A stretch of DNA of 64,000 nucleotides from positions 3,005,282 through 3,069,281 of the forward strand of contig OZ252046.1 of the NCBI GenBank assembly GCA_965247895.1, written 5' to 3'. The notes beneath the pieces were generated by a model. The model made no database searches and was not told where the DNA came from. It saw nothing but the letters and a program-made list of their open reading frames with translations. The translations under genes and the position numbers were made by a program. Shown piece after piece: positions 1 through 64,000 of the stretch (within the stretch, counting starts at the first letter, position 1; each line of letters starts with the position of its first letter). This DNA is from Dehalococcoidia bacterium. Lineage in GTDB: Bacteria > Chloroflexota > Dehalococcoidia > UBA2979.

Positions 1-1008
1 GGGACCGGACCGTTCCAGTGGAACGAGGAAGTCAAGGATGTGCGGACCGTCATGGACCGCAACGAGGATTACTGGGACGCAGATGCCGGAAAAGGGCCCT
101 TCCTCGACCAGATCGTCTGGGTTCCGCGGGAGGAGGTAGCGGCGCGTGTGACGTCGCTGCAGACCGGCGAGACCGACCTGATCTTCGTACCGCCGCCGGA
201 CCAGATCCCTCAGCTGCTGGATCAGGGCTTCAAGATCTCGACGGGAAGGCCTCCGCACGTCTGGTTCATGTGGACGAACCAGGGGAACCCCATAAACCGC
301 GATGTGCGGGTGCGGCGAGCGATCAGCATGGCGCTCGACAGGCAGGGGCTGGCAACGGACCTGTTGCGGGACACCGCGATTCCGGCGTATGGGATGTCTG
401 CGCCCGGCGCGCCCTCGCACGACCCGGACTTCAAGATGTTCGACTACGACCCGGCAGAGGCGAAGAAGCTACTGTCCGCGGCCGGGCACGACAGCTTCCA
501 GCAGACGTGGTGGTTCCCCACTGCCGGCTCGGGGAACATCTTGCCCGTTCAGATGGCGCAGTGGATGCAGGCCAACTTCGCCGAGGTTGGCTTCGACATG
601 GGGATCGAAACGCAGGAGTGGACTGCCTTCGGGGCCGCGACGGTCTCGCGCTGGAGTGAAGGCGTCAGCGGAAGCTCGTCGTTCGGGATGAGCACCGACG
701 CGTTCCTGGGCATTCAGGGGAACAAGAAGTGGTACACCCCGGAGGCTCCCGGGGGCGGGTGGATCGAGCACGACAAGGAAGCCGCGGATCAGGTCGCGTC
801 GATTCTCGATAGGGCCGAGGTCGAGTTCGACCGGGAGGAAAGCACGAGGCTCTATATCGAGGCGAAGCGGCTGATGACGGACCGGCAGTGGTACTTGACG
901 GTCGTCCACGACTCAGCGCCCGTCGCTATGCGGCAAGAGGTCCAGGGCTTCGTCAACGCGGCCCAGCACAGCTACGACTTCAAAACCGTCTGGCTGGAGG
1001 ACGCGTAG
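1..1008 (+). CDS. ABC transporter substrate-binding protein, family 5 (peptide/nickel type), 5' end outside the window
   Basis: Frame 1 is open from nt 1 (GTGPFQWNEEVKDVRTVMDRNEDYWDA...). The sequence looks like an SBP_bac_5 protein (NPINRDVRVRRAISMALDRQGL). Two permease genes follow it. Confidence 0.85.
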   Translation, partial: GTGPFQWNEEVKDVRTVMDRNEDYWDADAGKGPFLDQIVWVPREEVAARVTSLQTGETDLIFVPPPDQIPQLLDQGFKISTGRPPHVWFMWTNQGNPINRDVRVRRAISMALDRQGLATDLLRDTAIPAYGMSAPGAPSHDPDFKMFDYDPAEAKKLLSAAGHDSFQQTWWFPTAGSGNILPVQMAQWMQANFAEVGFDMGIETQEWTAFGAATVSRWSEGVSGSSSFGMSTDAFLGIQGNKKWYTPEAPGGGWIEHDKEAADQVASILDRAEVEFDREESTRLYIEAKRLMTDRQWYLTVVHDSAPVAMRQEVQGFVNAAQHSYDFKTVWLEDA

Positions 1009-1080
1009 ATCGGCTGAACCCGGGGGCGAGTCCCGGGGTGGCCCTGTCGGCGAATGCCACGCCCGGATCGACGGATCACC

Positions 1081-1114
1081 AACTCCGCAGGCACTCGCCG
1101 CAGCCTGCGGAGTT
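1081..1114. other. Perfect 12-bp stem-loop (AACTCCGCAGGC, 10-nt loop, GCCTGCGGAGTT) downstream of the binding-protein gene
   Basis: The inverted repeat was read directly. There is no T-tract after it, so it is more REP-like than a classical terminator. Confidence 0.5.
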
Positions 1115-1134
1115 GGTGCGCAGGGGACCGGAAT

Positions 1135-1241
1135 CCCTCTCACCCTCACCCTCTCTCCCGCAGGGGAGAGGGGACGAACCCCATTAGGGGATCTGAATCC
1201 GGCTCCCTCTCCCCTCGCGGGAGAGGGCGGGGGTGAGGGGG
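1135..1241. repeat. Two copies of the GGGAGAGGG / GGTGAGGG hairpin repeat family (REP/MITE-like intergenic repeat)
   Basis: CACCCTCACCCTCTCTCCCGCAGGGGAGAGGGGA and CTCCCTCTCCCCTCGCGGGAGAGGGCGGGGGTGAGGGGG. The same motif recurs near 3261, 3411, 3808, 6679, 61784 and 61988. Confidence 0.8.
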
Positions 1242-1346
1242 TCCGCGCCAGCGGCGCGGCGCTCGGGCGCAGGCGAGAGCGCCGGGTGAGTCCTATCCGG
1301 GTTGAGAACTCCGGCAGCCCGACGCGCGCGCTCGGAGGTCTGGTAG

Positions 1347-2302
1347 TTGGCACGGTTCATCGCCCAGCGGCTCCTGCTCACGCTCCCGGTCCTCTTGGGC
1401 GCCGCGTCGTGACCTTCCTGCTGGTCGCCATCCTCCCCGGAGACATCGTTGACATCCTCCTCCCGGCTAACTCGGGCGCTACCGAGGCGGAGCGCGAGGC
1501 ACTCAGGGAGGAGTTGGGACTGAACCGGCCCTGGTATGAGCGATATGCCCTCTGGCTCGGCGATACCGTCCGGGGCGACCTCGGATTCTCCCTCCAGTAT
1601 CGACTCCCCGCCGCGGACCTCATCTGGCAGAAGCTGCAGAACACCCTGGTGCTGGCCGTGGCCGCCGCCGTGCCGAGCACGGCGCTTGGAGTGGCAGCCG
1701 GCGTGTTCGCCGGGACCAAGCCCAACAGCCTGGCCGACCGATCGATCACGACGCTGTCGGTCCTGGCGGCGAGCGTGCCCCAGTACTGGCTCGGCCTGAT
1801 GTTGATCGTCCTCTTCGCCCTGCACCTGGACTGGCTGCCTGCCGGCGGGATGTGGGATACCCGGAATCCGGGCGGGCTCCGCGATCTCCTGCTGCACCTG
1901 ATCCTGCCGCTGCTCACCATCGCCGCGGTGCCGACCGCGGTGATCTCGCGGCTCGTGCGCTCCTCCATGATCGAGGTGATGCAGCAGGACTACATCCGTA
2001 CGGCGAGGGCGAAGGGCTTGCACGAGCGGGCCGTGATCCGGCGGCACGCGGCGCGCAACATTGCACCGACGGCCATCAACATCGTGGCGCTGCAGCTCGG
2101 CTACCTGATCAGCGGTACGATCTTCGTCGAGGTGGTCTTCGCCTGGCCGGGCATCGGTCAACAGCTCCTCGCGTCGGTCCAGGCTCGCGATCCGGCGGTG
2201 GTCCAGACCATTACGTTGATCACCGCGGCCGCCTTCGTCGCGGCGAACTTCATTGCGGACGTTGCCCAGAGTCTGCTTGATCCACGGGTGCGACTGGAAT
2301 GA
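1347..2302 (+). CDS. ABC transporter permease (DppB/OppB type) with an apparent 1-nt frameshift near 1407-1411
   Basis: The TTG at 1347 encodes the canonical N-terminus ARFIAQRLLLTLPVLLGAAS and then hits TGA at 1410. The rest of the protein (VVTFLLVAILPGD...PRVRLE) continues in the frame of ORF 1286..2302. Confidence 0.8.
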
Positions 2303-2318
2303 GATCGGAGCCCATGCG

Positions 2319-3227
2319 ATGTCGGTAGCCGGACAGGAAGGACAGCTCGCGCCCGCCGGCCTCGCGCAAGCCGGCGGTGACCGTTGGATCGCTGTGACCT
2401 GGAGGGCGTTCCGCAAGGATCGCTTCGCGGTCGTTGCGGGCATCGTGCTGCTGATAATCATCGCCGCGGCGATCGCGGCGCCGATCGTTGCCCCCTTCGA
2501 TCCGTACGAAGCGGAAACCTCCCTGCGGATTCAGGGGTACGGGACAGAGGGTCGCTTGCTGGGTGTCGACGGACAGGGCCGCGACATACTCAGTCGCGTG
2601 ATCTGGGGCGGCCGGACCTCGATCCCGCTCGCCATCATCCCGGTCGCGCTCGCGATGGCGATCAGCATGGCGCTCGCCCTCGTCGCCGGGTATGTCGGCG
2701 GCCTCGTCGGGAACATCCTGATGCGCCTCGTGGACGTGCTCTTCGCGTTCCCGACGGTGGTGCTCGCGATCGTGGTCGCGATCCTCCTGGGCAACTCGTA
2801 CCGCAGCCTCGTGCTCGTCGTCGTCGCCGTGCTCGTGGCGCCGATCACCCGCGTCGCCTACATCGCCGTCCGCGAGCAACTCGGCCGCGACTTCGTGGAC
2901 GCCGCGCGGGCGACCGGGGCGACGCCGCTGCGGCTGATGCTGGTGCACATCGCGCCCGGCGCCTTCCCCTCGGTGCTGGTCTACGCCTCGACGCTGATCG
3001 GGCTGGTGATCATCTTCGTCGCGGGTCTGGGCTTCCTCGGCCTCGGCATCAGCCCGCCGACGCCTGAGTGGGGCTTGATGACCGCCGAGGGCCGGACGCT
3101 GCTCGGCGTGGCGCCGCACATCGCGACCGTGCCGGGCATCGCGATCGGCATCACCGCGGTCTGCTTCAACCTCGTCGGCGACGGCCTCCGCTTCGCCCTC
3201 GACCCGCGCACCCGCAACATCGGCTAG
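2319..3227 (+). CDS. ABC transporter permease (DppC/OppC type)
   Basis: ATG at 2319 (MSVAGQ...), 17 nt after the upstream stop. It has multiple TM segments and a BPD_transp_1-like core (VDAARATGATPLRLMLVHIAP). Confidence 0.85.
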   Translation: MSVAGQEGQLAPAGLAQAGGDRWIAVTWRAFRKDRFAVVAGIVLLIIIAAAIAAPIVAPFDPYEAETSLRIQGYGTEGRLLGVDGQGRDILSRVIWGGRTSIPLAIIPVALAMAISMALALVAGYVGGLVGNILMRLVDVLFAFPTVVLAIVVAILLGNSYRSLVLVVVAVLVAPITRVAYIAVREQLGRDFVDAARATGATPLRLMLVHIAPGAFPSVLVYASTLIGLVIIFVAGLGFLGLGISPPTPEWGLMTAEGRTLLGVAPHIATVPGIAIGITAVCFNLVGDGLRFALDPRTRNIG

Positions 3228-3366
3228 CGGCCCCCCTCGCCTCGGGCCTCCTCCCTCCGGTCCCTTCTCCGCGAGGGAGAGGGTTAGACCGAGGCGCCTT
3301 CGGGCCACGTTGCGCCATCGTGGCCTGTTGCGCCATCGGCCCCCTCGGGGGCTCGGCGGTGGGTGG

Positions 3367-3408
3367 GCGCGCCTGGATTCCGGCTTTCGCCGGAATGACG
3401 GGAAGGGG
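3367..3408. repeat. Hairpin repeat copy 1 (ATTCCGGC-TTTC-GCCGGAAT core)
   Basis: Near-identical to 3505..3548. Confidence 0.85.
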
Positions 3409-3504
3409 CTCCGGTCCCCTCTCCCCGAGGGAGAGGGTGAGGGTGAGGGCGCCTCGCCGGAGTGTCGTCGCGCCATCGGGGCTCTCGGGTCGCGCGGGTG
3501 GTCC

Positions 3505-3548
3505 GGCGCGCCTGGATTCCGGCTTTCGCCGGAATGACGGGAAGGGGC
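3505..3548. repeat. Hairpin repeat copy 2 (ATTCCGGC-TTTC-GCCGGAAT core)
   Basis: Near-identical to 3367..3408. Confidence 0.85.
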
Positions 3549-3611
3549 CGGAGTGACGGGAAGGGGCCGGATGATGGGAAGGGGCCGGATGATGGGAAGG
3601 GCGAGCCGGGA
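3535..3611. repeat. Tandem ~18-bp repeat, about 4 units (TGAYGGGAAGGGGCCGGA)
   Basis: Units begin at 3535, 3554, 3572 and 3590. Confidence 0.85.
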
Positions 3612-4006
3612 TGAGGGTTCTGCAAAGGTCTCGCCAGGGGCGAGGGGACCGGATCCGTCCTCGGGCCTTCGGGTGCGCCCTCGAGGGCGGCGCCGCGGGC
3701 GTTGGCCCATGGGGGGTGTGGGGGCGCAGCCCCCACATGAGGGCGCATCCACTGAGGGCGGGTGGGTGGGTCGAGCCGCGCGGAGCGCGCTCGTCCGGGC
3801 CCTCGGACCTCCCCTCACCCCCCCCTCTCCCAAGAGAGAGAGAGGCCGGAGGGAGCACCCTCCGGGGTTCCGAGGGCGGTTCCGGCCCGATGCCTCGAGT
3901 AGACCTGTAATCGCATGGTGCAAACGGGGTACGCGTCACAATCCTACAATGGACGCTCTACGCACACCCGGGACCGCGCAACAGCCATGGGACAGGGGAC
4001 GGACTG

Positions 4007-5698
4007 TTGGCGATTCGCAGAGCCGTGCGACGCGTGCCGCGGCAGGGAGCCGAAGCGAGCGCCTCCTGGAACAGCTCCTGGCAGCGATCCTGCGTTGCGC
4101 TGGCCGTGGCGCTCCTGATCGCCGCCTGCGGTGGTCAGGCGCCGCCGACGACGCACTTCGGCAACGTGACGGCGGCCTCCGGCATCGCCTACGACCCCGG
4201 CTTCCTGGCCCCCTTGCCGCGTTTTGACCTGGATCGGACATACGCTCCCGGCGGGGTCGCGGCCGGTGACTACGACGGCGATGGAGACGTCGATGTGTTC
4301 ATCGTCCGGGGAGACATTGGCCCGAACCTGCTCTACCGCAACCTCGGCAATCTGACCTTCGAGGAGGTTGCGGCGGCGGCGGGGCTGGCCAACACGAAGT
4401 CCGCGAGTGAGAACTACCGCCATGCGGGACCGATGTTCGCCGACATGGACGGTGACGGCGATCTCGACCTGTTCCTCGGCGGCCTCGAGGGCGATCCGTG
4501 CCTGATCTTCAGGAACGAAGGCGCCGGCGTCTTTCTTGACGTCACTGCGGGATCCGGCCTCGATGCGATGCGCTCCGAACAGAGTGTCGGGGCGGCGTTT
4601 GGCGACTACGATCTGGACGGCGACCTCGATCTGTTTATCTCTCACTGGGGTACGGAGCGCGATTACAGCGAGCCCGGGGATACCGAGCATCTGTGGCGGA
4701 ACGATTCGGACGCGAGCGGTATTCGCTTCACCAGCGTCAGCGTCGAGGCAGGGATTTCGCCGAGCATCCTGACCCTGCCCGATCCGATGATCACGCTGCG
4801 GTTCTGGGACCACACGTTCACCCCCTCGTTCGCACGCATTGACGACGACCTGTACCCCGACATCCTGAGCGTCGGGGACTTCAACCACACCCACTACTTC
4901 GTCAACAACCGGGACGGCACGTTCCGCAACGCGACCGACGTAGAGGTGCTGACCGATGACAACGGAATGGGATCCGCGCTGGGCGACTACGATCACGACG
5001 GGGACCTCGACTGGTTTGTGTCGAGCATCCTCATGAAGGGGAGTTTGCGCCGGGCCATCGGCAACCGGCTGTACCGAAACGACGGGGGAGTGTTCACGGA
5101 CGCAACGGACGAGGCCGGCGTTGCCGATGGGGGCTGGGGCTGGGCGTCCTGTTTCCTCGACATCGAGAACGATGGAGATCTCGATATCTATCACACCAAT
5201 GGATATCCATTTGCCGATCGCTACGCCAACGAGTTCGAGGCGGACAAGAGCCGCGTGTTCGTGTCCGACGGCTCCGGGCAGTTCGAGGAGAACGCCGCGG
5301 AGCTGGGGTTGGACGATAGCGGTGAAGGACGCGGCGTCGTCTGCGCCGACTTCGACGGCGACGGCGATATAGACATTCTGGAGTTGACGTTTACCGGCGC
5401 GAACCTCTGGCGAAACGATGCCAGCGGCGGCAGCTTCCTCAGTGTCCGGCTCGAGGGCCGGGCTCCGAATACGGAGGCCGCGGGCAGCCGCATCATGCTC
5501 TCGGCGGGGGGCGTCACACAGCTGCGGGAGATCAGTATCGCCAGCAATTTCGTGTCGCAGAATCCGACGGAGCAGATCTTCGGACTGGGGCATGACACGG
5601 TCGACGAGCTGCGTGTGCAGTGGCCCGACGGCAGCGAAACCGTGATCTCCGACGTCGAGGCGAACCAGCGCCTGGTCGTCCGTCAGCCGGATCCGTAG
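4007..5698 (+). CDS. CRTAC1-family lipoprotein (FG-GAP/VCBS repeats plus an ASPIC/UnbV C-terminal domain)
   Basis: It has a lipobox-like LLIAAC signal. The D-x-D-G-D-G-D-x-D motifs recur (YDGDGDVDVF, MDGDGDLDLF, YDLDGDLDLF, YDHDGDLDWF, FDGDGDIDIL). The C-terminus reads RIMLSAGGVTQLREISIASNFVSQNPTEQIFGLG. The TTG start is uncertain. Confidence 0.8.
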   Translation: MAIRRAVRRVPRQGAEASASWNSSWQRSCVALAVALLIAACGGQAPPTTHFGNVTAASGIAYDPGFLAPLPRFDLDRTYAPGGVAAGDYDGDGDVDVFIVRGDIGPNLLYRNLGNLTFEEVAAAAGLANTKSASENYRHAGPMFADMDGDGDLDLFLGGLEGDPCLIFRNEGAGVFLDVTAGSGLDAMRSEQSVGAAFGDYDLDGDLDLFISHWGTERDYSEPGDTEHLWRNDSDASGIRFTSVSVEAGISPSILTLPDPMITLRFWDHTFTPSFARIDDDLYPDILSVGDFNHTHYFVNNRDGTFRNATDVEVLTDDNGMGSALGDYDHDGDLDWFVSSILMKGSLRRAIGNRLYRNDGGVFTDATDEAGVADGGWGWASCFLDIENDGDLDIYHTNGYPFADRYANEFEADKSRVFVSDGSGQFEENAAELGLDDSGEGRGVVCADFDGDGDIDILELTFTGANLWRNDASGGSFLSVRLEGRAPNTEAAGSRIMLSAGGVTQLREISIASNFVSQNPTEQIFGLGHDTVDELRVQWPDGSETVISDVEANQRLVVRQPDP

Positions 5699-6659
5699 GC
5701 AGCGAGCGCCACCAGCTCGGCGGCGCCAAGTCCGACGCCGCCGACGCGAAGCTGCTCGCCGACCTCGTGCGCACCGACCGCCACAACCACCGGCCGGTCG
5801 CCGGCGACAGCGACGAGGCCGCCGCGGTGCGCATCCTCGCCCGCGCCACCAGCAGCTGATCTGGGACCGCGTCCGGCAGACCAATCGCCTGCGCAGCGCC
5901 CTCAGGGAGTACTTTCCCGCTGCCCTGCAGGCCTTCCCCAACCTCGCCCACGGCGACGCCCTCGGCGTGCTGGCCACGGCGCCCGGCCCGCGCGAGGCGG
6001 CGCGGCTGAGCAGCACCCAGCTCCGCGCTGCGCTCCGCCGCGGCGGCCGCAGGCGCGGCAGCGAACAGCGCGCCGCCCAGGTGCGCGAGGCACTGCGCTC
6101 CCCGCAGCTCGGGGCGCCGGCGGTGGTGAACCGGGCGTTCGCCGCGAGCACTCGCGCCAGCGTCGGGCAGATCAGCGAGATCAACCGCCAGCTCAAGGAG
6201 CTCGAGGCCGCGCTGGCAGCACATTTTGAGCAGCACCCGGACGCCGCGCTCTACCGCTCCATGCCCGGACTCGGTGTCGTGCTCGGCGCCCGGGTGCTCG
6301 GCGAGTTCGGGGACGACCCCGAACGCTACGAGTCGGCGAAGTCCCGCAGGAACTACGCCGGCACCTCGCCGCTGACCGTAGCATCGGGGCGCAAACGCAG
6401 CGTGCGCGCCCGCTTCGTGCGCAACCGCCGGCTCGCCGACGCCGTGGACCGCTGGGCGCTCTGCTCGCTGCAGGCGAGCCCCGGCTGCCACGACTTCTAC
6501 CAGCGGCGGCGCGCTGCGGGCGACCTTCACCACCAGGCCCTGCGCGCCCTCGGCAACCGCCTCGTCGGCTACCTCCACGGCTGCCTCAGGACACGCCGCC
6601 CCTACGACGAGGCCACCGCCTGGGCGCACCGCCACGACCGCGAGCAGCTCGCCGCTTGA
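5699..6659 (+). pseudogene. IS110-family transposase remnant, 5'-truncated and frameshifted
   Basis: It starts mid-domain (GAKSDAADAKLLADLVRTDRH...) directly after the CRTAC1 stop. A 1-nt frameshift lies at about 5845-5852: the expected ARAHQQLIWDRVRQTNRL reads ARATSS*. The C-terminal Transposase_20-like part is intact (YRSMPGLGVVLGARVLGEFGD). Confidence 0.8.
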
Positions 6660-6678
6660 CCAGTTAGCACCATGGGGT

Positions 6679-6745
6679 GTCTCTCCTGCCTCTCGCGCGG
6701 GGAGGGGGGGTCGGAACCGCCCTCCGGGGTTCGTTGCGCCCTCGC
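6679..6745. repeat. GGGAGGGG hairpin plus a CCCTCCGGGGTTC motif, members of the repeat families seen at 3235-3930
   Basis: TCTCTCCTGCCTCTCGCGCGGGGAGGGGGGG is followed by ACCGCCCTCCGGGGTTCG. Compare 3853-3870. Confidence 0.6.
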
Positions 6746-6842
6746 TGCTTTCGGGGGAGGCGCTGCCCCGCAGCCGAAACTCGATTACGATGCGCAGCGG
6801 AGGCCGCGAGCCTGCTCCCCACGCCCGAGGAGGTCCCTGCCC

Positions 6843-9482
6843 ATGAGCGAGTCGCTGGCGCTTCTGCACGAGCAGGGTCAGAGCACCTGGCTCGATTTCA
6901 TCAGCCGCGGCTTCCTCGATTCCGGCGCGCTGCAGCGCCTGATCGATGACGCCTGGGTCTCCGGCCTGACGTCGAACCCGACCATCTTCGGGAAGGCGAT
7001 CGCCGACTCCTCGGACTACGACGACGAGCTGCGCGCGCTCGCCGACGCCGGAGTGAGCGACCCCTACGACGCCTTCGTGCGCCTCGCCGGCGCCGACCTG
7101 CGGCGCGCCGCCGACGCGCTGCGTCCGATCTACGAGGCGGGCGGCGGCGAGGACGGCTACGTCTCCTTCGAACTGCCGCCGGGAGTCGAGCACGACTCGC
7201 AGCGCTCGATTGCCGAGGCGCGCCGCCTCGTCGAGGCGGTGGGGCGGCCCAACGTGATGATCAAGGTGCCCGGCACCCCGAACGCGCCCGAGACCGTCGA
7301 GCGCCTGATCGGCGAGGGCGTCAACGTCAACATCACCCTGCTCTTCGACATCGCCGTCTACGAGGGCGTCGCGCGCGCCTACGTCGCCGGCCTCGAACGC
7401 GCTCTCGAGGCCGGACGCGACCTCTCGGCGATCGCCTCGGTCGCCTCGTTCTTCGTCTCGCGCGTCGATACGCAGGTGGACGGGCGGCTGCCGGACGACT
7501 CGCCGCTGCGCGGCCGCGCCGGCGTCGCCAACGCGCGCGCCGCCTACGCGCGTTTCGCCGAGGTCTTCTCCGGCGCGGCCTGGGACGGCCTCGCCGCCTC
7601 GGGCGCGCGCGTCCAGCGCCCGCTCTGGGCCTCGACCGGCACGAAGAACGCCGCCTACTCCGACGTGCTCTACGTCGACAATCTCGTCGCGCCGCACACG
7701 GTGAACACGCTGCCCGAGCCGACGCTCAACGCCTTCGCCGAGCACGGCGACGCCTCGCACGCGATCACGCGCGACGATGAAGCCGAGGCCGAGGCGGCGC
7801 TCGCCGCCCTGGCCGATGCGGGCGTGGACCTCGAGGCGGTGACGGACCAACTGCTCATCGACGGTCTCGACGCCTTCGAGGCGGACTTCCTGGCGCTGCT
7901 GCGCTGCATCGACGAGGCGCTGACCGCGATCCGCTCCGGCAGCGCCCGCAGCGAGGGCCGCCTCGGCCCGATCGAGGCCGCCGCCGGCGAGGCGCTCGAC
8001 CGGCTCGCGCGCGAGGATGTCGCCGGCCGCCTCCAGGCGGGCGACCACACGCTGTGGGCGGACGACCCGGCCGGGGTCAGCAACCGTCTCGGCTGGCTGA
8101 CGGCGCCCGACGACTTCGCCGGCCGCGTCGAGGAGATCGAGGCGTTCGCCGTCGAGGCCGTCGGCGGCATCGACGACGTCGTGCTGCTCGGGATGGGCGG
8201 CTCCAGCCTCGTGGCGGAGGTGATCGCGAGCGCGCACGGCAGTGCGTCCGGCTACCCGGCGCTCAGCGTCCTCGACACGACCGACCCGGCGGAGATCCGC
8301 GCCCTCGACGCGAGTCTCGACCTCTCGCGCACGCTCTTCGTGGTCGCCAGCAAGTCGGGCACGACGGTGGAGACGCGTTCGCAGCTCGACTACTTCTGGT
8401 CGCGCCTGCCGGACGGCGCGCACTTCGCGGCGATCACCGACCCGGGCACGCCGCTCGCCGAACTCGGCGAGGAACGAGGCTTCCGGCACGTCTTCCTGAA
8501 CCCGCCGGAGATCGGCGGGCGCTACTCGGCTCTCTCGTACTTCGGCCTCGTGCCCGCCGCGCTGCTGGGCGTCGGTCTTCAGGGCCTGCTCGCGCCCGCG
8601 GTGGAGATGCAGCGTTCCTGCGGCGCCTGCGCGCCGCCCGCCGACAACCCCGGCGTGCGGCTGGGCGCCGTGCTCGGCGCGGCGGCCGCCGCCGACCACG
8701 ACAAGCTCACGCTCGTTCTGCCGCCGCCGCTCGCCGCCCTCGGGAGCTGGGTCGAGCAGCTGATCGCGGAGTCCACCGGCAAGGACGGGCGCGGCATCGT
8801 GCCCGTCGAGGGCGAGCCGCTCGGCCCGCCCGAGGTCTACGGCGACGACCGGCTGTTCGTCGCCTACGGCGACCACGAGGGCCTCGCGGCGCTCGAAGGC
8901 GCGGGCCACCCGGTCGTGCGCCTGCCGGTGGAGGACGCCGAGCGGCTCGGCGCCGAGTTCTACCGCTGGGAGCTCGCGACCGCCGTGGCCGGCTGCCTGC
9001 TCGGCGTCCAGCCATTCGATGAGCCCAACGTGCAGCAGGCGAAGGACGCGACCGCACGCATCCTCGGCAGCAGCGAGCGCGCCGAGGCGCCCTCGACAGC
9101 GAGCGCCGCCGAGCTGCTCGCGGGCGTGCAGCCGGGCGACTACATCGCACTGCAGGCGTTCCTGCCTCGCAGCGAGGCCAACATCGAGGCGCTGCAGGCC
9201 GCGCGCGTGCGCCTCCGCGACCGCTACCGCGTCGCCGCCACCGCGGGCTTTGGCCCGCGCTTCCTGCACTCGACCGGGCAACTGCACAAGGGCGGCCCCG
9301 ACAGCGCGATCTGCATCCAGATCGTGCGCGACGAGGACGACGACCTCGCGATTCCCGGCCGGCCCGCCGGCTTCGGCGAGTTGCAGCGGGCGCAGGCGCT
9401 CGGCGACCTCGAATCGCTGCGCGCGCTCGGCCGCCGCGTCGCGCGCGTGACGCCCGCGGAACTGGCGGAGCTGGGCGCGTAA
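6843..9482 (+). CDS. tal-pgi: Bifunctional transaldolase / glucose-6-phosphate isomerase
   Basis: ATG at 6843 follows GAGGAGG. The N-terminal half is transaldolase-like (GQSTWLDFISRG...GLTSNPTIF...MIKVPGT). The C-terminal half is PGI-like (VLLGMGGSSL...VVASKSGTTVET...GGRYSALS). Confidence 0.9.
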   Translation: MSESLALLHEQGQSTWLDFISRGFLDSGALQRLIDDAWVSGLTSNPTIFGKAIADSSDYDDELRALADAGVSDPYDAFVRLAGADLRRAADALRPIYEAGGGEDGYVSFELPPGVEHDSQRSIAEARRLVEAVGRPNVMIKVPGTPNAPETVERLIGEGVNVNITLLFDIAVYEGVARAYVAGLERALEAGRDLSAIASVASFFVSRVDTQVDGRLPDDSPLRGRAGVANARAAYARFAEVFSGAAWDGLAASGARVQRPLWASTGTKNAAYSDVLYVDNLVAPHTVNTLPEPTLNAFAEHGDASHAITRDDEAEAEAALAALADAGVDLEAVTDQLLIDGLDAFEADFLALLRCIDEALTAIRSGSARSEGRLGPIEAAAGEALDRLAREDVAGRLQAGDHTLWADDPAGVSNRLGWLTAPDDFAGRVEEIEAFAVEAVGGIDDVVLLGMGGSSLVAEVIASAHGSASGYPALSVLDTTDPAEIRALDASLDLSRTLFVVASKSGTTVETRSQLDYFWSRLPDGAHFAAITDPGTPLAELGEERGFRHVFLNPPEIGGRYSALSYFGLVPAALLGVGLQGLLAPAVEMQRSCGACAPPADNPGVRLGAVLGAAAAADHDKLTLVLPPPLAALGSWVEQLIAESTGKDGRGIVPVEGEPLGPPEVYGDDRLFVAYGDHEGLAALEGAGHPVVRLPVEDAERLGAEFYRWELATAVAGCLLGVQPFDEPNVQQAKDATARILGSSERAEAPSTASAAELLAGVQPGDYIALQAFLPRSEANIEALQAARVRLRDRYRVAATAGFGPRFLHSTGQLHKGGPDSAICIQIVRDEDDDLAIPGRPAGFGELQRAQALGDLESLRALGRRVARVTPAELAELGA

Positions 9483-9490
9483 GGATCGGG
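9421..9490. repeat. 70-bp direct repeat, copy 1 (native 3' end of tal-pgi, stop TAA)
   Basis: Identical to 9787..9856 except for 1 nt (A at 9481 versus G at 9847). Confidence 0.95.
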
Positions 9491-9540
9491 GTGGGGGTGG
9501 CATCAGCGCGACCACGTGCTGCCGCCGTACACTGGCGACG

Positions 9541-9786
9541 ATGGTAGCGTTCGATACGGCCAAGGTAGAGCGGGCGCTGCGCGGGCCGCTCGGCGACGCG
9601 GCGGCGCGTGAGGTGACGGAAGCGCTCGCCGAAGGCTTGACACGCACATCGTCACGAAGGCCGACCTCAGAGCGCCCCCGCCCCGATTGGGGTGGCGAGG
9701 TGCTACTCCTCACGCTCGCGTCGAGTGTCATCATCCTCGGCGCGATCGCGATCGCGACGGCCATGATCCTGAACGAACTGCCGTGA
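9541..9786 (+). CDS. Small hypothetical protein with a C-terminal TM helix, inside the 366-bp insertion
   Basis: 81-aa ORF with a hydrophobic tail (VLLLTLASSVIILGAIAIATAMIL). Its stop abuts repeat copy 2. It has no obvious SD. Coding status is uncertain. Confidence 0.35.
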   Translation: MVAFDTAKVERALRGPLGDAAAREVTEALAEGLTRTSSRRPTSERPRPDWGGEVLLLTLASSVIILGAIAIATAMILNELP

Positions 9787-9856
9787 GCGCGCTCGGCCGC
9801 CGCGTCGCGCGCGTGACGCCCGCGGAACTGGCGGAGCTGGGCGCGTGAGGATCGGG
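9787..9856. repeat. 70-bp direct repeat, copy 2 (carries the gnd start GTG overlapping a TGA)
   Basis: See 9421..9490. The offset between copies is 366 bp. Confidence 0.95.
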
Positions 9857-10714
9857 CTCGCCGGCCTCGGGCGCATGGGCGGCGGCATCCGCGAACGCCT
9901 GCGCCGCGCCGGGCACGAGGTCGTCGGCTACGACCTCGACGCCGAGTTGCGCGACGCCGACTCCCTGGAGGCGATGGTCGAGGCCCTCGATCCACCGCGC
10001 GTGGTCTGGCTGATGCTCCCTTCCGGCGAGGCCACCGAGGGCGCCTTCGCCGAACTCACCGGCCTGCTCTCGGCGGGCGACCTCGTGATCGAGGGCGGCA
10101 ACAGCCGCTACACGGACTCGATCCGGCGCGCCGGGCAGGCCGAGGAGCGCGGGTTGCGCTTCCTCGACTGTGGCGTCTCCGGCGGCGTGTGGGGCCTCGA
10201 GGCGGGGTACTGCCTCATGGTCGGCGGAGCCGCGGATGCGTTCGCCGACGCCGAGCCGCTGTTCGCCGCGCTCGCTCCCGAGGGCGGCTACGCGCACCTC
10301 GGTCCCAGCGGGGCCGGGCACTACGTGAAGATGGTCCACAACGGCATCGAGTACGGCCTGATGCAGGCCTACGCCGAGGGCTTCGAGTTGCTCGACGCCT
10401 ACGACGACGAGCTCGACCTGGCGGAGATCGCCGGGCTCTGGCAGCAGGGGTCGGTCGTGCGCTCGTGGCTGCTCGAGCTGACCGAACGCGCGCTGGCGCG
10501 CGACCCCGCGCTGAGTCGCATCCAGCCCTATGTCGAGGACTCCGGCGAGGGCCGCTGGACGGTGATCGAGGGCGTCGAGCGCGGTGTGCCGGTGGACGTG
10601 ATCTCCGGCGCGCTGTGGGCGCGCTTCGCCTCGCGCGGCGAGCGCACGTTCGGACTGCGGCTGCTCGCCGCGCTGCGCAACGAGTTCGGTGGCCACGCCG
10701 TGCGCGAGGCGTAG
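9845..10714 (+). CDS. gnd: 6-phosphogluconate dehydrogenase, decarboxylating (short Gnd-like form)
   Basis: It has a Rossmann N-terminus (RIGLAGLGRMGGGI) and the motifs GGNSRY, CGVSGGVWG and HYVKMVHNGIEYGLMQAYAEGF. Confidence 0.9.
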   Translation: MRIGLAGLGRMGGGIRERLRRAGHEVVGYDLDAELRDADSLEAMVEALDPPRVVWLMLPSGEATEGAFAELTGLLSAGDLVIEGGNSRYTDSIRRAGQAEERGLRFLDCGVSGGVWGLEAGYCLMVGGAADAFADAEPLFAALAPEGGYAHLGPSGAGHYVKMVHNGIEYGLMQAYAEGFELLDAYDDELDLAEIAGLWQQGSVVRSWLLELTERALARDPALSRIQPYVEDSGEGRWTVIEGVERGVPVDVISGALWARFASRGERTFGLRLLAALRNEFGGHAVREA

Positions 10715-11620
10715 ATGGGCGCGGCAGCAGTCCTCGGCGTGGACCTGGGCGGCACGAACATGCGCGTCGCCGTCGTCACGCACGCGGGCGAGATCATCGC
10801 GCGCTCGGCGCAGCCGTCGCCTCCCGATGACCCCGGCGCGCTGCCCCGCCTGATGCGCGAGGTCGCGGCCGGGGCGAGCGAGGAGCTGCGCGGCGCGGTC
10901 GTGGGCGTGCCGGCGGTGGTGGACTACGAGCACGGCGTGGCGCAGCGCATGCCCAACCTCACGCGCTGGGAGGGCCACCTCGCCGCGCAACCGCTCGCCG
11001 ACGCCTGCGGGCTGCCCGCCGTCCTCGTCAACGACGCTGATCTCGCCGCCGTCGGCGAGCACCGCTACGGCGCGGGCCGCGGCGTCGACGACATGGTCTA
11101 CCTCACGATCAGCACCGGCATCGGCGGCGGCGTCGTGATCGACGGGCAGCTGCTGCACAGCAAGCGATCGCTCGCCGAAGTCGGCCAGACGACGATCGAC
11201 TACCGCGAGCGGCAGATCCTCGAGGCGCTCGGCTCCGGTCCGGCGCTGGAGCGGCTCTCCGGGCTGAGCGGCGCGGAAGTCACGAGGCGCGCGCGGGCGG
11301 GTGACGCGGCGGCGCTCGGCTGGCTCGGCGAGATCGCGGCGGTGATCGCCGTGGGCGTCGCGAACGCCATCGAGTGCTACATGCCGGAGCGCGTGGTGAT
11401 CGGCGGCGGGGTCGCCTCGGCAGGTGCGTTGCTGCTCGATCCGCTCCGCGAGCGGCTGGCGGAGCTGCACAGCGCGCGGCTGCTCGACCCCTCGCAGGTC
11501 GTGCCGGCGAGCGGCGGCGACGATGTCGGCCTGCGCGGCGCCTGGCCGCTCTGGGAGTACGCCGCCTCCCGCGAGGGCGCAACGACGCTCGCGCCGCGTG
11601 CGCCGGCCGGCGGCGCCTGA
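10715..11620 (+). CDS. ROK family sugar kinase (probable glucokinase)
   Basis: Motifs: LGVDLGGTNMRVAVV, VNDADLAAVGE, LTISTGIGGGVV. The ATG sits directly after the gnd stop. Confidence 0.85.
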   Translation: MGAAAVLGVDLGGTNMRVAVVTHAGEIIARSAQPSPPDDPGALPRLMREVAAGASEELRGAVVGVPAVVDYEHGVAQRMPNLTRWEGHLAAQPLADACGLPAVLVNDADLAAVGEHRYGAGRGVDDMVYLTISTGIGGGVVIDGQLLHSKRSLAEVGQTTIDYRERQILEALGSGPALERLSGLSGAEVTRRARAGDAAALGWLGEIAAVIAVGVANAIECYMPERVVIGGGVASAGALLLDPLRERLAELHSARLLDPSQVVPASGGDDVGLRGAWPLWEYAASREGATTLAPRAPAGGA

Positions 11621-11653
11621 GATCTCGTAGTCGTCGGGGGAGCGCTCTGCTTG

Positions 11654-12391
11654 CTACTCCAGCGCCTGCTGGAGGCGGGCGAGCACGGTACGCAACACCT
11701 GGATCCGCGCGTGGCGCTTCTGCTCTCCGTGGACCAGCACCCATGGCGAGGTGTCGACGTGGGTCTCCTCGAACATATCGTCCACCGCGTGCATGTAGAG
11801 GTCCCAGGCCTCGCGGTTGCGCCAGTCGTCGGCGGTCAGCTTGTAGCGCTTGAACGGGTCCGAGCCCCGCTGCTCGAAGCGGCGCAGTTGCTCCTCCCTG
11901 GAGATGTGCAGCCAGAACTTGATGATGATGGTGCCCCCGTCGTGGTAGAGGCGCTCGAACTCGCGGATCTCGCGGTAGGCCCGCTGCCACTCCGCGCGCG
12001 GTGTCAGGCCCTCGACGCGCTCGACGAGCACGCGGCCGTACCAGGAGCGGTCGAAGACGGCGATGCGCCCGCGCCGAGGCATGCGCGCGTGGAAGCGCTG
12101 CATGTAGTGCCCCAGCAACTCCAGCGGCGTGGGCGCACCGATCGCGTGCACGCGCACCCCGCGCGGATCGAGGTGTCCGGCGAGGCGCGCGATCGTGCCT
12201 CCCTTGCCCCCGGCGTCGACGCCCTCGACGACGACCACCGCAGCTGCGCTCTCCTCGTCGCGCATCCGCACCTGCAGCCGCAACAGCTCAAGCTGCAGCC
12301 GCTCGAGCTCCTCGTGGTACTCGACCCGCTTGACCCGCAACGTCGGGTCGAAGTCGGCGATACGCGGCGCGCGGCTGTCTGATTCCGACAC
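11654..12391 (-). CDS. ppk2: Polyphosphate kinase 2 (PPK2) family protein
   Basis: It has a Walker A motif (EGVDAGGKGGTI) and the motifs FDRSWYGRVLVERV and KFWLHISREEQLRRF. The GTG start follows GAGGA. Confidence 0.9.
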   Translation of the reverse strand: MSESDSRAPRIADFDPTLRVKRVEYHEELERLQLELLRLQVRMRDEESAAAVVVVEGVDAGGKGGTIARLAGHLDPRGVRVHAIGAPTPLELLGHYMQRFHARMPRRGRIAVFDRSWYGRVLVERVEGLTPRAEWQRAYREIREFERLYHDGGTIIIKFWLHISREEQLRRFEQRGSDPFKRYKLTADDWRNREAWDLYMHAVDDMFEETHVDTSPWVLVHGEQKRHARIQVLRTVLARLQQALE

Positions 12392-12403
12392 GGAACGTCC
12401 TCG

Positions 12404-13720
12404 CTACCCAGTGATAGCACCATAGGGCGCGATCTGCTCGCGGATCACCGAGCCGTCTCCGGCGATCGCGATCGTCATCTCCTCGGGGCGGAGGTACTCG
12501 GCAGCGAGCTCCCGGACCCGCTCCGGAGTGACCGCGTGGACGCGATCCACGTACTCCTCGGCGTAGCTCGCGCCGAGCTCGTGGAAGTCGAGGAAGCCGA
12601 GCTGGCCGAGCAGGCCCGCGGGCGTCGCGTTGCGCACGAGCAGGCCGCCGGCCATGAAGCGCTGAACGCCCTCGAGCTCCTCGGAGGAGGGCGGCTCGGC
12701 GCGGAGGCGGTCGATCTCGGCGAAGATCTCGTGCAGCGACGCGCCGGTGTGCTCCGTGGTCACGTCCGCCGCCTGCATCCAGTAGGCGTCGCGGTAGCGC
12801 ACGCCGACGGTGCTGCGAGGCGAGTAGGTGTAGCCCTTGTCCTCGCGCAGGTTGAGGGTGATGCGCGACATAAACGCACCGCCGAGCAGGGTATCGACGA
12901 CGGTCAGCGGCAGGTAATCCTCCTGCGAGGGGTCGGGCGCCGGCAGGCCGAGGCGGATCGTGGACTGTCCCGCGCCCGGCCGATCGATAAGGTGGATCGC
13001 CCGCGTGCTACTCGGCGAGGGCGGCGCGATCAACGGGGCGGGCCCGACCTGCCAGCCCTCGAAGGCCTCGCGCAGCGCCTGCTCCACCGCAGCGGGGTCG
13101 AAGCGGCCGGCGACGTAGACGTGCGCCCGCGCCGCGCCCAGCTCGCCGGCGACGAAGCCGCGTACGTCCTCGATGCCCAGCGCTTCCACATCCTCGCGCG
13201 AGGGCAGCACGCGCGCGTAGGGGTGGTCGCCGTAGAGCGCGGCGTGGAAGCGCTCTAGCGCCAGCACACTGGGCTCCGTCGCGGCGACGGCCAGTTCGCG
13301 CAGCAGTTCCGCGCGCAGCCGCTCTAGCTCCTCCTCCGGGAGGCGCGGCCGCGTGACGACCTCGCCGAGCAGCCGCAGCGCCTCGGGCGCGGACTCGGAC
13401 AGCACCGCGATGTCGAGCGTCGTCGCGTCGTCGCCGCTGTGCGTGTCGAGCTGCCCGCCGCAGCGCGCCAGCCGCGCAGCCAGTTCGCCCGCGTCGAGGT
13501 CGCCCGCGCCCTCCTTGAGGTAGCGCGAGGCAAGCACCGCGAGCCCGGAGGCGCCCGCGCGCTCGTTGAGCCCGCCGGCGCGCAGCGCGATCCGCAGGGT
13601 GGCCTTCGGCACGGCGCCGTACTCGACGAGGGTGGCGCGCAGCCCGTTGCCGAGGGTGAGCTCGGTGCGTTGCGGCAGGCGGAACGGAGCCGGATCGCCG
13701 GCGGTCGGTCGTGTGCTCAT
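12404..13720 (-). CDS. M16 family peptidase subunit, no HxxEH motif seen (likely non-catalytic partner)
   Basis: Insulinase-like, 438 aa. Its start overlaps the stop of the upstream M16 gene (ATGA). Confidence 0.8.
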   Translation of the reverse strand: MSTRPTAGDPAPFRLPQRTELTLGNGLRATLVEYGAVPKATLRIALRAGGLNERAGASGLAVLASRYLKEGAGDLDAGELAARLARCGGQLDTHSGDDATTLDIAVLSESAPEALRLLGEVVTRPRLPEEELERLRAELLRELAVAATEPSVLALERFHAALYGDHPYARVLPSREDVEALGIEDVRGFVAGELGAARAHVYVAGRFDPAAVEQALREAFEGWQVGPAPLIAPPSPSSTRAIHLIDRPGAGQSTIRLGLPAPDPSQEDYLPLTVVDTLLGGAFMSRITLNLREDKGYTYSPRSTVGVRYRDAYWMQAADVTTEHTGASLHEIFAEIDRLRAEPPSSEELEGVQRFMAGGLLVRNATPAGLLGQLGFLDFHELGASYAEEYVDRVHAVTPERVRELAAEYLRPEEMTIAIAGDGSVIREQIAPYGAITG

Positions 13721-15033
13721 TCGGCGTTCGCTCCCGGCTCGAGGGCGATCACGGTGCGCGCCTCCGGGCGCAGGTACTCGCGCGCCGTCTCCAGCACCAA
13801 CTCCGGGCTGAGCGCGCGCATCTCCGCCTCAAGGCGGTTGACGCGCCCCGGGTCGTCGTCGAACAGCGCGAACGAGGCGAGCAGGTCGGCGCGCCCGATC
13901 GCCGGGTACATCCCGCCGCCGATCGTGGAGTAGAGACCGGAGCGCGCCTTCACGAGTGCGAGGTCGAACGCCTCCGCGTCGAGCGGCGTCTCGCGCAGCG
14001 GCGCGATCACCTCCTCGGCGGCCTCGACGATCGTCTGCGGCGCTGCCTCCGCGTCGTGGATCAGCGAGCAGGTCCAGAGCAGCGGCGTCCGCGCGCTGAA
14101 CATGTTGCCGAGGAAGTTGATCCCCGCGTCGATCTCGCCGCAGTAGCCGCGGCGGCTGACCAGCTCGCGGTACAGCAGCGAGTCGTCGCCTCCGGCGAGC
14201 AGCTGGTGCAGCACGGCCATCGCGAGGAACTCGGGCGTGTCGCGCTGCGGCGTCTGGTAGGCGAAGGCGAGGGCGGGCTGGCTGGCGAGCGGGTCCGCCT
14301 TCGTGAACGCCTGCTCCGCCTCCTGCCGCGGCTCGGCGAGGTCCGGCCGCTGCGGGGCCGCTGCGCCCTCGATCGAGCCGAAGTGCCGATCGGCCAGCGT
14401 GAACGCCTCCTCGATCTCCACGTCGCCGACGATCACGAGCACCGCGTTGCGCGGCGAGTAGAAGTCGCCGAAGAAGGCCCACACGTCGTCCAGGCTGGCG
14501 GCGTCGAGATCCTCGAACTCGCCGTAGCCGTTGTGGGCGTTGTGCCAGTTGCTGAAGGCGCGCTCGCACATGTCGATCCAGGGGAAGCCGCCATAGGGGC
14601 GGTTGAGGACGTTGACGCGCACCTCGTTCTTGACCACGTCGCGCTGGTTGTCGAGCTCCTCTTGCGTGATGCGCGGCCCACGCATGCGGTCCGCCTCGAG
14701 CCAGAGCGCGAGCTCCAGCGCGGGCCTGGGGAGCACCTCGAAGTAGTTGGTGTAGTCGGTGCGCGTGGTGCCGTTGAGCACCCCGCCGTTCTTCTGCACG
14801 AGCTGGACCAGCTCCATCTTCGCGAGCTGCCCGGAGCCCTGGAACATCAGGTGCTCGAAGAGGTGCGCGAAGCCGGAGCGCCCGCGCGGTTCGAGCCGGA
14901 AGCCGACCTCGTAGTAGACGGCGACGGCGACGATCGGCGCGGAGGCGTCCGGGGAGACGACGACGCGCAGCCCGTTGCCGAGCCGCCGGTACTCGACCGG
15001 TACGTGGAGCGTGAACGCGCCGTTGTCCGCCAT
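13717..15033 (-). CDS. M16 family zinc peptidase (catalytic, HxxEH)
   Basis: It has FAHLFEHLMFQGS. I chose the ATG at 15033 (MADNGAFTL...), which gives 438 aa, the same as its partner. The track ORF extends to 15162. Confidence 0.85.
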   Translation of the reverse strand: MADNGAFTLHVPVEYRRLGNGLRVVVSPDASAPIVAVAVYYEVGFRLEPRGRSGFAHLFEHLMFQGSGQLAKMELVQLVQKNGGVLNGTTRTDYTNYFEVLPRPALELALWLEADRMRGPRITQEELDNQRDVVKNEVRVNVLNRPYGGFPWIDMCERAFSNWHNAHNGYGEFEDLDAASLDDVWAFFGDFYSPRNAVLVIVGDVEIEEAFTLADRHFGSIEGAAAPQRPDLAEPRQEAEQAFTKADPLASQPALAFAYQTPQRDTPEFLAMAVLHQLLAGGDDSLLYRELVSRRGYCGEIDAGINFLGNMFSARTPLLWTCSLIHDAEAAPQTIVEAAEEVIAPLRETPLDAEAFDLALVKARSGLYSTIGGGMYPAIGRADLLASFALFDDDPGRVNRLEAEMRALSPELVLETAREYLRPEARTVIALEPGANAE

Positions 15034-15315
15034 CGGGCCTGCCCTCCGCCCGCCGCTGCGCTGGCGGGACGCGCGCAGGGTAGCGCGCCGCAGGGCAGGG
15101 GCGCGAGGGCGCGCACAGTCGGCTGGGAGGAACGCGTCGTTCACAGTCCTTTGACATAGCACGCGCTATCGGCAGAACGAACGCGATGCTACGATTATTT
15201 CCGCCGACGGCTCCCCACGCCCGCGGGCCCGCCTCGCGGACGGTCCGGCCGCCCGGCTTCTGCAAGGCAGCACGGCGCCACGCGCCGACACGATCACCCG
15301 CCCCGGGAGGACGCT

Positions 15316-16395
15316 ATGACCGAATACGCAACTCGCCCCATCTCCGACCTCCACGTCGTCGACACGATCCCGCTGCCGACGCCCGCCGAGTTCGAGGCAG
15401 AGCTGCCGATTCCGCCGGGCGTCCTCGACACCGTGGTGCGGGGCCGCCGCGCCATCGAGGAGATCCTGTCCGGCCGCGACGAGCGCCTGCTGCTGATCGC
15501 CGGCCCGTGCTCGATCCACGACGAGCGCTCGGCGATGGAGTACGCGCAACGCCTCGCCGTCCTCGCCCGCGAGATCGAGGATCGCGTGCTGGTCGTGATG
15601 CGCGTCTACTTCGAGAAGCCGCGCACGACCGTCGGCTGGAAGGGCCTGATCTACGACCCGGACCTCGACGGCTCGTTCAACATCGCCACCGGGCTGCGCC
15701 GGGCGCGCCAGTTGCTCATCGACATCGGCGACCTCGGCCTGCCGACGGGCACGGAGTTCCTGGACCCGATCGCGCCGCAGTACCTGGCGGACCTGATCTC
15801 CTGGGTCGCCGTCGGCGCGCGCACCACGGAGAGCCAGACGCACCGCCAGATGGCGAGCGGGCTGAGCATGCCGGTCGGCTTCAAGAACAGCACCGACGGC
15901 AACATCGAGGTCGCCGTCAACGCGCTGCTCTCGGCGCGCGAGCCGCACGCCTTCCTCGGTATCGACCGCGAGGGCCGGACCTGCACGGTGCAGACCAGCG
16001 GCAACCCCTACGGCCACATCGTGCTGCGCGGCGGCAGCGACGGGCCGAACTACGATTCAGACACCGTCGGCGAGACCTACCGGCAGCTCGAGGGCGCCGA
16101 TCTGACTCCCGCCGTCCTCGTCGACTGCAGTCACGCCAACTCCGGCAAGGACCACCGGCGCCAGTCGATCGCCTTCCGTGACGTGATCGCGCAGCGCGCG
16201 GCCGGTGACGCGGGCATCGTCGGGCTGATGCTCGAGAGCCACCTGCACGAGGGCAGCCAGTCCCTCGGCGACGACGCGAGCGCGCTCCGCTACGGCGTCT
16301 CGATCACCGATGCCTGCATCGGCTGGGACGAGACGGTGGAACTGCTGCGCGAGGCGGCGGACTCGCTCGCGGCGCCGGTCGCAGCGCCGGCCTAA
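15316..16395 (+). CDS. aroG: 3-deoxy-7-phosphoheptulonate (DAHP) synthase, class I
   Basis: Motifs: LLIAGPCSIHD, KPRTTVGWKGL, VDCSHANS. The isozyme assignment is not resolvable from sequence alone. Confidence 0.9.
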   Translation: MTEYATRPISDLHVVDTIPLPTPAEFEAELPIPPGVLDTVVRGRRAIEEILSGRDERLLLIAGPCSIHDERSAMEYAQRLAVLAREIEDRVLVVMRVYFEKPRTTVGWKGLIYDPDLDGSFNIATGLRRARQLLIDIGDLGLPTGTEFLDPIAPQYLADLISWVAVGARTTESQTHRQMASGLSMPVGFKNSTDGNIEVAVNALLSAREPHAFLGIDREGRTCTVQTSGNPYGHIVLRGGSDGPNYDSDTVGETYRQLEGADLTPAVLVDCSHANSGKDHRRQSIAFRDVIAQRAAGDAGIVGLMLESHLHEGSQSLGDDASALRYGVSITDACIGWDETVELLREAADSLAAPVAAPA

Positions 16396-16408
16396 CGCCG
16401 AACTCCCG

Positions 16409-16993
16409 TCAGCTCCCGCCGCCCCCCCGCGGCGAGGCCCAGCGGGGCTCCTCGACGCCCTCGCGCCGGTTGACGGCGCGCGCCGCGACGAAGAGGAAGT
16501 CCGACAGCCGGTTCAGGTAGATCAGCACCTCGTCCGAGACCTCCTCCGAGGCCCCGAGCGTGACCACGCGCCGCTCGGCGCGGCGACAGACCGTGCGCGC
16601 GAGGTGCAGCGCGGCGGCCACGGGCGCGCCGCCCGGCAGGATGAACTGCGTGAGCGGCTCCAGCTCCTGCTCCAGCGCGTCGATCCAGCCCTCGAGGCGC
16701 TCGCTCGCGCCCTCGGCGAGCAGGGGCGTCAGCTTGCCGGTGGCCGCCCGCTCGCGCGCGTCCGGCGTGGCCAGCTCGCCGCCGAGGTCGAACAGCGTCG
16801 ACTGGATCTCGTGCAGCATCTCCGCGAGGTCGGACGACGCCTCGCCGTCGAGTCCCGCCGCGGCGCCGCCGAGCACGGCGTTCAGCTCGTCGACGGCGCC
16901 GTAGGCCTCGACGCGTGCCGCGTCCTTGGGGACGCGCGGTCCGCCGAACAGTCCGGTCTCGCCCTCGTCTCCGGTGCGCGTGTAGATCTTCAC
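16409..16993 (-). CDS. ATP:cob(I)alamin adenosyltransferase, PduO type
   Basis: N-terminus KIYTRTGDEGETGLFGG...EAYGAVDELN. The GTG start follows GGGAGGG. Confidence 0.9.
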   Translation of the reverse strand: MKIYTRTGDEGETGLFGGPRVPKDAARVEAYGAVDELNAVLGGAAAGLDGEASSDLAEMLHEIQSTLFDLGGELATPDARERAATGKLTPLLAEGASERLEGWIDALEQELEPLTQFILPGGAPVAAALHLARTVCRRAERRVVTLGASEEVSDEVLIYLNRLSDFLFVAARAVNRREGVEEPRWASPRGGGGS

Positions 16994-17024
16994 GGCTCAG
17001 CCCTCCCGATTCGCGTGGCGCTGC

Positions 17025-17891
17025 TTACTGCGGGTACGCCTCGATGAAGGCGCGCAACGCTTCGAGGTGCTCGCCGACCGTGGCCATGCCGGAGGTGTTG
17101 GTGCTGACCGTGAAGCGAGTCGCGCCCAGCTCGCGCCAGGTCTCGGCGCGCCGCAGTTGCTCGTCCAGGTCCTTGCCCTTCGTGCTGACGCTGAGGTTGA
17201 AGCCGAGCTCCGAGGGATCGCGGCCGGCGCGCTCGGCGGCGGCGAGCACGCGCTCGCGGCGGGGCAGGAAGCCCTCGGGGCTGTGGAAGCGCGGCGGCAC
17301 GAGCCAGCCATCGCCGAGGCGCCCGGTGCGGTCCATCATCACGCCCGCGTAGCCGCCCATCCAGATCGGGATGCGGCGGTTCGGGAGGGGGTTGATGCCC
17401 GCGTCGCGGAAGGCGTGGTGCTCGCCCTCGAAGGTGACGAGCGGCTCCTCCCAGAGCCGCAGCAGCAGCACGACCTGCTCCTCGATGCGCGACCCGCGTG
17501 TCGCGAAGTCGACGCCGAGCGCCTCGTACTCGATCTCGTTCCAGCCGCTGCCGATACCGAGCTCGAACCGCCCGCCGGAGAGCAGATCGACCTCGGCCGC
17601 CTGCTTGGCGACGAGCGCGGTCTGGCGCTGCGAGAGGATGAGCACGCTGGTCACGAGCTTGATGCTGGAGGTCAGCGCCGCGGCGTAGCCGAACATCACG
17701 AACGGCTCGCGGAACATCGCGTGGTGGGTGTAGGGCCCCTCGAGTTCGTACTGCGACGCATCCGCGCCGAGCACGTGATCGGCGGCGCGCATGTGCGCGT
17801 AGCCGAGCTGCTCGACGCCCTGCACGTAGTCGCGCAGCGCGCCGCTGTCGCGTCCGATCGCCCGTTGCGGGAATCCCGCTCCCAGCTCCAC
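17025..17891 (-). CDS. LLM-class (luciferase-like) flavin/F420-dependent oxidoreductase
   Basis: Luciferase-like pattern (FELGIGSGWN..EYEALG). The GTG start follows GAAGGAGG. Confidence 0.8.
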   Translation of the reverse strand: MELGAGFPQRAIGRDSGALRDYVQGVEQLGYAHMRAADHVLGADASQYELEGPYTHHAMFREPFVMFGYAAALTSSIKLVTSVLILSQRQTALVAKQAAEVDLLSGGRFELGIGSGWNEIEYEALGVDFATRGSRIEEQVVLLLRLWEEPLVTFEGEHHAFRDAGINPLPNRRIPIWMGGYAGVMMDRTGRLGDGWLVPPRFHSPEGFLPRRERVLAAAERAGRDPSELGFNLSVSTKGKDLDEQLRRAETWRELGATRFTVSTNTSGMATVGEHLEALRAFIEAYPQ

Positions 17892-17947
17892 TCGCGGCCT
17901 CCTTCGCTGCGTCCTCGTCAGTCTCGCCCGGCGCCCGGCTCGCGGGC

Positions 17948-18790
17948 CTAGCCGCGCGGCCGGGCGCGCGGGTTCGTGCGCGTCAGGATGCCCTCGGCGC
18001 GCTGCCGCACCCAGGGATCGATGTCGTCGTGCGTGAGGATCCAGAAGCGCTGATCGCCGATCGCCTCGAAGACGCGCGCGGCGACCTCGGCCGGCGCGAT
18101 CGCGTTGCGCGCGAACTCATCGCGCAGCCGCTCCTGCGCCGGATCCGTGCGCGCCGGGCCGGCGTTGCGCAGCGCCTCGGGGCGGTTGCGGTAGGAGTCG
18201 AGGATGTTCGTGCGCACGATGCCGGGACAGAGCACCGAGGCGCGCACGGCCGCGCCGCGCTGCTCCAGCTCCAGTTGCAGCGACTCGGTCAGCGCGACTA
18301 CGCCCGCCTTGCTCACGCCGTAGGGAGCGTTGCCGGGCAGCGGCGTCAGCCCCGCCACGGAGGCGGTGTTGACGACGTGGCCCTCCTCGCCGCCGTCGAG
18401 CATCCTCGGAACGAACGCGCGCACGCCGTGGATCACGCCCCAGAGATTGACGCCGAGCGTCCACTGCCAGTCCGCGAGCGAGGCGCGGTAGGCCGCGCGG
18501 TTGGCGCCGCCGACTCCGGCGTTGTTGCAGAGCACGTGCACCGCGCCGAACGCCTCGTAGGCGCGCTCCGCGAGGGCGTCCACGCTGTCCGCGTTCGAGA
18601 CATCGGTCGCGACGGCGAGCACCTCGGCGCCGCCGTCGCGCAGCGCGGCCGCGGTCGCCTCGAGGGCGTCGCGCTCGACGTCGGCGAGGACGATCCGCAT
18701 CCCCGCCTCGGCGAAACGCTGCGCCATCGCGCGGCCGATCCCGCTCGCCCCGCCGGTGACGACCGCCACGCGGCCCTCGAACTCCTGCAT
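17948..18790 (-). CDS. SDR family oxidoreductase (paralog 1)
   Basis: Motifs: TGGASGIGRA, NNAG, YGVSKAG. Confidence 0.9.
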   Translation of the reverse strand: MQEFEGRVAVVTGGASGIGRAMAQRFAEAGMRIVLADVERDALEATAAALRDGGAEVLAVATDVSNADSVDALAERAYEAFGAVHVLCNNAGVGGANRAAYRASLADWQWTLGVNLWGVIHGVRAFVPRMLDGGEEGHVVNTASVAGLTPLPGNAPYGVSKAGVVALTESLQLELEQRGAAVRASVLCPGIVRTNILDSYRNRPEALRNAGPARTDPAQERLRDEFARNAIAPAEVAARVFEAIGDQRFWILTHDDIDPWVRQRAEGILTRTNPRARPRG

Positions 18791-18857
18791 CGCCGCGTCC
18801 CTTCCGCGATCGCCTCGATTCTACGGGGCGATCGTCGCGACATCGCCCGGCGAGCGC

Positions 18858-18985
18858 TCAGCCGGACCCGGAATAACGCTCCGGCTCCAGCCGGGCGCTC
18901 GGGTTCGTGCGCGTCAGGAGGCGCTCCGCGCGCTGCCGCACCCAGTGATGTCGTCGTGCGTGAGGATCCAGGAGCGCTGCTCGCG
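18858..18985 (-). pseudogene. 3'-terminal fragment of an SDR gene, closest to the paralog at 24013..24894
   Basis: About 125 bp aligns with 24031..24162 at roughly 90% identity by eye. It has a 5-nt deletion after CACCCAG, other small indels, and its own TGA stop. Confidence 0.8.
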
Positions 18986-19060
18986 CTCCACTCGCTGACC
19001 CCGTAGCGTCAGGTCCTGCGGTCGACTGAACGGTCGCCGCCGTGGAAGGGCAGGAGCTAC

Positions 19061-19498
19061 GTGATGCGCGTACGTCTGGCGGTCCTGGCAGTGGCGGGGT
19101 TGGTCGCGGTGCTGGGCGTGACGGCGATCACCTCCTCCGGTACGGGCCACGAGACCGAGGTGCGCATCACGGCCGCGCTGGCTGTTGACGGGCGCATCGA
19201 GTTCGCGCTGCAGCAGCGCGAGGCGGACGATGGCTGGAGCGAGCGGCTGCTGCCGCGGGCGCGGTTCTTCCCGGCCACGATTGCGGCCGGGCGCTGGCTG
19301 GTGAGCACGCCGCTCACGGTGCGCGCGCCGGGCGCCGGCGATGATGCCGAGGGCGCGGAGGTGCGCATCACGGCGCAGCGGCTCGCCGACGGGCGGACCG
19401 AGTTCGCGTTGCAGGAGCGGGAGGCGGACGGCGAGTGGGGTGAGCGGCTGCTGACGCGGGCGCGGTTCTTCCCTGCCACGGTCACGGTCGGGCGCTGA
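19061..19498 (+). CDS. Fragment 1: signal peptide plus two ~55-aa repeats of an unrecognised module
   Basis: It starts MMRVRLAVLAVAGLVAVLGV. It contains EVRITA..DGR.EFALQ.READ..W.ERLL.RARFFPAT twice. The premature TGA is created at the deletion point. Confidence 0.7.
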   Translation: MMRVRLAVLAVAGLVAVLGVTAITSSGTGHETEVRITAALAVDGRIEFALQQREADDGWSERLLPRARFFPATIAAGRWLVSTPLTVRAPGAGDDAEGAEVRITAQRLADGRTEFALQEREADGEWGERLLTRARFFPATVTVGR

Positions 19499-19506
19499 GC
19501 ACGCCG

Positions 19507-21408
19507 TTGACGGTGAGTCTGCCGGAACCGGAGGCATCGCCGGACACGACGCCAACGCCAACGCCAACCTCCCGAGATGAATTCAATAGTCATACGCCAG
19601 CGGGCTATACAGGCGTCGATCTGCGTGACAGCGGTAGGGTATGGGGACGTCCCGAGAGGTTCACTAGCGACTCCAGCGACGGGACAGTAGCTTACATGCT
19701 GTTGGGAACGCTTGCAGGTTGCAATTTCGCTGATGCAGAGGCTGACCGTTCCAGCAAAGTGTACATTAAGACACAGTCATTGGGACGCTTGACAGGGTAT
19801 GAGTCTGTGAGTGTGTGCCGCCTTACCAGCAGCAGCTGGAGCTCCTGGAGTGGAGTAAGGGTGACGCACCTGCGCTTCTTTGACGAGAGCAGCCCCAGCA
19901 ATGTCAGAGAGTATGTCTATGACGACGCAACAGGCAGCTATGTCGAGACAACTCCCTCCACAACTGACCCCACGCCCGTACCCACGCCTACTTCAACCAC
20001 CACTCCACCGCCAGAGCCGACTGCAACGGCCACACCGACGCCTACGCCTACCTCGACCGCAACTTCATCGTCAGCGCGTGACCGCGATGGTGACGGTCTC
20101 ATTGAAGTAGACAACCTGACGCAGCTTGATGCTATTCGGTGGGACCTGGACGGCGACGGCATGTCTGACAATGCCGACTATGCGGCCGCTTTCTCCGATG
20201 CCGGCACCGGCACGCTGTGCTCTGTCGCAAGTTGTGCCGGGTATGAGTTGACAGCCAATCTGGATTTTGACACCAACGGGAACGGTGAAGCGGACGAGAG
20301 CGATGTCTATTGGAACAGCGGCCGCGGGTGGATTCCTATAGGTGAAAGCAGCGCCTTTGATTCCACCTTTGAAGGCGGAGGCCACACAATCTCCAATCTG
20401 CATATTCGCAGGTCGCCCACTGTCGGTCTGTTCGGAGTTCTTGGTTCCGGCAGCACCGTCTCAGGTATTGGATTGGTGGACGCTAGCGTGGGGGCTTCCG
20501 GGTACGGAGCTGCCGGTGCGCTGGCTGGAATTGGCCACGGCGTCATTGAGGACAGCTTTGCTGATGGTCTCGTTGCCGGTTGCGTTGACAACATCGGCGG
20601 ACTGGTTGGCGTCAATCACGGTAGCATCGCGAACAGTCACTCCGCCGTCGATGTAATTAACGCCGGTAAATCCCACAGGGCTGCATTCGTAGTGATCACC
20701 GATTTGTTCAGCGACCTGATTGACATTCCCCTGTTCATCTCCAGCCGTCTTGCCTGCTCTGGCAGTGTTGGTGGCCTGGTTGGGGACAACGAAGGAACGA
20801 TAGCTAGCAGTCACTCCACCAGCGTCGTGTCCGGACTCACGGACAACTTCGGTGGTCTGGTCGGCGAGAACTCCGGCACTATCACCGACTCTTACGCTAC
20901 GGGCAGCGTGTCCGGCAAGGGCTTTGCCGACCTTGGTGGGCTGGTGGGTGAAAACGAGACCGAAGGCAAGATCATCTCTAGCTACGCTACCGGCGGCGTG
21001 TCGGGGCAAGGTGACAACTTCGGTGGTCTGGCCGGCGTGAACTCCGGCGCTATCACCGACAGCTACGCTACGGGCAACGTGTCCGGCAGCGGCTTTGCTG
21101 ACGTTGGCGGCCTTGTTGGGGACAATCGCAACACTGGTGTTATCACTGCCGCCTACGCTGAGGGGTCAGTGTCCGGCAGCGCCGACCGTTACGGCGGTCT
21201 GATTGGATCGAACCAGGGTGTCGTAACAGTCTGCTTCTCCACAGGCGAAGTGCCTCGAAATGGAGGAGGACTGATTGACTCGAACGGCAACAATGGTACC
21301 GTAACCAACTGCTACTGGGATACGGAGACTTCCGGCCAAGCCAATAGTGATGGAGGTACAGGCAAGACCACCCTGACCGGACCCCCTTCGCGAGACCACC
21401 GCCTATGA
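19507..21408 (+). CDS. Fragment 2: PT linkers, a calcium-binding-like DxDGDG segment and GLUG-motif repeats. Native sequence ends at 21373.
   Basis: It contains DRDGDGLIEVDNLTQLDAIRWDLDGDG and repeated GGLVG.N.G.I..SYATG.VSG (GLUG-like). The last 11 codons are read from the IS3 terminus. There is no signal peptide at the TTG start. Confidence 0.7.
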   Translation: MTVSLPEPEASPDTTPTPTPTSRDEFNSHTPAGYTGVDLRDSGRVWGRPERFTSDSSDGTVAYMLLGTLAGCNFADAEADRSSKVYIKTQSLGRLTGYESVSVCRLTSSSWSSWSGVRVTHLRFFDESSPSNVREYVYDDATGSYVETTPSTTDPTPVPTPTSTTTPPPEPTATATPTPTPTSTATSSSARDRDGDGLIEVDNLTQLDAIRWDLDGDGMSDNADYAAAFSDAGTGTLCSVASCAGYELTANLDFDTNGNGEADESDVYWNSGRGWIPIGESSAFDSTFEGGGHTISNLHIRRSPTVGLFGVLGSGSTVSGIGLVDASVGASGYGAAGALAGIGHGVIEDSFADGLVAGCVDNIGGLVGVNHGSIANSHSAVDVINAGKSHRAAFVVITDLFSDLIDIPLFISSRLACSGSVGGLVGDNEGTIASSHSTSVVSGLTDNFGGLVGENSGTITDSYATGSVSGKGFADLGGLVGENETEGKIISSYATGGVSGQGDNFGGLAGVNSGAITDSYATGNVSGSGFADVGGLVGDNRNTGVITAAYAEGSVSGSADRYGGLIGSNQGVVTVCFSTGEVPRNGGGLIDSNGNNGTVTNCYWDTETSGQANSDGGTGKTTLTGPPSRDHRL

Positions 21409-22227
21409 GAGTCCAGCGTGTTGCTGAGCCTCCCAGCGCTCGGCGTAGGCAGCTGGGGCAAGCCAGCCCAGGCTGCTATGCGGGCGCTTCGTGTTGTACT
21501 CGATCCTCCAGTCCTCGATCAGCACCTGCGCTTCGAGCAGGCTGTCGAACTGCTCGACCGCCAGGAACTCGTCGCGCAGCCGGCCGTTGAACGACTCCAC
21601 GTACGGGTTCTCCCACGGCGCGCCGGGCTCGATGTAGCTGCTGCCGGTGCCGCTGAACCGGCACCAGTCGCGCAAGGCGTTGGCCGTGAGCTCGGGCCCG
21701 TTGTCACAGCGGATGTAGCCGGGCGCTGTCCCGCGCCAGGCGACGATCCCCTCGAGCGTGGCGGCGGTGGCGTCGGCGTTGATGCGCCTGGCGGCCACCA
21801 CCGCCAGCGCCTCCCGCGTGTGTTCGTCGACGATGTTGAGCAGCTTCAGGACCCGCCCGTCCGCGGTCTGGTCGAACTGGAAGTCCAGCGCCCAGACGTG
21901 GTTCGGCCGCTCGGCACGCAGCCGCCTGGCGGGCTGCGCCGAGTCCCCCAGGCGCTGACGCTTGCGTCGCTTCAGCGGGACGCGCAGCCCCTCCTCGCGC
22001 CAGAGCCGTTGCACCCGCTTGCGATTCACGCCCCAGCCCTCCTCGCGCAAGGTCGCCCAGGCCCGGCGGTAGCCCCAGCGGGGGTGGCCACGCGAGAAGG
22101 CGTGTAGTTCCGTCCTGAGCGCCTCGTCGCCGCGGCCGCGCGCCGGGAGGCGGCGCTGCGTGGAGCGGTGCTGGCCGGTGACCCGGCATGCCCGCCGTTC
22201 CGACAACTCGAGGCGGTCCTGCAGCAT
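21403..22227 (-). CDS. IS3 transposase orfB (DDE integrase domain), expressed as an OrfAB fusion by -1 frameshifting
   Basis: It contains HVWALDFQF...CDNGPELT...PWENPYVESFNGRLRDE. The frame stays open upstream to the slippery site at 22263-22269. Confidence 0.9.
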   Translation of the reverse strand: MLQDRLELSERRACRVTGQHRSTQRRLPARGRGDEALRTELHAFSRGHPRWGYRRAWATLREEGWGVNRKRVQRLWREEGLRVPLKRRKRQRLGDSAQPARRLRAERPNHVWALDFQFDQTADGRVLKLLNIVDEHTREALAVVAARRINADATAATLEGIVAWRGTAPGYIRCDNGPELTANALRDWCRFSGTGSSYIEPGAPWENPYVESFNGRLRDEFLAVEQFDSLLEAQVLIEDWRIEYNTKRPHSSLGWLAPAAYAERWEAQQHAGLS

Positions 22228-22256
22228 GCAGACCGCCTCGCGCCGGCGCGACGGGC

Positions 22257-22535
22257 TTACCAGTTTCCCTTCGCGATCTCCTTGAGCGCGTCGATCTCGA
22301 GTTCCTTGTCGGCGACGATCCGCTTCAGCCGCGCGTTCTCGCGCTCCAGCTCGCGCAGCCGTTTGGCGTCGTCGGCCTTCATCCCGCCGTACTGGTTGCG
22401 CCAGCGGTGGTAGGTCTGCTCCGAGATCTCGACCTGCTTCGCCGCCTCGGCGATCGTCTGCCCTTCGCCGAGCAGCCGCTCCACCTCGCGCAGCTTGCGC
22501 ACGATCTGCTCAGGCGTGTGCCTGCGTCGTTTCAC
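22257..22535 (-). CDS. IS3 transposase orfA (HTH)
   Basis: MKRRRHTPEQIVRKLREVERLL...YHRWRNQYGGM...LERENARLKRIVADKELE. Confidence 0.9.
   Translation of the reverse strand: MKRRRHTPEQIVRKLREVERLLGEGQTIAEAAKQVEISEQTYHRWRNQYGGMKADDAKRLRELERENARLKRIVADKELEIDALKEIAKGNW
22263..22269 (-). promoter_or_regulatory. Programmed -1 ribosomal frameshift heptamer G GGA AAC
   Basis: This is an X XXY YYZ heptamer in the orfA zero frame, 2 codons before the orfA stop. The orfB frame is -1 relative to orfA. Confidence 0.75.
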
Positions 22536-22613
22536 CGTGATGTCCTCCTCCGCCCACCTTCGCGGGCCAAAGGACTCTCATCAACGGCGGTCCCGTTTCA
22601 AGGGGTCAGGTCA

Positions 22614-23963
22614 ACCCAGGAGTTGCAATCGCCTGCCGGCTACACGGGCATTTACGCCGCCTGGAACGTCGACCTGGACGGGGACGGAACAGTGGACGAC
22701 CCGTGGGGGTTTGGGACACCAACCCAATATCCCACGCTCAAAGGCGGAGGTTCCGCGCCTGACCCCGACCTGGTGCTAGACACGCTCACGTTAAGCGGCC
22801 CGCCTGCGGGAGTGTCCTTCACCCTGAGCGCCAGGGTGCGCAACCAGGGCACCGTGGCGTCCGGCACCACCACCCTGCGCTACTACCGCTCCACCGATTC
22901 GAAGATCACGACGTCCGACACACAGGTGGGCACGGACTCCGTGAGCGGCCTGGCCGCGTTCGGCGCCAGCGCCCAGTCGATCGGTGCGACCGTGACCGCT
23001 CCTGATATTCCCGGCACGCACTACTACTACGGCGGGTGCGTGGACGCAGACTCCGATGAGACCATCACGACCAACAACTGCTCATCTTCCGTGAAAATAA
23101 CCGTTGGCGAGGTACCCGGCAATCCGCCCAACCAGCGCTATTCACGGCAGGACGCGACAACAGTCTTCACTTGGGACCCGTCGGCAGTGGCTACCCACTA
23201 CAAGATCTACTACTACTCTCGCACGAGCTGCCCCGGCTTCTGCGAACTGCTGGCCGAGAACGTCACCGGCACAACCTACACTCACGCCGGCCCGGACAGG
23301 GGTTATTACTGGGTAGTCGCCTGCAACAGCGCAGGCTGTTCGGACGCCGACAACGACAATCCGGCCCAGTTCGTCGACAACCGTCCGGCTCCGCCGACCA
23401 ACGCTCAGTACGTGCGTGTTGGCTCAACGGCGGTCGTAAGTTGGGGCGCCTCGCCAGGGACGGATTACTACAGAGTCTACTACCACAACTTTTTTAGCAG
23501 GAGCTGCTCCTTAAGTTCGGGAAGCCCGAGCTTCTGCGAGCTGCTGGCCGGGAACGTCACCGGCACAACCTACACTCACGCCAGCCCGGACGCGAACAGG
23601 AATTATTACTGGGTAGTCGGCTGCAACAGCGCAGGCTGTTCGGACATAGACAGCGGGAACCCAGCGACACTCGCAACCGAACCGCCGACGGGGACGTCTT
23701 CGACGGAGACGCCGTCAACCTCCACAACCTCCACAAGCGGCGATTGCCAGGTGGGCGTGGTGGTCAGTCCTGGAGAGAGTTGCATCTACCCGGGCACGTC
23801 GACCGAGTTCTCGGTGGACAGCGCCGGAAGCGGACACTTCCTCCTTGTCACAGGGGAGATCTTAATCTCCCTCCAGGACGCGACGGTCAACGGCGTTCCG
23901 TACGACTTCGCGGCCAGCAGGCAAGCCGACGGAACCTGGCTCATCACGGCTATTGGGAGTTGA
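22614..23963 (+). CDS. Fragment 3: CARDB-like domain, two FN3-like modules and a Thr/Ser linker with a C-terminal domain
   Basis: QELQSPAGYTGIYAAWNVDLDGDG continues fragment 2. Then comes LSARVRNQGTVASGTTTLRYYRS (CARDB-like), followed by two ..YYKIYY...TGTTYTH...YYWVVACNSAGCS modules. Confidence 0.7.
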   Translation, partial: TQELQSPAGYTGIYAAWNVDLDGDGTVDDPWGFGTPTQYPTLKGGGSAPDPDLVLDTLTLSGPPAGVSFTLSARVRNQGTVASGTTTLRYYRSTDSKITTSDTQVGTDSVSGLAAFGASAQSIGATVTAPDIPGTHYYYGGCVDADSDETITTNNCSSSVKITVGEVPGNPPNQRYSRQDATTVFTWDPSAVATHYKIYYYSRTSCPGFCELLAENVTGTTYTHAGPDRGYYWVVACNSAGCSDADNDNPAQFVDNRPAPPTNAQYVRVGSTAVVSWGASPGTDYYRVYYHNFFSRSCSLSSGSPSFCELLAGNVTGTTYTHASPDANRNYYWVVGCNSAGCSDIDSGNPATLATEPPTGTSSTETPSTSTTSTSGDCQVGVVVSPGESCIYPGTSTEFSVDSAGSGHFLLVTGEILISLQDATVNGVPYDFAASRQADGTWLITAIGS

Positions 23964-24012
23964 GCTAGTTCCCAGGGAGTTGGTGCTGCACGAGGGGCCC
24001 GGCTGTGCGGCC

Positions 24013-24894
24013 CTATCGGCCGGAAGCCGGGCCGGACCCGGAATAGCCCTCCGGCGCGTCCAGGCGTGCGCTCGGGTTCGTACGCGTCAGGAGGCGCTCC
24101 GCGCGCTGCCGCACCCAGGGCTCGATGTCGTCGTGCGTGAGGATCCAGAAGCGCTGCTCGCGGATCGCCTCGACGACCCGCGCGGCGACCTCGGCGGGCG
24201 GCATCCCGCTGCTCTCCATCGCCGCGCGCGTGCGCGCCCGGCCCGAGCCCTCGCGAAGCGGCTCCGGATTGCGCAGCGCCTCGGGCCGGTTGCGCTGGGC
24301 GTCGAGGATGTTCGTGCGCACGAGGCCGGGACAGAGCACCGAGGCGCGCAGCGGCGCGCCGCGCTGCTCCAGCTCCAGTTGCAGCGACTCGGTCAGCGCC
24401 AGCACCGCCGCCTTGCTCACGCCGTAGACGGCGTTGAAGGGCGTCGCGACCAGCCCCGCGACCGAGGAGGTGTTGACGACGTGGCCCTCCTCGCCACCGT
24501 CGAGCATCCTCGGCACGAACGCGCGCACGCCGTGAATTACGCCGTGGAGATTCACGCCGAGGATCCATTGCCAGTCCGCGAGCGAGGCGTCCTGGACGCC
24601 GCCCCGGTACCCGCCTACCCCTGCGTTGTTGCAGAGCACGTGCACCGCGCCGAACGCCTCGAACGCGCGCTCGGCGAGCGCGTCCACGCTCTCCGCGTTG
24701 GAGACATCGGTCTCGACGGCGAGCACCTCCGCGCCCGTGTCGCGCAGCTCGGCGGCGACCGCCTCGAGGGCGTCGCGCTCGACGTCGGCGAGGACGACGC
24801 GCATGCGCTCCTCGGCGAAGCGCCGCGCCAGCCCGCGCCCGATCCCGCTCGCCGCGCCGGTGACGACCGCCACGCGGCCCTCGAACTGCTGCAT
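24013..24894 (-). CDS. SDR family oxidoreductase (paralog 2)
   Basis: ATG at 24894 (MQQFEGRVAVVTGAASGIG...). It has NNAG and YGVSKAA. The track ORF extends upstream spuriously. Confidence 0.9.
   Translation of the reverse strand: MQQFEGRVAVVTGAASGIGRGLARRFAEERMRVVLADVERDALEAVAAELRDTGAEVLAVETDVSNAESVDALAERAFEAFGAVHVLCNNAGVGGYRGGVQDASLADWQWILGVNLHGVIHGVRAFVPRMLDGGEEGHVVNTSSVAGLVATPFNAVYGVSKAAVLALTESLQLELEQRGAPLRASVLCPGLVRTNILDAQRNRPEALRNPEPLREGSGRARTRAAMESSGMPPAEVAARVVEAIREQRFWILTHDDIEPWVRQRAERLLTRTNPSARLDAPEGYSGSGPASGR
24031..24162. repeat. Direct-repeat partner of 18861..18985 (3' end of SDR paralog 2)
   Basis: See the pseudogene at 18858..18985. Confidence 0.8.
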
Positions 24895-24920
24895 CGTGTG
24901 TCCTTCCGCGGGGCCTGCTG

Positions 24921-25658
24921 CTACGAGCCGCCCGACGCCTCGCCGGGCGGGGAGCGGAGGATGCGCTCCGTGTAGTAGCCGCCGCTCGCGCGCTCCAGCG
25001 ACATGAACTTCGGGATGTCCTCGTAGATCGCCTGCCGCCCTTCCTCGGAGTCGTAGCGCTCCTCGCGGAAGGCCTCCCGCGAGCTGAAGTGCAGCTCGAC
25101 GATGCCGAAGACGTTCGGGTCGCCGCCGGCGCCCGCCAGCGGCGCGTGCACGACGTTCTGCACGTAGTTCTGCATGCCGACGTGGATGCTGACCGCGAGT
25201 GGCGTGTGCACCTCGCGCCAGTGGCGCGCGCACTGCTCGTGGGTGCGCCCCGGCGCGGGCCGCATCAGCGTCATCATCTTCACGCCCGGCGAGAGTTCGC
25301 CGTCCACCCAGTCGCGCTCGTATCGCTTCGGGTGGTGCTCCGAGACCGTCCAGCCCTCGATGCGCGCGACTTCCTCGGCGCTTGCGAGGGCGTCCACTAC
25401 GCCCGCCAGCGTCCCGTCCTCGGCCCACGCGTCCTCGGCCCAGACGGCGACGAGCGCGTCCGCCATCGGGCCCTCCGCGCCGCCGCGGTCCCAGTGGTCG
25501 CCGCTGTAGAGGTCGGCGAGGTTAATGGCGATGCCGAGTGGCTGGGGAATCGCGCCGCTGTCGATCGCCGCCTCGGCGCAGCGGTCGAGCAGCTCCCACT
25601 GGAAGTCCTTTGGTTCGGAGTCGCGCTCGGCCCAGACCGCGAGTATCGCCTTGATCAC
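24921..25658 (-). CDS. EthD-domain protein (probably two EthD-like halves)
   Basis: It contains VKMMTLMRPAPGRTHEQCARHWREVHTPL. I chose the GTG at 25658, which is preceded by GGAGAGGAG. Confidence 0.7.
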   Translation of the reverse strand: MIKAILAVWAERDSEPKDFQWELLDRCAEAAIDSGAIPQPLGIAINLADLYSGDHWDRGGAEGPMADALVAVWAEDAWAEDGTLAGVVDALASAEEVARIEGWTVSEHHPKRYERDWVDGELSPGVKMMTLMRPAPGRTHEQCARHWREVHTPLAVSIHVGMQNYVQNVVHAPLAGAGGDPNVFGIVELHFSSREAFREERYDSEEGRQAIYEDIPKFMSLERASGGYYTERILRSPPGEASGGS

Positions 25659-25765
25659 CGCATTGGCTCCTCTCCCGCCCCTGCGCAGTCGCACGCTACC
25701 ATGCGCGCGCGGGCGTGGAACGGCATGCGCGATGCGCGCCGGACCGGTCCGCATGGGAGGCTGCA

Positions 25766-27055
25766 ATGCGTGCCGGAGCGCTCGACGGGATACGGGTGCT
25801 GGAGTTCTCGGTGGTGGTCGCCGGGCCGGTCTGCGGCGTGATCCTCAGCGACCTCGGGGCGGACGTGGTGAAGGTGGAGCCGCCGGGCGGCGAGCCGCAT
25901 CGCCGCAACCGCGCGGTCGTGCCGAACGAAGGCAAGCTCTTCCAGACCTTCAACCGAGGCAAGCGCAGCCTCGTCGTCGACCTCGGGAGCGACGAGGGGC
26001 GCGCGCTGATCCACCGGCTCGTGCCGCAGACGGACGTGGTGGTCGTGAACTACCGGCTCGGGGTTTCGAAGCGGCTGGGGATCGACTACGAGACGCTGCG
26101 GGCGATCCGGCCGGACCTGATCTACGTGGAGAGCACGGGCTTCGGGACGCGCGGGCGGCTGGCGGAGTTCCCCGCCTCGGACATCGTCGCGCAGGCCTAC
26201 TCGGGGCTGATGGCGGGCGAGGGCAAGGTCGCCGAGGGCGGCGAGCCGCTGGCGCTGACGGCCGGCGCCTGGGCGGACTACATCACCGGCATCGCCAGCG
26301 CGATGGGCGTGGCCACGGCCCTCTACCACCGCGACCGGACCGGCGAGGGCCAGAAGATCTCCGGCTCGCTGCTGCGCTCGGCGATGTTCGCGCAGAGTCA
26401 CATCGCGATGCGCGAGCCGATCTCCGACAGCGTCGTGCGCGACGTGACGATGGCGCAGATCAACGAGGCGCGGGCGCGCGGCGCGGACTACCGCGAGGTG
26501 GTCGGCATCCGCCTGGGCAGCCGCGAGCTGGGGACGCAGTTCGCGCTCTACTACAACGGCTACCGGGCGAAGGACGGCGGCGTGGTCCTCGGTGCGCTCA
26601 CAAAGGCGAACCGCGACGCGATGCGCCGCGTCCTCGGCCTCGAGGGCGAGAACTGCGACGACCCCGACTACGACGCCCTCGACCCCGTGAACCTCGCGGA
26701 GGCCGAGCGCTGGAAGCAGGTGATCCGCGACCGCATCGCCGAGCGCACCGTCGCCGAGTGGGTCGAGGCCTTCGAGGCGGCCGGCACGCCGGTCTCGCCG
26801 GTCAACCTGCCGGAGGAGATGTCCGACGACCCGCAGGTCGTGGACGAGGGCATCATGGTCGAGCTCGAACACGAGATCACGGGCCCGCAGCGCGTCGTCG
26901 GCCCGATCATCGAACTCTCGGAAACGCCGACGCGCGCGCGCAGGGCGTCCCCGCCGGTGGGCCGCCACACGCGCGAGCTGCTGCGCGAGTTCGGCCTCCC
27001 CGAGGACGAGATCGACGCGCTCGCGGCCTCGGGCGTGGTGGCGGAAGACGCGTAG
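25766..27055 (+). CDS. CaiB/BaiF family (class III) CoA-transferase
   Basis: It contains LDGIRVLEFSVVVAGPVCGVILSDLGADVVKVEPP. The ATG follows GGGAGG. Confidence 0.9.
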   Translation: MRAGALDGIRVLEFSVVVAGPVCGVILSDLGADVVKVEPPGGEPHRRNRAVVPNEGKLFQTFNRGKRSLVVDLGSDEGRALIHRLVPQTDVVVVNYRLGVSKRLGIDYETLRAIRPDLIYVESTGFGTRGRLAEFPASDIVAQAYSGLMAGEGKVAEGGEPLALTAGAWADYITGIASAMGVATALYHRDRTGEGQKISGSLLRSAMFAQSHIAMREPISDSVVRDVTMAQINEARARGADYREVVGIRLGSRELGTQFALYYNGYRAKDGGVVLGALTKANRDAMRRVLGLEGENCDDPDYDALDPVNLAEAERWKQVIRDRIAERTVAEWVEAFEAAGTPVSPVNLPEEMSDDPQVVDEGIMVELEHEITGPQRVVGPIIELSETPTRARRASPPVGRHTRELLREFGLPEDEIDALAASGVVAEDA

Positions 27056-27065
27056 GGCCGCTCCG

Positions 27066-27827
27066 ATGGCCTTCGATCCTCAAGCCGCGCCTTCCTACAA
27101 CTTCTCCCTCGGCTACCTCGTGCGCTGGCTGCTGGACGTCGCCGTGCTGCGGCGTCGGCGACGCCTCGAGCCGGACGTGCGCGAGATGCTGCGAGGGATC
27201 GAGCCGCGCCCGCGCGTGAAGGGCATCGAGCACGTGCCGCTCGAGGGGCCCTGCATCGTGGTGATGAACCACTACGAGCGGCCGGGCCTGCGCGTCTGGT
27301 GGTGCGCGGCGCTGGTCAGCGCGGCACTCTCGGTCCGGCGCGGCGGCGAACCGCCGCTGCGCTGGCTGATCACCGACCGCTTCGAGGGCTTCCGCTTCGC
27401 CGGCCTGCCGATGCCCGACCGGCTGATGGCGTGGCTGCTCGGCGAGATCGGCGGCGCCTACGGGCTGCTGCTCGTCTCGCGCCCGGAGGGCGAGGCGCAG
27501 TCCCGCTCGGCGCTGCTGCGCGAGGCGCGCGCGACGCTGCGCGAGGGCGCCGTGCTGGGCATCACGCCGGAAGCGGCGAGCGGGTCCGGGCGGCAGCTCG
27601 CCTCGGCCTGGCCGGGGTCGGGGGCGGCGCTGTCGTGGCTCTCCTCGGGGTCCACGCCGCTCGTGCCGGTTGCGGTGCGCGACGACGAGGACGGCGCGCT
27701 CCTCGCGACCTTCGGCGCGCCGTTCACGCTGGAGCGAGCGAGCGACGAGGAGGGCGCGCAGGCGGTGATGGACGCGCTCGCCGCGCTGCTGCCGCCCGAA
27801 CTGCGAGGCTCTTACGGCGGCGAGTGA
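27066..27827 (+). CDS. Putative lysophospholipid/glycerolipid acyltransferase-like protein (PlsC superfamily, atypical motif)
   Basis: It has VVMNHYERPG where the HX4D box is expected, and a GITPEA motif III-like segment. The functional call is weak. Confidence 0.45.
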   Translation: MAFDPQAAPSYNFSLGYLVRWLLDVAVLRRRRRLEPDVREMLRGIEPRPRVKGIEHVPLEGPCIVVMNHYERPGLRVWWCAALVSAALSVRRGGEPPLRWLITDRFEGFRFAGLPMPDRLMAWLLGEIGGAYGLLLVSRPEGEAQSRSALLREARATLREGAVLGITPEAASGSGRQLASAWPGSGAALSWLSSGSTPLVPVAVRDDEDGALLATFGAPFTLERASDEEGAQAVMDALAALLPPELRGSYGGE

Positions 27828-27842
27828 CCGTGATGCCGTAGC

Positions 27843-29294
27843 ATGCCGGCGTCCGGCCCGAGCCGGGTGGAGGGCGGCGTGACAGACGAACAGCGCCCGC
27901 TGCGCACCAGGGTCTTCTACGCCAGCGGATCCGTCTCCGGCAACGTCATCTCGCAGGCCTTCTCGCTGTGGCTGATCTTCTTCTACGCGCCTCCCTCCGG
28001 CGAGGAGGACGCGGTCACCCGGATCCCGGCGATCGGGCTGCCCGACCTCGATTTCGGCCTCTTCTCGATGCCCGACCAGCTCGCGCCGCGGGTCGTGCTC
28101 GGCCTGCTGCTCACCGTCGCGCGCATCGTCGAGTCGATCGACGACCCGGTCGTCGGCTACCTCACCGACCGCACGAAGTCGCGCTGGGGGCGGCGCATCC
28201 CCTGGATCCTGCTCGGGACGCCGTGGTGGGCGCTGCTGTTCGCGGCGCTGTTCATCCCACCCGAGAGCGGCGCGGGCCTGGCCAACCTCGTCTGGCTGGT
28301 CGTGATCCTCGAGGTCTTCTGGCTGTCCAGCAATCTGTCGGGCGCGCCGTTGGAGGCGCTGCTCCCGCACATCGCGAAGTCGCACCAGCATCGGGTGACG
28401 GTAGCCGCGTTCCAGCTGCTCTTCGGCGTGTTCGGCGCGTTCATCGGGCTCTCGATCAGCTCGCTGCTGGTGGACTTCGTGGGCTTCGGGTCGATGGCGG
28501 CGATCATGGCCGCGATCGCGCTGGCGACGCGCTACACGGCGCTGTTCGGCTGCTGGAGCCATGCGAAGAGCGATGACACGCCCTCGACGCCGGGGTTCAA
28601 ACGCTCGGTCCGCGAGACGTTCTCCAACAAGCAGTTCGTCGCCTTCCTGCCGAGCTTCATCTTCTTCCGCATCGCCCAGTTGATGTTGACGGCGCTGTTC
28701 CCGTTCTACGTCTCGGCGGCGCTCGCCAGCAGCGAGGCGTTCGGGTTCAACGGCGCCGAGGACGCGGGCGTGTTCACCTTCGGCCTCACGGTCGTCGTCA
28801 TCGTCGGCGTGCTCGTGGGGATCGGGGTCTTCACGCCGCTCGCGAGGCGCAAGGGCAACGCGCACGCCTTCCGCACGGCGATGCTGTGGGGGATGGGAGG
28901 GCTGTTCCTGCTGTTCTTCGCCGGTTTCATGCCCGGCCCCCCGAAGGTGGCGCAGGCAATGCTCGCGGTGTTCATCGCCGGGATGCCGCTGGCCGGCATC
29001 CTGATGCTGCCCAACATCCTGATCGCCGACATCGTCGACCACGACGCGCGGCGCACCGCGACGCGGCGCGAGGGGATGTTCTACGGAACCCAGAACCTGC
29101 TGGAGAAGAGCGCCTCGGCCTTCGCGCCGCTGCTGCTCGCGATCGTGCTGCTGGCCGGCGACAACGCGAGCGATCCGCTCGGCGTGCGGCTCGTCGGCCC
29201 GGTCGCCGGCGTGCTCGTGTTCATCGGCTACCTCTCGTTCCGCGGCTACACGCTCGACGAACAGGCGACCGAGGAGTCAGCGGCGGCGCGGTGA
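27843..29294 (+). CDS. MFS transporter, GPH/MFS_2 (MelB/MFSD2-like) family
   Basis: It contains DDPVVGYLTDRTKSRWGRRIPWIL and about 12 TM segments. Confidence 0.85.
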   Translation: MPASGPSRVEGGVTDEQRPLRTRVFYASGSVSGNVISQAFSLWLIFFYAPPSGEEDAVTRIPAIGLPDLDFGLFSMPDQLAPRVVLGLLLTVARIVESIDDPVVGYLTDRTKSRWGRRIPWILLGTPWWALLFAALFIPPESGAGLANLVWLVVILEVFWLSSNLSGAPLEALLPHIAKSHQHRVTVAAFQLLFGVFGAFIGLSISSLLVDFVGFGSMAAIMAAIALATRYTALFGCWSHAKSDDTPSTPGFKRSVRETFSNKQFVAFLPSFIFFRIAQLMLTALFPFYVSAALASSEAFGFNGAEDAGVFTFGLTVVVIVGVLVGIGVFTPLARRKGNAHAFRTAMLWGMGGLFLLFFAGFMPGPPKVAQAMLAVFIAGMPLAGILMLPNILIADIVDHDARRTATRREGMFYGTQNLLEKSASAFAPLLLAIVLLAGDNASDPLGVRLVGPVAGVLVFIGYLSFRGYTLDEQATEESAAAR

Positions 29295-29343
29295 GCCGGA
29301 CGCGCGCCCGCGTCTCCGACCCGTAGCGCGCATCCACACTGTG

Positions 29344-29372
29344 ACATACAATGAAACAGAAGCAACATACAA
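29344..29372 (+). promoter_or_regulatory. Candidate vapBC promoter/operator: ACATACAA twice, 21 bp apart, the first overlapping a TACAAT -10-like hexamer
   Basis: ACATACAA sits at 29344-29351 and 29365-29372. TACAAT sits at 29347-29352. This is a local AT-rich patch 17 nt upstream of vapB. Confidence 0.4.
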
Positions 29373-29388
29373 CGCAGCGAGGTGACGC

Positions 29389-29628
29389 ATGGTCGGCAGC
29401 TACGTGATGAAGGTTTCGTCGAACGGGCAGGTTTCAATCCCGGCGGAGGCGCGTGCCCGCTGGAAGGCCGATCGAATGCTCGTTGTCGATATGGGCGATC
29501 GTGTGGTGATGCGTCCGCTCCCGCCGGATCCCGTCGCTGCCCTCCGAGGGAAGTACGCCGGGCGAGGGCCGAGCACCGACGAGGCTCGCCGGGAGGCCCG
29601 GGCCGAGGACGCTGACCGCGAGCCGTGA
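29389..29628 (+). CDS. vapB: AbrB/MazE/SpoVT-type antitoxin (VapB-like)
   Basis: It contains KVSSNGQVSIPAEARARW...DRVVMRP. Its stop overlaps the toxin start (GTGA). Confidence 0.8.
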   Translation: MVGSYVMKVSSNGQVSIPAEARARWKADRMLVVDMGDRVVMRPLPPDPVAALRGKYAGRGPSTDEARREARAEDADREP

Positions 29629-30062
29629 TCATCCTCGACGCATACGCGGTGCTGGCGTTGCTGAAGGACGAGCACGCGGCGCTAGAGGTCCAGGAGTTGA
29701 TCGAGCGCGACGAAGAGGCGGCGCTGACGCTGCTCGGCATCGCCGAGGTGCTCGACCGTCTCGTGCGCGGCGCCGGCATCGACGGGGAGCAGGCGTGGCT
29801 CGACCTCGCACAACTGGGGCTGGCTGCCCCGCCGGCGCTTGATGCTCAGCTGGCGGCGAGAGCGGGACTGCTGCGCGCGCACCACTACGACCGTCGCACT
29901 CGCGCGATCAGCCTCGCGGACTGCGTGGCCGCCGAGACGGCGCGCCGCCTGGATGCACCACTCGCCACAGCCGATCCCCCGCTCCTCGAGACCTGCGAGG
30001 CGGAAGGAATCGCGGTCATCGCACTTCCCGACAGCCAGGGCGCAGTCTGGCCCCGCTCCTAG
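29625..30062 (+). CDS. vapC: PIN-domain toxin (VapC-like)
   Basis: It contains IILDAY (N-terminal Asp), LADCVAAETA and ATAD. It is coupled to the antitoxin by a 4-nt overlap. Confidence 0.8.
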   Translation: MIILDAYAVLALLKDEHAALEVQELIERDEEAALTLLGIAEVLDRLVRGAGIDGEQAWLDLAQLGLAAPPALDAQLAARAGLLRAHHYDRRTRAISLADCVAAETARRLDAPLATADPPLLETCEAEGIAVIALPDSQGAVWPRS

Positions 30063-30142
30063 CGGAAGGGCCGTTTCGGTAGCGCCGGTTGCGATGCCCC
30101 CGCCGGATCCGGGCAACAGACCCGGTGGTGCGATCGCGTCGA

Positions 30143-30172
30143 TTGACGATTACGCCGCGGCGGCCCTATCGT
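30143..30172 (+). promoter_or_regulatory. Candidate sigma-70-type promoter: TTGACG, 18-nt spacer, TATCGT
   Basis: The -35 is at 30143-30148 and the -10 at 30167-30172. An AAGGAGG follows 12 nt downstream. Confidence 0.35.
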
Positions 30173-30200
30173 CCAAGGCAAGGAAGGAGGTGATGCCCAC

Positions 30201-30272
30201 ATGGATGATGAACGTAGTCACGAGGTCGAGGCGAGCTTGTGGGACATCTCCGAGGAGGTGTCGGCGGGCTAA
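30201..30272 (+). CDS. Candidate 23-aa acidic micro-ORF (MDDERSHEVEASLWDISEEVSAG)
   Basis: A strong SD (AAGGAGG, 30184-30190) lies 10 nt upstream. A terminator hairpin lies 26 nt downstream. An alternative frame from ATG 30193 has only 2-nt SD spacing. Confidence 0.3.
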   Translation: MDDERSHEVEASLWDISEEVSAG

Positions 30273-30297
30273 CCTCTGCCCGTGAGACTGAACGGAA

Positions 30298-30320
30298 CAC
30301 CCCGGCCACTGGCCGGGGTG
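30298..30320 (+). terminator. 10-bp perfect GC-rich hairpin (CACCCCGGCC, loop ACT, GGCCGGGGTG) followed by TTCT
   Basis: Read directly. It lies 22 nt upstream of the birA ATG. Confidence 0.5.
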
Positions 30321-30342
30321 TTCTGCGTCCGGAGGTCCGCCG

Positions 30343-31170
30343 ATGGCGGCTGCCGCAGACTTCGATCACGAGCGCTACGCAGCCCTGAGGGGCGGCGGGC
30401 GCCTCGGCGCGCGCGTGCACGCCGTTGCGCGCACGACCTCCACCATGGACGACGCGCGCGCGGGCGCGGACCGGCGCGGCGCCGCAGGCTGCGGTGACGC
30501 CTACGTCGCGGGCGAGCAGACGGCCGGCCGAGGGCGTTTCGGCCGTCGCTGGGTCGCCACGCCGGGGGCGGCATTGCTCGTCACCTTCCACCTCTGCCCC
30601 GCGGCCGGCCCGCACACCCCGCTCCTCAGCGCCGCGGGAGGCCTCGCCACTGCCGAGGCGGTCGAGGCTGCCTGCGGCCTCGACGTCTCGCTGAAGTGGC
30701 CGAACGACGTGCTCGCGGACGGCCGCAAGCTGTCCGGCGTGCTGGCCGACGCGCGGCACGGGCCGGGTGGAAGCGTCGAGGTCTTCCTCGGCATCGGCGT
30801 CAACCTGCGGGAGGCGGCGACGGCGGGCCTGCCGCCCGACGAGCGGGCGCGCGCGACGAGCATCGAGGGCGCGGGCGCGCCGCCGCCGGACCCGGAGATG
30901 CTGCTCGCGGAGCTCTCGCGCGCGCTCGAGCGGCGAGTCGGGCAGCTCGAGCGCGACCCGCCCGCCTTCCTCGACGACTGGCGCGACCGCCTCGAAACGA
31001 TCGGCCGCCGCGTCCAGCTCGCGCCCGCCGGCCCCGAGGCGGGTGAGGGCGAGGGTGCGGGCGTCGTCGAGGGCGTCGCGGTCGGCGTGACGCCGCTGGG
31101 CGAGCTGACGCTGCGGCTGGACGACGGCTCGTCGCGCAGCTTCGCCGCGGGCGATGTGACGACGTTGTGA
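30343..31170 (+). CDS. birA: Biotin--[acetyl-CoA-carboxylase] ligase
   Basis: It contains GEQTAGRGRFGRRW and LKWPNDVLADGRKLSGVL. The ATG follows GGAGG. I saw no N-terminal HTH. Confidence 0.9.
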   Translation: MAAAADFDHERYAALRGGGRLGARVHAVARTTSTMDDARAGADRRGAAGCGDAYVAGEQTAGRGRFGRRWVATPGAALLVTFHLCPAAGPHTPLLSAAGGLATAEAVEAACGLDVSLKWPNDVLADGRKLSGVLADARHGPGGSVEVFLGIGVNLREAATAGLPPDERARATSIEGAGAPPPDPEMLLAELSRALERRVGQLERDPPAFLDDWRDRLETIGRRVQLAPAGPEAGEGEGAGVVEGVAVGVTPLGELTLRLDDGSSRSFAAGDVTTL

Positions 31171-31205
31171 GCGCCGCGACGGCAGCGGCCACGTCACCTC
31201 GACGC

Positions 31206-31234
31206 TTGCCCTCCCGGGGCAGGGCTTCTACGAT
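31206..31234 (+). promoter_or_regulatory. Candidate his operon promoter: TTGCCC, 17-nt spacer, TACGAT
   Basis: The -10 ends 7 nt before the ATG at 31242. That ATG has no SD, which fits a leaderless transcript. Confidence 0.35.
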
Positions 31235-31241
31235 CGCCGTG

Positions 31242-31337
31242 ATGCGTAGATACGAGATCAGCGGCGTGCGGGCGCACGGTCATGCCCATGCTCATCGGGG
31301 CGAGGAGTCGCCGCCGCGAAGCCGCTTGCATCGATAG
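31242..31337 (+). CDS. Candidate His-rich leader peptide (MRRYEISGVRAHGHAHAHRGEESPPRSRLHR)
   Basis: Four His codons sit at alternating positions 12-18, and three of them are CAT. The ORF lies between birA and hisZ and is followed by a terminator. Confidence 0.4.
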   Translation: MRRYEISGVRAHGHAHAHRGEESPPRSRLHR

Positions 31338-31360
31338 CCGGAACGCAGATGCCAGTGACG

Positions 31361-31397
31361 CGCCGCGGCGGATCTCCCGTCGCGGCGTTTCTGTGTG
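31361..31397 (+). terminator. Intrinsic terminator/attenuator: 11-bp GC stem (one G-U pair), loop ATCTC, then TTTCTGTGTG
   Basis: CGCCGCGGCGG (31361-31371) pairs with CCGTCGCGGCG (31377-31387). The upstream CCGCCGCG (31311-31318) can pair with 31364-31371 as an alternative structure. Confidence 0.5.
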
Positions 31398-31472
31398 ACC
31401 ACAGATCGGCGTCGCCGTCCCGGCCCCCCACGAGACCGACCCACGAGCGCAGGCGTTGAGAGTGAGACGAGC

Positions 31473-32501
31473 GTGACCGAGACCGATACAGAAACCAGCA
31501 ACCCCGCCGCGAGCCGAGCCGAGAGCCTCCGCAGCCGCGGCATGCACGATCTGGGGCCGGACGAGATGCGGCGCTTCCGAGGCGTCGAGGCGCGATTCCT
31601 CGAGGTGACGGCGGCCGCCGGGTACCGCGAGATCCGCACGCCGACCGTCGAGCCGTTGCACCTCTTCACCGGCGCGGGCGCGCTCTCGCCGCAACTGCTC
31701 GACCGCGTCTACTCGTTCCTCGACTGGGACGGGTGGAGCGGTGAGCGGATGGTGCTGCGGCCGGACAGCACCCTGCCGGCGGTGCGCTGGTTCGAGAGCC
31801 GGGCCGACGCGCCCGAGGGCGAGCCGGCGCGCCTCAGCTACGTCCAGCCGGTCTACCGCTTCGACGCCGGCGATGGCGAGCGCGAGCTGTGGCAGTGCGG
31901 CGTCGAACTGTTCGGCCTCGCCGCTCCCGAGGGCGACGTCGAGCTGCTCGGCCTCGCGGGAGAGCTGCTGAGCGCCCTCGGACTCGCCGATCTGCGCTTC
32001 GAGATCGCGCACGCCGGACTGCTGCGCGCCGCGCTGGCGGCGACCGGGCTGGACGAGACCGAGCAGATCGAGGCCCTCGACCGGGTGATCGAGGGCGGCG
32101 AAGTCGCCGTCGAGGCCGTCGCCGGCGAGCTGTCGGCGGCCAGCCCGGAGCGGGCGAGCGGCCTGCGCCTGCTGCTGGAGATCAGCGGGGGGAGCGAGGG
32201 CTACCTCGACAACGTCGCGGCGGCGCTGCCGGAGGCCGCGCAGCCGATCGCGGAGCTGCGCGCGGCCGTGCAGATGCTGGAGGCGGCAGGGGTCGCCTTC
32301 GATCTCGCGCCCGCCGCGGGCGGCAGCTTCGAGTACTACACCGGCCTCACCTTCCGCGTCTTCGCGGGCGCGGAGGCCTGCCTGCTGGGAGGCCGCTACG
32401 ACGGCATGGCGGAGGCCGTCGGTGGGCGCGCCGCGCCCGCCTCGGGCTTTGCCGCCGACCTGCTGCGGCTCGCCGCGCTCTCGCCGGAGGCGGCGTCGTG
32501 A
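31473..32501 (+). CDS. hisZ: ATP phosphoribosyltransferase regulatory subunit HisZ
   Basis: Class-II aaRS-like (RGMHDLGPDEMRRF...YREIRTPTVE...). The start is uncertain. GTG 31473 lies downstream of the attenuator, while the ORF-limit GTG 31395 lies inside the terminator T-run. Confidence 0.8.
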   Translation: MTETDTETSNPAASRAESLRSRGMHDLGPDEMRRFRGVEARFLEVTAAAGYREIRTPTVEPLHLFTGAGALSPQLLDRVYSFLDWDGWSGERMVLRPDSTLPAVRWFESRADAPEGEPARLSYVQPVYRFDAGDGERELWQCGVELFGLAAPEGDVELLGLAGELLSALGLADLRFEIAHAGLLRAALAATGLDETEQIEALDRVIEGGEVAVEAVAGELSAASPERASGLRLLLEISGGSEGYLDNVAAALPEAAQPIAELRAAVQMLEAAGVAFDLAPAAGGSFEYYTGLTFRVFAGAEACLLGGRYDGMAEAVGGRAAPASGFAADLLRLAALSPEAAS

Positions 32502-33931
32502 TCCGCGTCGCGCTGCCTCGAGGCGACCTGCGCGTGCCGCTCGCCGGACGCCTGCGCGCGGCCGGCTTCGCCGTCGAGGGCTACGAGAGCGGATCGCGTG
32601 CCTACCGCTTCCCGGTCGAAGGCCGGCCGGGCGTGCTGGTGCGCGTCTTCGCGGAGCAGGACATCCCGATCCAGGTCGCCCTCGGCCAGTACGACCTCGG
32701 CATCACCAGCCGCACCTGGGTGGACGAGCTGCTGGCTCGCTACCCGCTCGACTCGCTCGTGCCGCTGCGTCCGCTCGACCTCGGAGGCGAGCGGCTGGTG
32801 CTGGCCGCGCCCGAGGGCGTCACGCTCGGCCAGCTCGCGGCGACGCCGGGCGTGCGCGTGACGACCTCGCACCCGAACCAGACGACGCGCTGCCTCAACT
32901 ACCTGCGCGTCCCGGACTACCGTGTGATCGAGGTCTGGGGACAGCCCGCGGCCTGGCCGCCCGAGGATGCCGACGCCGCCGTGCTGAGCGTGCCGCTGGA
33001 TGACGCGGCAGCCGACGCCGCTCTCGCCCGCGAGGGCCTGCGCATCGTCGCCGAAGTGCAACGCGGGTCCGCCACGCTCGTGGCGAACCGCGAAGCCCTC
33101 GCGAGCCGCGGGCTCGCCGAGGCGCTGGAGCCGCTGCTCGCGTTGCCCGCGGGCGCCGCCGGAGGGCCGCGCGCGCTCCCGCGCCGCAACGGCCGCCGTG
33201 ACGGCGCCGACGGGCTCGCCGCGCGGCGCTCGGACGGCGATCGAGCTGTCTTCCGCCTCGCGCTGCCGGACGGGCACGCGCAGCCGCACACCGTCGAGGC
33301 GCTCGCCTCCGCCGGGCTGCGCTTCGAGGGCTATGGCGACGGCGCGACGGACCGCCGTCCGCGTACCGCCGTCGAGGGCCTCGAGGTGAAGGTGATCCGC
33401 CCGCAGGACATGCCGCAGGCGGTCGCGCTCGGCTGCTTCGACCTCGCGCTGACGGGGCGCGACTGGCTGGCGGCGCACCTCGCGGCCTTCCCGCTCTCCC
33501 CGGTCGCGGAGCTGTGCGACCTGCGCCGCAGCCGCTACCGCCTCGGTGCGGTCGTGCCGGAGGCCGTGCCCGCCGAGACGATCGCCGAGGCGATAGCCTG
33601 GTGGCGGCGGGATGACCCGGAGCGGCCGATTCGCGTCGCCTCGGAGTACGTCTCGCTGGCCGATCACTACGCGCGCGAGCGGCGCCTCGGGCGCTACCAG
33701 GTGCTGCCGATCTCCGGGGCGTCGGAGGGCTTCGTGCCCGACGACGCGGAGATCCTGATCGAGGGCACGGAGACCGGCTCCACCCTGCGCGCCAACCGGC
33801 TCCGTATGATCGACGTCATCATGGAGTCGACGAACTGCGCGATCGGATCGACGGTGCGCCCGCCGGGCGCGCGCGGCGATCTGCGCGACGACCTGGTCGA
33901 GCGGCTGCGGACGGGCGCCGCGGAGGTCTGA
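32498..33931 (+). CDS. hisG: ATP phosphoribosyltransferase HisG, tandem-duplicated (two short-HisG-like halves fused, 477 aa)
   Basis: The GTG overlaps the hisZ stop (GTGA). Half 1 reads IRVALPRGDL...IQVALGQYDLGITS. Half 2 reads FRLALPDGH...QAVALGCFDLALTG and retains EGTETGSTLRANRL. Confidence 0.8.
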   Translation: MIRVALPRGDLRVPLAGRLRAAGFAVEGYESGSRAYRFPVEGRPGVLVRVFAEQDIPIQVALGQYDLGITSRTWVDELLARYPLDSLVPLRPLDLGGERLVLAAPEGVTLGQLAATPGVRVTTSHPNQTTRCLNYLRVPDYRVIEVWGQPAAWPPEDADAAVLSVPLDDAAADAALAREGLRIVAEVQRGSATLVANREALASRGLAEALEPLLALPAGAAGGPRALPRRNGRRDGADGLAARRSDGDRAVFRLALPDGHAQPHTVEALASAGLRFEGYGDGATDRRPRTAVEGLEVKVIRPQDMPQAVALGCFDLALTGRDWLAAHLAAFPLSPVAELCDLRRSRYRLGAVVPEAVPAETIAEAIAWWRRDDPERPIRVASEYVSLADHYARERRLGRYQVLPISGASEGFVPDDAEILIEGTETGSTLRANRLRMIDVIMESTNCAIGSTVRPPGARGDLRDDLVERLRTGAAEV

Positions 33932-33932
33932 C

Positions 33933-34685
33933 GTGCCCTCACTCGGATCGCACCTCGCCAGCGCCTACGGGCTGGCCGACCGCCTCGGCCACCCGTTCAT
34001 CGACGCCGATCGCGGGGCCTACTACATGGGCTCGACGGCGCCGGACATCCGCGTGCTGCTGCGGGTGGACCGCCGCCTCACGCACTTCTTCGAGCTCGAC
34101 GAGTTCGCGAAGCAGGACTCGGTGGCGCGCATGTTCGAGGAGCACCCGGACCTGCAGGACCTCGCCGGCCTCAACGAGAGCACGCGCGCCTTCGTCGCCG
34201 GCTACGTCACGCACCTGCTGATGGACGAGCACTACATCCAGAGCGTCTACCGCCGCTTCTTCGGCGAGCGCTCGTCGCTCGGCGGCGATCTGCGCGCCAA
34301 CATCCTCGACCGCGCGCTGCAGTACGAGATGAACCGTCGCGAGCTGGAGGACGACGCCGCGCTCGCGGAGATTCGCACCGCCATCGACGCGACCGAGGCG
34401 GCGATCGCGGTCGGCTTCATCGAGTCGCAGCTGTGGCCGGAATGGCGCGACTTCACGCGCGGGATCACCTACCAGCGCCCGGACTGGGACCGCTTTCCTC
34501 GGGTGATGCAGATCCACCTGCGGCGCGGCGGCTTCAGCGACGAGGAGATCGAGCGCGTCGCGGAGAACCCGGGCGGGCTGATCCAGGAATCGCTCTCACA
34601 CGTCAGTGAGGACGAGGTCGCACGCTACCTCGAGGAGGCGACCGAGCTGGCCGCCGAGCGCCTCCGCGAATATCTGCCCCGCTGA
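33933..34685 (+). CDS. Hypothetical protein, possibly a zinc-dependent phospholipase C-like / metal hydrolase fold
   Basis: The GTG follows GGAGG and sits 1 nt after the hisG stop. Its stop overlaps the hisD ATG. The N-terminus GSHLA....GSTAPDI resembles that family only loosely. Confidence 0.6.
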   Translation: MPSLGSHLASAYGLADRLGHPFIDADRGAYYMGSTAPDIRVLLRVDRRLTHFFELDEFAKQDSVARMFEEHPDLQDLAGLNESTRAFVAGYVTHLLMDEHYIQSVYRRFFGERSSLGGDLRANILDRALQYEMNRRELEDDAALAEIRTAIDATEAAIAVGFIESQLWPEWRDFTRGITYQRPDWDRFPRVMQIHLRRGGFSDEEIERVAENPGGLIQESLSHVSEDEVARYLEEATELAAERLREYLPR

Positions 34686-36028
34686 TGAGCGCCGCCAGGC
34701 CCGCGCTGCGCATCGTCGAGGGCGCCGAGGCGGCCCGCGCCAGCGTGCTGCGGCGCGAGCCGCTCGGCGATCCGGCGCTGCCGCCGCCCGTGCGCGCCTC
34801 GATCCGCGAGACCTTCGGCGCCGACCTCAGCGCCTCCGAGGTGGTCGCGCGGATCATCGCGAGCGTGCGCGCCGAGGGCGACGCGGCCGTGCGTGCCTTC
34901 TCACAGCGCTTCGACGGCTCGGCGGACGCGCCGTTCGAGGTGACCCGCGAGGAGATCGAGGCCGCGTTCGCGGAGACGCCGGCCGAGTTGCTCGACTCGC
35001 TGCGCTTCGCCGCCGATCGTGTGCAGCGCTACCACGAGCGCCAGCTCGCGCACGGGCCGCGCTCCTTCCTCGAGGACGGGGTGGGGATGACCGTGCAGCC
35101 GATCGCGCGGGCGGGCATCTACATGACCGGCAGCGTCGCGGTGCTGCCCTCGTCGGTGCTGCACACGGCGCTGCCCGCGCTCGTCGCCGGCGTGCCGGAG
35201 CGGATCGGCGTCTCGGCCGCGCGCGAGGACGGCAGCGTGCACCCGCTGAAGCTGGTCGCCGCGGAGCTGGCCGGCGTGCAGCGCGTCTTCCGCGCCTCGG
35301 GCGCGCAGGCGATCGCGGCGCTGGCGCTCGGCACGGAGACGATCCCGCGCGTCGACAAGATCTTCGGCCCCGGCAACGTCTTCGTGACGCTCGCCAAGCA
35401 GCAGCTCTTCGGCGAGGTCGGCATCGACGCGCTCTACGGCCCCACCGAGACGCTCGTGCTCGCCGACGACGAGGCCGCGCCCGATCTCTGCGCCGCCGAC
35501 CTGCTGGCGCAGGCGGAGCACGACACCCTCGCCAGGCCGGTGCTGATCACCACCTCGCGCGCCCACGCCGAGGCGGTGCAGGCCGAGGTCGAGCGCCAGC
35601 TCGGCGACCTCGAGCGCGGCGCGATCGCGCGCGCGGCCGTCGAGGGCGGCGGGGCGGTCGTCGCGGACGGCCTCGACGAGGCGGTCGCGCTCGCCAACGA
35701 GTTCGCGCCGGAGCACCTCTGCCTGCTGACGCGCGAGCCGGAGCGGATCGCGCCGCTCATCACCCAGGCGGGTGGCGTCTTCGTCGGCGATCACTCGCCC
35801 GAGGTGCTCGGCGACTACGTCGCGGGGCCGAGCCATGTCATGCCGACGGGCGGATCGGCGCGCTACGCCTCGCCGCTCTCGGTGCTGGACTTCCTCAGGA
35901 TCAGCTCCGTGATCGCCTTGCCGGAGGACGCCCTCGCGGAGTTGGGCCCGCACGCCGCGCGGCTCGCCCGCGCCGAGGGCCTGACCGGCCACGCACGCTC
36001 GATCGAGCGCAGGCTGGAGGGACTGTGA
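34685..36028 (+). CDS. hisD: Histidinol dehydrogenase
   Basis: It contains GPGNVFVTLAKQQLFGEVGIDALYGPTE and LLAQAEHD. Confidence 0.95.
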   Translation: MSAARPALRIVEGAEAARASVLRREPLGDPALPPPVRASIRETFGADLSASEVVARIIASVRAEGDAAVRAFSQRFDGSADAPFEVTREEIEAAFAETPAELLDSLRFAADRVQRYHERQLAHGPRSFLEDGVGMTVQPIARAGIYMTGSVAVLPSSVLHTALPALVAGVPERIGVSAAREDGSVHPLKLVAAELAGVQRVFRASGAQAIAALALGTETIPRVDKIFGPGNVFVTLAKQQLFGEVGIDALYGPTETLVLADDEAAPDLCAADLLAQAEHDTLARPVLITTSRAHAEAVQAEVERQLGDLERGAIARAAVEGGGAVVADGLDEAVALANEFAPEHLCLLTREPERIAPLITQAGGVFVGDHSPEVLGDYVAGPSHVMPTGGSARYASPLSVLDFLRISSVIALPEDALAELGPHAARLARAEGLTGHARSIERRLEGL

Positions 36029-37188
36029 TGGCCGACACGCAGAGTTTCGACCTCGAGGCGGCGCAGCGTCCGCCGCTGCGTTCGCTGCGCGGCTACGAGC
36101 CGATCGAACCCCCGGAGCAGGTCGCCGCCCGCTACGGCGTCGCGCCGGAGACGATCGTCAAGCTCGACGGCAACGAGAACCCGTACGGCCCTGCGCCGCG
36201 CGCCCTCGAGGCGCTGGCGGGCGGCTACGCGGCGCACCGCTACCCGGACCCGGAGCAGCGGCGCCTCCGCGAGGCCCTCGCGGCGCGCCACGGCGTGCCG
36301 CCCGAGTGCATCGTCGCGGGCGCGGGCGCGGACGAGATCATCGACCTCGTGTTCCGCATCTTCATCGACGCGGGCGACCGCGTCGTGATCGCCTCGCCGA
36401 CGTTCGGGATGTACTCCTTCGGCGCGGAAGTCGCGGGCGCGCAGCTCGTCGACGTGCCGAGGCGCGCCGACTGGTCGGCGGACCTCGACGCGCTGGCCGC
36501 GGCCTGCGAGGGCGCAAAGGCAGTGTTCCTGCCCTCGCCCAACAACCCGACGGGCGGACTGCTGCCCCCCGACGCCGCGGAGCGCCTGCGCGCGAGCGGC
36601 GCGATCGTCGTCATTGACGAGGCCTACGTGGAGTTCGCGAGCGGCCACGAGGGCGTGCACAGCGGACCGCCGACCCTCGTGGGCGACGCGGCGAGGGAGG
36701 GCGGTGCGCCGCTGATCGTGCTGCGCACGTTCAGCAAGTGGGCCGGGCTCGCAGGGCTGCGGGTCGGCTACGGCGTCATGCCGGCCTCGGTGGCCGCGCT
36801 GCTGATGGCCTGCAAGCAGCCGTACGGCGTCAGCACCGCCGCCGAGGCGGCCGCGCTCGCCTCCCTCGAAGACACGCTGCTGCTCGATGAGCGCGCCTGC
36901 GAGATCGCCGGGGAGCGCGATCGGCTGGCGGGCGAGTTGCGGGCGGGCGGCTGGCTGGAGCCGGTGCCCTCGCAGGCGAACTTCCTGCTCTGCCGGCTCG
37001 CCTTCGGCAGCGGCGCGGCGCTGCGCGAGGCGCTCGCGCGTCGAGGCGTCTTCGTGCGCTTCTTCGGCCACGAGCGCCTGCGCGACCACGTCCGCATCTC
37101 GATCGGCACGCACGAGGACAGCGAGCGCCTGCTCGCGGCGCTCGCGGAAGCGCGGGCTGAGGTGGAAGGCGCGGGCGGGGGGCGGTAA
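36028..37188 (+). CDS. hisC: Histidinol-phosphate aminotransferase
   Basis: It contains KLDGNENPYGP and RTFSKWAGLAGLRVGY (PLP lysine). The ATG overlaps the hisD TGA. Confidence 0.9.
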   Translation: MADTQSFDLEAAQRPPLRSLRGYEPIEPPEQVAARYGVAPETIVKLDGNENPYGPAPRALEALAGGYAAHRYPDPEQRRLREALAARHGVPPECIVAGAGADEIIDLVFRIFIDAGDRVVIASPTFGMYSFGAEVAGAQLVDVPRRADWSADLDALAAACEGAKAVFLPSPNNPTGGLLPPDAAERLRASGAIVVIDEAYVEFASGHEGVHSGPPTLVGDAAREGGAPLIVLRTFSKWAGLAGLRVGYGVMPASVAALLMACKQPYGVSTAAEAAALASLEDTLLLDERACEIAGERDRLAGELRAGGWLEPVPSQANFLLCRLAFGSGAALREALARRGVFVRFFGHERLRDHVRISIGTHEDSERLLAALAEARAEVEGAGGGR

Positions 37189-37206
37189 CAGCGTCAGTCA
37201 ATTTGC

Positions 37207-37247
37207 GTCAACTTGGTTTGTTGGAGTGTCAGTAGACACAAGTTGAC
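37207..37247. promoter_or_regulatory. 9-bp inverted repeat GTCAACTTG, 23-nt spacer, CAAGTTGAC in the AT-richer hisC-hisB gap
   Basis: Read directly. It is a candidate operator and/or internal promoter region. Confidence 0.35.
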
Positions 37248-37292
37248 CCAAGATCGTACTTTGGAAGGGCGCACCGGGAGGGCGGCCCCACC

Positions 37293-38048
37293 GTGGAGAT
37301 CAAGAGCGAGACCTATTTGCGCGTGCGCGAGGCGTACGAGTCGGGCGAGCTCGACGTGCTCGGCGGGCAGACACGGCTCGCCGAGGAACTCGGCGTGACA
37401 CGCCAGGCGATCAACACCAACCTCAAGCGCGTCAAGCGCGAAGTCGCCAACGGCGAGCGCCGCGCCACCCTCGACCGTATCACTGCCGAGACCCGCATCC
37501 ACGTCGAACTCGACATCGACGGGACCGGCAACTCCGAGATCTCCACCGGGGTCGGCTTCTACGACCACATGCTGGAGGCGTTCGCGAAGCACGGCCGCTT
37601 CGACCTCGAGCTGCGCTGCGAGGGCGACCTGCACGTCGACGAGCACCACACGATGGAGGACTGCGCGCTGGCGCTCGGCGCCGCCTTCGACGAGGCGCTC
37701 GGCGACCGCAGCGGCATCGTGCGCATGGGCGACTCGACGGTGCCGCTCGACGAGGCGCTGATCCAAGCAGTCGTCGATTGCTCCGGCCGGCCCTACGCGG
37801 CGATCGACTTCGACTGGAACGGCGAGCGCATCGGGCAGGCCCCGACGGAGATGATCTCGCACGCCCTGCAATCGTTTTCGCAGGGCGCGCGCGTGGCGCT
37901 GCACGTGCGCCAGCTCGCCGGCGCCAACGACCACCACATCGCCGAGGCCGCCTTCAAGGCGCTCGGGCGCGCCCTCGATGCCGCGACGAGCCGCGATCCG
38001 CGGATCGCAGGCGAGACGCCGAGCACCAAGGGCACGCTGACAGCGTGA
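37293..38048 (+). CDS. hisB: Imidazoleglycerol-phosphate dehydratase with a ~50-aa N-terminal HTH-like extension
   Basis: The IGPD core runs from RRATLDRITAETRI and contains GFYDHMLEAF, DEHHTMED and NDHHIAEA. The extension contains QTRLAEELGVTRQAINTNLKR. The GTG lies 10 nt after GGGAGGG. Confidence 0.85.
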   Translation: MEIKSETYLRVREAYESGELDVLGGQTRLAEELGVTRQAINTNLKRVKREVANGERRATLDRITAETRIHVELDIDGTGNSEISTGVGFYDHMLEAFAKHGRFDLELRCEGDLHVDEHHTMEDCALALGAAFDEALGDRSGIVRMGDSTVPLDEALIQAVVDCSGRPYAAIDFDWNGERIGQAPTEMISHALQSFSQGARVALHVRQLAGANDHHIAEAAFKALGRALDAATSRDPRIAGETPSTKGTLTA

Positions 38049-38055
38049 CGGCCGC

Positions 38056-38940
38056 ATGAGCGCGGACCCGGCCGCGCCGCGCGGTGTCGTCCACTGTGCC
38101 GACGGCGTGGCGGTCGCGCGCACCCTCGAGGACGAGAGTGTCGACCTCGTCTACCTCGACCCGCCGTTCAACACGGGCAGGCGGCAGACGCGCGAGCAGC
38201 TGCGCACGCGGCGTGTTCCCGAAGGCAGCGAGGACGGCGCGGGCGACCGCACCGGCTTCGGCGGGCGGCGCTACGAGACGGAGCGGCTGGGCAGCCGCTC
38301 CTTCGAGGACGCCTACGACGACTACCTCGGCTTCCTCGAGCCGTTCCTCGTCGAGGCGCAGCGGCTGCTTGCGCCCTCGGGCAGCCTCTACCTGCACCTC
38401 GACTACCGCGAGGTGCACTACGCCAAGGTGCTGGCGGACCGGATCTTCGGGCGTGTCAACTTCGTCAACGAGATCATCTGGGCCTACGACTACGGCGCGC
38501 GTCCGAAGCGGCGCTGGCCGGCGAAGCACGACAACATCCTCTTCTACGCGAAGGACGCCGCGCGCAACCGCTTCAACGCCGAGGACATCGAGCGCATCCC
38601 CTACATGGCGCCGGGCCTCGCCGGCCCGGAGAAGGCGGCGCGCGGCAAGCTGCCGACCGACACCTGGTGGCACACGATCGTCAGCCCGACGGGCAAGGAG
38701 AAGCTCGGCTACCCGACGCAGAAGCCGATCGGTGTCCTCGAGCGGATCGTGCGCGCGTCCTCGCCGCCGGGCGGGCTGGTGTGCGACTTCGTCGCGGGCA
38801 GCGGCACCACGGGCGAGGCGGCGCTGCGCCACGGCCGCCGCTTCGTCCTCGCCGACGACTCGCCGGAGGCCTTCGAGGTGATGATGCGCCGTTTCGCCGC
38901 CTGCGAGGGCGTCGCGTTCGCCGAAGGGATCGGCGGCTGA
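38056..38940 (+). CDS. Site-specific DNA methyltransferase (N6_N4_Mtase family, beta class; N6A or N4C)
   Basis: Motif IV (LVYLDPPFNTG) comes before motif I (VCDFVAGSGTTGEAA). Confidence 0.9.
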   Translation: MSADPAAPRGVVHCADGVAVARTLEDESVDLVYLDPPFNTGRRQTREQLRTRRVPEGSEDGAGDRTGFGGRRYETERLGSRSFEDAYDDYLGFLEPFLVEAQRLLAPSGSLYLHLDYREVHYAKVLADRIFGRVNFVNEIIWAYDYGARPKRRWPAKHDNILFYAKDAARNRFNAEDIERIPYMAPGLAGPEKAARGKLPTDTWWHTIVSPTGKEKLGYPTQKPIGVLERIVRASSPPGGLVCDFVAGSGTTGEAALRHGRRFVLADDSPEAFEVMMRRFAACEGVAFAEGIGG

Positions 38941-39728
38941 TGCAGGACTGCTATGCCGGAGATGTAGGAGACTTCGGCAAGTATGGCTTGCTCCGCGCGC
39001 TGTGTGGCGACGACCTCCGCCTAGGTGTGCTCTGGTACCGATTTGAGTCGTGCGACGGTGGTAAGGACGTTGGCTACCTCGAACTGTCACGCAGCGCTGC
39101 TTTCGAGCGTTGTAACCCCCAACTCTTTCGAGCGATGCGGACGATCGTGCAAGGAGGTACGCGAACTATTGCGGCCGTCGAGGCGAGCGACGCCCTACCA
39201 GACGGCAAGGCGTGCTTCTCTGAGGAGTTGAACATAACGTCAGACGATTCATGGGGAGAGAGGCAGCGACAACGCAGCAAGTGGCTCGCTGATGGCTTCG
39301 AGAGAGTGGCCGGCACCCAAGTCGTCTTCGCTGATCCGAACACGGGTCTCGAGATCCCAAGCGTCGGGCCTGTGGCCGTGGGTGGACGAGGCAGCAATGA
39401 CGGCAGGAAGTACGCCTACTATCACGACCTCCAACCACATTGGGAGGCGGGACAGAGCATCGTCGTCTACCACCACTCCTCCCGGAGCGTTAAGGGAGAG
39501 TCGGTGGAGATCCAAGTGGGAAAGCGCATAGAGGCGCTACGTCGGCACTTCCGGCTGCCGCGACACCAGAAGGTCATGGCCCTGCGCTACCACCGCGGTA
39601 CATCGCGCACATACTTGGTGGTGCCCGCTCCTGAACATGCCGCGCGGCTCGTCGAGCGCTGCGGAGCGTTTGTTGAGTCCCTGTGGGGTCAAGGGACGAA
39701 GCCGCACTTCACGCTGTTGGAAGGCTGA
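38940..39728 (+). CDS. Unrecognised 262-aa protein, translationally coupled to the methyltransferase
   Basis: Its ATG overlaps the MTase TGA (TGATG). Hand counts on three 60-nt lines give about 60% GC against about 70% in the flanks. It contains YAGDVGDFGKYGLLRAL, VVFADPNTGLE and IVVYHHSSR. I recognise no family. Confidence 0.65.
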   Translation: MQDCYAGDVGDFGKYGLLRALCGDDLRLGVLWYRFESCDGGKDVGYLELSRSAAFERCNPQLFRAMRTIVQGGTRTIAAVEASDALPDGKACFSEELNITSDDSWGERQRQRSKWLADGFERVAGTQVVFADPNTGLEIPSVGPVAVGGRGSNDGRKYAYYHDLQPHWEAGQSIVVYHHSSRSVKGESVEIQVGKRIEALRRHFRLPRHQKVMALRYHRGTSRTYLVVPAPEHAARLVERCGAFVESLWGQGTKPHFTLLEG

Positions 39729-40558
39729 CCACCATCTCCGCTGATACCACCACCGACATCCTCGCGTTTGCCCTCGAACTGGCGGACGCGGCCGACGCGG
39801 TCGCGATGCGCGACTACCGGACGGCGCACGCCGTCGAGCGCAAGGCGGACGGGACGTTCGTGACGCCCGCCGACCGCGAGATCGAGGCGCTGCTGCGCGA
39901 ACGCATCGCCGAGCGCTACCCGGCCCACGCCATCCTCGGCGAGGAGCAGGGCGGCGGGCAGGCCCCCGAAGGCGAGTCGCGCTGGATCCTCGACCCGATC
40001 GACGGGACACACAACTACATGCGCGGCATCCCGGTCTGGGGGACGTTGATCGCCTGCGAGCGCGGCGGAAGCGTCGAGGTCGGCGTCGTCTCCGCGCCCG
40101 CGCTCGGGACGCGCTGGTGGGCGGGCCGCGGCCTCGGCGCCTACCGGGGTGCGACGGGCCGCGCGGCGGGCGGCCGCGCCGCCGGGACGGGCGAGCGCAT
40201 CCGTGTCTCCGATGCCGAGACGATCGCCGAGGCGCAGATCGTGTACGGGGAGATGGTCGCGACCCTCGATCGCTGGCCCGGCGCGCGGGCGCTGCTCGGG
40301 GACGCCTGGCGCGTGCGCGGCTTTGGCGACTTCTGGGGCTTCACCCTCGTCGCCGAGGGCGCCGCCGACGTGATGCTGGACGGTGCCAACCTCCACCCCT
40401 GGGACATCGCCGCCCTGATCCCGATCGTCGAGGAGGCCGGCGGCCGCCTCACGGATGCCGAGGGCGGCCCGCCGGAGGGCGCGGGGCCTCGCATCGCCTC
40501 GAACGGACGTCTCCTCGCGGAGGTGTTGAGGCGTCTCGCTGACCCCGGAGCGACATAG
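39683..40558 (+). CDS. hisN: Histidinol-phosphatase, inositol monophosphatase family (HisN-type)
   Basis: It contains LGEEQGG and WILDPIDGTHNYMRGIPVWGTLIA. The only in-frame start is GTG 39683, which overlaps the preceding ORF by 46 nt. Confidence 0.8.
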   Translation: MGSRDEAALHAVGRLTTISADTTTDILAFALELADAADAVAMRDYRTAHAVERKADGTFVTPADREIEALLRERIAERYPAHAILGEEQGGGQAPEGESRWILDPIDGTHNYMRGIPVWGTLIACERGGSVEVGVVSAPALGTRWWAGRGLGAYRGATGRAAGGRAAGTGERIRVSDAETIAEAQIVYGEMVATLDRWPGARALLGDAWRVRGFGDFWGFTLVAEGAADVMLDGANLHPWDIAALIPIVEEAGGRLTDAEGGPPEGAGPRIASNGRLLAEVLRRLADPGAT

Positions 40559-40698
40559 CCGGTCCGCGTCCGGGCAGCCCCCCGATACCTCGTCGCAACG
40601 TCTACAATCACCGTCGTCGCCGCCCCGGGGGAAGCCGACACCCGATCGGGCGATTCCGAGGCTCCCCGCCATGCGGTAGCAAGCGGAGGAGGCACGCC

Positions 40699-42090
40699 AT
40701 GCTCGTGAACGTGCTCTCGCGCCGCCGTCCCGCCCTGATCGTGGCGGTCTCCGGCCTCGTGGCGCTCTCCCTCTTCCTCGTCCGCCCGGTTGTCGCGCAC
40801 GCGGCAGGGGTCGAGGACGAGACGCAGTTCATCCTCAACACCTTCGCGTTCCTCGTCTGGGGCGCGCTCGTGATGTGGATGTGCGCCGGGTTCACGATGC
40901 TCGAGGCGGGCTCGGTGCGTACCAAGAACGCGTCGATGATCTGCCTGAAGAACATCGGCCTCTACTCGATTGCCGGACTCGCCTACTTCTTCATCGGCTA
41001 CAACCTGATGTACGGCGAGATCATCGGCGGCGTGATCGGCACGCCCGACCTCCTCTACGGGCCGACGGCTGCCGAGATTGACCTCGTGTCCGGAGACGGG
41101 GACGCCGACGCCGTGATCGGCAACGGCTACTCGACGATGTCCGACTGGTTCTTCCAGATGGTCTTTGTCGCCACGGCCGCCTCGATCGTCTCGGGCGCGC
41201 TCGCCGAGCGCGTCAAGATGTGGTCGTTCTTCCTGTTCACGCTGGTGCTGACCGCGATCATCTACCCGATCGTCGGAGCCTGGACGTGGGGCGGCGGATG
41301 GCTGCACGAGCTGGGGTTCCAGGACTTCGCCGGCTCCACCATCGTGCACGGCGTCGGCGGCTGGGCGGCGCTCGCAGGCGTGCTCGTGGTCGGCCCGAGG
41401 CTGGGCAAGTTCCGCCGCGACGGCACGCCGAGGCCCACGCCGCCCTCGAACATCCTGATCGTGACGCTTGGCGTCTTCATCCTCTGGTTCGGCTGGTTCG
41501 GGTTCAACGGCGGATCGCAGCTGGCGCTGGGCAGCGCCGCCGACGTGACGGCGATGAGCCACGTGCTGGTCAACACGAACCTCGCGGCGTCCGCCGGCGT
41601 GATGGCGGCCCTCGTTCTCTCGCGGTACATCCTCGGGCGTACGGACCTGTTCGCGGGCCTGAACGGAGCGATCGCGGGGCTGGTCTCGATCACCGCCGGG
41701 CCTGACATCACCGAGCACTACTGGGCGGTGATCATCGGCGCCATCGGGGGGATCATCTGCACCGCCGGACTCAAGCTGCTGGAACGACTGCAGCTCGACG
41801 ACGTGGTCGGCGCGGTGCCGGCCCACCTCTTCGCCGGCATCTGGGGCACCCTCGCCGCCTCGATCGTGGCGGGGGCCGACATCGGGGTGCAGTTACTCGG
41901 CGTGGTCTCGGTCGGCGTGTTCGTCTTCGGGGTCTCGTGGGTGCTGTGGCAGGTGCTGGCGCGGACGCTGAGCGTCCGCGTGGAGCCGGCCGTCGAGCGC
42001 CTCGGTCAGGACGCCGGCGAGCTGGGCATCGAGGCCTACCCTGAGTTCGTGCTCATGCCCGAGGAGTTCTTCGAGGACGACGAGGACTGA
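40699..42090 (+). CDS. amt: Ammonium transporter
   Basis: Amt/MEP signature segments (AGFTMLEAG, FAGSTIVHGVGGWAAL, WFGWFGFNGGS). The ATG follows GGAGGAGG. Confidence 0.95.
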   Translation: MLVNVLSRRRPALIVAVSGLVALSLFLVRPVVAHAAGVEDETQFILNTFAFLVWGALVMWMCAGFTMLEAGSVRTKNASMICLKNIGLYSIAGLAYFFIGYNLMYGEIIGGVIGTPDLLYGPTAAEIDLVSGDGDADAVIGNGYSTMSDWFFQMVFVATAASIVSGALAERVKMWSFFLFTLVLTAIIYPIVGAWTWGGGWLHELGFQDFAGSTIVHGVGGWAALAGVLVVGPRLGKFRRDGTPRPTPPSNILIVTLGVFILWFGWFGFNGGSQLALGSAADVTAMSHVLVNTNLAASAGVMAALVLSRYILGRTDLFAGLNGAIAGLVSITAGPDITEHYWAVIIGAIGGIICTAGLKLLERLQLDDVVGAVPAHLFAGIWGTLAASIVAGADIGVQLLGVVSVGVFVFGVSWVLWQVLARTLSVRVEPAVERLGQDAGELGIEAYPEFVLMPEEFFEDDED

Positions 42091-42107
42091 GTCCCGGCGG
42101 TTCGGCC

Positions 42108-44180
42108 TCAGTCGTGCTCCAGGTAGTCGTGGCTCACCCAGCCCTCGACGCCGTCCTCGGTGCGGACGTGGACCCAAAGGGCCGCCTCCGCCACGCCGAT
42201 CGACGTGTGGAACGGCCGTGAGTCGTCACGTGGCGTATCGGGTTCGGCCAGGATGAGGCGCTCGCCGTCAGGGAGGCACTCCCTGGTTGGGTTGTCCGTC
42301 CCCGGCTCCTCGCGGAGCGCGAGGCAGCCGCCGGTTCCGGCTACGCGGAGCGCGATCTCGTCGTCGAACGGCGGGAGTTGGATCTTCGGTGGGAGCAGGA
42401 TCTGCCGGTGTTCAACGCCTCCGCGGAACTCACGGATGGTGAACCAGCGCTCGCGGTGTGTGTCACCCCACCATGACTCGCCCCATGAAACCTCCCCGGG
42501 GCCGCTCCAGCGTTCCTCGTCGACGTCGTACACACCGGGGCCATAGGCCATGTAGCGGCCGCCGCCCGTCGGGGCGGCTGCAGGGCCTCGCTCGGTGGGC
42601 GCCCCACTCGGCGGGCCACCTGGTCGGGAAGCCGGAAGGGAGATCAGGTCGGGCGACGGAGGTATGCGCAAGATCGCGTATCCATCGTGTACGCCGACGA
42701 CGAGCCCGTCACCTGTAGACAGCCAGTTGTGAGGCCACGTTCCCGAAGAGACCCGGTGCGCCGATTGCGCGCGGAGTATCGGGGTGCAGGTGTCGGCCGC
42801 AGCGATCACGACGGTGGACCATGGAGGCCCCCCACTGGCGTCACCGGGGTGATAACCGCGGTCCTCCCGGTAGATGCTGCCGTCGTCGCGGACCACGAGA
42901 CCTGTCCAGTGGAATGCGCCGCCAGTTACCTGGGCTACGAACCGTCCGTCCGGGGACCGTAGCCCTTCGCATGCTGGACCGGGCGCCCGGATCCCATCCC
43001 AGGTGAAGTAGAGGACATCCGAATATGGGTAGGTGGTCCTACCCGCATGGGTGACGCTCAGGCGAATTCGGGGAGGGGCCCACCCCTGGCCTCCGAGGAG
43101 GAGCCGCTGGGGCCCTTCGTCCCCGACTTGAGCCTCGAATAGCACTGTTGGGCGCGCGGACTCCACGGGAACGAGGTACACCCTGTCTTTCGTGCCGAGC
43201 GCGATGGTCTGGCCGTCCGGTGAGAAGCGTACTAGTGGATCGGCGCCCTCGGTGTCGAGGGAGAAGCGGGCTACTTCCTTCATGTCTCGGTTCACGACGG
43301 TGAACCGACCCGTGTAGTAGGGCCAGGCCGAATCGAGATCCTCGAAGAGGAGGTGCTGCTCGGATGCCTTCAGCAACCGGATGCCGCCGTAGCTCCGTGG
43401 CCAACGCCAGGATCGCCCCGTCTTTCGATCCAGTAGTAGGCGCGACCCCTCAAGATCGTATGAAGTGAGCCAACCGCCTGGGCGACGGTAGTAGATATGT
43501 CCCGGGTCGGCACCGGGCACACGGTATCCGTCTATGAGCCCGGTCCCCGGATCCGTCACGAAGATGCCGTGCGTCCAGTCGATGTCCTCGCCCGTTTCGA
43601 AGGTGTGGTGCTCGAATGCGTCGGGTGCCGGCTCGATGAGCGCGACGCCTGGATGGGGCGTTGGCGACGGGGTGGCAGTCGCCGTTGGGGTGGGTTCCGG
43701 CGTGGGCGACGGGGTGGCAGTCGCTGTCGGGGTGGGTTCCGGCGTGGGCGACGGGGTGGCAGTCGCCGTCGGTGTGGCTTCCGGGGTGGGCGACGGGGTC
43801 GCTGCGGATGCCGGCTCAGGTGTCGGAGTCGCAGTCTGAGCAGGCGTCGAGGTGGCACGAGGCGGAGCCGCCGTGGGTACGGGAGTGGGTCTCGGCGTCG
43901 GCGTCGGGGACGGCAGGGGGGTGGGGGTGGCGGTGGCCGTCGGCGCCGGCTCGGGTGTCGAGGTGGCGGGTGGGGTCGCCACGACCGTCGGCGGGGACGT
44001 TGCGGTCGGCGTCGCTGGACGGGCGGGCGTGCTGGCAGCGGCCCTCGGCGACGAACTCGGAGGGGCGGTCGGCTCGCTCGCGTCCTCGCACGCGGCGGCG
44101 GCGATCAGCATCGCAAGCGCGGTCGCCGCGATGACGAGGCGTGCGACGGACGTGACAGCGGCTCGGGAGTCGAGGCCCAT
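42108..44180 (-). CDS. Surface lipoprotein: Pro/Thr-rich linker, beta-propeller-like region, C-terminal SH3b-like domain
   Basis: I chose the ATG at 44180 ([31 protein letters not shown] lipobox). It has TolB/WD40-like FSPDGQTIA and RSPDGRFVA segments. The C-terminus reads [19 protein letters not shown]. Confidence 0.75.
43663..43800. repeat. In-frame 42-bp tandem repeat, about 3.3 copies (encodes [14 protein letters not shown])
   Basis: Units start at 43663, 43705 and 43747. Confidence 0.9.
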
Positions 44181-44274
44181 GCTGACACCATAGGTCCCGG
44201 GTCGGCCCCGACGCGCCCACCTCCGCCACAGCGCGGGACCAGGCCGGGCGGGCTTCAGGCGACGGCGACACCGT

Positions 44275-47200
44275 TCACTGCCGTCTGTTGGGCCCTCGCC
44301 GGCGGCGAACCTGCAGGCCACTGGCGTAGCGCCGCCAGCGCCGCGTGCGGCGCGGGGAGGCGGCCCTGCGCGCGGGAGGCGGAGCTCTCAGCAGCTCGCG
44401 GGCGCGGTGGACGGCAGCGGCCGCGAGGGCGACCGCGGCGATCGCGAGGAGCACGATCCAGGCCGTGCGGTTCGCGTCCGCCGCATCGTCGAGCTGCCTG
44501 CGCAGTGACTCGACACTCGAGGGCGCCTCGCGCGTTGCGGGACCGACCACCTCGCGTGCCGCTGCCGATGTCGCGACCGGCCCGTCCGGCGCGACGGGCT
44601 CCGCCGTGGCGGACGCCTCGATGCGTCCGGGCGAGGGGTGCTCGGAGATGGTGGTCTCCGTCAGCCGGCCTGCGGCGTCGAAGCGGCGCTGCAGCGAGCG
44701 CCCGGGCGCAGGGGCGCTCAGCGGCGGCTGGTCCACGCTGTCGTCGCTGCCGTAGGACAGCGCGTCGATGATCGCGCCGTCGGCCGTGGCGAGCGCGACG
44801 CGGTCCCCGCTGTTGCCGAGGCCGTTGAACAGCCCGCGGCCGTGGCGCATGGCGATCGCGTCGCCGATCTCCGCCTGCGGTCCCGCGACGACGAGCGCGC
44901 CGGCGGGTGGCAGCGTGAGGGCAGGCAGCGCGATCCGCCCGTGGTTGTCGGCGAGGAACAGCCCGTCGAGCGAGATCGCGGCTACACCGACGTTGCTCAC
45001 CTCGATCCACTCGTATTCGGCGTCGGCGCCGCTCTCCGGCGGGTCGGGCAGCAGTTCCGTAATGCGCAGCAGGATCGCCGAGGCGCTACGGACGTCGTAG
45101 GGCTCCAGCGTTGCGGTCGCGACCGCGACCGCAGCCGCTGCTTCTGGCGAGGGTGTTGCCCCGGGCGTGGGGGAAGGCGCTTCGGAGGTCGCCTCAACCG
45201 GCGCGGGCGTCGCGGCGGGCTGCGGCGCGGCGGCCGAGGCGAAGGACACGTCGTCGGCGCGCAGGACCGCGGGCGCCTCGCCGGCGGGGCGCAGCATGAT
45301 CCGCAGCTGTGCGCTGCGGGCGTCGTCGGGTGCGCGGATCACCCCGCTGGAGACGCTGGCGAAGGCGTCGGCGACACCAACGAGCTCCTCGGAGTCGGCG
45401 GTGGAGAGCTGAGCCCCGCTCGCGTCGACCGAGGCGTACCAGGCGACGCGGATGCGGGCGAGGTCCGCGTTGGAGCCGGGCCAGAGCCGCCCGTGCGCCT
45501 CGTACCAGCGGCCGCCCTCGACGGCGAAGGACTGGTGCAGCCAGGCGGTCGAGCCGCCCGCCGAGGTGAGCGCGATGGCCCGTGAGCCGCCCTCGGTCGT
45601 GACGAGGGCGGATCCGGCGTGGGCGCGCCAGCCGTAGGGCGTGTCGCCGGGGAGCTCGAAGTCGCCGTTGGTCAGGGACGCGAAGAACGAAGGCGCCGCC
45701 TCGGGAGTCGGCGAGGGCGCGACGGCCGGCGCCTCCGCCGGGGCGGGCGGCGGCGCGGTACGCGCGAAGGCGATCTCATCGGCGTGCAGAAGCGCCGGGG
45801 CCTCGCCCGCGGGTTGCAGCATGATCCGCAGTTCCGCACTGCGGGCGTCCTCTGGCGCGCGGATCGCGCCCGTGGTGACGGAGGCGAAGCCGTCGCTGAC
45901 GCCGCTGAGCTCGTCGGAGTCCGTCGTGGAGAGCTGCGCTCCGCTCGTGTCCTCCGAGGCGTACCAGGCGATCCGGATGCGAGCGAGGCCCGCGTTGAGG
46001 CCGGCCCGGAGCCGCCCGCCGGCCTCGTACCAGCGGCCACCCTCGACGGCGAACGACTGGTGCAGCCAGGCCGTCGCGCGGCCTCCGGAGACGAGAGCGG
46101 CAGCCCGCGAGCCGCCCTCCGTCGCGACGAGAGCGGCGCCGGCGTGGGCGCGCCAGCCGTAGGGCGCCTCGCCGGGAAGCTCGAAGTCGCCGTTGGTGAG
46201 CGCGGCGAAGAAGGTTGGCGCCGCCTCGGGCGCGGCCGAGGGCGCGCCTGGAGTCTGGAGCGGTGTCGTGGGCGCTGGCGGCGGGGCTGTGCGCGCGAAC
46301 GACACGTCGTCGGCGTGGAGGACGGCGGGAGCCTCACCCGCCGGGCGCAGCATGATCCGCAGCTGCGCGCTGCGGGCGTCGTCCGGGGCCCGGATCCTGC
46401 CGGTCGAGACGGCAGCGAGGAGATCGCTGCTGCCGCTGAGTTCGTCGGAGTCCGCAGTCGCGAGCTGGGGCCCGCTTCCGTCCTCCGAGGCGTACCAGGC
46501 GACGCGAATGCGCGCGAGGCCTGCAGTGGAGCCCGGCCGGAGCCGCCCGGCAGCCTCGTACCAGCGGCCGCCCTCGACGGCGAACGACTGGTGCAACCAG
46601 GCGGTTGCGCTGCCCTGCGAGGTGAGCGCGAGAAGCCGCGAGCCGCCCTCGGGCGTGACGAGGGCGTGCCCGGCATGGGCGCGCCAGCCGTAGGGCGTGT
46701 CGCCGGGCAGTTCGAAGTCGCCGTTGGTCAGCGAGGCGAAGAAGGAACGCGCCGCCTCGGGTGTGGGCGAAGGCGCCTCCGACGCTGTGTCCGTTGCCGC
46801 CGCGGGAATCGGAGCGGTGCGCGCGAAGGACAGATCGTCCGCGTGGAGCAGCGCGGAAGCCCCGCTCGCAGGACGCAACATGATGCGCAGCTGCGCGCTC
46901 CGTGCGCCGTCCGGCGCGCGGATCCTGCCGGTTGAGACGGCCAGGAACGAGTCGCCGGCGCCGGTCAGTTCCTCGGAGTCGGCCGTGGACAGTTGAGCCC
47001 CGCTCGCGTCGACCGAGGCGTACCAGGCGACGCGGATGCGGGCGAGGTCCGCGTTCGAGCCCGGCCGCAGCCGCCCGGCAGCCTCGTACCAGCGGCCCCC
47101 CTCGACAGCGAAGGACTGGTACAGCCAGGCGGTCGAACCGCCCCGCGCGGTAAGTGCGAGAAGCCGCGAGCCGCCCTCGGACGTGACGAGGGCGTCCGCG

Positions 47201-48480
47201 GCGTGGGCGCGCCAGCCGTAGGGGGCATCGCCGGGGAGTTCGAAGTCGCCGTTGGCGAGAGACGGGAAGAACGAGGGCGCCGCCTCGCGGGTGGGCGAGG
47301 GCTGCGTGGTTGGCGCCCCGGGGGTCACGCGTGGTGGCGGCGGGGCGGTGCGGGCAAACGACACGTCATCGGCGTGCAGAAGCGCCGGGGCCTCGCCCGT
47401 GGGTTGCAGCATGATCCGCAGTTCCGCACTGCGGGCGTCGCCGGGCGCACGGATCGCGCCGGTGGAGAGGTCGGCGAAGGAGTCGCTGACGCCGTTCAGC
47501 TCCTCGGAGTCCGCGGTGGAGAGTTGAGCGCCACTCGAGTCTTCCGATGCGTACCAGGCCACGCGGATGCGAGCGAGCGAGGCGTTCGAGACCGTGCGAA
47601 GCCGCCCGCGTGCCTCGTACCACCTGCCGGCCTGCACCGCGAAGGACTGGTGCAGCCAGGCTGTCGCGCCGCCCTTCGAGGTGAGTGCGATCAATCGCGA
47701 GCCGTCCGCGGACGAGACGACGGCGTCGGCGGCATGGGTCCGCCAGCCCCAGGGCACCTTCCCGGGGAGCTCGAAGTCTCCGTTCATGAGCGAGGCGAAA
47801 AAGGTCGGGACGGACTCGTCAACGGGTGGCGGCTCCCCGATGGGCTTGGGAGGCGCAGTCGCGGTCGGCTCGGGAGGCGTGGTTGCGGGTGGCGCCGGGC
47901 TTGCCGTGAGCCGCACCGAATCCACGTAGAACGTCGCGCCCGGGCCGGTAGCGTCGGCGGTCACCCGGACGCGGGCATACGCGGTATCGGGCGGTGCGGC
48001 CGTGGGACCGATGTCGACGAGCTGCCAGCTCGCCGTCAGGCTCGCGCGCCGTTCCGCGACGAGGACTACGCCGTGGGACATATCGAGGAACTCAAGCTTC
48101 ACTCCCGTCTCGCTCACCTCGGAGTCTGGCGTGTCATCGGGATCGTCCGCGTCGGTGCGCAGCCAGACGTGCAGCGTGTGCTCGGCGCGGGCCTGAGCCG
48201 GGGCGAGCCAGTGCTGCGTCATCAAGAAGAACGCCCCCGCCTTGAGTGAGCTGACCTTTCCCGCGGCTGCTCCCATGTGAACGGCGTCGTGGACGACGCC
48301 GAGCGTCGCGCCGTCGGTGTCCCAGCCAAAGGTGTCTTGTTCGAAGTCGCCTTGTTCGAAGTCGCCATTGGGGAGCAGGTTCGGCGCGTCGCCCTGCGAT
48401 TGCGCGTGAACGCCGCTACCGGCGAGGGCGGCGAGCGCGTGCGCGCCGACGATCAGCGCAAGCAGTAGCGGAGGCCTCAA
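44275..48480 (-). CDS. Giant secreted protein: 6 CBM4/9-like jelly-roll modules, a lamin-tail domain (LTD) and a C-terminal TM anchor
   Basis: TTG 48480 gives a canonical signal peptide ([26 protein letters not shown]); the ORF limit is ATG 48567. The LTD reads [26 protein letters not shown]...[23 protein letters not shown]. The anchor reads [17 protein letters not shown]. Confidence 0.8.
45230..47815. repeat. Five in-frame tandem repeats of about 528 bp (~176 aa) inside the CBM/LTD gene
   Basis: The anchor motif FF(A/P)[11 protein letters not shown](Y/W)GWR(A/T)HA recurs at about 45670, 46200, 46730, 47260 and 47790. Confidence 0.85.
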
Positions 48481-48586
48481 CAGACTGTCCCCTGCCCGGG
48501 CGATGGCGGGGAAGCTGCTCCCTGCTCCACGGTGCCCGGTGCAGGATGGGTAGCATATATTGGCCACTTCGCCAACTATTGCCCGG

Positions 48587-51500
48587 ATGTCTACTTTTCA
48601 GCGTGCGGGATTCTGGAGCGTCCCGGCCGCCGCGGCGATCGTTGCCCTGGCCGTGCTGGCGGTCGGCGCTCCCGTCGCCCAGGCGGGCGACTCGTCGCCG
48701 CACGAGCCTCGGACCGAGGTCGTGCTCCCGCGGGGCTCCATCGCTCATCACCCGCTCGGGACTTCCGATGACCAACCGGCGCAGGTGACGCCGACGCCGG
48801 ATGACGAGATCCCGGACGTGGCCCTCACCCTCGGCGGCGCCTCTCACGCCGTGGATGTCGCCGGCTACTTCACCGACAGCGTCAATGGCTACTCGGTATC
48901 CGCATCTCCGGGCGACATCGTCCACACCTCGAGGTCGGGAACGGTGATCACGATCGTGGCGCTCAAGATCGGTTCCACGACCGTCACCGTGACCGGCAGG
49001 AGACTGAGCGGCCGCGAGCGGAAGCGATTCACCGTCACCGTCTTGGCGATGGTCTCCGCGCCCACGGCGACCGGGAGCATCGATGGCGTCACGCTGACCG
49101 AGGGGGCGACCCACGACGAGGACGCCTCGGACCATTTCGCTGGCGAGGGCGTCACGTACGGGGCGGAGTCCTCGGACGCCGGGGTCGCCTCGGTGGAGGT
49201 AAGCGGTGCGGCGGTCACGGTGACGGCGGTCGCCGCCGGCAGCGCGACGGTCACGGTGACGGCGGCGAACGCAGGCGGGAGCGCGGAGCAGTCGTTCGCC
49301 GTCACGGTGCTGCCGCCAGCGCCGGCGGCCGTCGACAGCATCGAGGCGGCGACGCTCACCGAGGGCGCAACGCACGCTGTCACCGCCTCGGACTACTTCG
49401 AGGGGGAGGGCGTCACGTACACGGCTGAGTCCTCGGATATGGAGTTCGCGACAGTCGCGGTCAGTGGAGTGACTGTCACGGTGACGGCGGTCGCCGCTGG
49501 CAGCGCGATGGTGACGGTAACGGCGACAAACACCGCCGGCAGCGCGGAGCAGTCCTTCGCCGTCACGGTGCTGCCGCCCGCTCCCACGGCGGTCGGGAGC
49601 ATCGAGGCGGCGACGATCAGCGAGGGCGAGACGCACGAAGTGACCGCCTCGGACTACTTCAGCGGAGAGGGCGTCACCTACGGGGCGGGGTCCTCGGACG
49701 CCGGGGTGGCGACGGTGGAGGTCGCGGGACTGGCGGTGACGGTGACGGCGATCGAGGTCGGTGGCGCGACGGTGACGGTGACGGCGACGAACACCGCCGG
49801 GAGCGCGGAGCAGTCCTTCGCCGTCACGGTGCTGCCGCCCGCTCCCACGGCGACCGGCAGCATCGAGGCGGCGACGATCAGCGAGGGCGAGACGCACGAA
49901 GTCATCGCCTCGGACTATTTCGAGGGGGAGGGCGTCACGTACACGGCGGAGTCCTCGGACAGCGAGGTGGCGACGGTGGAGGTGAACGGCGCGGCGGTCA
50001 CGGTGACGGCAGTCGCCGCAGGCAACGCGACGGTGACGGTGACGGCGACGAACTCCGGCGGGAGCGCGGAGCAGTCCTTCGCGGTCACGGTGCTGCCGCC
50101 CGCGCCGGCCACCGTCGGCAGCATCGAGGCGGCGACGATCACCGAGGGCGATACGCACGAAGTGGTCGCCTCGGGGTACTTCGCCGGCGAGGGGGTCGCG
50201 TACGCGGCGGAGTCCTCGGACATCGGGGTCGCGATGGTCGAGGTCGCGGGACTGGCGGTCACGGTGACGGCGGTCGCCGCCGGGAGCGCGACGGTGACGG
50301 TGACGGCGACAAACACCGGCGGGAGCGCGGAGCAGAGCTTCGCCGTCACGGTCCAACTCCCACCGGTCACACTGACCCTGGGTGGCGCCGCGCAGGTGAT
50401 CGAGCTTTCGGGTCACTTCGGTAGCGGCGTCACCGGCTATGACGTATCGGTCTCAGCGGCGGGCGTTGTCGACGCCTCGATATCCGGATCGCAGCTGACG
50501 CTCACGGCGCTTGCCGTCGGAGCCGCCACGGTCACGGTGGGAGTGACGAGCGCAGGCGAGCGCGCGGAGCACCAGTTCGCGGTGAGTGTGACGCCGCCGC
50601 CGCCGACGACAGCTGGCAGCATCTCCGCGCTCACGCTGTCCGAGCGCGAGGCGCACACGCTCACCGCCTCGGACTACTTCGCCGGCGAGGGCGTCACGTA
50701 CGCAGCGGAGTCGTCGGACACCGGGGTGGCGACTGTGGTGGTGGACGGCGCGGTGGTCACGGTGACTGCGGTCGCGGTCGGCGAGGCCGCGGTCACAATC
50801 ACGGCGACGAACGCGGGCGGCGAGGCCGAGCAGCGCTTCGCTGTCTCGGTCCAACTGCCGGTTGTCACCCTGGTGAAGGGCGGCGCGGCAAAGCAGATCG
50901 AGCTTGCGAACTACTTCGGTCAAGAGGTCACCGCCTACGAGGTGGCGGTGTCTCCGAATGGCATCGTCCACGTCTCCAGGTCCGGCTCGCAGCTGACGCT
51001 GACCGGCGCCGAGGTCGGCAACGCGACGGTGACGGTAACGGCGACGAGCGCGGGCGGGAGCGCGGAGCAGTCGTTCGCCGTGACGGTGCTGCCGCCCGCG
51101 CCGGCCACGGTCGGCAGCATCGAGGCGGCGACGATCAGCGAGGGCGAGACGCACGAAGTGGTCGCCTCGGACTACTTCGCCGGCGAGGGGATCACCAACG
51201 CGGCGGAGTCCTCGGACATCGGGGTTGCGACCGTCGAGGTGAACGGCGCTGCGGTCACGCTGACGGCGGTCGCTGTCGGCAGCGCGACGGTGACCGTGGT
51301 GGCAACGAACGCGGGCGGGAGCGCGGAGCAGTCGTTCGCCGTCACGGTGCTGCCGCCAGCGCCGGCGGCAGTCGGCAGCATCGAGGCGACGACGATCACC
51401 GAGGGCGGGACGCACGGAGTGACCGCCTCGGACTACTTCGCCGGCGAGGGGGTCGCGTACGCAGCGGAGTCCTCGGACATCGGGGTCGCGACCGTCGAGG

Positions 51501-54500
51501 TGGACGGCGCGGCGGTCACGGTGACGGCGGTCTCCGCCGGCAGCGCGACGGTGACCGTGGTGGCGACAAACGCCGGAGGCAGCGCCGAGCAGAGCTTCGC
51601 CGTCACGGTGCTGCCGCCAGCGCCGACGGCAGTCGGCAGCATTGAGGCGGCGACGCTCACCGAGGGCGATACGCACTTGGTGACCGCCTCGGACTACTTC
51701 GAGGGCGAGGGGGTGGCGTACGGGGCGGAGTCTTCGGACGCCGGGGTCGCCTCGGTGGAGGTAAGCGGCGCGGCGGTGACGGTGACGGCAGTCGCCGCCG
51801 GCAGCGCAATGGTGACGGTGACGGCGACGAACTCGGGCGGGAGCGCCGAGCAGTCGTTCGCCGTCACAGTGCTGCCGCCAGCGCCGACGGCAGTCGGCAG
51901 CATCGAGGCGGCGACGATCAGCGAGGGCGGGACGCACCTCGTGACCGCCCCGGACTACTTCGAGGGCGAGGGGGTGGCGTACGGGGCGGAGTCTTCGGAC
52001 GCCGGGGTCGCCTCGGTGGAGGTGAACGGCGAGGCAGTGACGGTGACGGCGGTCGCCGCCGGCAGCGCGACGGTCACGGTGACGGCGACAAACACCGGAG
52101 GCAGCGCCGAGCAGTCCTTCGCCGTGACGGTGCTGCCGCCAGCACCGGCCGCGGTCGGCAGCATCGAGGCGGCGACGCTCAGCAGGGGCGCGACCCACGA
52201 AGTCATCGCCTCGGACTACTTCGCAGGTGACGGGCTGATGTACGCGGCGGCGTCCTCGGACAGCGAGGTGGCGACGGTCGCCGTGGATGGCGCGGCACTC
52301 ACGGCGACGGCAGTCGCCGCCGGCAGTGCGACGGTGACGGTGACGGCGACGAACGTGGGCGGGAGCGCGGAGCAGGCGTTCGCCGTGACGGTGCTGCCGC
52401 CCGCGCCGGCCACGGTCGGCAGCATCGAGGCGGCGACGATCACCGAGGGCGGGACGCACGAAGTGACCGCCTCGGATTACTTCGAGGGGGAGGGGGTCGC
52501 GTACGCGGCGGAGTCCTCGGACGCGGCGGTCGCCTCGGTGGACGTGGACGTGGACGGGGCGGTGGTGACGGTGACGGCCGTCGCCGTCGGCAGTGCGACG
52601 GTGACGGTGACGGCGACGAATGCGGGCGGGAGCGCGGAGCAGTCCTTCGCCGTCACGGTGCTGCCGCCTGCGCCGGTGACAGTCGGGAGCATCGAGGTGG
52701 CGGCGATCACCGAGGGCGAGACGCACGAAGTCATCGCCTCGGACTATTTCGAGGGCGAGGGGGCCACGTATGCGGCGGAGTCCTCGGACACCGGGGTCGC
52801 GACCGTCGAGGTGGACGGCGCGGCGGTCACCGTGACGGCAGTCGCCGTCGGCAGTGCGACGGTGACGGTGACGGCGACGAACTCCGGCGGCAGCGCCGAG
52901 CAGGCCTTCGCCGTCACGGTGCTGCCGCCAGCGCCGGCCACGGTCGGCAGCATCGAGGCGGCGGCGATCACCGAGGGCGGGTCGCACGAGGTCATCGCCT
53001 CGGACTACTTCGAGGGGGAGGGGGTCGCGTACGCGGCGGAGTCCTCGGACGCCGGGGTCGCCTCGGTGGCGGTAAGCGGCGCGGCAGTGACGGTGACGGC
53101 GGTCGCCGCAGGCAGCGCGACGGTGACGGTGACGGCGGCGAACTCGGGCGGGAGCGCGGAGCAGTCCTTCGCCGTCACGGTGCTGCCGCCCGTGCCGGTG
53201 ACGGTCGGCAGCACGCTGTCCCTGACGCTCACCGAGGGCGGCGACGCGCACGAGATCGATCTGGCGCACTCCTTCAGCGGCTCGGTCGAGCGCTACGGCG
53301 TCGCAGCAACTCCCGGCGGCATCGTGCACCTCTGGGAGTCCGGTGGGCGGCTGACGCTCACTCCGCTGGCCGCCGGCAGCGCGATGGTGACGGTGACGGC
53401 GACGAACGCGGGCGGGAGCATCGAGAGCATCTTCTCCGTCACCGTGAAGTCGCGTTCACCGCGTGCGTTGGGCGTGATCCCGCTTACGAGGATCATCGAG
53501 GGCGACATCCACCTCGTGGAGGCGGCGGCCCACTTCGACGCCGAGGGCGCGACGTACACGGCGCAGTCCTCGGACGCCGGGGTGGCCACGGTCGAGGTGT
53601 ACGGCGATGTCGTCGCGGTCACGGCGGTTGGCGCCGGATTCGCCAGGATCACGTTGACCGCGACGGACGGGATCCGAAGCGCTCAGCAAGACATCCTGGT
53701 GATCGTGCTGCCTCGTGCACCAAAGGTGCTGGGCAGCGTTGCCGACGTGGCGCTGGCCGAGGGCGAGACCGCGCCTGAGATCAGACTCGCGGACTACCTC
53801 GACGGGAAACTCGTGAGCTACCAGGTCACGGCGGTCCCGGGCGGCGTCGTGCACGTCTGGGAGTCAGGCGGGCGGTTGAGGCTGACCGCGCTCGCGGCGG
53901 GCACGGCGACCGTCACGGTGCGCGCGGTGAACGGCAGTGGCAGCGCCGGGCTCAGCTTCGAGGTCACCGTGAGGCCGCAAGCGCCGAATGCGCTGGCCGG
54001 CAGCCAGGCGGTGACACTGACCGTGGGGGCCGAGGCGGAGGAGATCGAACTCGCAGACCACTTCAGCGGCATGGTCGCGCGCTACGAGGTCCAGGCGGTC
54101 CCGGGCGGCGTCGTGCACCTCTGGGAGTCGGGCGGACGGCTGGCGCTGACGCCGCTGTCACCCGGCGTCGCGAGGGTGACGGTGACGGCGGCGAACGGGA
54201 GCGGCAGTGCCGGGCAGGACATCCTCGTCACCGTCGCGCCGGCCGCGCCGGTGGTGCTCGGCGCCATCCCGGACGCGGCCCTGATCGAGGGCGGCGCGGA
54301 GCACGAGGTCGCACTCGCGGACTACTTCAGCGGCGTGATCGCGCGCTACGAGGCAGTGGCCGTTCCAGATGACGTCGTCCACGTCTGGGAGTCGGGCGGT
54401 CTGCTCCGCCTCGTGCCCCTGGGCGCGGGTGTCGCCACGGTGACCGCGACGGCGGCGAACGTCAGCGGCAGCGCCGAGCAGGTCTTCGCCGTCGCGGTCG

Positions 54501-55582
54501 CGCCAGCCGCACCGAAGACGCTTGGGGGCATCCCGGACGTCACGCTGAACGAAGGCAGCGAGGGGCGGGAGATCGAACTCGGGGACCACTTCGGCGGCGC
54601 GGTCGCGCGCTACGAGGCAGCGGCGGTTCCGGATGGCGTCGTGCATGTCTGGGAGTCGGGCGGGCGGCTCCGCTTCGCGCCGCTGGGAGCGGGCGCCGCG
54701 GCGGTGACGGTGACGGCGGCGAACGTCAGCGGCAGCGCCGAGCAGGTCGTCGCGGTCACGGTAGTGTCGGCTCCGCCACGGGTCCTCGGCAGCATCGAGG
54801 GCGTCACGCTGTCCGAGGGCGGCGAGGCGCGGGAGACCGAACTCGCGGACTACTTCGGCGGCACGGTTACGCACTACGAGGTGTCCGCGGTCCCGGATGG
54901 CGTCGTGCACCTCTGGCAGTCAGGCGGGCGGCTGACGCTCACCCCGCTGGCGGCAGGCGTCGCGACGGTCACGGTGACGGCGTCGAACGCCGCCGGCAGC
55001 GCCGAGCAGGTCGTCGTCGTTACGGTCGCGCCAGCCGCGCCGAGGGTGCTCGGCAGCATCGAGGGCGTCACGCTCGTCGAGGGCGGGGCCGCGCGGGAGC
55101 TCGATCTCGGTGACTACTTCGCCGGTGAGGTCGCGGGCTACGACGTTGCCACGGTCCCGGGCGCCATCGTGCACCTCTGGGAATCGGACGGGCGGCTCTG
55201 GCTCACGCCGCTGGTCGCAGGCGCCGCGACCGTCACCGTGACGGCGACGAACGTCGCCGGCAGCGCCGAACAGGCTGTCGCCGTCTTGGTCGCGCCGGCC
55301 GCGCCGAGGGTGCTCGGGGAGATCGCGGTCGGGGCGCTGGCCGAGGGCGGCGAGGCGCTGGCGTTCGAACTCACGGACTACTTCGGCGGAGTGGTCGCGC
55401 GCTACGAGGTGTCCGCGGACCCGGGTGGCGTGGTGCACGCCTGGGAGTCTGGTGGGCGGCTGGCGCTGACTCCGCTGGCGGCGGGCGTCGCCACGGTGAC
55501 GGTGACGGCGCTGAACGGGAGCGGCAGCGCCACGCAGGAGTTCGCCGTGACCGTGGATCTGCGGGCTGTGGATACCCCGTAG
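48587..55582 (+). CDS. Giant secreted protein made of about 26 tandem bacterial Ig-like (Big_2-like) domains
   Basis: ATG 48587 gives a signal peptide (MSTFQRAGFWSVPAAAAIVALAVLAVGAPVAQA). The repeat unit is ...VTVTAVAAGSATVTVTATN.GGSAEQSFAVTV. The ORF limit is TTG 48560. Confidence 0.85.
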   Translation: MSTFQRAGFWSVPAAAAIVALAVLAVGAPVAQAGDSSPHEPRTEVVLPRGSIAHHPLGTSDDQPAQVTPTPDDEIPDVALTLGGASHAVDVAGYFTDSVNGYSVSASPGDIVHTSRSGTVITIVALKIGSTTVTVTGRRLSGRERKRFTVTVLAMVSAPTATGSIDGVTLTEGATHDEDASDHFAGEGVTYGAESSDAGVASVEVSGAAVTVTAVAAGSATVTVTAANAGGSAEQSFAVTVLPPAPAAVDSIEAATLTEGATHAVTASDYFEGEGVTYTAESSDMEFATVAVSGVTVTVTAVAAGSAMVTVTATNTAGSAEQSFAVTVLPPAPTAVGSIEAATISEGETHEVTASDYFSGEGVTYGAGSSDAGVATVEVAGLAVTVTAIEVGGATVTVTATNTAGSAEQSFAVTVLPPAPTATGSIEAATISEGETHEVIASDYFEGEGVTYTAESSDSEVATVEVNGAAVTVTAVAAGNATVTVTATNSGGSAEQSFAVTVLPPAPATVGSIEAATITEGDTHEVVASGYFAGEGVAYAAESSDIGVAMVEVAGLAVTVTAVAAGSATVTVTATNTGGSAEQSFAVTVQLPPVTLTLGGAAQVIELSGHFGSGVTGYDVSVSAAGVVDASISGSQLTLTALAVGAATVTVGVTSAGERAEHQFAVSVTPPPPTTAGSISALTLSEREAHTLTASDYFAGEGVTYAAESSDTGVATVVVDGAVVTVTAVAVGEAAVTITATNAGGEAEQRFAVSVQLPVVTLVKGGAAKQIELANYFGQEVTAYEVAVSPNGIVHVSRSGSQLTLTGAEVGNATVTVTATSAGGSAEQSFAVTVLPPAPATVGSIEAATISEGETHEVVASDYFAGEGITNAAESSDIGVATVEVNGAAVTLTAVAVGSATVTVVATNAGGSAEQSFAVTVLPPAPAAVGSIEATTITEGGTHGVTASDYFAGEGVAYAAESSDIGVATVEVDGAAVTVTAVSAGSATVTVVATNAGGSAEQSFAVTVLPPAPTAVGSIEAATLTEGDTHLVTASDYFEGEGVAYGAESSDAGVASVEVSGAAVTVTAVAAGSAMVTVTATNSGGSAEQSFAVTVLPPAPTAVGSIEAATISEGGTHLVTAPDYFEGEGVAYGAESSDAGVASVEVNGEAVTVTAVAAGSATVTVTATNTGGSAEQSFAVTVLPPAPAAVGSIEAATLSRGATHEVIASDYFAGDGLMYAAASSDSEVATVAVDGAALTATAVAAGSATVTVTATNVGGSAEQAFAVTVLPPAPATVGSIEAATITEGGTHEVTASDYFEGEGVAYAAESSDAAVASVDVDVDGAVVTVTAVAVGSATVTVTATNAGGSAEQSFAVTVLPPAPVTVGSIEVAAITEGETHEVIASDYFEGEGATYAAESSDTGVATVEVDGAAVTVTAVAVGSATVTVTATNSGGSAEQAFAVTVLPPAPATVGSIEAAAITEGGSHEVIASDYFEGEGVAYAAESSDAGVASVAVSGAAVTVTAVAAGSATVTVTAANSGGSAEQSFAVTVLPPVPVTVGSTLSLTLTEGGDAHEIDLAHSFSGSVERYGVAATPGGIVHLWESGGRLTLTPLAAGSAMVTVTATNAGGSIESIFSVTVKSRSPRALGVIPLTRIIEGDIHLVEAAAHFDAEGATYTAQSSDAGVATVEVYGDVVAVTAVGAGFARITLTATDGIRSAQQDILVIVLPRAPKVLGSVADVALAEGETAPEIRLADYLDGKLVSYQVTAVPGGVVHVWESGGRLRLTALAAGTATVTVRAVNGSGSAGLSFEVTVRPQAPNALAGSQAVTLTVGAEAEEIELADHFSGMVARYEVQAVPGGVVHLWESGGRLALTPLSPGVARVTVTAANGSGSAGQDILVTVAPAAPVVLGAIPDAALIEGGAEHEVALADYFSGVIARYEAVAVPDDVVHVWESGGLLRLVPLGAGVATVTATAANVSGSAEQVFAVAVAPAAPKTLGGIPDVTLNEGSEGREIELGDHFGGAVARYEAAAVPDGVVHVWESGGRLRFAPLGAGAAAVTVTAANVSGSAEQVVAVTVVSAPPRVLGSIEGVTLSEGGEARETELADYFGGTVTHYEVSAVPDGVVHLWQSGGRLTLTPLAAGVATVTVTASNAAGSAEQVVVVTVAPAAPRVLGSIEGVTLVEGGAARELDLGDYFAGEVAGYDVATVPGAIVHLWESDGRLWLTPLVAGAATVTVTATNVAGSAEQAVAVLVAPAAPRVLGEIAVGALAEGGEALAFELTDYFGGVVARYEVSADPGGVVHAWESGGRLALTPLAAGVATVTVTALNGSGSATQEFAVTVDLRAVDTP
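48795..55555. repeat. In-frame 261-bp (87-aa) tandem array, about 26 units in two subfamilies
   Basis: GTGCTGCCGCC recurs at 49307, 49568, 49829 and 50090, exactly 261 bp apart. Subtype A (GSIEAAT..EG.TH.V.ASDYF.GEGV.Y.AESSD) dominates up to about 53190. Subtype B (..ARYEV.AVP.GVVH.WESGGRL.LTPLAAG) dominates after that. Confidence 0.9.
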
Positions 55583-55591
55583 AACCGGGGT

Positions 55592-56059
55592 CTACGAGGC
55601 AGCAGCCTCGCGGCGAGGCGGGGTGTCGATGCGCAGGCTGCGGCAGGCGATGCGCCAGCCCTCGGGCGTGCGGCGCCACTCGTCGCGGTAGATGCCGGTG
55701 GTCGAGGGGCGCGGGATCGCGTCGCCGGGGGCCTGCCTGGCGGAGAGCAGCATCGAGCGTGTGCGCGCGCTGTCTTCGCCGAGCTCGTCGAAGACGGTTC
55801 CGCTCTGGTTGTGGCGGGTCTGCTCACCCGGCGGGTGAGGGCGCAGGCCGGGCTCCTCGCCCGTGTGAGTGGCGCGCGCCCAGCGATGGATCGCCTCGCG
55901 GCCGTCGTTGTGGATCACCGGCTCGTCGCCGCTGGTGAAGACCTCGAACACCGCATCCTCGGTGAACAGCGCGGCGTAGGCGTCCGCGTCCTTCCCGTCC
56001 CAGGCGTAGGAGTAGCGCGCGATCTGATCGAGGATCGCCAGCCGGTCGTCGACGCTCAT
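55592..56059 (-). CDS. SnoaL-like / NTF2-superfamily protein
   Basis: I chose the ATG at 56059, which follows GGAGG. It starts MSVDDRLAILDQIARYSYAWDGKDADAYAALFTEDAVF. Confidence 0.75.
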   Translation of the reverse strand: MSVDDRLAILDQIARYSYAWDGKDADAYAALFTEDAVFEVFTSGDEPVIHNDGREAIHRWARATHTGEEPGLRPHPPGEQTRHNQSGTVFDELGEDSARTRSMLLSARQAPGDAIPRPSTTGIYRDEWRRTPEGWRIACRSLRIDTPPRREAAAS

Positions 56060-56184
56060 CACATCGCCTCCGCGCGACAGTCTAGCGCCTGCCCCCGTCG
56101 GCGCGGCCGATGCGCGCCCGCTATGCTCCCCGATGCGGGTGCGGCGCGCTGGCATTGGCGCGCGGGCGAAGCGAGGGGGACGCG

Positions 56185-56928
56185 ATGAGCGAGTTCGAGA
56201 GTCAGGTGGTGATCGTCACCGGTTCCGCGGGCGCCGGAGTCGGGCAGGCGACGGCGCGCCGCTTCGCAGCCGAGGGCGCCGAGGTCGTCGTGAGCGACCT
56301 GAGCGAAAAGCGCGTGCTCGGTGTAGCCGAGTCGCTTGCCGAGGAGCACGGCCGCGAGTACCTCGCGATCCCCTGCGACGTCTCCGACCAGGAGTCGGTC
56401 GCCGAGCTGATCGGGAAGACGATCGAGCGCTACGGCCGGATCGATCACCTGATCAACAACGCCTATCGCGACATGGAGACGCCGTTCCTGGAGATGGACG
56501 ACGTGACCTGGCACACGCCGATCAACGTCTGCCTGCACGGCACCTACTACTGCACCAAGGCGGCGGTCCCGCACATGATCGAGGCGGGCGGCGGCAATAT
56601 CGTCAACTTCGCCTCGGTAGTGACGTGGCGAGGCGGGCAGGGCCGCGCGCAGTACGCGGCGGCGAAGGCGGGGATCATCGCCTTCACGCGCGTGATCGCC
56701 CTCGAGCTGGGCGAGCACAACATCCGCGCGAACGTCGTCGCGCCCAGCTCCGTCTGGAACGAGTGGATGGGCCGCACGATGGGCACGACGCCCGAGGGCC
56801 ACGACGAGCACCCGCTCAACCGCTCGGCGATGCCGGACGAGCTGGCGAACGTCGTGCGCTTCCTCTGCAGCAAGGAGTCCGAGTACATCACCGGCGAGGT
56901 GATCTCGGTCGGCGGGCAGCGCCCGTAG
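56185..56928 (+). CDS. SDR family oxidoreductase
   Basis: It contains VTGSAGAGVGQA, NNAY and YAAAKAG. Confidence 0.85.
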   Translation: MSEFESQVVIVTGSAGAGVGQATARRFAAEGAEVVVSDLSEKRVLGVAESLAEEHGREYLAIPCDVSDQESVAELIGKTIERYGRIDHLINNAYRDMETPFLEMDDVTWHTPINVCLHGTYYCTKAAVPHMIEAGGGNIVNFASVVTWRGGQGRAQYAAAKAGIIAFTRVIALELGEHNIRANVVAPSSVWNEWMGRTMGTTPEGHDEHPLNRSAMPDELANVVRFLCSKESEYITGEVISVGGQRP

Positions 56929-57091
56929 GCCGGCCGCCGGCGGACGCCGCCGCGCGTTGACGCGCCGGAGCACCCTTCGTACGGTGACTCGCGGCTGACC
57001 GGGCCGCCGCAGTCGCACTGCGGCGGCGGCACGATCGAGGAGGCGAACTATCCCGCTGCATCCCCAGGGCCAGGCCTTTCTTGACGCATTC

Positions 57092-57994
57092 ATGGAGTTC
57101 GAAGCGGCGTTCCCGCCGTTCCCGGAGCGGGACCCCGCGCAGTGGCGCGACGCCCTCGCGGACGTGCTGGCGGCGGCGGAGAGCCTCGGACCGCCCGTGC
57201 ACGCCGAGGAGGACCGCACGATCCCCGGTCCGGGGGGCGAGCTACCGGTCCGCATCATGAAGCCCGGTCCCGGCGACTCCTACCCGCTGCTGGTCTGGTT
57301 CCACGGCGGTGGCTGGACGATCGGCAACCTCAACAGCGGCGTCGACGCGCAGCGCCTGCTCGCCAACGTCGCCAACTGCGTGATCGTCTCGGTCGACTAC
57401 CGGCTGGCGCCGGAGCACCCCTACCCGGCGCCGCTCGATGACTGCTACGCGGCGCTCGGGTGGGCCGTGGCGAACGCCGCGGACCTCGGGGCCAACGCCG
57501 GCCAGCTGGCCGTGGGCGGCGACAGCGCGGGCGGGAACCTCGCGGCGGTTGTCGCGCAGAAGGCGCGCGACGAGGGCGGCCCGGCGATCGGGTTCCAGTT
57601 GCTGGTCTGTCCCGTCACCGACAGCGACTTCGAGCGGCCCTCCTTCCACGAGTTCGGCGACCCGAAGTACCTGCTCTCGAGCGAGATGATGCAGTGGTTC
57701 TGGCGCTACTACGTGGGCGATGGCGACATGACGCACCCGCGCGTCGCGCCGCTGCGCGCGGAGAGCCTCGCGGGGCTGCCGCCCGCGCACGTCGTCATCG
57801 CCGGCTGCGACGTCCTGCGCGACGAGGGTCTGGCCTACGCCGAGCGGCTCGCCGAGGCCGGCGTCGATGTCGTGGTGACACACGAGGACGACCAGCCGCA
57901 CGACTACTGGCAGGCGCTGGGCATGATCGACGCCGCCGAGCGCGGCATCGCCGAGTCGGCGCGCCAGATGACGAGGGCGTTCCAGCAGGCCTGA
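57092..57994 (+). CDS. Alpha/beta hydrolase, hormone-sensitive-lipase-like esterase
   Basis: It has the HGGGW oxyanion motif and the GDSAGGNLA nucleophile elbow. Confidence 0.9.
   Translation: MEFEAAFPPFPERDPAQWRDALADVLAAAESLGPPVHAEEDRTIPGPGGELPVRIMKPGPGDSYPLLVWFHGGGWTIGNLNSGVDAQRLLANVANCVIVSVDYRLAPEHPYPAPLDDCYAALGWAVANAADLGANAGQLAVGGDSAGGNLAAVVAQKARDEGGPAIGFQLLVCPVTDSDFERPSFHEFGDPKYLLSSEMMQWFWRYYVGDGDMTHPRVAPLRAESLAGLPPAHVVIAGCDVLRDEGLAYAERLAEAGVDVVVTHEDDQPHDYWQALGMIDAAERGIAESARQMTRAFQQA
57966..57994. repeat. Direct repeat copy 1 (3' end of the esterase gene, ...GGGCGTTCCAGCAGGCCTGA)
   Basis: The 20-nt core at 57975-57994 is identical to 58955-58974. The flanking AGATGA is also shared. Confidence 0.85.
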
Positions 57995-58195
57995 TCGCCG
58001 GCCCGCTTGATGGCTTTACCCGCGCAGAACGGCAGCGGCAGCGGGTATCCTCGAACCCGCAAGGTGGTGACGCATGGCGACTGACGGCCGGGTTGGTCTC
58101 AGGTGACGGCGAGGCAGCGGGGTCTCGGCGAGCAGGCTCCTGGGTTGCTCAATCCTCGGTCTCTGTCCTGGGGCGCGCAGGTTGAGGGCCTCGGC

Positions 58196-58924
58196 ATGCT
58201 GCTGCTGGTGCTGGTGGTGGCCAGTCTGCTCTTCATGCTCGGACTCATGCTTTCTGTTGGCGTGATCTACGCGCCCGTCTCATCCCTGCCATTCAACCTC
58301 ACTCCGGCGCGTGAGGGCATCGAACTGGCAGTTATTCCACTGGCGGCGGTTGTGGCCGCAGTGCTGCCGCCTCCGGCTGACCGCATCAAGGCGCTTCGGA
58401 CCAGTCGCATCGGGCACTGGCTGCCACTACTGGCAGCCGTCGCGCTCGTGGCTCTCTTTCTCCTCATCGCCAGCTCCTGGTACATCACCAACACTGATAC
58501 GGTCGCCCGGGTCTGGCAGTTCTGCTTCTTCCTCGTGCGGGTACTGTGGGTGGTCCCTGCCACGGTCTTCACTTATGGCTTTGTGATGTTGTATCCGCGC
58601 CTTGGGGCAACGCTGGCTGGCGCGATCGGTGTGCCTGGGCTGTTTGGAGTAGTGGCGCTTGGCTTCCCTGAATCGCTGGTGCGCAGCCTTGAGGCTCATC
58701 ACGGGCGCCATCTCGCCCTCCCATGGCCGATGTCTACGGGACCCGAGGGTGTCTTCATGGTGACCGCTGGAGCCGCGGTCGCGGTTGCGCTCCTTGCCGC
58801 CGCGCTGCTCGCAGCCAGGTTCCGGGTCTGGCCGCGCACTCTGTGCTACGGGGTGGTCAGCGGCGCGATCATGCTCTACCTGGCCGTGTACGGATACGTG
58901 TTCGGGCTGGCCACCCTGGACTGA
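58196..58924 (+). CDS. Hypothetical polytopic membrane protein (6-7 TM)
   Basis: It sits inside the ~980-bp segment between the direct repeats. GC looks lower by eye. ATG 58196 follows GAGGG, and the ORF limit is 58103. Confidence 0.55.
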   Translation: MLLLVLVVASLLFMLGLMLSVGVIYAPVSSLPFNLTPAREGIELAVIPLAAVVAAVLPPPADRIKALRTSRIGHWLPLLAAVALVALFLLIASSWYITNTDTVARVWQFCFFLVRVLWVVPATVFTYGFVMLYPRLGATLAGAIGVPGLFGVVALGFPESLVRSLEAHHGRHLALPWPMSTGPEGVFMVTAGAAVAVALLAAALLAARFRVWPRTLCYGVVSGAIMLYLAVYGYVFGLATLD

Positions 58925-58945
58925 CGAGAGCCCCACCCGTCCGTG

Positions 58946-58974
58946 AGATGAGACGGGCGTTCCAGCAGGCCTGA
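58946..58974. repeat. Direct repeat copy 2 (orphan copy of the esterase 3' end including its TGA)
   Basis: See 57966..57994. Confidence 0.85.
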
Positions 58975-59059
58975 CGTCGGCCCTCGCGCGCTCGTCCGCG
59001 GGCTGCCGTCCGCGCTCCCGTATACTCTGCGCCGCTTGCGCGCGCCCGGGAGGTCTGCG

Positions 59060-59974
59060 ATGAAGGTCGGCGTCGGGATGTTCGTGACCGGCTACACGGT
59101 GGACGCCGTGACGTTCGCGCGCGCGGCCGAGGATCATGGCTTCGAGTCGATCTGGGTGCCGGACCATCCGGTGCTGCCGGTCAATCCGGAGACGCCGTAC
59201 CGGCGTCCCGGCCAGGCCATCCCCCAGCTCTACGGGGAGATGGCGGACCCGTTCGTGCTGCTCTCGTTCATCGCGGCGGTGACCTCGAAGGTGCGGCTCG
59301 GGACGGGCGTGACACTGCTCCCGGAGCGCCACCCGCTGACGCTGGCGAACACGATCGGCACCCTCGACAACTTCTCGAACGGGCGCGTCACGCTCGGCGT
59401 CGGCGCCGGCTGGCTGCGCGAGGAGATCGAGCTCTACGGCACGGACTTCGACGACCGCTGGGGCTACACGAACGAGTCGATCCTCGCGATGAAGAAGCTC
59501 TGGGAGCACGGCATCGCGAGCTTCGAGGGCAAGCGCGTGCGCTTCGGCGAGGTGCGCTGTGACCCGCTGCCGAAACAGCGCCCGCACCCGCCGGTGCTGA
59601 TCGGCGCCCCGGCCTCGGAGCGCACGTTCCGGCGCATCGCCCGCGTCGGCGACGGCTGGCTGCCGGTCATGGCGTCGCCCGAGGAGGTCGAGAACGGCCG
59701 GCGCGAGATCGAGCGCTGGTGCGGCGAGCTGGGACGCGACGCCTCGAAGATGGAGATCACCGTCTTCGCGATGGACGCGACGCCCGAGACGCAGCGCAGC
59801 TACGAGTCGGCGGGCGCCGATCGGCTCGTCGTCGGGGTGTACAACCACCCCGGTACGCCGCTGCCGTTCGAGCGCTGGGGAGAGGTTCGCGCGGCCGCAC
59901 TCGCGGGAGGACGGCCGCCGGCGGAGGAGACGATGCGCGTGCTCGCGAGCATCGCGGAGCATGCGCAGCTGTAG
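59060..59974 (+). CDS. LLM-class F420/flavin-dependent oxidoreductase
   Basis: ATG 59060 follows GGGAGG. It contains FESIWVPDHP and LGVGAGWLREE. Confidence 0.85.
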   Translation: MKVGVGMFVTGYTVDAVTFARAAEDHGFESIWVPDHPVLPVNPETPYRRPGQAIPQLYGEMADPFVLLSFIAAVTSKVRLGTGVTLLPERHPLTLANTIGTLDNFSNGRVTLGVGAGWLREEIELYGTDFDDRWGYTNESILAMKKLWEHGIASFEGKRVRFGEVRCDPLPKQRPHPPVLIGAPASERTFRRIARVGDGWLPVMASPEEVENGRREIERWCGELGRDASKMEITVFAMDATPETQRSYESAGADRLVVGVYNHPGTPLPFERWGEVRAAALAGGRPPAEETMRVLASIAEHAQL

Positions 59975-60006
59975 CGCCGGAGGGCGCTGAGGAGGAGGAG
60001 ATACGC

Positions 60007-60771
60007 GTGGGTGAGTTCGTCGGATATGAGGTCGAGAACCACGTAGCTACGATCACGTTCAACCGGCCGGAGCGGCTGAACGCGTTCAACGCGCAGATGG
60101 GCAACGAGTTCCGGCAGGCGCTGCTCGACTTCGACGAGAACGACGACGCCTGGGTGGCGATCATCACCGGCACCGGCCGCTCGTTCTGCGCCGGGCGCGA
60201 CATCAAGGCGCAGGTCGAGGCCGGCGAGGCGACCCTGCCGCGCTACTCCTACGAGTACAACATCTTCGGCGTCGTGGACACGGACAAGCCGATGATCGCC
60301 GCCGTCAACGGCTTCGCGATCGGCCTCGGCTGGTACATCACCGTGGGCTGCGACTTCCGCATCGCGGCGGATTCGGCGCAGTTCGGGATGGCGGAGATCC
60401 CGACGGGGCTGATGGGCCCGTACTGGTTCTCGGCCGTCGAGTCGCTGCCGTGGTGCATCGGCGCGGAGCTGACGCTGATCGGCGATCGCATCGACGCGCA
60501 GCGCGCCTACCAGTACGGCCTCGTCAACGAGGTGGTGGCGGACGACCGGCTGCTGGAGACCGCGCAGGGCTGGGCCGATCGCGTGCTCGCGCTGCCGCCG
60601 CAGCACGTCTACCGCACGAAGGCGCTGATGCGCTCGATGCGCAACATGCCGGACGCGCCGATGCTCGACCGTGAGGTCGAGGCGCGCACGCAGCTCAACG
60701 ACCTCGAGGACACGATGGAGGCGGCGGTCGCCTTCGCGGAGAAGCGCACGCCACAGTTCAAGGGACGCTGA
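60007..60771 (+). CDS. Enoyl-CoA hydratase/isomerase (crotonase) family protein
   Basis: GTG 60007 follows GAGGAGGAGGAG. It contains ITFNRPERLNAF and GTGRSFCAGRDIK. Confidence 0.9.
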   Translation: MGEFVGYEVENHVATITFNRPERLNAFNAQMGNEFRQALLDFDENDDAWVAIITGTGRSFCAGRDIKAQVEAGEATLPRYSYEYNIFGVVDTDKPMIAAVNGFAIGLGWYITVGCDFRIAADSAQFGMAEIPTGLMGPYWFSAVESLPWCIGAELTLIGDRIDAQRAYQYGLVNEVVADDRLLETAQGWADRVLALPPQHVYRTKALMRSMRNMPDAPMLDREVEARTQLNDLEDTMEAAVAFAEKRTPQFKGR

Positions 60772-60851
60772 CCAGGGACGCTAGCCGGGGCGCACCCGGA
60801 CGCGAACGGCAGACGAGCAGCGCAGGCGCGACCAGCGGAAAGGCGGTTGGC

Positions 60852-61664
60852 GTGGAGTACCGGGACATCACCTACGAGGTGCACGACAGCATCGCGACGA
60901 TCACGCTCAACCGCCCCGAGCGAATGAACTCGTTCAGCCCGCAACTGCTGACGAGCTGGTCCGCCGCGATCACCCGCGCCGCCGAGGATGAGAGCGTGCG
61001 CGTCGTCGTCGTCACCGGCGCGGGCCGCGCCTTCTGCGCCGGCGCCGACGTGAAGGCGCGCGCCGAGGAGAACGCGATCCTCGCCTCGGACGAGAACTGG
61101 ACGCCGGCGATGCGGCGCAACTCGCTGCGCTACAGCGTGCAGCGCGTGCCGCAGGCGCTGCAGTACCTGGACAAGCCCTACATCGCCGCGATCAACGGCG
61201 CGGCGGTCGGCGCCGGCATGGACATGTGCTCGATGGCGGACATCCGCATCGCCTCGGAGCAGGCGCGCTTCGGGATGGCCTACGTGAATGTCGGGCTGAT
61301 CCCCGGCGACGGCGGCGCCTGGCTGCTGCCTCGTCTGGTCGGCCTGCAGAAGGCGCTCGAGCTGATCTGGAGCGGCGATCTGTTCAGCGCGCAGGAGGCG
61401 CTCGACATCGGCTACGTCTCGCGGGTGGTCCCGCATGAGTCGCTGCTGGACGAGGTCTACGCGTACGCCGCGAAGCTCGCCTCCGGCCCGCCGATCACGA
61501 TGCAGATGGCGAAGCGGCTGGTCTACCGGGGCCTCAGCACCCCGTTCACCGAGGCGCTCGAGGCGGCCCAGGCAGCGATGACCGTCGTCCAGACCTCGGA
61601 CGACGCGGCCGAGGGCCCGAAGGCCTTCTCCGAGAAGCGCAAGCCCCTCTTCCAGGGCCGCTAA
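60852..61664 (+). CDS. Enoyl-CoA hydratase/isomerase (crotonase) family protein
   Basis: It contains ITLNRPERMNSF, TGAGRAFCAGADVK and AAINGAAVGAGMD. Confidence 0.9.
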   Translation: MEYRDITYEVHDSIATITLNRPERMNSFSPQLLTSWSAAITRAAEDESVRVVVVTGAGRAFCAGADVKARAEENAILASDENWTPAMRRNSLRYSVQRVPQALQYLDKPYIAAINGAAVGAGMDMCSMADIRIASEQARFGMAYVNVGLIPGDGGAWLLPRLVGLQKALELIWSGDLFSAQEALDIGYVSRVVPHESLLDEVYAYAAKLASGPPITMQMAKRLVYRGLSTPFTEALEAAQAAMTVVQTSDDAAEGPKAFSEKRKPLFQGR

Positions 61665-61783
61665 CGCCGTCCTCCCGGGGGCGGATGGGGCCGCCCCCGT
61701 CCCCTCTCCCTGGGGAGACCATTGCGAAACGCCTGCGGAACGGGGCGCAGCGCGCTTCGGGTATAAGGCGCGCGGGCTCCGGC

Positions 61784-61821
61784 TCCCTCGCCCCTTGCGG
61801 GAGAGGGCGGGGGTGAGGGGG
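61784..61821. repeat. GGGAGAGGG/GGTGAGGG hairpin repeat copy
   Basis: CTCCCTCGCCCCTTGCGGGAGAGGGCGGGGGTGAGGGGG. Compare 1203-1241. Confidence 0.8.
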
Positions 61822-61851
61822 CGCCGCGCGGCAGCGCGGCCAGCGAGGGCA

Positions 61852-61976
61852 CACGATGATCGGCGAACACGGTGGCTGGAGTCGCGTGGCTACAGGGTCC
61901 TGAGATTCTGGAACGAGGATGTGCTGCTGCGTCTGACCCCGTGCTCGAGGCGATCGCACTGGAACTCCGCGAGTGA
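61852..61976 (+). pseudogene. C-terminal fragment of a DUF559 (Vsr-like endonuclease) gene, frameshifted
   Basis: It contains RRTRWLESRGYRVLRFWNEDVL. The tail ..PVLEAIALELRE* is in another frame. Confidence 0.65.
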
Positions 61977-61987
61977 CCTCCGGAAGC

Positions 61988-62033
61988 CCCCTCACCCTAA
62001 CCCTCTCCCGCCAGGGGAGAGGGGATCAGAGGG
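61988..62033. repeat. GGGAGAGGG/GGTGAGGG hairpin repeat copy (opposite orientation)
   Basis: CCCCCTCACCCTAACCCTCTCCCGCCAGGGGAGAGGGGA. Compare 1141-1174. Confidence 0.8.
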
Positions 62034-62066
62034 CGCTGCGGCGCCGGAGCTGCCGCCCGGCGGCGC

Positions 62067-62153
62067 ATGCTGATGCGCCACGACCTCTACCACGCGGGCA
62101 AGATCAACCACCTGCGCGCGCTCGCGCAGGACAACGACGCCTGGGCCTGGTAA
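62067..62153 (+). pseudogene. Possible 3' remnant of a DinB-family gene
   Basis: MLMRHDLYHAGKINHLRALAQDNDAWAW* resembles the conserved DinB C-terminal helix (H..YH.GQI). Nothing upstream continues it. Confidence 0.4.
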
Positions 62154-62169
62154 CCGGGCCCCTCGAGGG

Positions 62170-62970
62170 CTACTCGACGGGCGGCGGCGGGCCGTAGCGC
62201 TCGCGTGCGGCGGCGAAGCCGTGGGCGCGCGCGTAGTCGCCCCCGGTATGCCCGCTCTCCGAGCGTGAGATGAGGGTGTTCTGCGTGGCCGTGTAGCGCG
62301 CCACCGTGCGGAAGCCCATCTGGTCCTCCGCCTGGTTGATGGCGTGCTTCTTCAGCCGCAGCATCTCCACCGGCGACTTCGCGATCCAGGCGGCCAGCCG
62401 CTGCGTCTCCGCCTCGAGGCGCTCCGCCGGGAAGGCCTTCGCTGCGAAGCCCCACTCGACCGCCTCGACGCCGCTCAGCAGGCTGCCGCTGGTGAAGTTC
62501 ATCAACTTCGCTCGCTGCGCCCCGACGCGGAAGACCCACCAGTCCGCGATCCAGTCGTTCGGCCAGCCCGGCACGCCGATGCGCGCGTCCTCGGCGGCGA
62601 CGACGATGTCGCAGCAGATGGCCAGTTGCGTGGCGAGGCCGATGCAGTGCCCGTGCACCTGCGCGATCGTCGGCTTCGGCACGTCGCGCACGCGCAGCAT
62701 GAAGTCCTGCAGCCTCGTGACGCCGCGCTGCGCCGCCGCGAGTTCGTTGTTCACGCCGATGTTCGCCCTCACGTCCATCCCTGCGGAGAAGTCCGGCCCG
62801 TTCGCCTTGATCACGATCACGGATATCGAGTCGTCCTCGCCGGCGCGCGCGAGGCACTCATCCAGTTCGGCGCGCAACTGGTTGCCGAGGGCGTTGCGCT
62901 TCTCCGCGCGATTCAGCGTCAGCGTCGCCACCGCGTCGTTCTGCTCGTAGAGGACGTGTCGTTCGCTCAT
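62170..62970 (-). CDS. Enoyl-CoA hydratase/isomerase (crotonase) family protein
   Basis: I chose the ATG at 62970 (MSERHVLYEQNDAVATLTLNRAEKRNAL...). The track ORF extends spuriously to 63372. Confidence 0.85.
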   Translation of the reverse strand: MSERHVLYEQNDAVATLTLNRAEKRNALGNQLRAELDECLARAGEDDSISVIVIKANGPDFSAGMDVRANIGVNNELAAAQRGVTRLQDFMLRVRDVPKPTIAQVHGHCIGLATQLAICCDIVVAAEDARIGVPGWPNDWIADWWVFRVGAQRAKLMNFTSGSLLSGVEAVEWGFAAKAFPAERLEAETQRLAAWIAKSPVEMLRLKKHAINQAEDQMGFRTVARYTATQNTLISRSESGHTGGDYARAHGFAAARERYGPPPPVE

Positions 62971-63135
62971 GCTCTCTCGCTCCTGTCGGGCGCGCCTTCG
63001 CGGGAAGCCTAGCGTCTCGTGCGGCCTCGCGTCTGTCGCGAGGCGGGGTGAGCGCTCAGTAGACGGCGCGACCGCGGGAACCGCGCCCCCGGCGGTGGCG
63101 TCGTTAACCTTGAAGGGGCAGCAGGGAGGGGGGAT

Positions 63136-64000
63136 CATGTTGCTCGTGCGCTGCACGCCGCGTTCGCTGACGTTCCTGCTCGTCACCGGTCTCGCGCTCG
63201 CGCTGGCGGCGTGCACCGGCGCCCCGGGCGAGCGCCCCGCGCTCCCCGCGACGACGACCGCGACCGCGCCGCCCGCGCCAACCTCGACAGCAACGCCATC
63301 GGCGACGGCCACCGCGACGCCCACGCCCACGCCCTCGCGGACCGCGACAGCGACGCTATCGCCGACGGTCACCGCGACGCCGACGAACTTCCGCTACAAC
63401 CGCCTCGACACGACCGGCGCGGCGGGGATGGCGGGCAGCTACGCCTTCCTGACGACGGCCGGGGACGCGACGAGCGCGTTCGACACCCTCGGTGCGGTGC
63501 CGGCGGACAGCGTCGAACTGCGCATCCATCCGGTGGACGCAAGCGGAACATCCCGCGCGGCCTTTTACGACACGGTGAAGGTCGGTGAAAGCTTCGACTA
63601 CAGGACCAACGGACTCGAATGCGGTCTCCGCTTCAAGGTGACGAGTGTCGCGACTACAACGACTCCGACGTTCGGGCTCGAGTGGGTGTTCCTCTACGGG
63701 GGGTACTGCGAGGGTCTCGATGGCATGCCCGGCGCAGCCAGGGATGTGGAGTTCGTGTGGGGAGTTGGCCCGGGAATTCCGGATCCTGATGGGGTGAACG
63801 CGCTGCTTCGTAACGAGCCAGCGGGTGCGGGAACCTACCGTCTCTACGAAGGATCGCCTTACGTCATCGACGTGCCCACCGGCAAGCGGGTCACACTGAG
63901 CGGGTACTTGATCGTCAGCTACCGTGCTCGCGACCCCGGCATCTCGCCTGGCAATCCGCCGAACACCGCCATACGCCTCATCGACACCGACACGGGCTCT
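63136..64000 (+). CDS. Lipoprotein with a Thr/Pro/Ala-rich linker, 3' end outside the window (not in the supplied ORF track)
   Basis: ATG 63136 follows GGGAGGGGGG. It starts MLLVRCTPRSLTFLLVTGLALALAAC (lipobox). I translated the frame by hand and it stays open to nt 64000. Confidence 0.7.

Follow-up and report, generated by a model that had tools for sequence, protein, structure and literature searches.

Attenuators with a histidine leader peptide are established in gamma-proteobacteria (RF00514), and in many Gram-positive bacteria a T-box leader is the usual RNA control of his genes. Attenuation by a leader peptide requires tight coupling of transcription and translation, and to our knowledge it has been demonstrated by experiment in only a few phyla. 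In the enterobacterial hisL element (RF00514), a short His-rich leader ORF with a run of seven His and mutually exclusive antiterminator and terminator helices lie ahead of the first his biosynthesis gene, hisG, and stalling of the ribosome at the His codons permits readthrough.

In Firmicutes, His leader attenuators have been predicted by comparative genomics only: before hisZ and a hisS paralogue in the Bacillus cereus group, and in Peptostreptococcaceae and Erysipelotrichales (PMC2965389, PMC9413887). A survey published in 2005 gave no attenuators for his genes in Actinobacteria (PMC1262725). In Corynebacterium glutamicum, the leader peptide IlvL, encoded on a leaderless mRNA, drives transcription attenuation of ilvBNC by means of anti-antiterminator, antiterminator and terminator hairpins (PMC11857589). 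In mycobacteria, a ribosome stalled on the Cys codons of leaderless polycysteine sORFs remodels the downstream RNA (10.1101/834739).

Here we describe an element upstream of hisZ in a window, that is, a stretch of 64,000 nucleotides, from a Dehalococcoidia genome of 70% GC. Comparison with relatives and RNA folding make it very probable that this element is a ribosome-mediated, His-sensing leader-peptide transcription attenuator of the operon hisZ-hisG-orf-hisD-hisC(-hisB). It shares with hisL the short His-rich leader ORF, the exclusive helices, the place ahead of the first his biosynthesis gene and the logic of readthrough upon stalling. However, it belongs to a different phylum and does not match hisL in sequence or structure; its start codon stands right behind the -10 box without a Shine-Dalgarno (SD) sequence, its His codons form the pattern HxHxHxH, and its first gene is hisZ. 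With the Firmicutes leaders it has in common a His-rich leader peptide, a terminator and an antiterminator before hisZ or a his operon, but those leaders have 3-5 consecutive His codons, occur in low-GC genomes and are unrelated in sequence, and a leaderless start is not described in the papers on them. The putatively leaderless leader peptide and the set of three hairpins recall ilvBNC of C. glutamicum, which senses branched-chain amino acids rather than histidine and was tested by mutagenesis in an actinobacterium. The mycobacterial sORFs are leaderless, as is predicted here, and short, with clustered codons for the amino acid of the controlled pathway, but that amino acid is Cys rather than His, and the output is translational, the unmasking of a downstream ribosome-binding site with no terminator.

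A permissive Rfam cmscan of positions 30000-33000 (E up to 10) showed no match to the His_leader family RF00514, no T-box and nothing else over the leader; elsewhere in this segment there were only sub-threshold chance matches. We found no report of such a His attenuator for Chloroflexota, which agrees with a remark in an earlier reading of the DNA letters (the sequence-only reading) that the mechanism is not established for such lineages. The element is a new sequence family, while its mechanism and leaderless leader ORFs are already known elsewhere; it works like RF00514 without being a member of it.

The presumed his operon and its surroundings

The leader lies between a birA-like gene and hisZ. 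The genes that follow hisZ (32498-38048) overlap or abut, from which we presume that they are co-transcribed with it.

30343-31170: birA-like gene, upstream of the leader
31473-32501, + strand: hisZ, ATP phosphoribosyltransferase regulatory subunit, predicted first regulated gene, putative GTG start (PF13393, TIGR00443)
32498-33931, + strand: hisG, 477 aa, whose GTG overlaps the hisZ stop codon (GTGA)
33933-34685, + strand: unknown ORF between hisG and hisD
34685-36028, + strand: hisD
36025/36028-37188, + strand: hisC
37293-38048, + strand: hisB, after a 104-nt gap

Relatives of HisZ align from residues 1-4. The Pfam HisG model matches two stretches of the hisG ORF, the better one in its second half. 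In hisB, the IGPD domain covers residues 85-228 and is preceded by an N-terminal extension of about 80 residues with weak matches of helix-turn-helix type (YdaS_toxin, 5.6e-7, just under the cut-off, and Cro). ORFs on the minus strand over the region had no family matches and were taken as spurious. Just upstream of birA, positions 30227-30329 match the Rfam model of the Pseudomonas rnk leader below threshold, scoring 27.7 bits where the gathering score is 55 (E = 0.07). This stretch ends in a perfect GC hairpin followed by UUCU, and ahead of it, at 30143-30172, lies TTGACG-18-TATCGT, the sole match to the promoter consensus within 14 kb.

Promoter and histidine codons of the leader ORF

The region upstream of hisZ includes a putative promoter and a short ORF.

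31206-31211, + strand: -35 box TTGCCC (read from the sequence and conserved in relatives)
31229-31234, + strand: -10 box TACGAT (read from the sequence), 17-nt spacer from the -35 box and 7 nt to ATG 31242
31242-31337, + strand: hisL-like leader ORF, MRRYEISGVRAHGHAHAHRGEESPPRSRLHR, 31 codons plus TAG at 31335-31337 (read from the sequence; ORF present in all relatives, with the frame kept)
31275-31295, + strand: candidate regulatory His codons CAC 31275, CAT 31281, CAT 31287 and CAT 31293, at alternate positions (read from the sequence)

The sequence-only reading had described TTGCCC, a 17-nt spacer and TACGAT, an ATG at 31242 that follows 7 nt later, and a 31-codon ORF with four alternating His codons, three of them CAT. 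All of these were found, and relatives keep the ATG close behind the promoter; a fifth His codon is CAT at 31329. His thus takes 5 of the 31 codons, and a stretch of 7 codons contains 4 of these. At the genomic His frequency of 2.2%, at least 4 His within 7 codons of a 31-codon ORF would arise with P ~1e-4. A longer ORF in the same frame from GTG 31167 was rejected, as there is no conservation among relatives upstream of the -35 box.

For comparison, 110 hisZ loci were collected. The closest belong to metagenome-assembled genomes (MAGs) of Dehalococcoidia or Chloroflexota, several of which come from sponges. At a HisZ identity of about 50% or more, nearly all loci have the leader layout, which gave about 49 distinct leaders from one Dehalococcoidia family; in the more distant loci among the 110 the layout was not found. 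The sole apparent exception is L005, from the close relative G012, which has the layout with a 4-nt insertion, GTGC, before the His codons that breaks the frame from the ATG. This insertion is either an assembly error or the mark of a decayed leader.

The promoter of the window matches the consensus at only 8 of 12 positions. Among the distinct family leaders, TTGNNN followed by TANNNT with a spacer of 16-18 nt (mostly 17) was present in 48 of 49, and the start codon lay 6-10 nt past the end of the -10 box, also in 48 of 49. Conservation sets in at the -35 box, also where the upstream neighbour gene differs. The short distance between -10 box and start codon leaves no room for an SD sequence, and an SD-like 4-mer upstream of the leader start was seen in only 3 of the 49. 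These comparisons establish the conservation of the promoter, and they would fit a leaderless leader mRNA with its 5' end at or near the start codon, 31242.

The reading frame was analyzed in the same leaders. Their ORFs have 16-35 codons with 2-9 in-frame His codons, mostly as HxHxH. The distance from the ATG to the antiterminator segment (region 2, below) takes 8 values between 54 and 81 nt, every one a multiple of 3, so that the frame is maintained across them. Across the family, His accounts for 18.4% of the leader codons against 2.2% in the genome, an 8-fold difference, and for 0.7% and 2.6% in the other two frames. CAT makes up 60% of the His codons in leaders against 13% genome-wide, and CAT and CAC replace each other between leaders. 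The genome has a single tRNA-His gene, with the anticodon GUG; under standard wobble rules such a tRNA reads CAT by a G:U pair, so CAT would be wobble-read here. The maintained frame, the His enrichment in that frame only and the favoured CAT are evidence that the leader ORF is translated.

These data also bear on the idea that no ribosome stalling is involved and that the region instead acts as a structured RNA with a protein or ligand as its partner, or encodes a small His-rich protein with a function of its own. Metal could be bound by the HxHxH motifs, the conserved helices, taken alone, could equally belong to a riboswitch-like element, and the absence of an Rfam match fits either version. 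However, the peptide is divergent apart from the His run and a Pro-Ser-Arg segment that is constrained at the RNA level, the His enrichment is confined to the frame, CAT and CAC are interchanged, and the frame from the ATG is kept over 8 different lengths. Moreover, no conserved structure resembling a ligand pocket was seen upstream of region 2, and the element is tied to hisZ wherever both coordinates are known. We consider this explanation very unlikely.

Three loci that probably represent one genus (L037, L042 and L062) have only two His codons, as HVH or HAH, together with a much longer region 2:3 helix, of 15-18 bp, in which several compensatory double changes distinguish L042 from L062.

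Predicted terminator and antiterminator helices of the leader

The 3' half of the leader contains segments that can pair in alternative ways, designated regions 1 to 4.

31296-31316, + strand: region 1:2 hairpin, CGGGGCGA with UCGCC-CCG, a predicted anti-antiterminator overlapping region 2 (folding, -12.6 kcal/mol)
31311-31318, + strand: region 2, CCGCCGCG, codons Pro-Pro-Arg, candidate 5' strand of the antiterminator (complementary to 31364-31371)
31323-31357, + strand: intervening hairpin, whose loop contains the leader stop codon (folding, -10.3 kcal/mol)
31360-31371, + strand: region 3, 5' arm of the putative terminator, including the candidate antiterminator 3' strand at 31364-31371 (terminator scan, alignment)
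31377-31388, + strand: region 4, 3' arm of the putative terminator (hairpin, -25.4 kcal/mol; alignment)
31388-31397, + strand: U-rich tail TTTCTGTGTG (read from the sequence, terminator scan)

The terminator scan gave 31360-31388 as the strongest terminator-like site in 14 kb, with 12 pairs (10 of them G-C), a loop of 5 and the tail TTCTGTGTGA. Its stem begins 23-24 nt past the leader stop codon; the GC stem with a tail that had been proposed 24 nt after the stop is therefore there, one pair longer than the 11 bp first counted. The proposed antiterminator also held: CCGCCGCG (31311-31318) is the exact complement of CGCGGCGG (31364-31371), and relatives show compensatory changes. In the suggested comparison of folding energies, the terminator of the window came to -25.4 kcal/mol and the 2:3 duplex to -20.8 kcal/mol.

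Region 1 (31296-31303) pairs with 31308-31316. This hairpin, which was absent from the list of the sequence-only reading, makes the layout fully classical in the clade of the window. Its sequence is identical throughout the subclade of the window and thus offers no covariation. The CATCG/CGATG stem of the intervening hairpin is retained throughout genus g1.

By itself, the window is only suggestive. Among 20000 dinucleotide-shuffled versions of the GC-rich ORF, 2632 (13%) also had the complementarity of the 8-mer, which is therefore not significant. The z-score of the minimum free energy (MFE) of the whole leader, -1.09, is unremarkable; this measure is blind to alternative folds. Given these chance levels, the case rests on conservation and covariation in relatives.

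All family leaders have region 2 as CCGYCGNG, with compensatory changes against region 3. The near-invariant family segment CCGTCGCG encodes Pro-Ser-Arg, and 45-64 nt past it the terminator 5' arm holds CGCGACGG. Counted from the first position of region 2, the stop codon begins exactly 24 nt downstream in 28 of 35 leaders. The region 2:3 helix was examined in an ungapped composite alignment of the region 2 and region 3 windows (A1). Its 9-bp core was 97.8% paired, a figure that is partly built in by anchoring A1 on complementary IUPAC motifs; the compensatory changes are not built in. Three pairs of the core are changed on both sides (G-C/C-G, U-A/C-G and C-G/U-A) with no C-A mismatch. The score of the core was reached by 0 of 500 shuffles and collapsed in shifted registers. 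In a MAFFT alignment of the entire 3' half of the leader (A2), 90.7% of the terminator cells were paired and 4 pairs covaried with double changes, and RNAalifold, run with no input structure, returned exactly the long-range 2:3 helix. The alignments show that both alternative helices are conserved with covariation. The check proposed in the sequence-only reading, conservation of the His codons and the hairpin in relatives, turned out positive for both, as did the search for compensatory changes in the antiterminator helix. Its view of the locus as a classical layout for ribosome-mediated attenuation is supported by the His codons, the hairpin, the frame and both helices, all conserved in relatives.

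Distribution of the leader family

A covariance model of the leader (R1) was used to determine the distribution of the element. In the genome of the window R1 gave one strong match, the hisZ leader. The next-best match, L112, is an ordinary gene-end terminator, and another match, L113, came at E = 0.88; neither represents a second leader. The L112 hairpin (L112:1551-1590; G000:C1 about 723145-723184) follows an unidentified 481-aa ORF and reads CACGCCGGGCGGCTGAGCCGCCCGGCG and then TTTCTGTGTC.

In the family, R1 found the leader in 66 of 99 genomes, including 42 of the 48 of high quality, and in 16 of 21 genera, counts that overstate the number of events since related genomes are not independent, and that come from a seed leaving out the clades with two His codons and those with no U tract. 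The full arrangement upstream of hisZ (promoter, adjacent ATG, in-frame His run, antiterminator segment and terminator) was likewise present in 16 of the 21 genera. There was one strong match per genome, with a second, weak one in G242 (E = 4.7e-4), and wherever both coordinates are known the match lies directly upstream of hisZ. R1 had no match in 144 genomes from 62 other families of the class or in 150 genomes sampled over the phylum, about 290 other Chloroflexota altogether; as R1 is blind to unrelated His leaders, this is the distribution of the sequence family and not of the mechanism.

The arrangement could be fortuitous, with a GC-rich hairpin that happens to follow a short ORF containing a few His codons; the 13% of ORF shuffles that reproduce the 8-mer would agree with this. 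The comparative data already contradict it, with the whole arrangement found in 66 of 99 family genomes together with covariation. In addition, a strict scan of the genome for a promoter, adjacent ATG and sORF gave only 4 matches, with an amino-acid run in the His leader alone; this pattern misses the ilvB leader described below, which has the -10 box GATACT. A chance combination is therefore barely credible.

Several clades of other genera (L044, L046, L057 and L058; L052, L054, L059, L063 and L064) have no U tract behind the 3:4 hairpin, while this hairpin, the His ORF and region 2 are retained. In the latter group of loci, the pairing of region 3 (CACGACGG) with region 2 (CCGTCGTG) is perfect, but that with region 4 has an A-C mismatch. 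Given such clades, the output may differ from intrinsic termination in part of the family. They favour a variant in which stalling of the ribosome still senses His-tRNA and the 3:4 hairpin acts through Rho, RNA stability or translation of hisZ. Perfect GC-rich stems that span 8 bp or more and run into TTT are scarce in the genome (43 on both strands); this and the translational action of the leaderless Cys sORFs of mycobacteria (10.1101/834739) point the same way. In the window, however, the hairpin is followed by UUUCUGUGUG, like the tail of an ordinary gene-end terminator of the same genome: the tail CGTTTCTGTGT is common to the hisZ attenuator and the L112 hairpin. In addition, about 85 nt separate the end of the hairpin from the hisZ start, and no pairing with the ribosome-binding region of hisZ was seen. 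We regard this variant as unlikely, and intrinsic termination as the preferred output for the window.

Folding with the ribosome at different positions

Folding of the leader was analyzed with the ribosome placed at different positions. At equilibrium, the full transcript with a masked ribosome folded into the terminator in every ribosome state (P(terminator) at least 0.96 in the window); this approach did not discriminate between states and was dropped. Since the terminator always wins at equilibrium, antitermination would depend wholly on the order of folding, as in a kinetic switch. Textbook attenuators are likewise kinetic switches.

The co-transcriptional state was represented by a transcript ending at region 3. 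With the ribosome footprint modelled as a fixed mask, stalls at the four clustered His codons gave P(2:3) of 0.79-0.98 in the window, whereas a ribosome placed on region 2 or at the stop codon gave 0.00. In the latter position the ribosome covers just about 2 nt of region 2, which then pairs back to region 1 (P = 0.61); the region 1:2 hairpin also forms in the free RNA, for which P(2:3) was 0.48. In the stalled-ribosome folds the intervening hairpin nests within the 2:3 helix. Over 35 leaders, stalling at the first or middle His codon gave a median P(2:3) of 0.99; the median was 0.00 once the ribosome was on region 2 and 0.003 when it had reached the stop codon. In silico, then, a stall at the His codons allows the antiterminator to form and a ribosome further on prevents it.

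Region 1 is absent from most other genera, and the free RNA there forms the antiterminator (median 0.99). In these genera termination would need active translation. The untranslated RNA of the textbook trp attenuator behaves differently from that of these family members.

From this layout we infer the 5' end, the stalling, the kinetics and the actual termination, as follows. Transcription would start at, or within about 3 nt of, ATG 31242, so that a 70S ribosome could load on the 5' end as the RNA emerges. When His-tRNA is scarce, the ribosome would stall on the four alternating His codons (31275-31295) and cover region 1. Region 2 (CCGCCGCG) would be left free and would pair with region 3 (CGCGGCGG) once that is made; with the 5' arm of the terminator occupied, RNA polymerase would continue into hisZ. 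When His-tRNA is ample, the ribosome would translate through region 2 and reach the stop codon at 31335. Region 2 would then lie within the ribosome or be re-captured by region 1 behind it, and regions 3 and 4 would form the 12-bp terminator, followed by UUUCUGUGUG, at which transcription would stop.

Leader ORFs upstream of ilvB and trpE

We also examined the regions upstream of other amino-acid biosynthesis genes. In the genome of the window, a leader ORF lies about 219 nt upstream of ilvB (L120:1282-1377; G000:C1 about 2814327-2814422, + strand). It follows TTGACG-N18-GATACT-N9-ATG, encodes MRATLPRPHLPRWRMTGSAPARLLVLLLVLR up to its stop codon, and has GC hairpins behind it. Of 30 ilvB loci in the family, 28 have an ORF of 17-48 codons ending in a Leu/Val run (for example LLVLVLVLT before the stop codon) 205-319 nt upstream of the gene; it is also present in the AT-rich genus g7, and in most loci it comes directly behind TTGAC(G/C/T)-N17/18-NAYAMT (mostly ATACT). 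The ilvB leader is probably a branched-chain amino-acid attenuator.

Upstream of trpE, the same genome has an uORF of 39 codons with a GTG start and the motif W-C-W, preceded by a GAGGAGG box (L150:2930-3050, minus strand; G000:C1 about 3390094-3390214). Among the family trpE loci, 26 of 30 have an uORF of 30-55 codons with WW, WWW or WxW (for example GRAWWWR or SGWWRWW), and in many of them an SD-like box lies upstream of it. This uORF probably encodes a Trp leader peptide. Together, the ilvB and trpE leaders in the family make control by leader peptides seem general in this lineage.

Discussion

The hisZ leader described here gives strong comparative support for attenuation in an uncultured family of Dehalococcoidia (Chloroflexota), with the start codon right behind the promoter. 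As a tentative extension, which we would not yet favour, the family might run a 'ribulon' of His, Leu/Val and Trp leader peptides in which the His and Leu/Val leaders are leaderless, mostly two-state and on by default. If this were true, termination would take place only when a ribosome loaded at the 5' end actively passes region 2. The switch would then report the capacity for leaderless 70S initiation as well as the charging of His-tRNA, and the preference for the wobble-read CAT would tune its sensitivity.

The leader offers a testable handle on gene regulation for a lineage that has no genetics, and it suggests that transcription-translation coupling and intrinsic termination are probably in use there. 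The alignment and covariance model could enter RNA family libraries, so that the region upstream of hisZ would be annotated rather than left blank.

Follow-up and report, generated by a model that had tools for sequence, protein, structure and literature searches.

Two tightly coupled genes lie between hisB and hisN in the window, the whole 64,000-nucleotide stretch of Dehalococcoidia DNA analysed here. We read them as two unrelated things side by side: a vertically inherited orphan DNA methyltransferase (MTase), and a stand-alone partner gene that swaps alleles and takes part in a genetic conflict. We regard this composite reading as an even call. For the partner, the sequence comparisons suggest balancing selection in some genetic conflict as the best reading. 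An initial annotation had treated the pair as one horizontally inserted restriction-modification (R-M)-like or defence module. The locus is a test case for orphan MTases, in that it would split such an apparent single module into two things.

The four genes from hisB to hisN are on the plus strand. The left neighbour, hisB (imidazoleglycerol-phosphate dehydratase, 37293–38048), was identified by Pfam IGPD (3.4e-61, aa 85–228) and NCBIfam HisB (2.5e-83). It is followed by the MTase (38056–38940, 294 aa) and by the partner ORF (38940–39728, 262 aa), whose ATG and the MTase TGA have one base in common in TGATG (GGCTGATGCAG). The right neighbour, hisN (histidinol-phosphatase, inositol monophosphatase family, 39683–40558), matched PF00459 (1.4e-46) and TIGR02067 (2.3e-68, 230 bits, below the model cutoff of 275 bits). 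Because the conserved N-terminal segment has no other start codon ahead of it, GTG 39683 is the sole possible hisN start. It lies 46 nt inside the partner, and the HisN residues upstream of the conserved segment differ with the partner allele. The partner is translationally coupled on both sides, through TGATG upstream and the 46-nt overlap downstream. These coordinates and overlaps bear out the initial annotation, which had described two tightly coupled genes after the hisB stop at 38048, a 262-aa second ORF whose ATG overlaps the MTase stop, and a partner 3′ end overlapping the only available hisN start. Its estimate of a lower GC content in the second ORF (about 60% against about 70%) also held: the partner has a GC of 0.61 and a GC3 of 0.70, versus 0.68–0.75 and 0.90–0.97 for the his genes, the MTase and amt. 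Promoter and terminator scans at the locus found nothing, such scans being uninformative for this phylum.

The first gene had been called a beta-class N6A/N4C DNA MTase, and profile searches agreed. It matched PF01555 with 145 bits against a cutoff of 26.7 (E 3.7e-42) and the PADLOC model MTase_II PDLC03300 at 1.3e-127, and its nearest solved relative was M.RsrI (1.8e-29). The catalytic and SAM motifs are intact, with DPPF at aa 35–38 and DFVAGSGTTG near aa 245–254, and the beta class was assigned because motif IV precedes motif I. The reported order of DPPF before the SAM motif was correct, but the latter is strictly FxxGxG and not FxGxG. Across 16 his-locus genomes, the MTase is 86–99% identical with a GC3 of 0.94–0.98, and it differs less between the two sub-clades than HisD does. 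Identity to its relatives declines smoothly from 95% to 69% over more than 120 clusters. In sister lineages, orthologs at 70–80% identity stand alone in other contexts, and for this reason we class the MTase as a probable orphan. It occurs without the partner at L089–L093 and L098–L100, where the following gene is, for example, an acyl-CoA dehydrogenase (L090) or a convergent kinase (L091). Genome OZ252025.1, the single such example seen, carries an ortholog of this MTase as well as a member of the partner family, at separate loci (L026, L089). The site 3′ of the MTase is variable in sister lineages and can hold a TIR protein, or a second MTase with an ORF.

Judged by this distribution, the MTase is a resident, vertically inherited and probably orphan DNA MTase and not a recent insert, with no adjacent nuclease in sister lineages. 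Its mark on the host chromosome would have a housekeeping or epigenetic purpose and would not serve a restriction enzyme. Several features are shared with the solitary MTases of the CcrM/Dam type: it is a beta-class PF01555 enzyme, as are CcrM and M.RsrI; it is lineage-wide and exceeds HisD in conservation between sub-clades; and it lacks an adjacent nuclease in sister lineages. However, it is distant from CcrM (64.8 bits on the NCBIfam CcrM model, cutoff 830) and, unlike CcrM and Dam, it is embedded in a histidine operon. A literature search gave nothing specific on orphan MTases in Chloroflexota. As a core gene of a Chloroflexota lineage, this beta-class MTase is a candidate CcrM-like epigenetic regulator.

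The gene order hisD-hisC-hisB-MTase-partner-hisN-amt was found in 15 species-level genomes, in L088 and in the window (17 in total). Several of the related genomes are long-read MAGs. The partner is present in all 17, once as a pseudogene (L013), and no empty his-locus site was found among them. Identity matrices gave 76–100% for HisD, 86–99% for the MTase and 43–64% for the partner between allele classes. The partner GC3 was 0.70–0.84 in all 16 genomes, versus 0.86–0.98 for the flanks. A recent horizontal insertion of the pair, as initially proposed, does not agree with these data: the hisB-MTase-ORF-hisN arrangement is lineage-wide, and the MTase combines 86–99% identity with native composition. 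The partner, on the other hand, keeps an atypical composition. The adjacency of partner and MTase looks lineage-specific and is probably merely positional, because the site 3′ of the MTase also varies in sister lineages. The partner may functionally depend on the methyl mark.

At the his locus, the partner forms a hypervariable cassette of about 700 bp, with five allele classes of 43–64% protein identity between flanks of up to 99%. Between L004 and L088, HisD and the MTase are both 99% identical and HisN is 91% identical, whereas the partner is only 52% identical; between L014 and L029 the values are 97% for HisD, 96% for the MTase and 44% for the partner. The cassette edges are sharp, at +70 to +116 and +781 to +808 nt from the partner ATG. 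On the left side, DNA identity to near relatives is 91–94% until +70 to +116 nt and then breaks, leaving a conserved partner 5′ end (38940–39040, aa 1–33), which belongs to the left arm of allele exchange. Within the cassette (39041–39746, from partner aa 35–262 to the hisN 5′ end), no DNA or only islands of 70–75% could be aligned with genomes whose flanks are 94–96% identical, and homology returns at 39747. Metagenome contig depth reaches tens or hundreds across the flanks but 0–20 in the cassette. Within one allele class, the DNA aligns contiguously across flanks and cassette. Allele classes B and C are each present in both sub-clades, at about 66–75% identity. The partner dN/dS within allele classes is 0.14–0.26, and each allele class is under purifying selection. 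The L013 partner was pseudogenised by a 217-nt frameshifting deletion, which points to a dispensable gene.

On alignment evidence, homologous recombination exchanges at least five allele classes that have diverged deeply from one another. The left exchange arm comprises the MTase and the first 70–115 nt of the partner, and the right arm is hisN. We read extreme allele replacement between near-identical flanks as a conflict or defence pattern. Long-term balancing or negative frequency-dependent selection would then act on the partner, and the antagonist would be fast-evolving, such as a phage, a mobile element or a competitor. Alternatively, recurrent import or gene conversion could produce the allelic discordance with no balancing selection at work, and the higher partner dS may be due in part to weaker codon-bias constraint. 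The population signal is unusually clean and offers a concrete route to partner function.

Among known systems, the partner can be compared with the variable defence or accessory cassettes at conserved chromosomal hotspots and the Type III allelic ‘mod’ genes. Shared with these are conserved flanks around sharply bounded divergent alleles and exchange by homologous recombination through conserved arms, and the variable site 3′ of the same MTase in sister lineages is a further likeness. Unlike hotspot cassettes, the alleles here are all homologous and belong to one family, not to different systems; the site is inside a biosynthetic operon, with reading frames overlapping on both sides; and the partner matches no known defence model. 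The histidine operon hosts a long-lived variable accessory gene with overlapping frames on both sides.

The distribution of the partner beyond the his locus was also analysed. It has 392 homologs and about 4,300 clusters (4317) at 50% identity in bacteria and archaea, and scanning 185,579 species genomes gave 475 relatives. The family phylogeny ignores taxonomy, Methanosarcinales and Bacteroidales copies being sister branches. The ORF had initially been assigned to no recognised family, and our searches agreed, with cutoffs as permissive as E ≤ 1–10 giving no match in Pfam, NCBIfam, PADLOC, PHROGs or PDB sequences, zero families among the PADLOC-DB 2.0 models at E ≤ 1, and nothing matched in profile searches with 33 family members. 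The three motifs quoted for it were located at aa 5, 128 and 174. The most conserved family motif covers aa 1–33 (MQDxYAGDxGDFGKYGLLRAL...LRLGVLWY). All of 103 family representatives share G10, D11 and K14, and the family invariants also include W32, R112, W115, P133 and Y177. The family consensus is DPDNG; the window allele has DPNTG, which may reflect altered or lost activity.

Judged by its genomic contexts, the partner is an accessory gene that stands by itself, and it belongs to a large, uncharacterised family that moves horizontally. At 65 non-his loci it stands alone, with no neighbour conserved across the family and no homolog of the window MTase, and among 111 immediate neighbours there was one DNA MTase, a Type I enzyme. 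The consistent adjacency to MTases that would have suited a defence module was not seen, as 0 of the 65 loci carried this MTase's homolog; known defence genes were occasional neighbours. A Pfam search of 241 neighbours returned mostly housekeeping families. About one in three of these loci has a co-oriented gene, in many cases a highly conserved one, no more than 100 nt from the partner (examples are tpiA/miaA, an intein-containing ribonucleotide reductase, purA and, in the window, his), and the partner may be expressed from the host operon. In one lineage, the order is pgk-gpmI-tpiA-partner-miaA-dapF. PADLOC models matched about 9 of the 111 immediate neighbours (HerA, mad2/8, PDC-M41B/M30B, a Type I MTase and DpdB). 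Two inspected contexts were islands with toxin-antitoxin, transposase and ResIII genes, and family members were found fused to Hypoth_Ymh (2e-17) and DUF433 (4.6e-14). None was found in phages or on IMG/VR contigs; a plasmid search gave three distant homologs, one of which sits between two GIY-YIG nuclease genes. The link between partner and defence is circumstantial. What stands of the defence role initially proposed is the allele replacement pattern, together with some relatives in toxin-antitoxin, transposase or restriction contexts or in fusions to Hypoth_Ymh or DUF433; the R-M pair does not stand.

Two further observations on the family were set aside. The partner ORF reads through into hisN in L017 and L021, and into a BTAD domain in L022; these fusions are probably incidental and not Rosetta-stone evidence, because stops are scarce in high-GC DNA. 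An identical homolog in L084–L086 was rejected as a sign of gene mobility, since these are closely related strains differing by IS insertions.

TcmP (‘three-Cys-motif partner’) pairs with DUF5131, and the PADLOC candidate families PDC-M41/M30 are presumably TcmP/DUF5131 pairs. A DUF5131 protein was found directly 3′ of the partner in four Dehalococcoidia loci. Three immediate neighbours matched PDC-M41B/M30B, and we take them to be those DUF5131 proteins. Unlike the TcmP/DUF5131 pairs, which this arrangement resembles, the pairing of the partner with DUF5131 is confined to one small clade. A sequence relationship between TcmP and the partner was rejected: six partner-family members gave no NCBIfam TcmP match, and a partner-family HMM gave nothing significant against the ORFs of the S. 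meliloti pSymA region, which we assume to hold TcmP. The literature on TcmP added nothing informative.

The structure of the partner was predicted with AF2 as a single alpha/beta domain (pLDDT 92.9, pTM 0.91). The best Foldseek matches were N6-amino-methyltransferases (RlmJ, TrmM, N6AMT1 and Dam), with RlmJ at the top (E 1.4e-5, probability 1.0, TM 0.44). For a second family member, P0119 (pLDDT 93.4), TrmM was the best match (E 0.011, TM 0.29) and RlmJ was not listed. Foldseek gave no nuclease fold match, and nothing at E ≤ 1e-3 against viral structures. Regex scans showed no PD-(D/E)xK, HNH, GIY-YIG or PLD motif, which for PD-(D/E)xK agrees with the initial annotation. At the sequence level, PF04378 matched none of the 33 family members at E ≤ 10. 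With hhalign, the partner reached a probability of 0.1 against RlmJ, both with the single sequence (checked against PDB 4blu) and with an alignment of 12 enterobacterial RlmJ proteins, a shallow profile because the homologs are all at least 82% identical. No GxGxG SAM motif, DTHAG or (D/N)PP(Y/F) tetrad was visible in the partner alignment. The profile search and structure prediction suggested at the outset for the 262-aa protein thus gave no profile match and a confident, weakly amino-methyltransferase-like model. The family combines about 4,300 clusters without a Pfam, NCBIfam, PADLOC or PHROG model with a confident predicted structure and invariant putative active-site residues.

These results suggest an origin from the amino-methyltransferase fold for the single alpha/beta domain of the partner. 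The N-terminal G-D-x-G-D-F-G-K-Y helix (D11, K14), the D132-P133-D/N loop that follows a central strand and the aromatic Y177 on the next strand would resemble motifs X, IV and VI, a correspondence that is our own reading and not a computed alignment. In RlmJ/Dam-type enzymes, these motifs hold the flipped-out adenine; the roles of RlmJ D15, K18 and D164 are described in PMC3814359. The partner would most likely bind or chemically modify a nucleic-acid base, and it may not be a conventional methyltransferase. Compared with RlmJ (23S rRNA m6A2030 methyltransferase, PF04378), its best structural match, the window partner appears to have the same Rossmann-like core, in which a helical insertion follows the first strand (our reading of the DSSP string against PMC3814359), an N-terminal helix in which Asp and Lys are conserved, and a D-P that comes after a central strand (RlmJ D15, K18 and D164-P165). 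Unlike RlmJ, it has no sequence or profile similarity and no DPPY, DTHAG or GxGxG, it probably lacks one beta-alpha-beta unit at the place where the SAM adenosine is bound in RlmJ, and the fold match was not reproduced with the second, equally confident family model. Moreover, the partner is hypervariable and patchily distributed, whereas RlmJ is a ribosomal housekeeping enzyme.

Given these features, the two explanations that tie the partner to the MTase were weighed. One is a Type II R-M pair, in which the partner would be a new-fold endonuclease cutting DNA without the MTase's mark; we consider this very improbable. In every one of the 17 his-locus genomes the two genes adjoin each other with translational coupling, the MTase scores 1.3e-127 on the PADLOC Type II MTase model, the L013 genome has lost the partner and kept the MTase, which is the expected order of decay, and restriction enzymes evolve fast, often without detectable homologs. 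However, the partner has no nuclease motif, profile or fold match, and the two genes are not inherited or lost together: MTase orthologs stand alone in sister lineages, and the 65 other partner loci lack a homolog of this MTase, only one immediate neighbour being any DNA MTase (Type I). The two do not co-vary either, as MTases 99% identical sit beside partners only 52% identical; a change of partner class beside a 99% identical MTase is, in our judgement, incompatible with a cognate R-M pair. That the MTase outdoes HisD in conservation between sub-clades would be expected of an orphan regulatory MTase and not of an R-M enzyme. For these reasons the R-M architecture of the initial annotation was abandoned. 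The other explanation makes the partner an inactive methyltransferase-like subunit or regulator of the neighbouring MTase, as METTL14 is for METTL3, and we give it hardly any credence. Translational coupling, constant adjacency in this lineage and a methyltransferase-like fold without recognisable SAM motifs would suit it, but the MTase occurs without the partner in sister lineages, the partner family occurs without this MTase at 65 loci, and the partner was lost in L013. An obligate subunit would moreover co-evolve with its enzyme and not swap 50% alleles beside a 99%-identical MTase.

The partner could also act on its own in ways other than conflict. It is unlikely, though to be taken seriously, that it is an active SAM-dependent RNA/DNA methyltransferase akin to RlmJ, TrmM or Dam, serving as a housekeeping rRNA/tRNA enzyme or as a strain-specific epigenetic enzyme. 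The top Foldseek matches (RlmJ at E 1.4e-5, TrmM, N6AMT1, Dam), the D-P after the central strand and the helix with invariant Lys and Asp like RlmJ K18, D15 and D164 point this way, as do, in one lineage, its neighbours miaA, hflX and further genes linked to translation; if the variable region recognises the target, the alleles could mean different specificities. Against it, no methyltransferase profile matched even at E ≤ 10, the hhalign probability against RlmJ was 0.1, and the GxGxG-type SAM motif is missing, with DPDN/DPNT in place of (D/N)PP(Y/F). For a housekeeping rRNA enzyme in particular, 50% divergence beside 99%-identical neighbours, pseudogenisation in a close relative (L013) and rarity (475 relatives in 185,579 species genomes) are not expected. 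We consider it decidedly unlikely that the partner is a selfish homing-type element of conserved operons, whose invasion, decay and re-invasion would have left divergent alleles. Its position within 100 nt of co-oriented, often highly conserved genes at about a third of the other loci, a GC3 below that of host genes in every genome, the L013 pseudogene, a phylogeny that does not follow taxonomy and the plasmid homolog between two GIY-YIG nuclease genes are all consistent with such an element. However, the partner has no nuclease or recombinase domain, the 17 genomes contain no empty his-locus site, the alleles are under purifying selection and the family is absent from phage collections. The presence of two classes in both sub-clades, with contiguous within-class DNA, looks like maintenance and not turnover.

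A more specific form of the preferred reading, an orphan MTase beside a conflict gene, can be proposed, although we regard it as a long shot. The partner would be a new type of effector that acts in immunity or conflict as a single protein, with a degenerate amino-methyltransferase fold that recognises the adenine mark set by the orphan MTase, or a comparable mark of the host. Having lost the SAM site but retained the base-flipping pocket (motifs X, IV and VI), it would read this mark and not write it, and inhibitors or mimics encoded by phages would have split its variable body of about 230 aa into allele classes that persist over long times. If this is true, a conserved MTase and a variable reader would make a restriction-like self/non-self system without a canonical nuclease.

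One more feature was observed in the left neighbour of the pair. No internal start codon was found around aa 50–56 of hisB, which carries an in-frame fused N-terminal helix-turn-helix extension of about 55 aa, matching a YdaS/Cro-like HTH at 5.6e-07 (aa 21–65).

The gene order around the methyltransferase (MTase) was as described in the initial annotation. hisB ended at 38048 and was followed on the forward strand by a 294-aa ORF (38056-38940), which matched PF01555 (N6_N4_Mtase, 3.7e-42); its DPPF (aa 35) preceded its SAM motif DFVAGSGTTG (near aa 245-254), the motif order of the beta class. The 262-aa partner ORF (38940-39728, forward strand) came directly after it, with one base in common between the partner ATG and the MTase stop (GGCTGATGCAG), and the sole possible start of hisN, a GTG at 39683, lay 46 nt within the partner ORF. 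The low GC of the partner was confirmed (GC 0.61 and GC3 0.70, versus 0.68-0.75 and 0.90-0.97 for its neighbours), as was its lack of a recognised family: searches of Pfam, NCBIfam, PADLOC, PHROGs and PDB sequences gave no match, even with permissive cutoffs. A motif scan found no simple nuclease motif in it.

The order hisD-hisC-hisB-MTase-partner-hisN-amt was present in 15 species-level genomes, in the locus L088 and in the window. By HisD identity these genomes formed two sub-clades (91-100% within, 76-85% between). The MTase was 86-99% identical across all of them, being more conserved than HisD between sub-clades and more than HisC or HisN relative to the window, and its GC3 was 0.94-0.98. 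The initial annotation had proposed a horizontal insertion into the his operon, and had named a lineage-wide arrangement of native composition as evidence against it; as regards the MTase, this was what we found. The hisB-MTase-partner-hisN arrangement is lineage-wide and not a recent insertion.

Homologs of the MTase graded continuously from 95% to 69% identity over more than 120 clusters, and the few clusters with source names were Chloroflexi/Chloroflexota MAGs. Orthologs at 74-80% identity occupied another conserved context (enoyl-CoA hydratase, acyl-CoA synthetase, Fe-S oxidoreductase, MTase, acyl-CoA dehydrogenase), from which a partner-family gene was absent, and an ortholog at 70% identity was flanked by genes for an amidohydrolase and a protein kinase. 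In sister-lineage genomes that were otherwise syntenic (L089, L090, L098-L100; ∼5870-8800), the position directly downstream of the MTase was variable: nothing in L090, 85-aa and 141-aa ORFs in L098, the same two small ORFs plus a CAP12-PCTIR TIR-domain protein in L089, and in L100 a further PF01555 MTase overlapped by a 205-aa ORF, which may be a true R-M pair. The MTase is most probably an orphan, an ordinary PF01555 family member whose role and location are unusual. A SocA_Panacea gene was located upstream in two of the sister-lineage loci.

The central result was that the partner is a hypervariable cassette. When the window was aligned with genomes whose flanks were 94-96% identical in DNA, the alignment continued through the MTase and ∼100 nt into the partner, broke near 39040 and resumed at 39747, just beyond the partner stop. 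Pairwise tests placed the cassette edges at +70 to +116 and +781 to +808 nt from the partner ATG. Contigs of at least 88% similarity from four metagenome assemblies reached depths in the tens to hundreds over the flanks and of 0-20 over 39042-39711. The partner proteins of the his locus fell into five classes with between-class identity of 43-64%: A (window, L003 and the degraded L013), B (L004, L005, L006, L007 and L011), C (L088, L014, L020 and L024), D (L017, L025 and L028) and E (L029 and L041). These classes were discordant with the genome tree. L004 and L088 were 99% identical in HisD, 99% in MTase and 91% in HisN but 52% in the partner, and L014 and L029 were 97% identical in HisD and 96% in MTase but 44% in the partner. 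Classes B and C were each present in both sub-clades, at ∼66-75% identity, and in both cross-clade pairs tested (L004-L007 and L088-L014) the DNA was contiguous across flanks and cassette. The his-locus alleles were interleaved in the family tree with sequences of other contexts, including Longimicrobiales.

Within classes the partner dN/dS was 0.14-0.26, indicating purifying selection on the protein. Partner dS equalled or exceeded that of flanking genes in every reliable comparison and was 2-4 times higher in most pairs, which may reflect deeper coalescence; weaker codon-bias constraint could contribute. Because partner GC3 was low (0.70-0.84) in all 16 genomes, whatever the class, the low GC is a standing property of the gene and not the mark of a single recent transfer. 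L013 carried the window's allele with a 217-nt frameshifting deletion, indicating that the partner is dispensable. L013, the closest relative by HisD (98%), was also missing most of the ammonium transporter gene, and window positions 40652-41954 were without counterpart in it (L013 positions 8259 and 9496).

The partner ORF is a genuine gene and belongs to a large family that has no name. Word-indexed searching returned 392 homologs; almost all were 245-270 aa long, and Pfam domains were absent from every one. When 1.84 billion cluster representatives were searched exhaustively with an HMM, 4317 matched at E≤1e-3, of which 1394 reached E≤1e-30. Pattern scanning across 185,579 species genomes gave 475 relatives, the majority in Dehalococcoidia MAGs and others in Longimicrobiales, Alphaproteobacteria (including Azospirillum), Acidobacteriota, Planctomycetota, Clostridiaceae, Bacteroidales, Methanoperedens, Methanosarcinales and Hydrothermarchaeales. 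Among 103 diverse representatives, G10, D11, K14, W32, R112, W115, P133 and Y177 were invariant, and D8, D132, D134, N135, G136, K157, H179, R223, W249 and H256 nearly so; DPDNG of the family is DPNTG in the window allele. None of the libraries tested describes this family, whose allelic behaviour is striking. It had no matches in phages or IMG/VR. Three distant plasmid homologs were 25-27% identical; the distant homolog on Ensifer adhaerens plasmid pCTYH.Ch1_3 (L096 5014-7319; 25.6%, E 2e-12) lay between two GIY-YIG nuclease genes, starting 15 nt past the first and sharing 4 nt with the second, close to genes for an SOS-response-associated peptidase and a DNA methyltransferase.

Outside the his locus the partner is not MTase-linked. 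The initial annotation had suggested checking the adjacency of partner homologs to MTases, and phmmer found a homolog of the his-locus MTase anywhere in 0 of 65 non-his loci. Clustering of neighbouring ORFs gave no neighbour conserved across the family. As for defence islands, also raised there, 241 flanking ORFs belonged mainly to housekeeping Pfam families, with no DNA-MTase family among the 25 commonest on either side; PADLOC on 111 immediate neighbours gave a few matches (HerA, 2; mad2/mad8, 2; PDC-M41B/M30B, 3; Type I MTase, 1; DpdB, 1) and two looked-up contexts were islands with PIN, MazE, HicB, RES, Fic and ResIII/RE_endonuc genes and transposases. Eight Dehalococcoidia shared pgk-gpmI-tpiA-partner-miaA-dapF-aminotransferase-hflX. 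Four Dehalococcoidia loci (L038, L043, L062, L075; ∼5200-9600) shared a conserved block of ribonucleotide reductase (TSCPD domain; intein in two of the four), a small ORF of ∼100 aa, partner and DUF5131. The DUF5131 protein weakly matched TIGR04471 (radical SAM mobile pair protein A, 4.7e-08), and we take these proteins to be the three PDC-M41B/M30B matches. In one Acidobacteriota genome (L087 4979-6792), a 341-aa dCTP-deaminase-like gene (PF22769) lay downstream of purA, and the partner homolog overlapped its stop by 4 nt. Without the MTase, the partner was convergent with hisB-hisC-hisD in L018 and L027 and preceded hisN in L021. C-terminal fusions judged real were to Hypoth_Ymh (2e-17; two Acidimicrobiaceae) and DUF433 (4.6e-14). 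In L017 (8001-9602, 533 aa) and L021 (8001-9749, 582 aa) the partner ORF was open into hisN; chance read-through in high-GC DNA or an assembly frameshift is the probable cause, but the two may be truly fused.

The AlphaFold2 model of the partner (33-sequence alignment; pLDDT 92.9, pTM 0.91) was a single alpha/beta domain with seven strands. Foldseek against the PDB placed E. coli RlmJ on top (E 1.4e-5, probability 1.0, TM 0.44), followed by weaker matches (E>0.03) to several other SAM methyltransferases. A second model, of the family protein P0119 (40% identical, pLDDT 93.4), best matched TrmM (E 0.011, TM 0.29), N6AMT1 and Dam and did not recover RlmJ. The predicted fold is thus consistently but weakly like amino-methyltransferases, and the link to RlmJ in particular is not robust. 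Tests with sequence profiles were negative. By eye, and not by computed alignment, partner G7-D8-x-G10-D11-F-G-K14-Y15 could be superposed on RlmJ G11-N12-x-A-D15-V-L-K18-H19, D132-P133 on D164-P165, and Y177 on W195. These RlmJ residues make up the pocket of motifs X, IV and VI, and RlmJ activity requires K18 and D164 (PMC3814359).

The best-supported account is that the MTase is a conserved orphan and the gene after it, the partner, a stand-alone accessory gene maintained as a set of long-lived, recombining allele classes. Confidence is high in the anatomical claims, which cover the orphan MTase, the cassette, the family size and the absence of MTase linkage. The R-M-like pair of the initial annotation is very improbable; it fails on four of five family-defining features, namely nuclease identity, co-inheritance in each direction and co-variation. 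That the partner is an inactive MTase subunit is more improbable still. An active strain-specific methyltransferase is unlikely; neither SAM motif I nor a (D/N)PP(Y/F) tetrad was visible in the partner. A selfish element parasitising the operon is a rather more doubtful reading than that.

On the stand-alone accessory gene account, the locus would be a variable accessory cassette at a conserved anchor, encoding a methyltransferase-derived fold. We attribute the allele pattern to balancing or frequency-dependent selection in genetic conflict, and tentatively propose a defence or conflict role. The partner might bind or modify a nucleic-acid base via a methyltransferase-derived pocket.

Other features of the his operon were also observed. 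The HisB N-terminus (37293-37455) was a ∼55-aa Cro/YdaS-like helix-turn-helix (PF15943, 5.6e-07), fused in frame with no internal start codon ahead of the canonical N-terminus, and could be a fused regulator. This extension was kept in the near sub-clade (HisB 252-260 aa, YdaS match weak or faint) and absent from the far one, where the alignment began only at about residue 55. Between hisC and hisB, L001/L003 (closest relative) carried an inserted DUF4258 and DUF2283 gene pair (5772-6220), a toxin-antitoxin-like pairing; the equivalent site in the window (37188-37293) was a gap of only ∼100 nt. This site is a second variable spot of the same operon. Between hisG and hisD, a 250-aa ORF (33933-34685, forward strand) is an unassigned member of the operon; it was kept in place in looked-up relatives (250-251 aa, no precomputed Pfam match), and its sole match was a weak, below-cutoff one to Zn-dependent phospholipase C (2.4e-05). 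Farther downstream, a 737-aa ORF (42108-44321, reverse strand) had Pro/Thr/Ala-rich repeats in its N-terminal third, GC skew was strong at 43550-44150, and the relatives' gene at this position had a weak or faint SH3_3 match.
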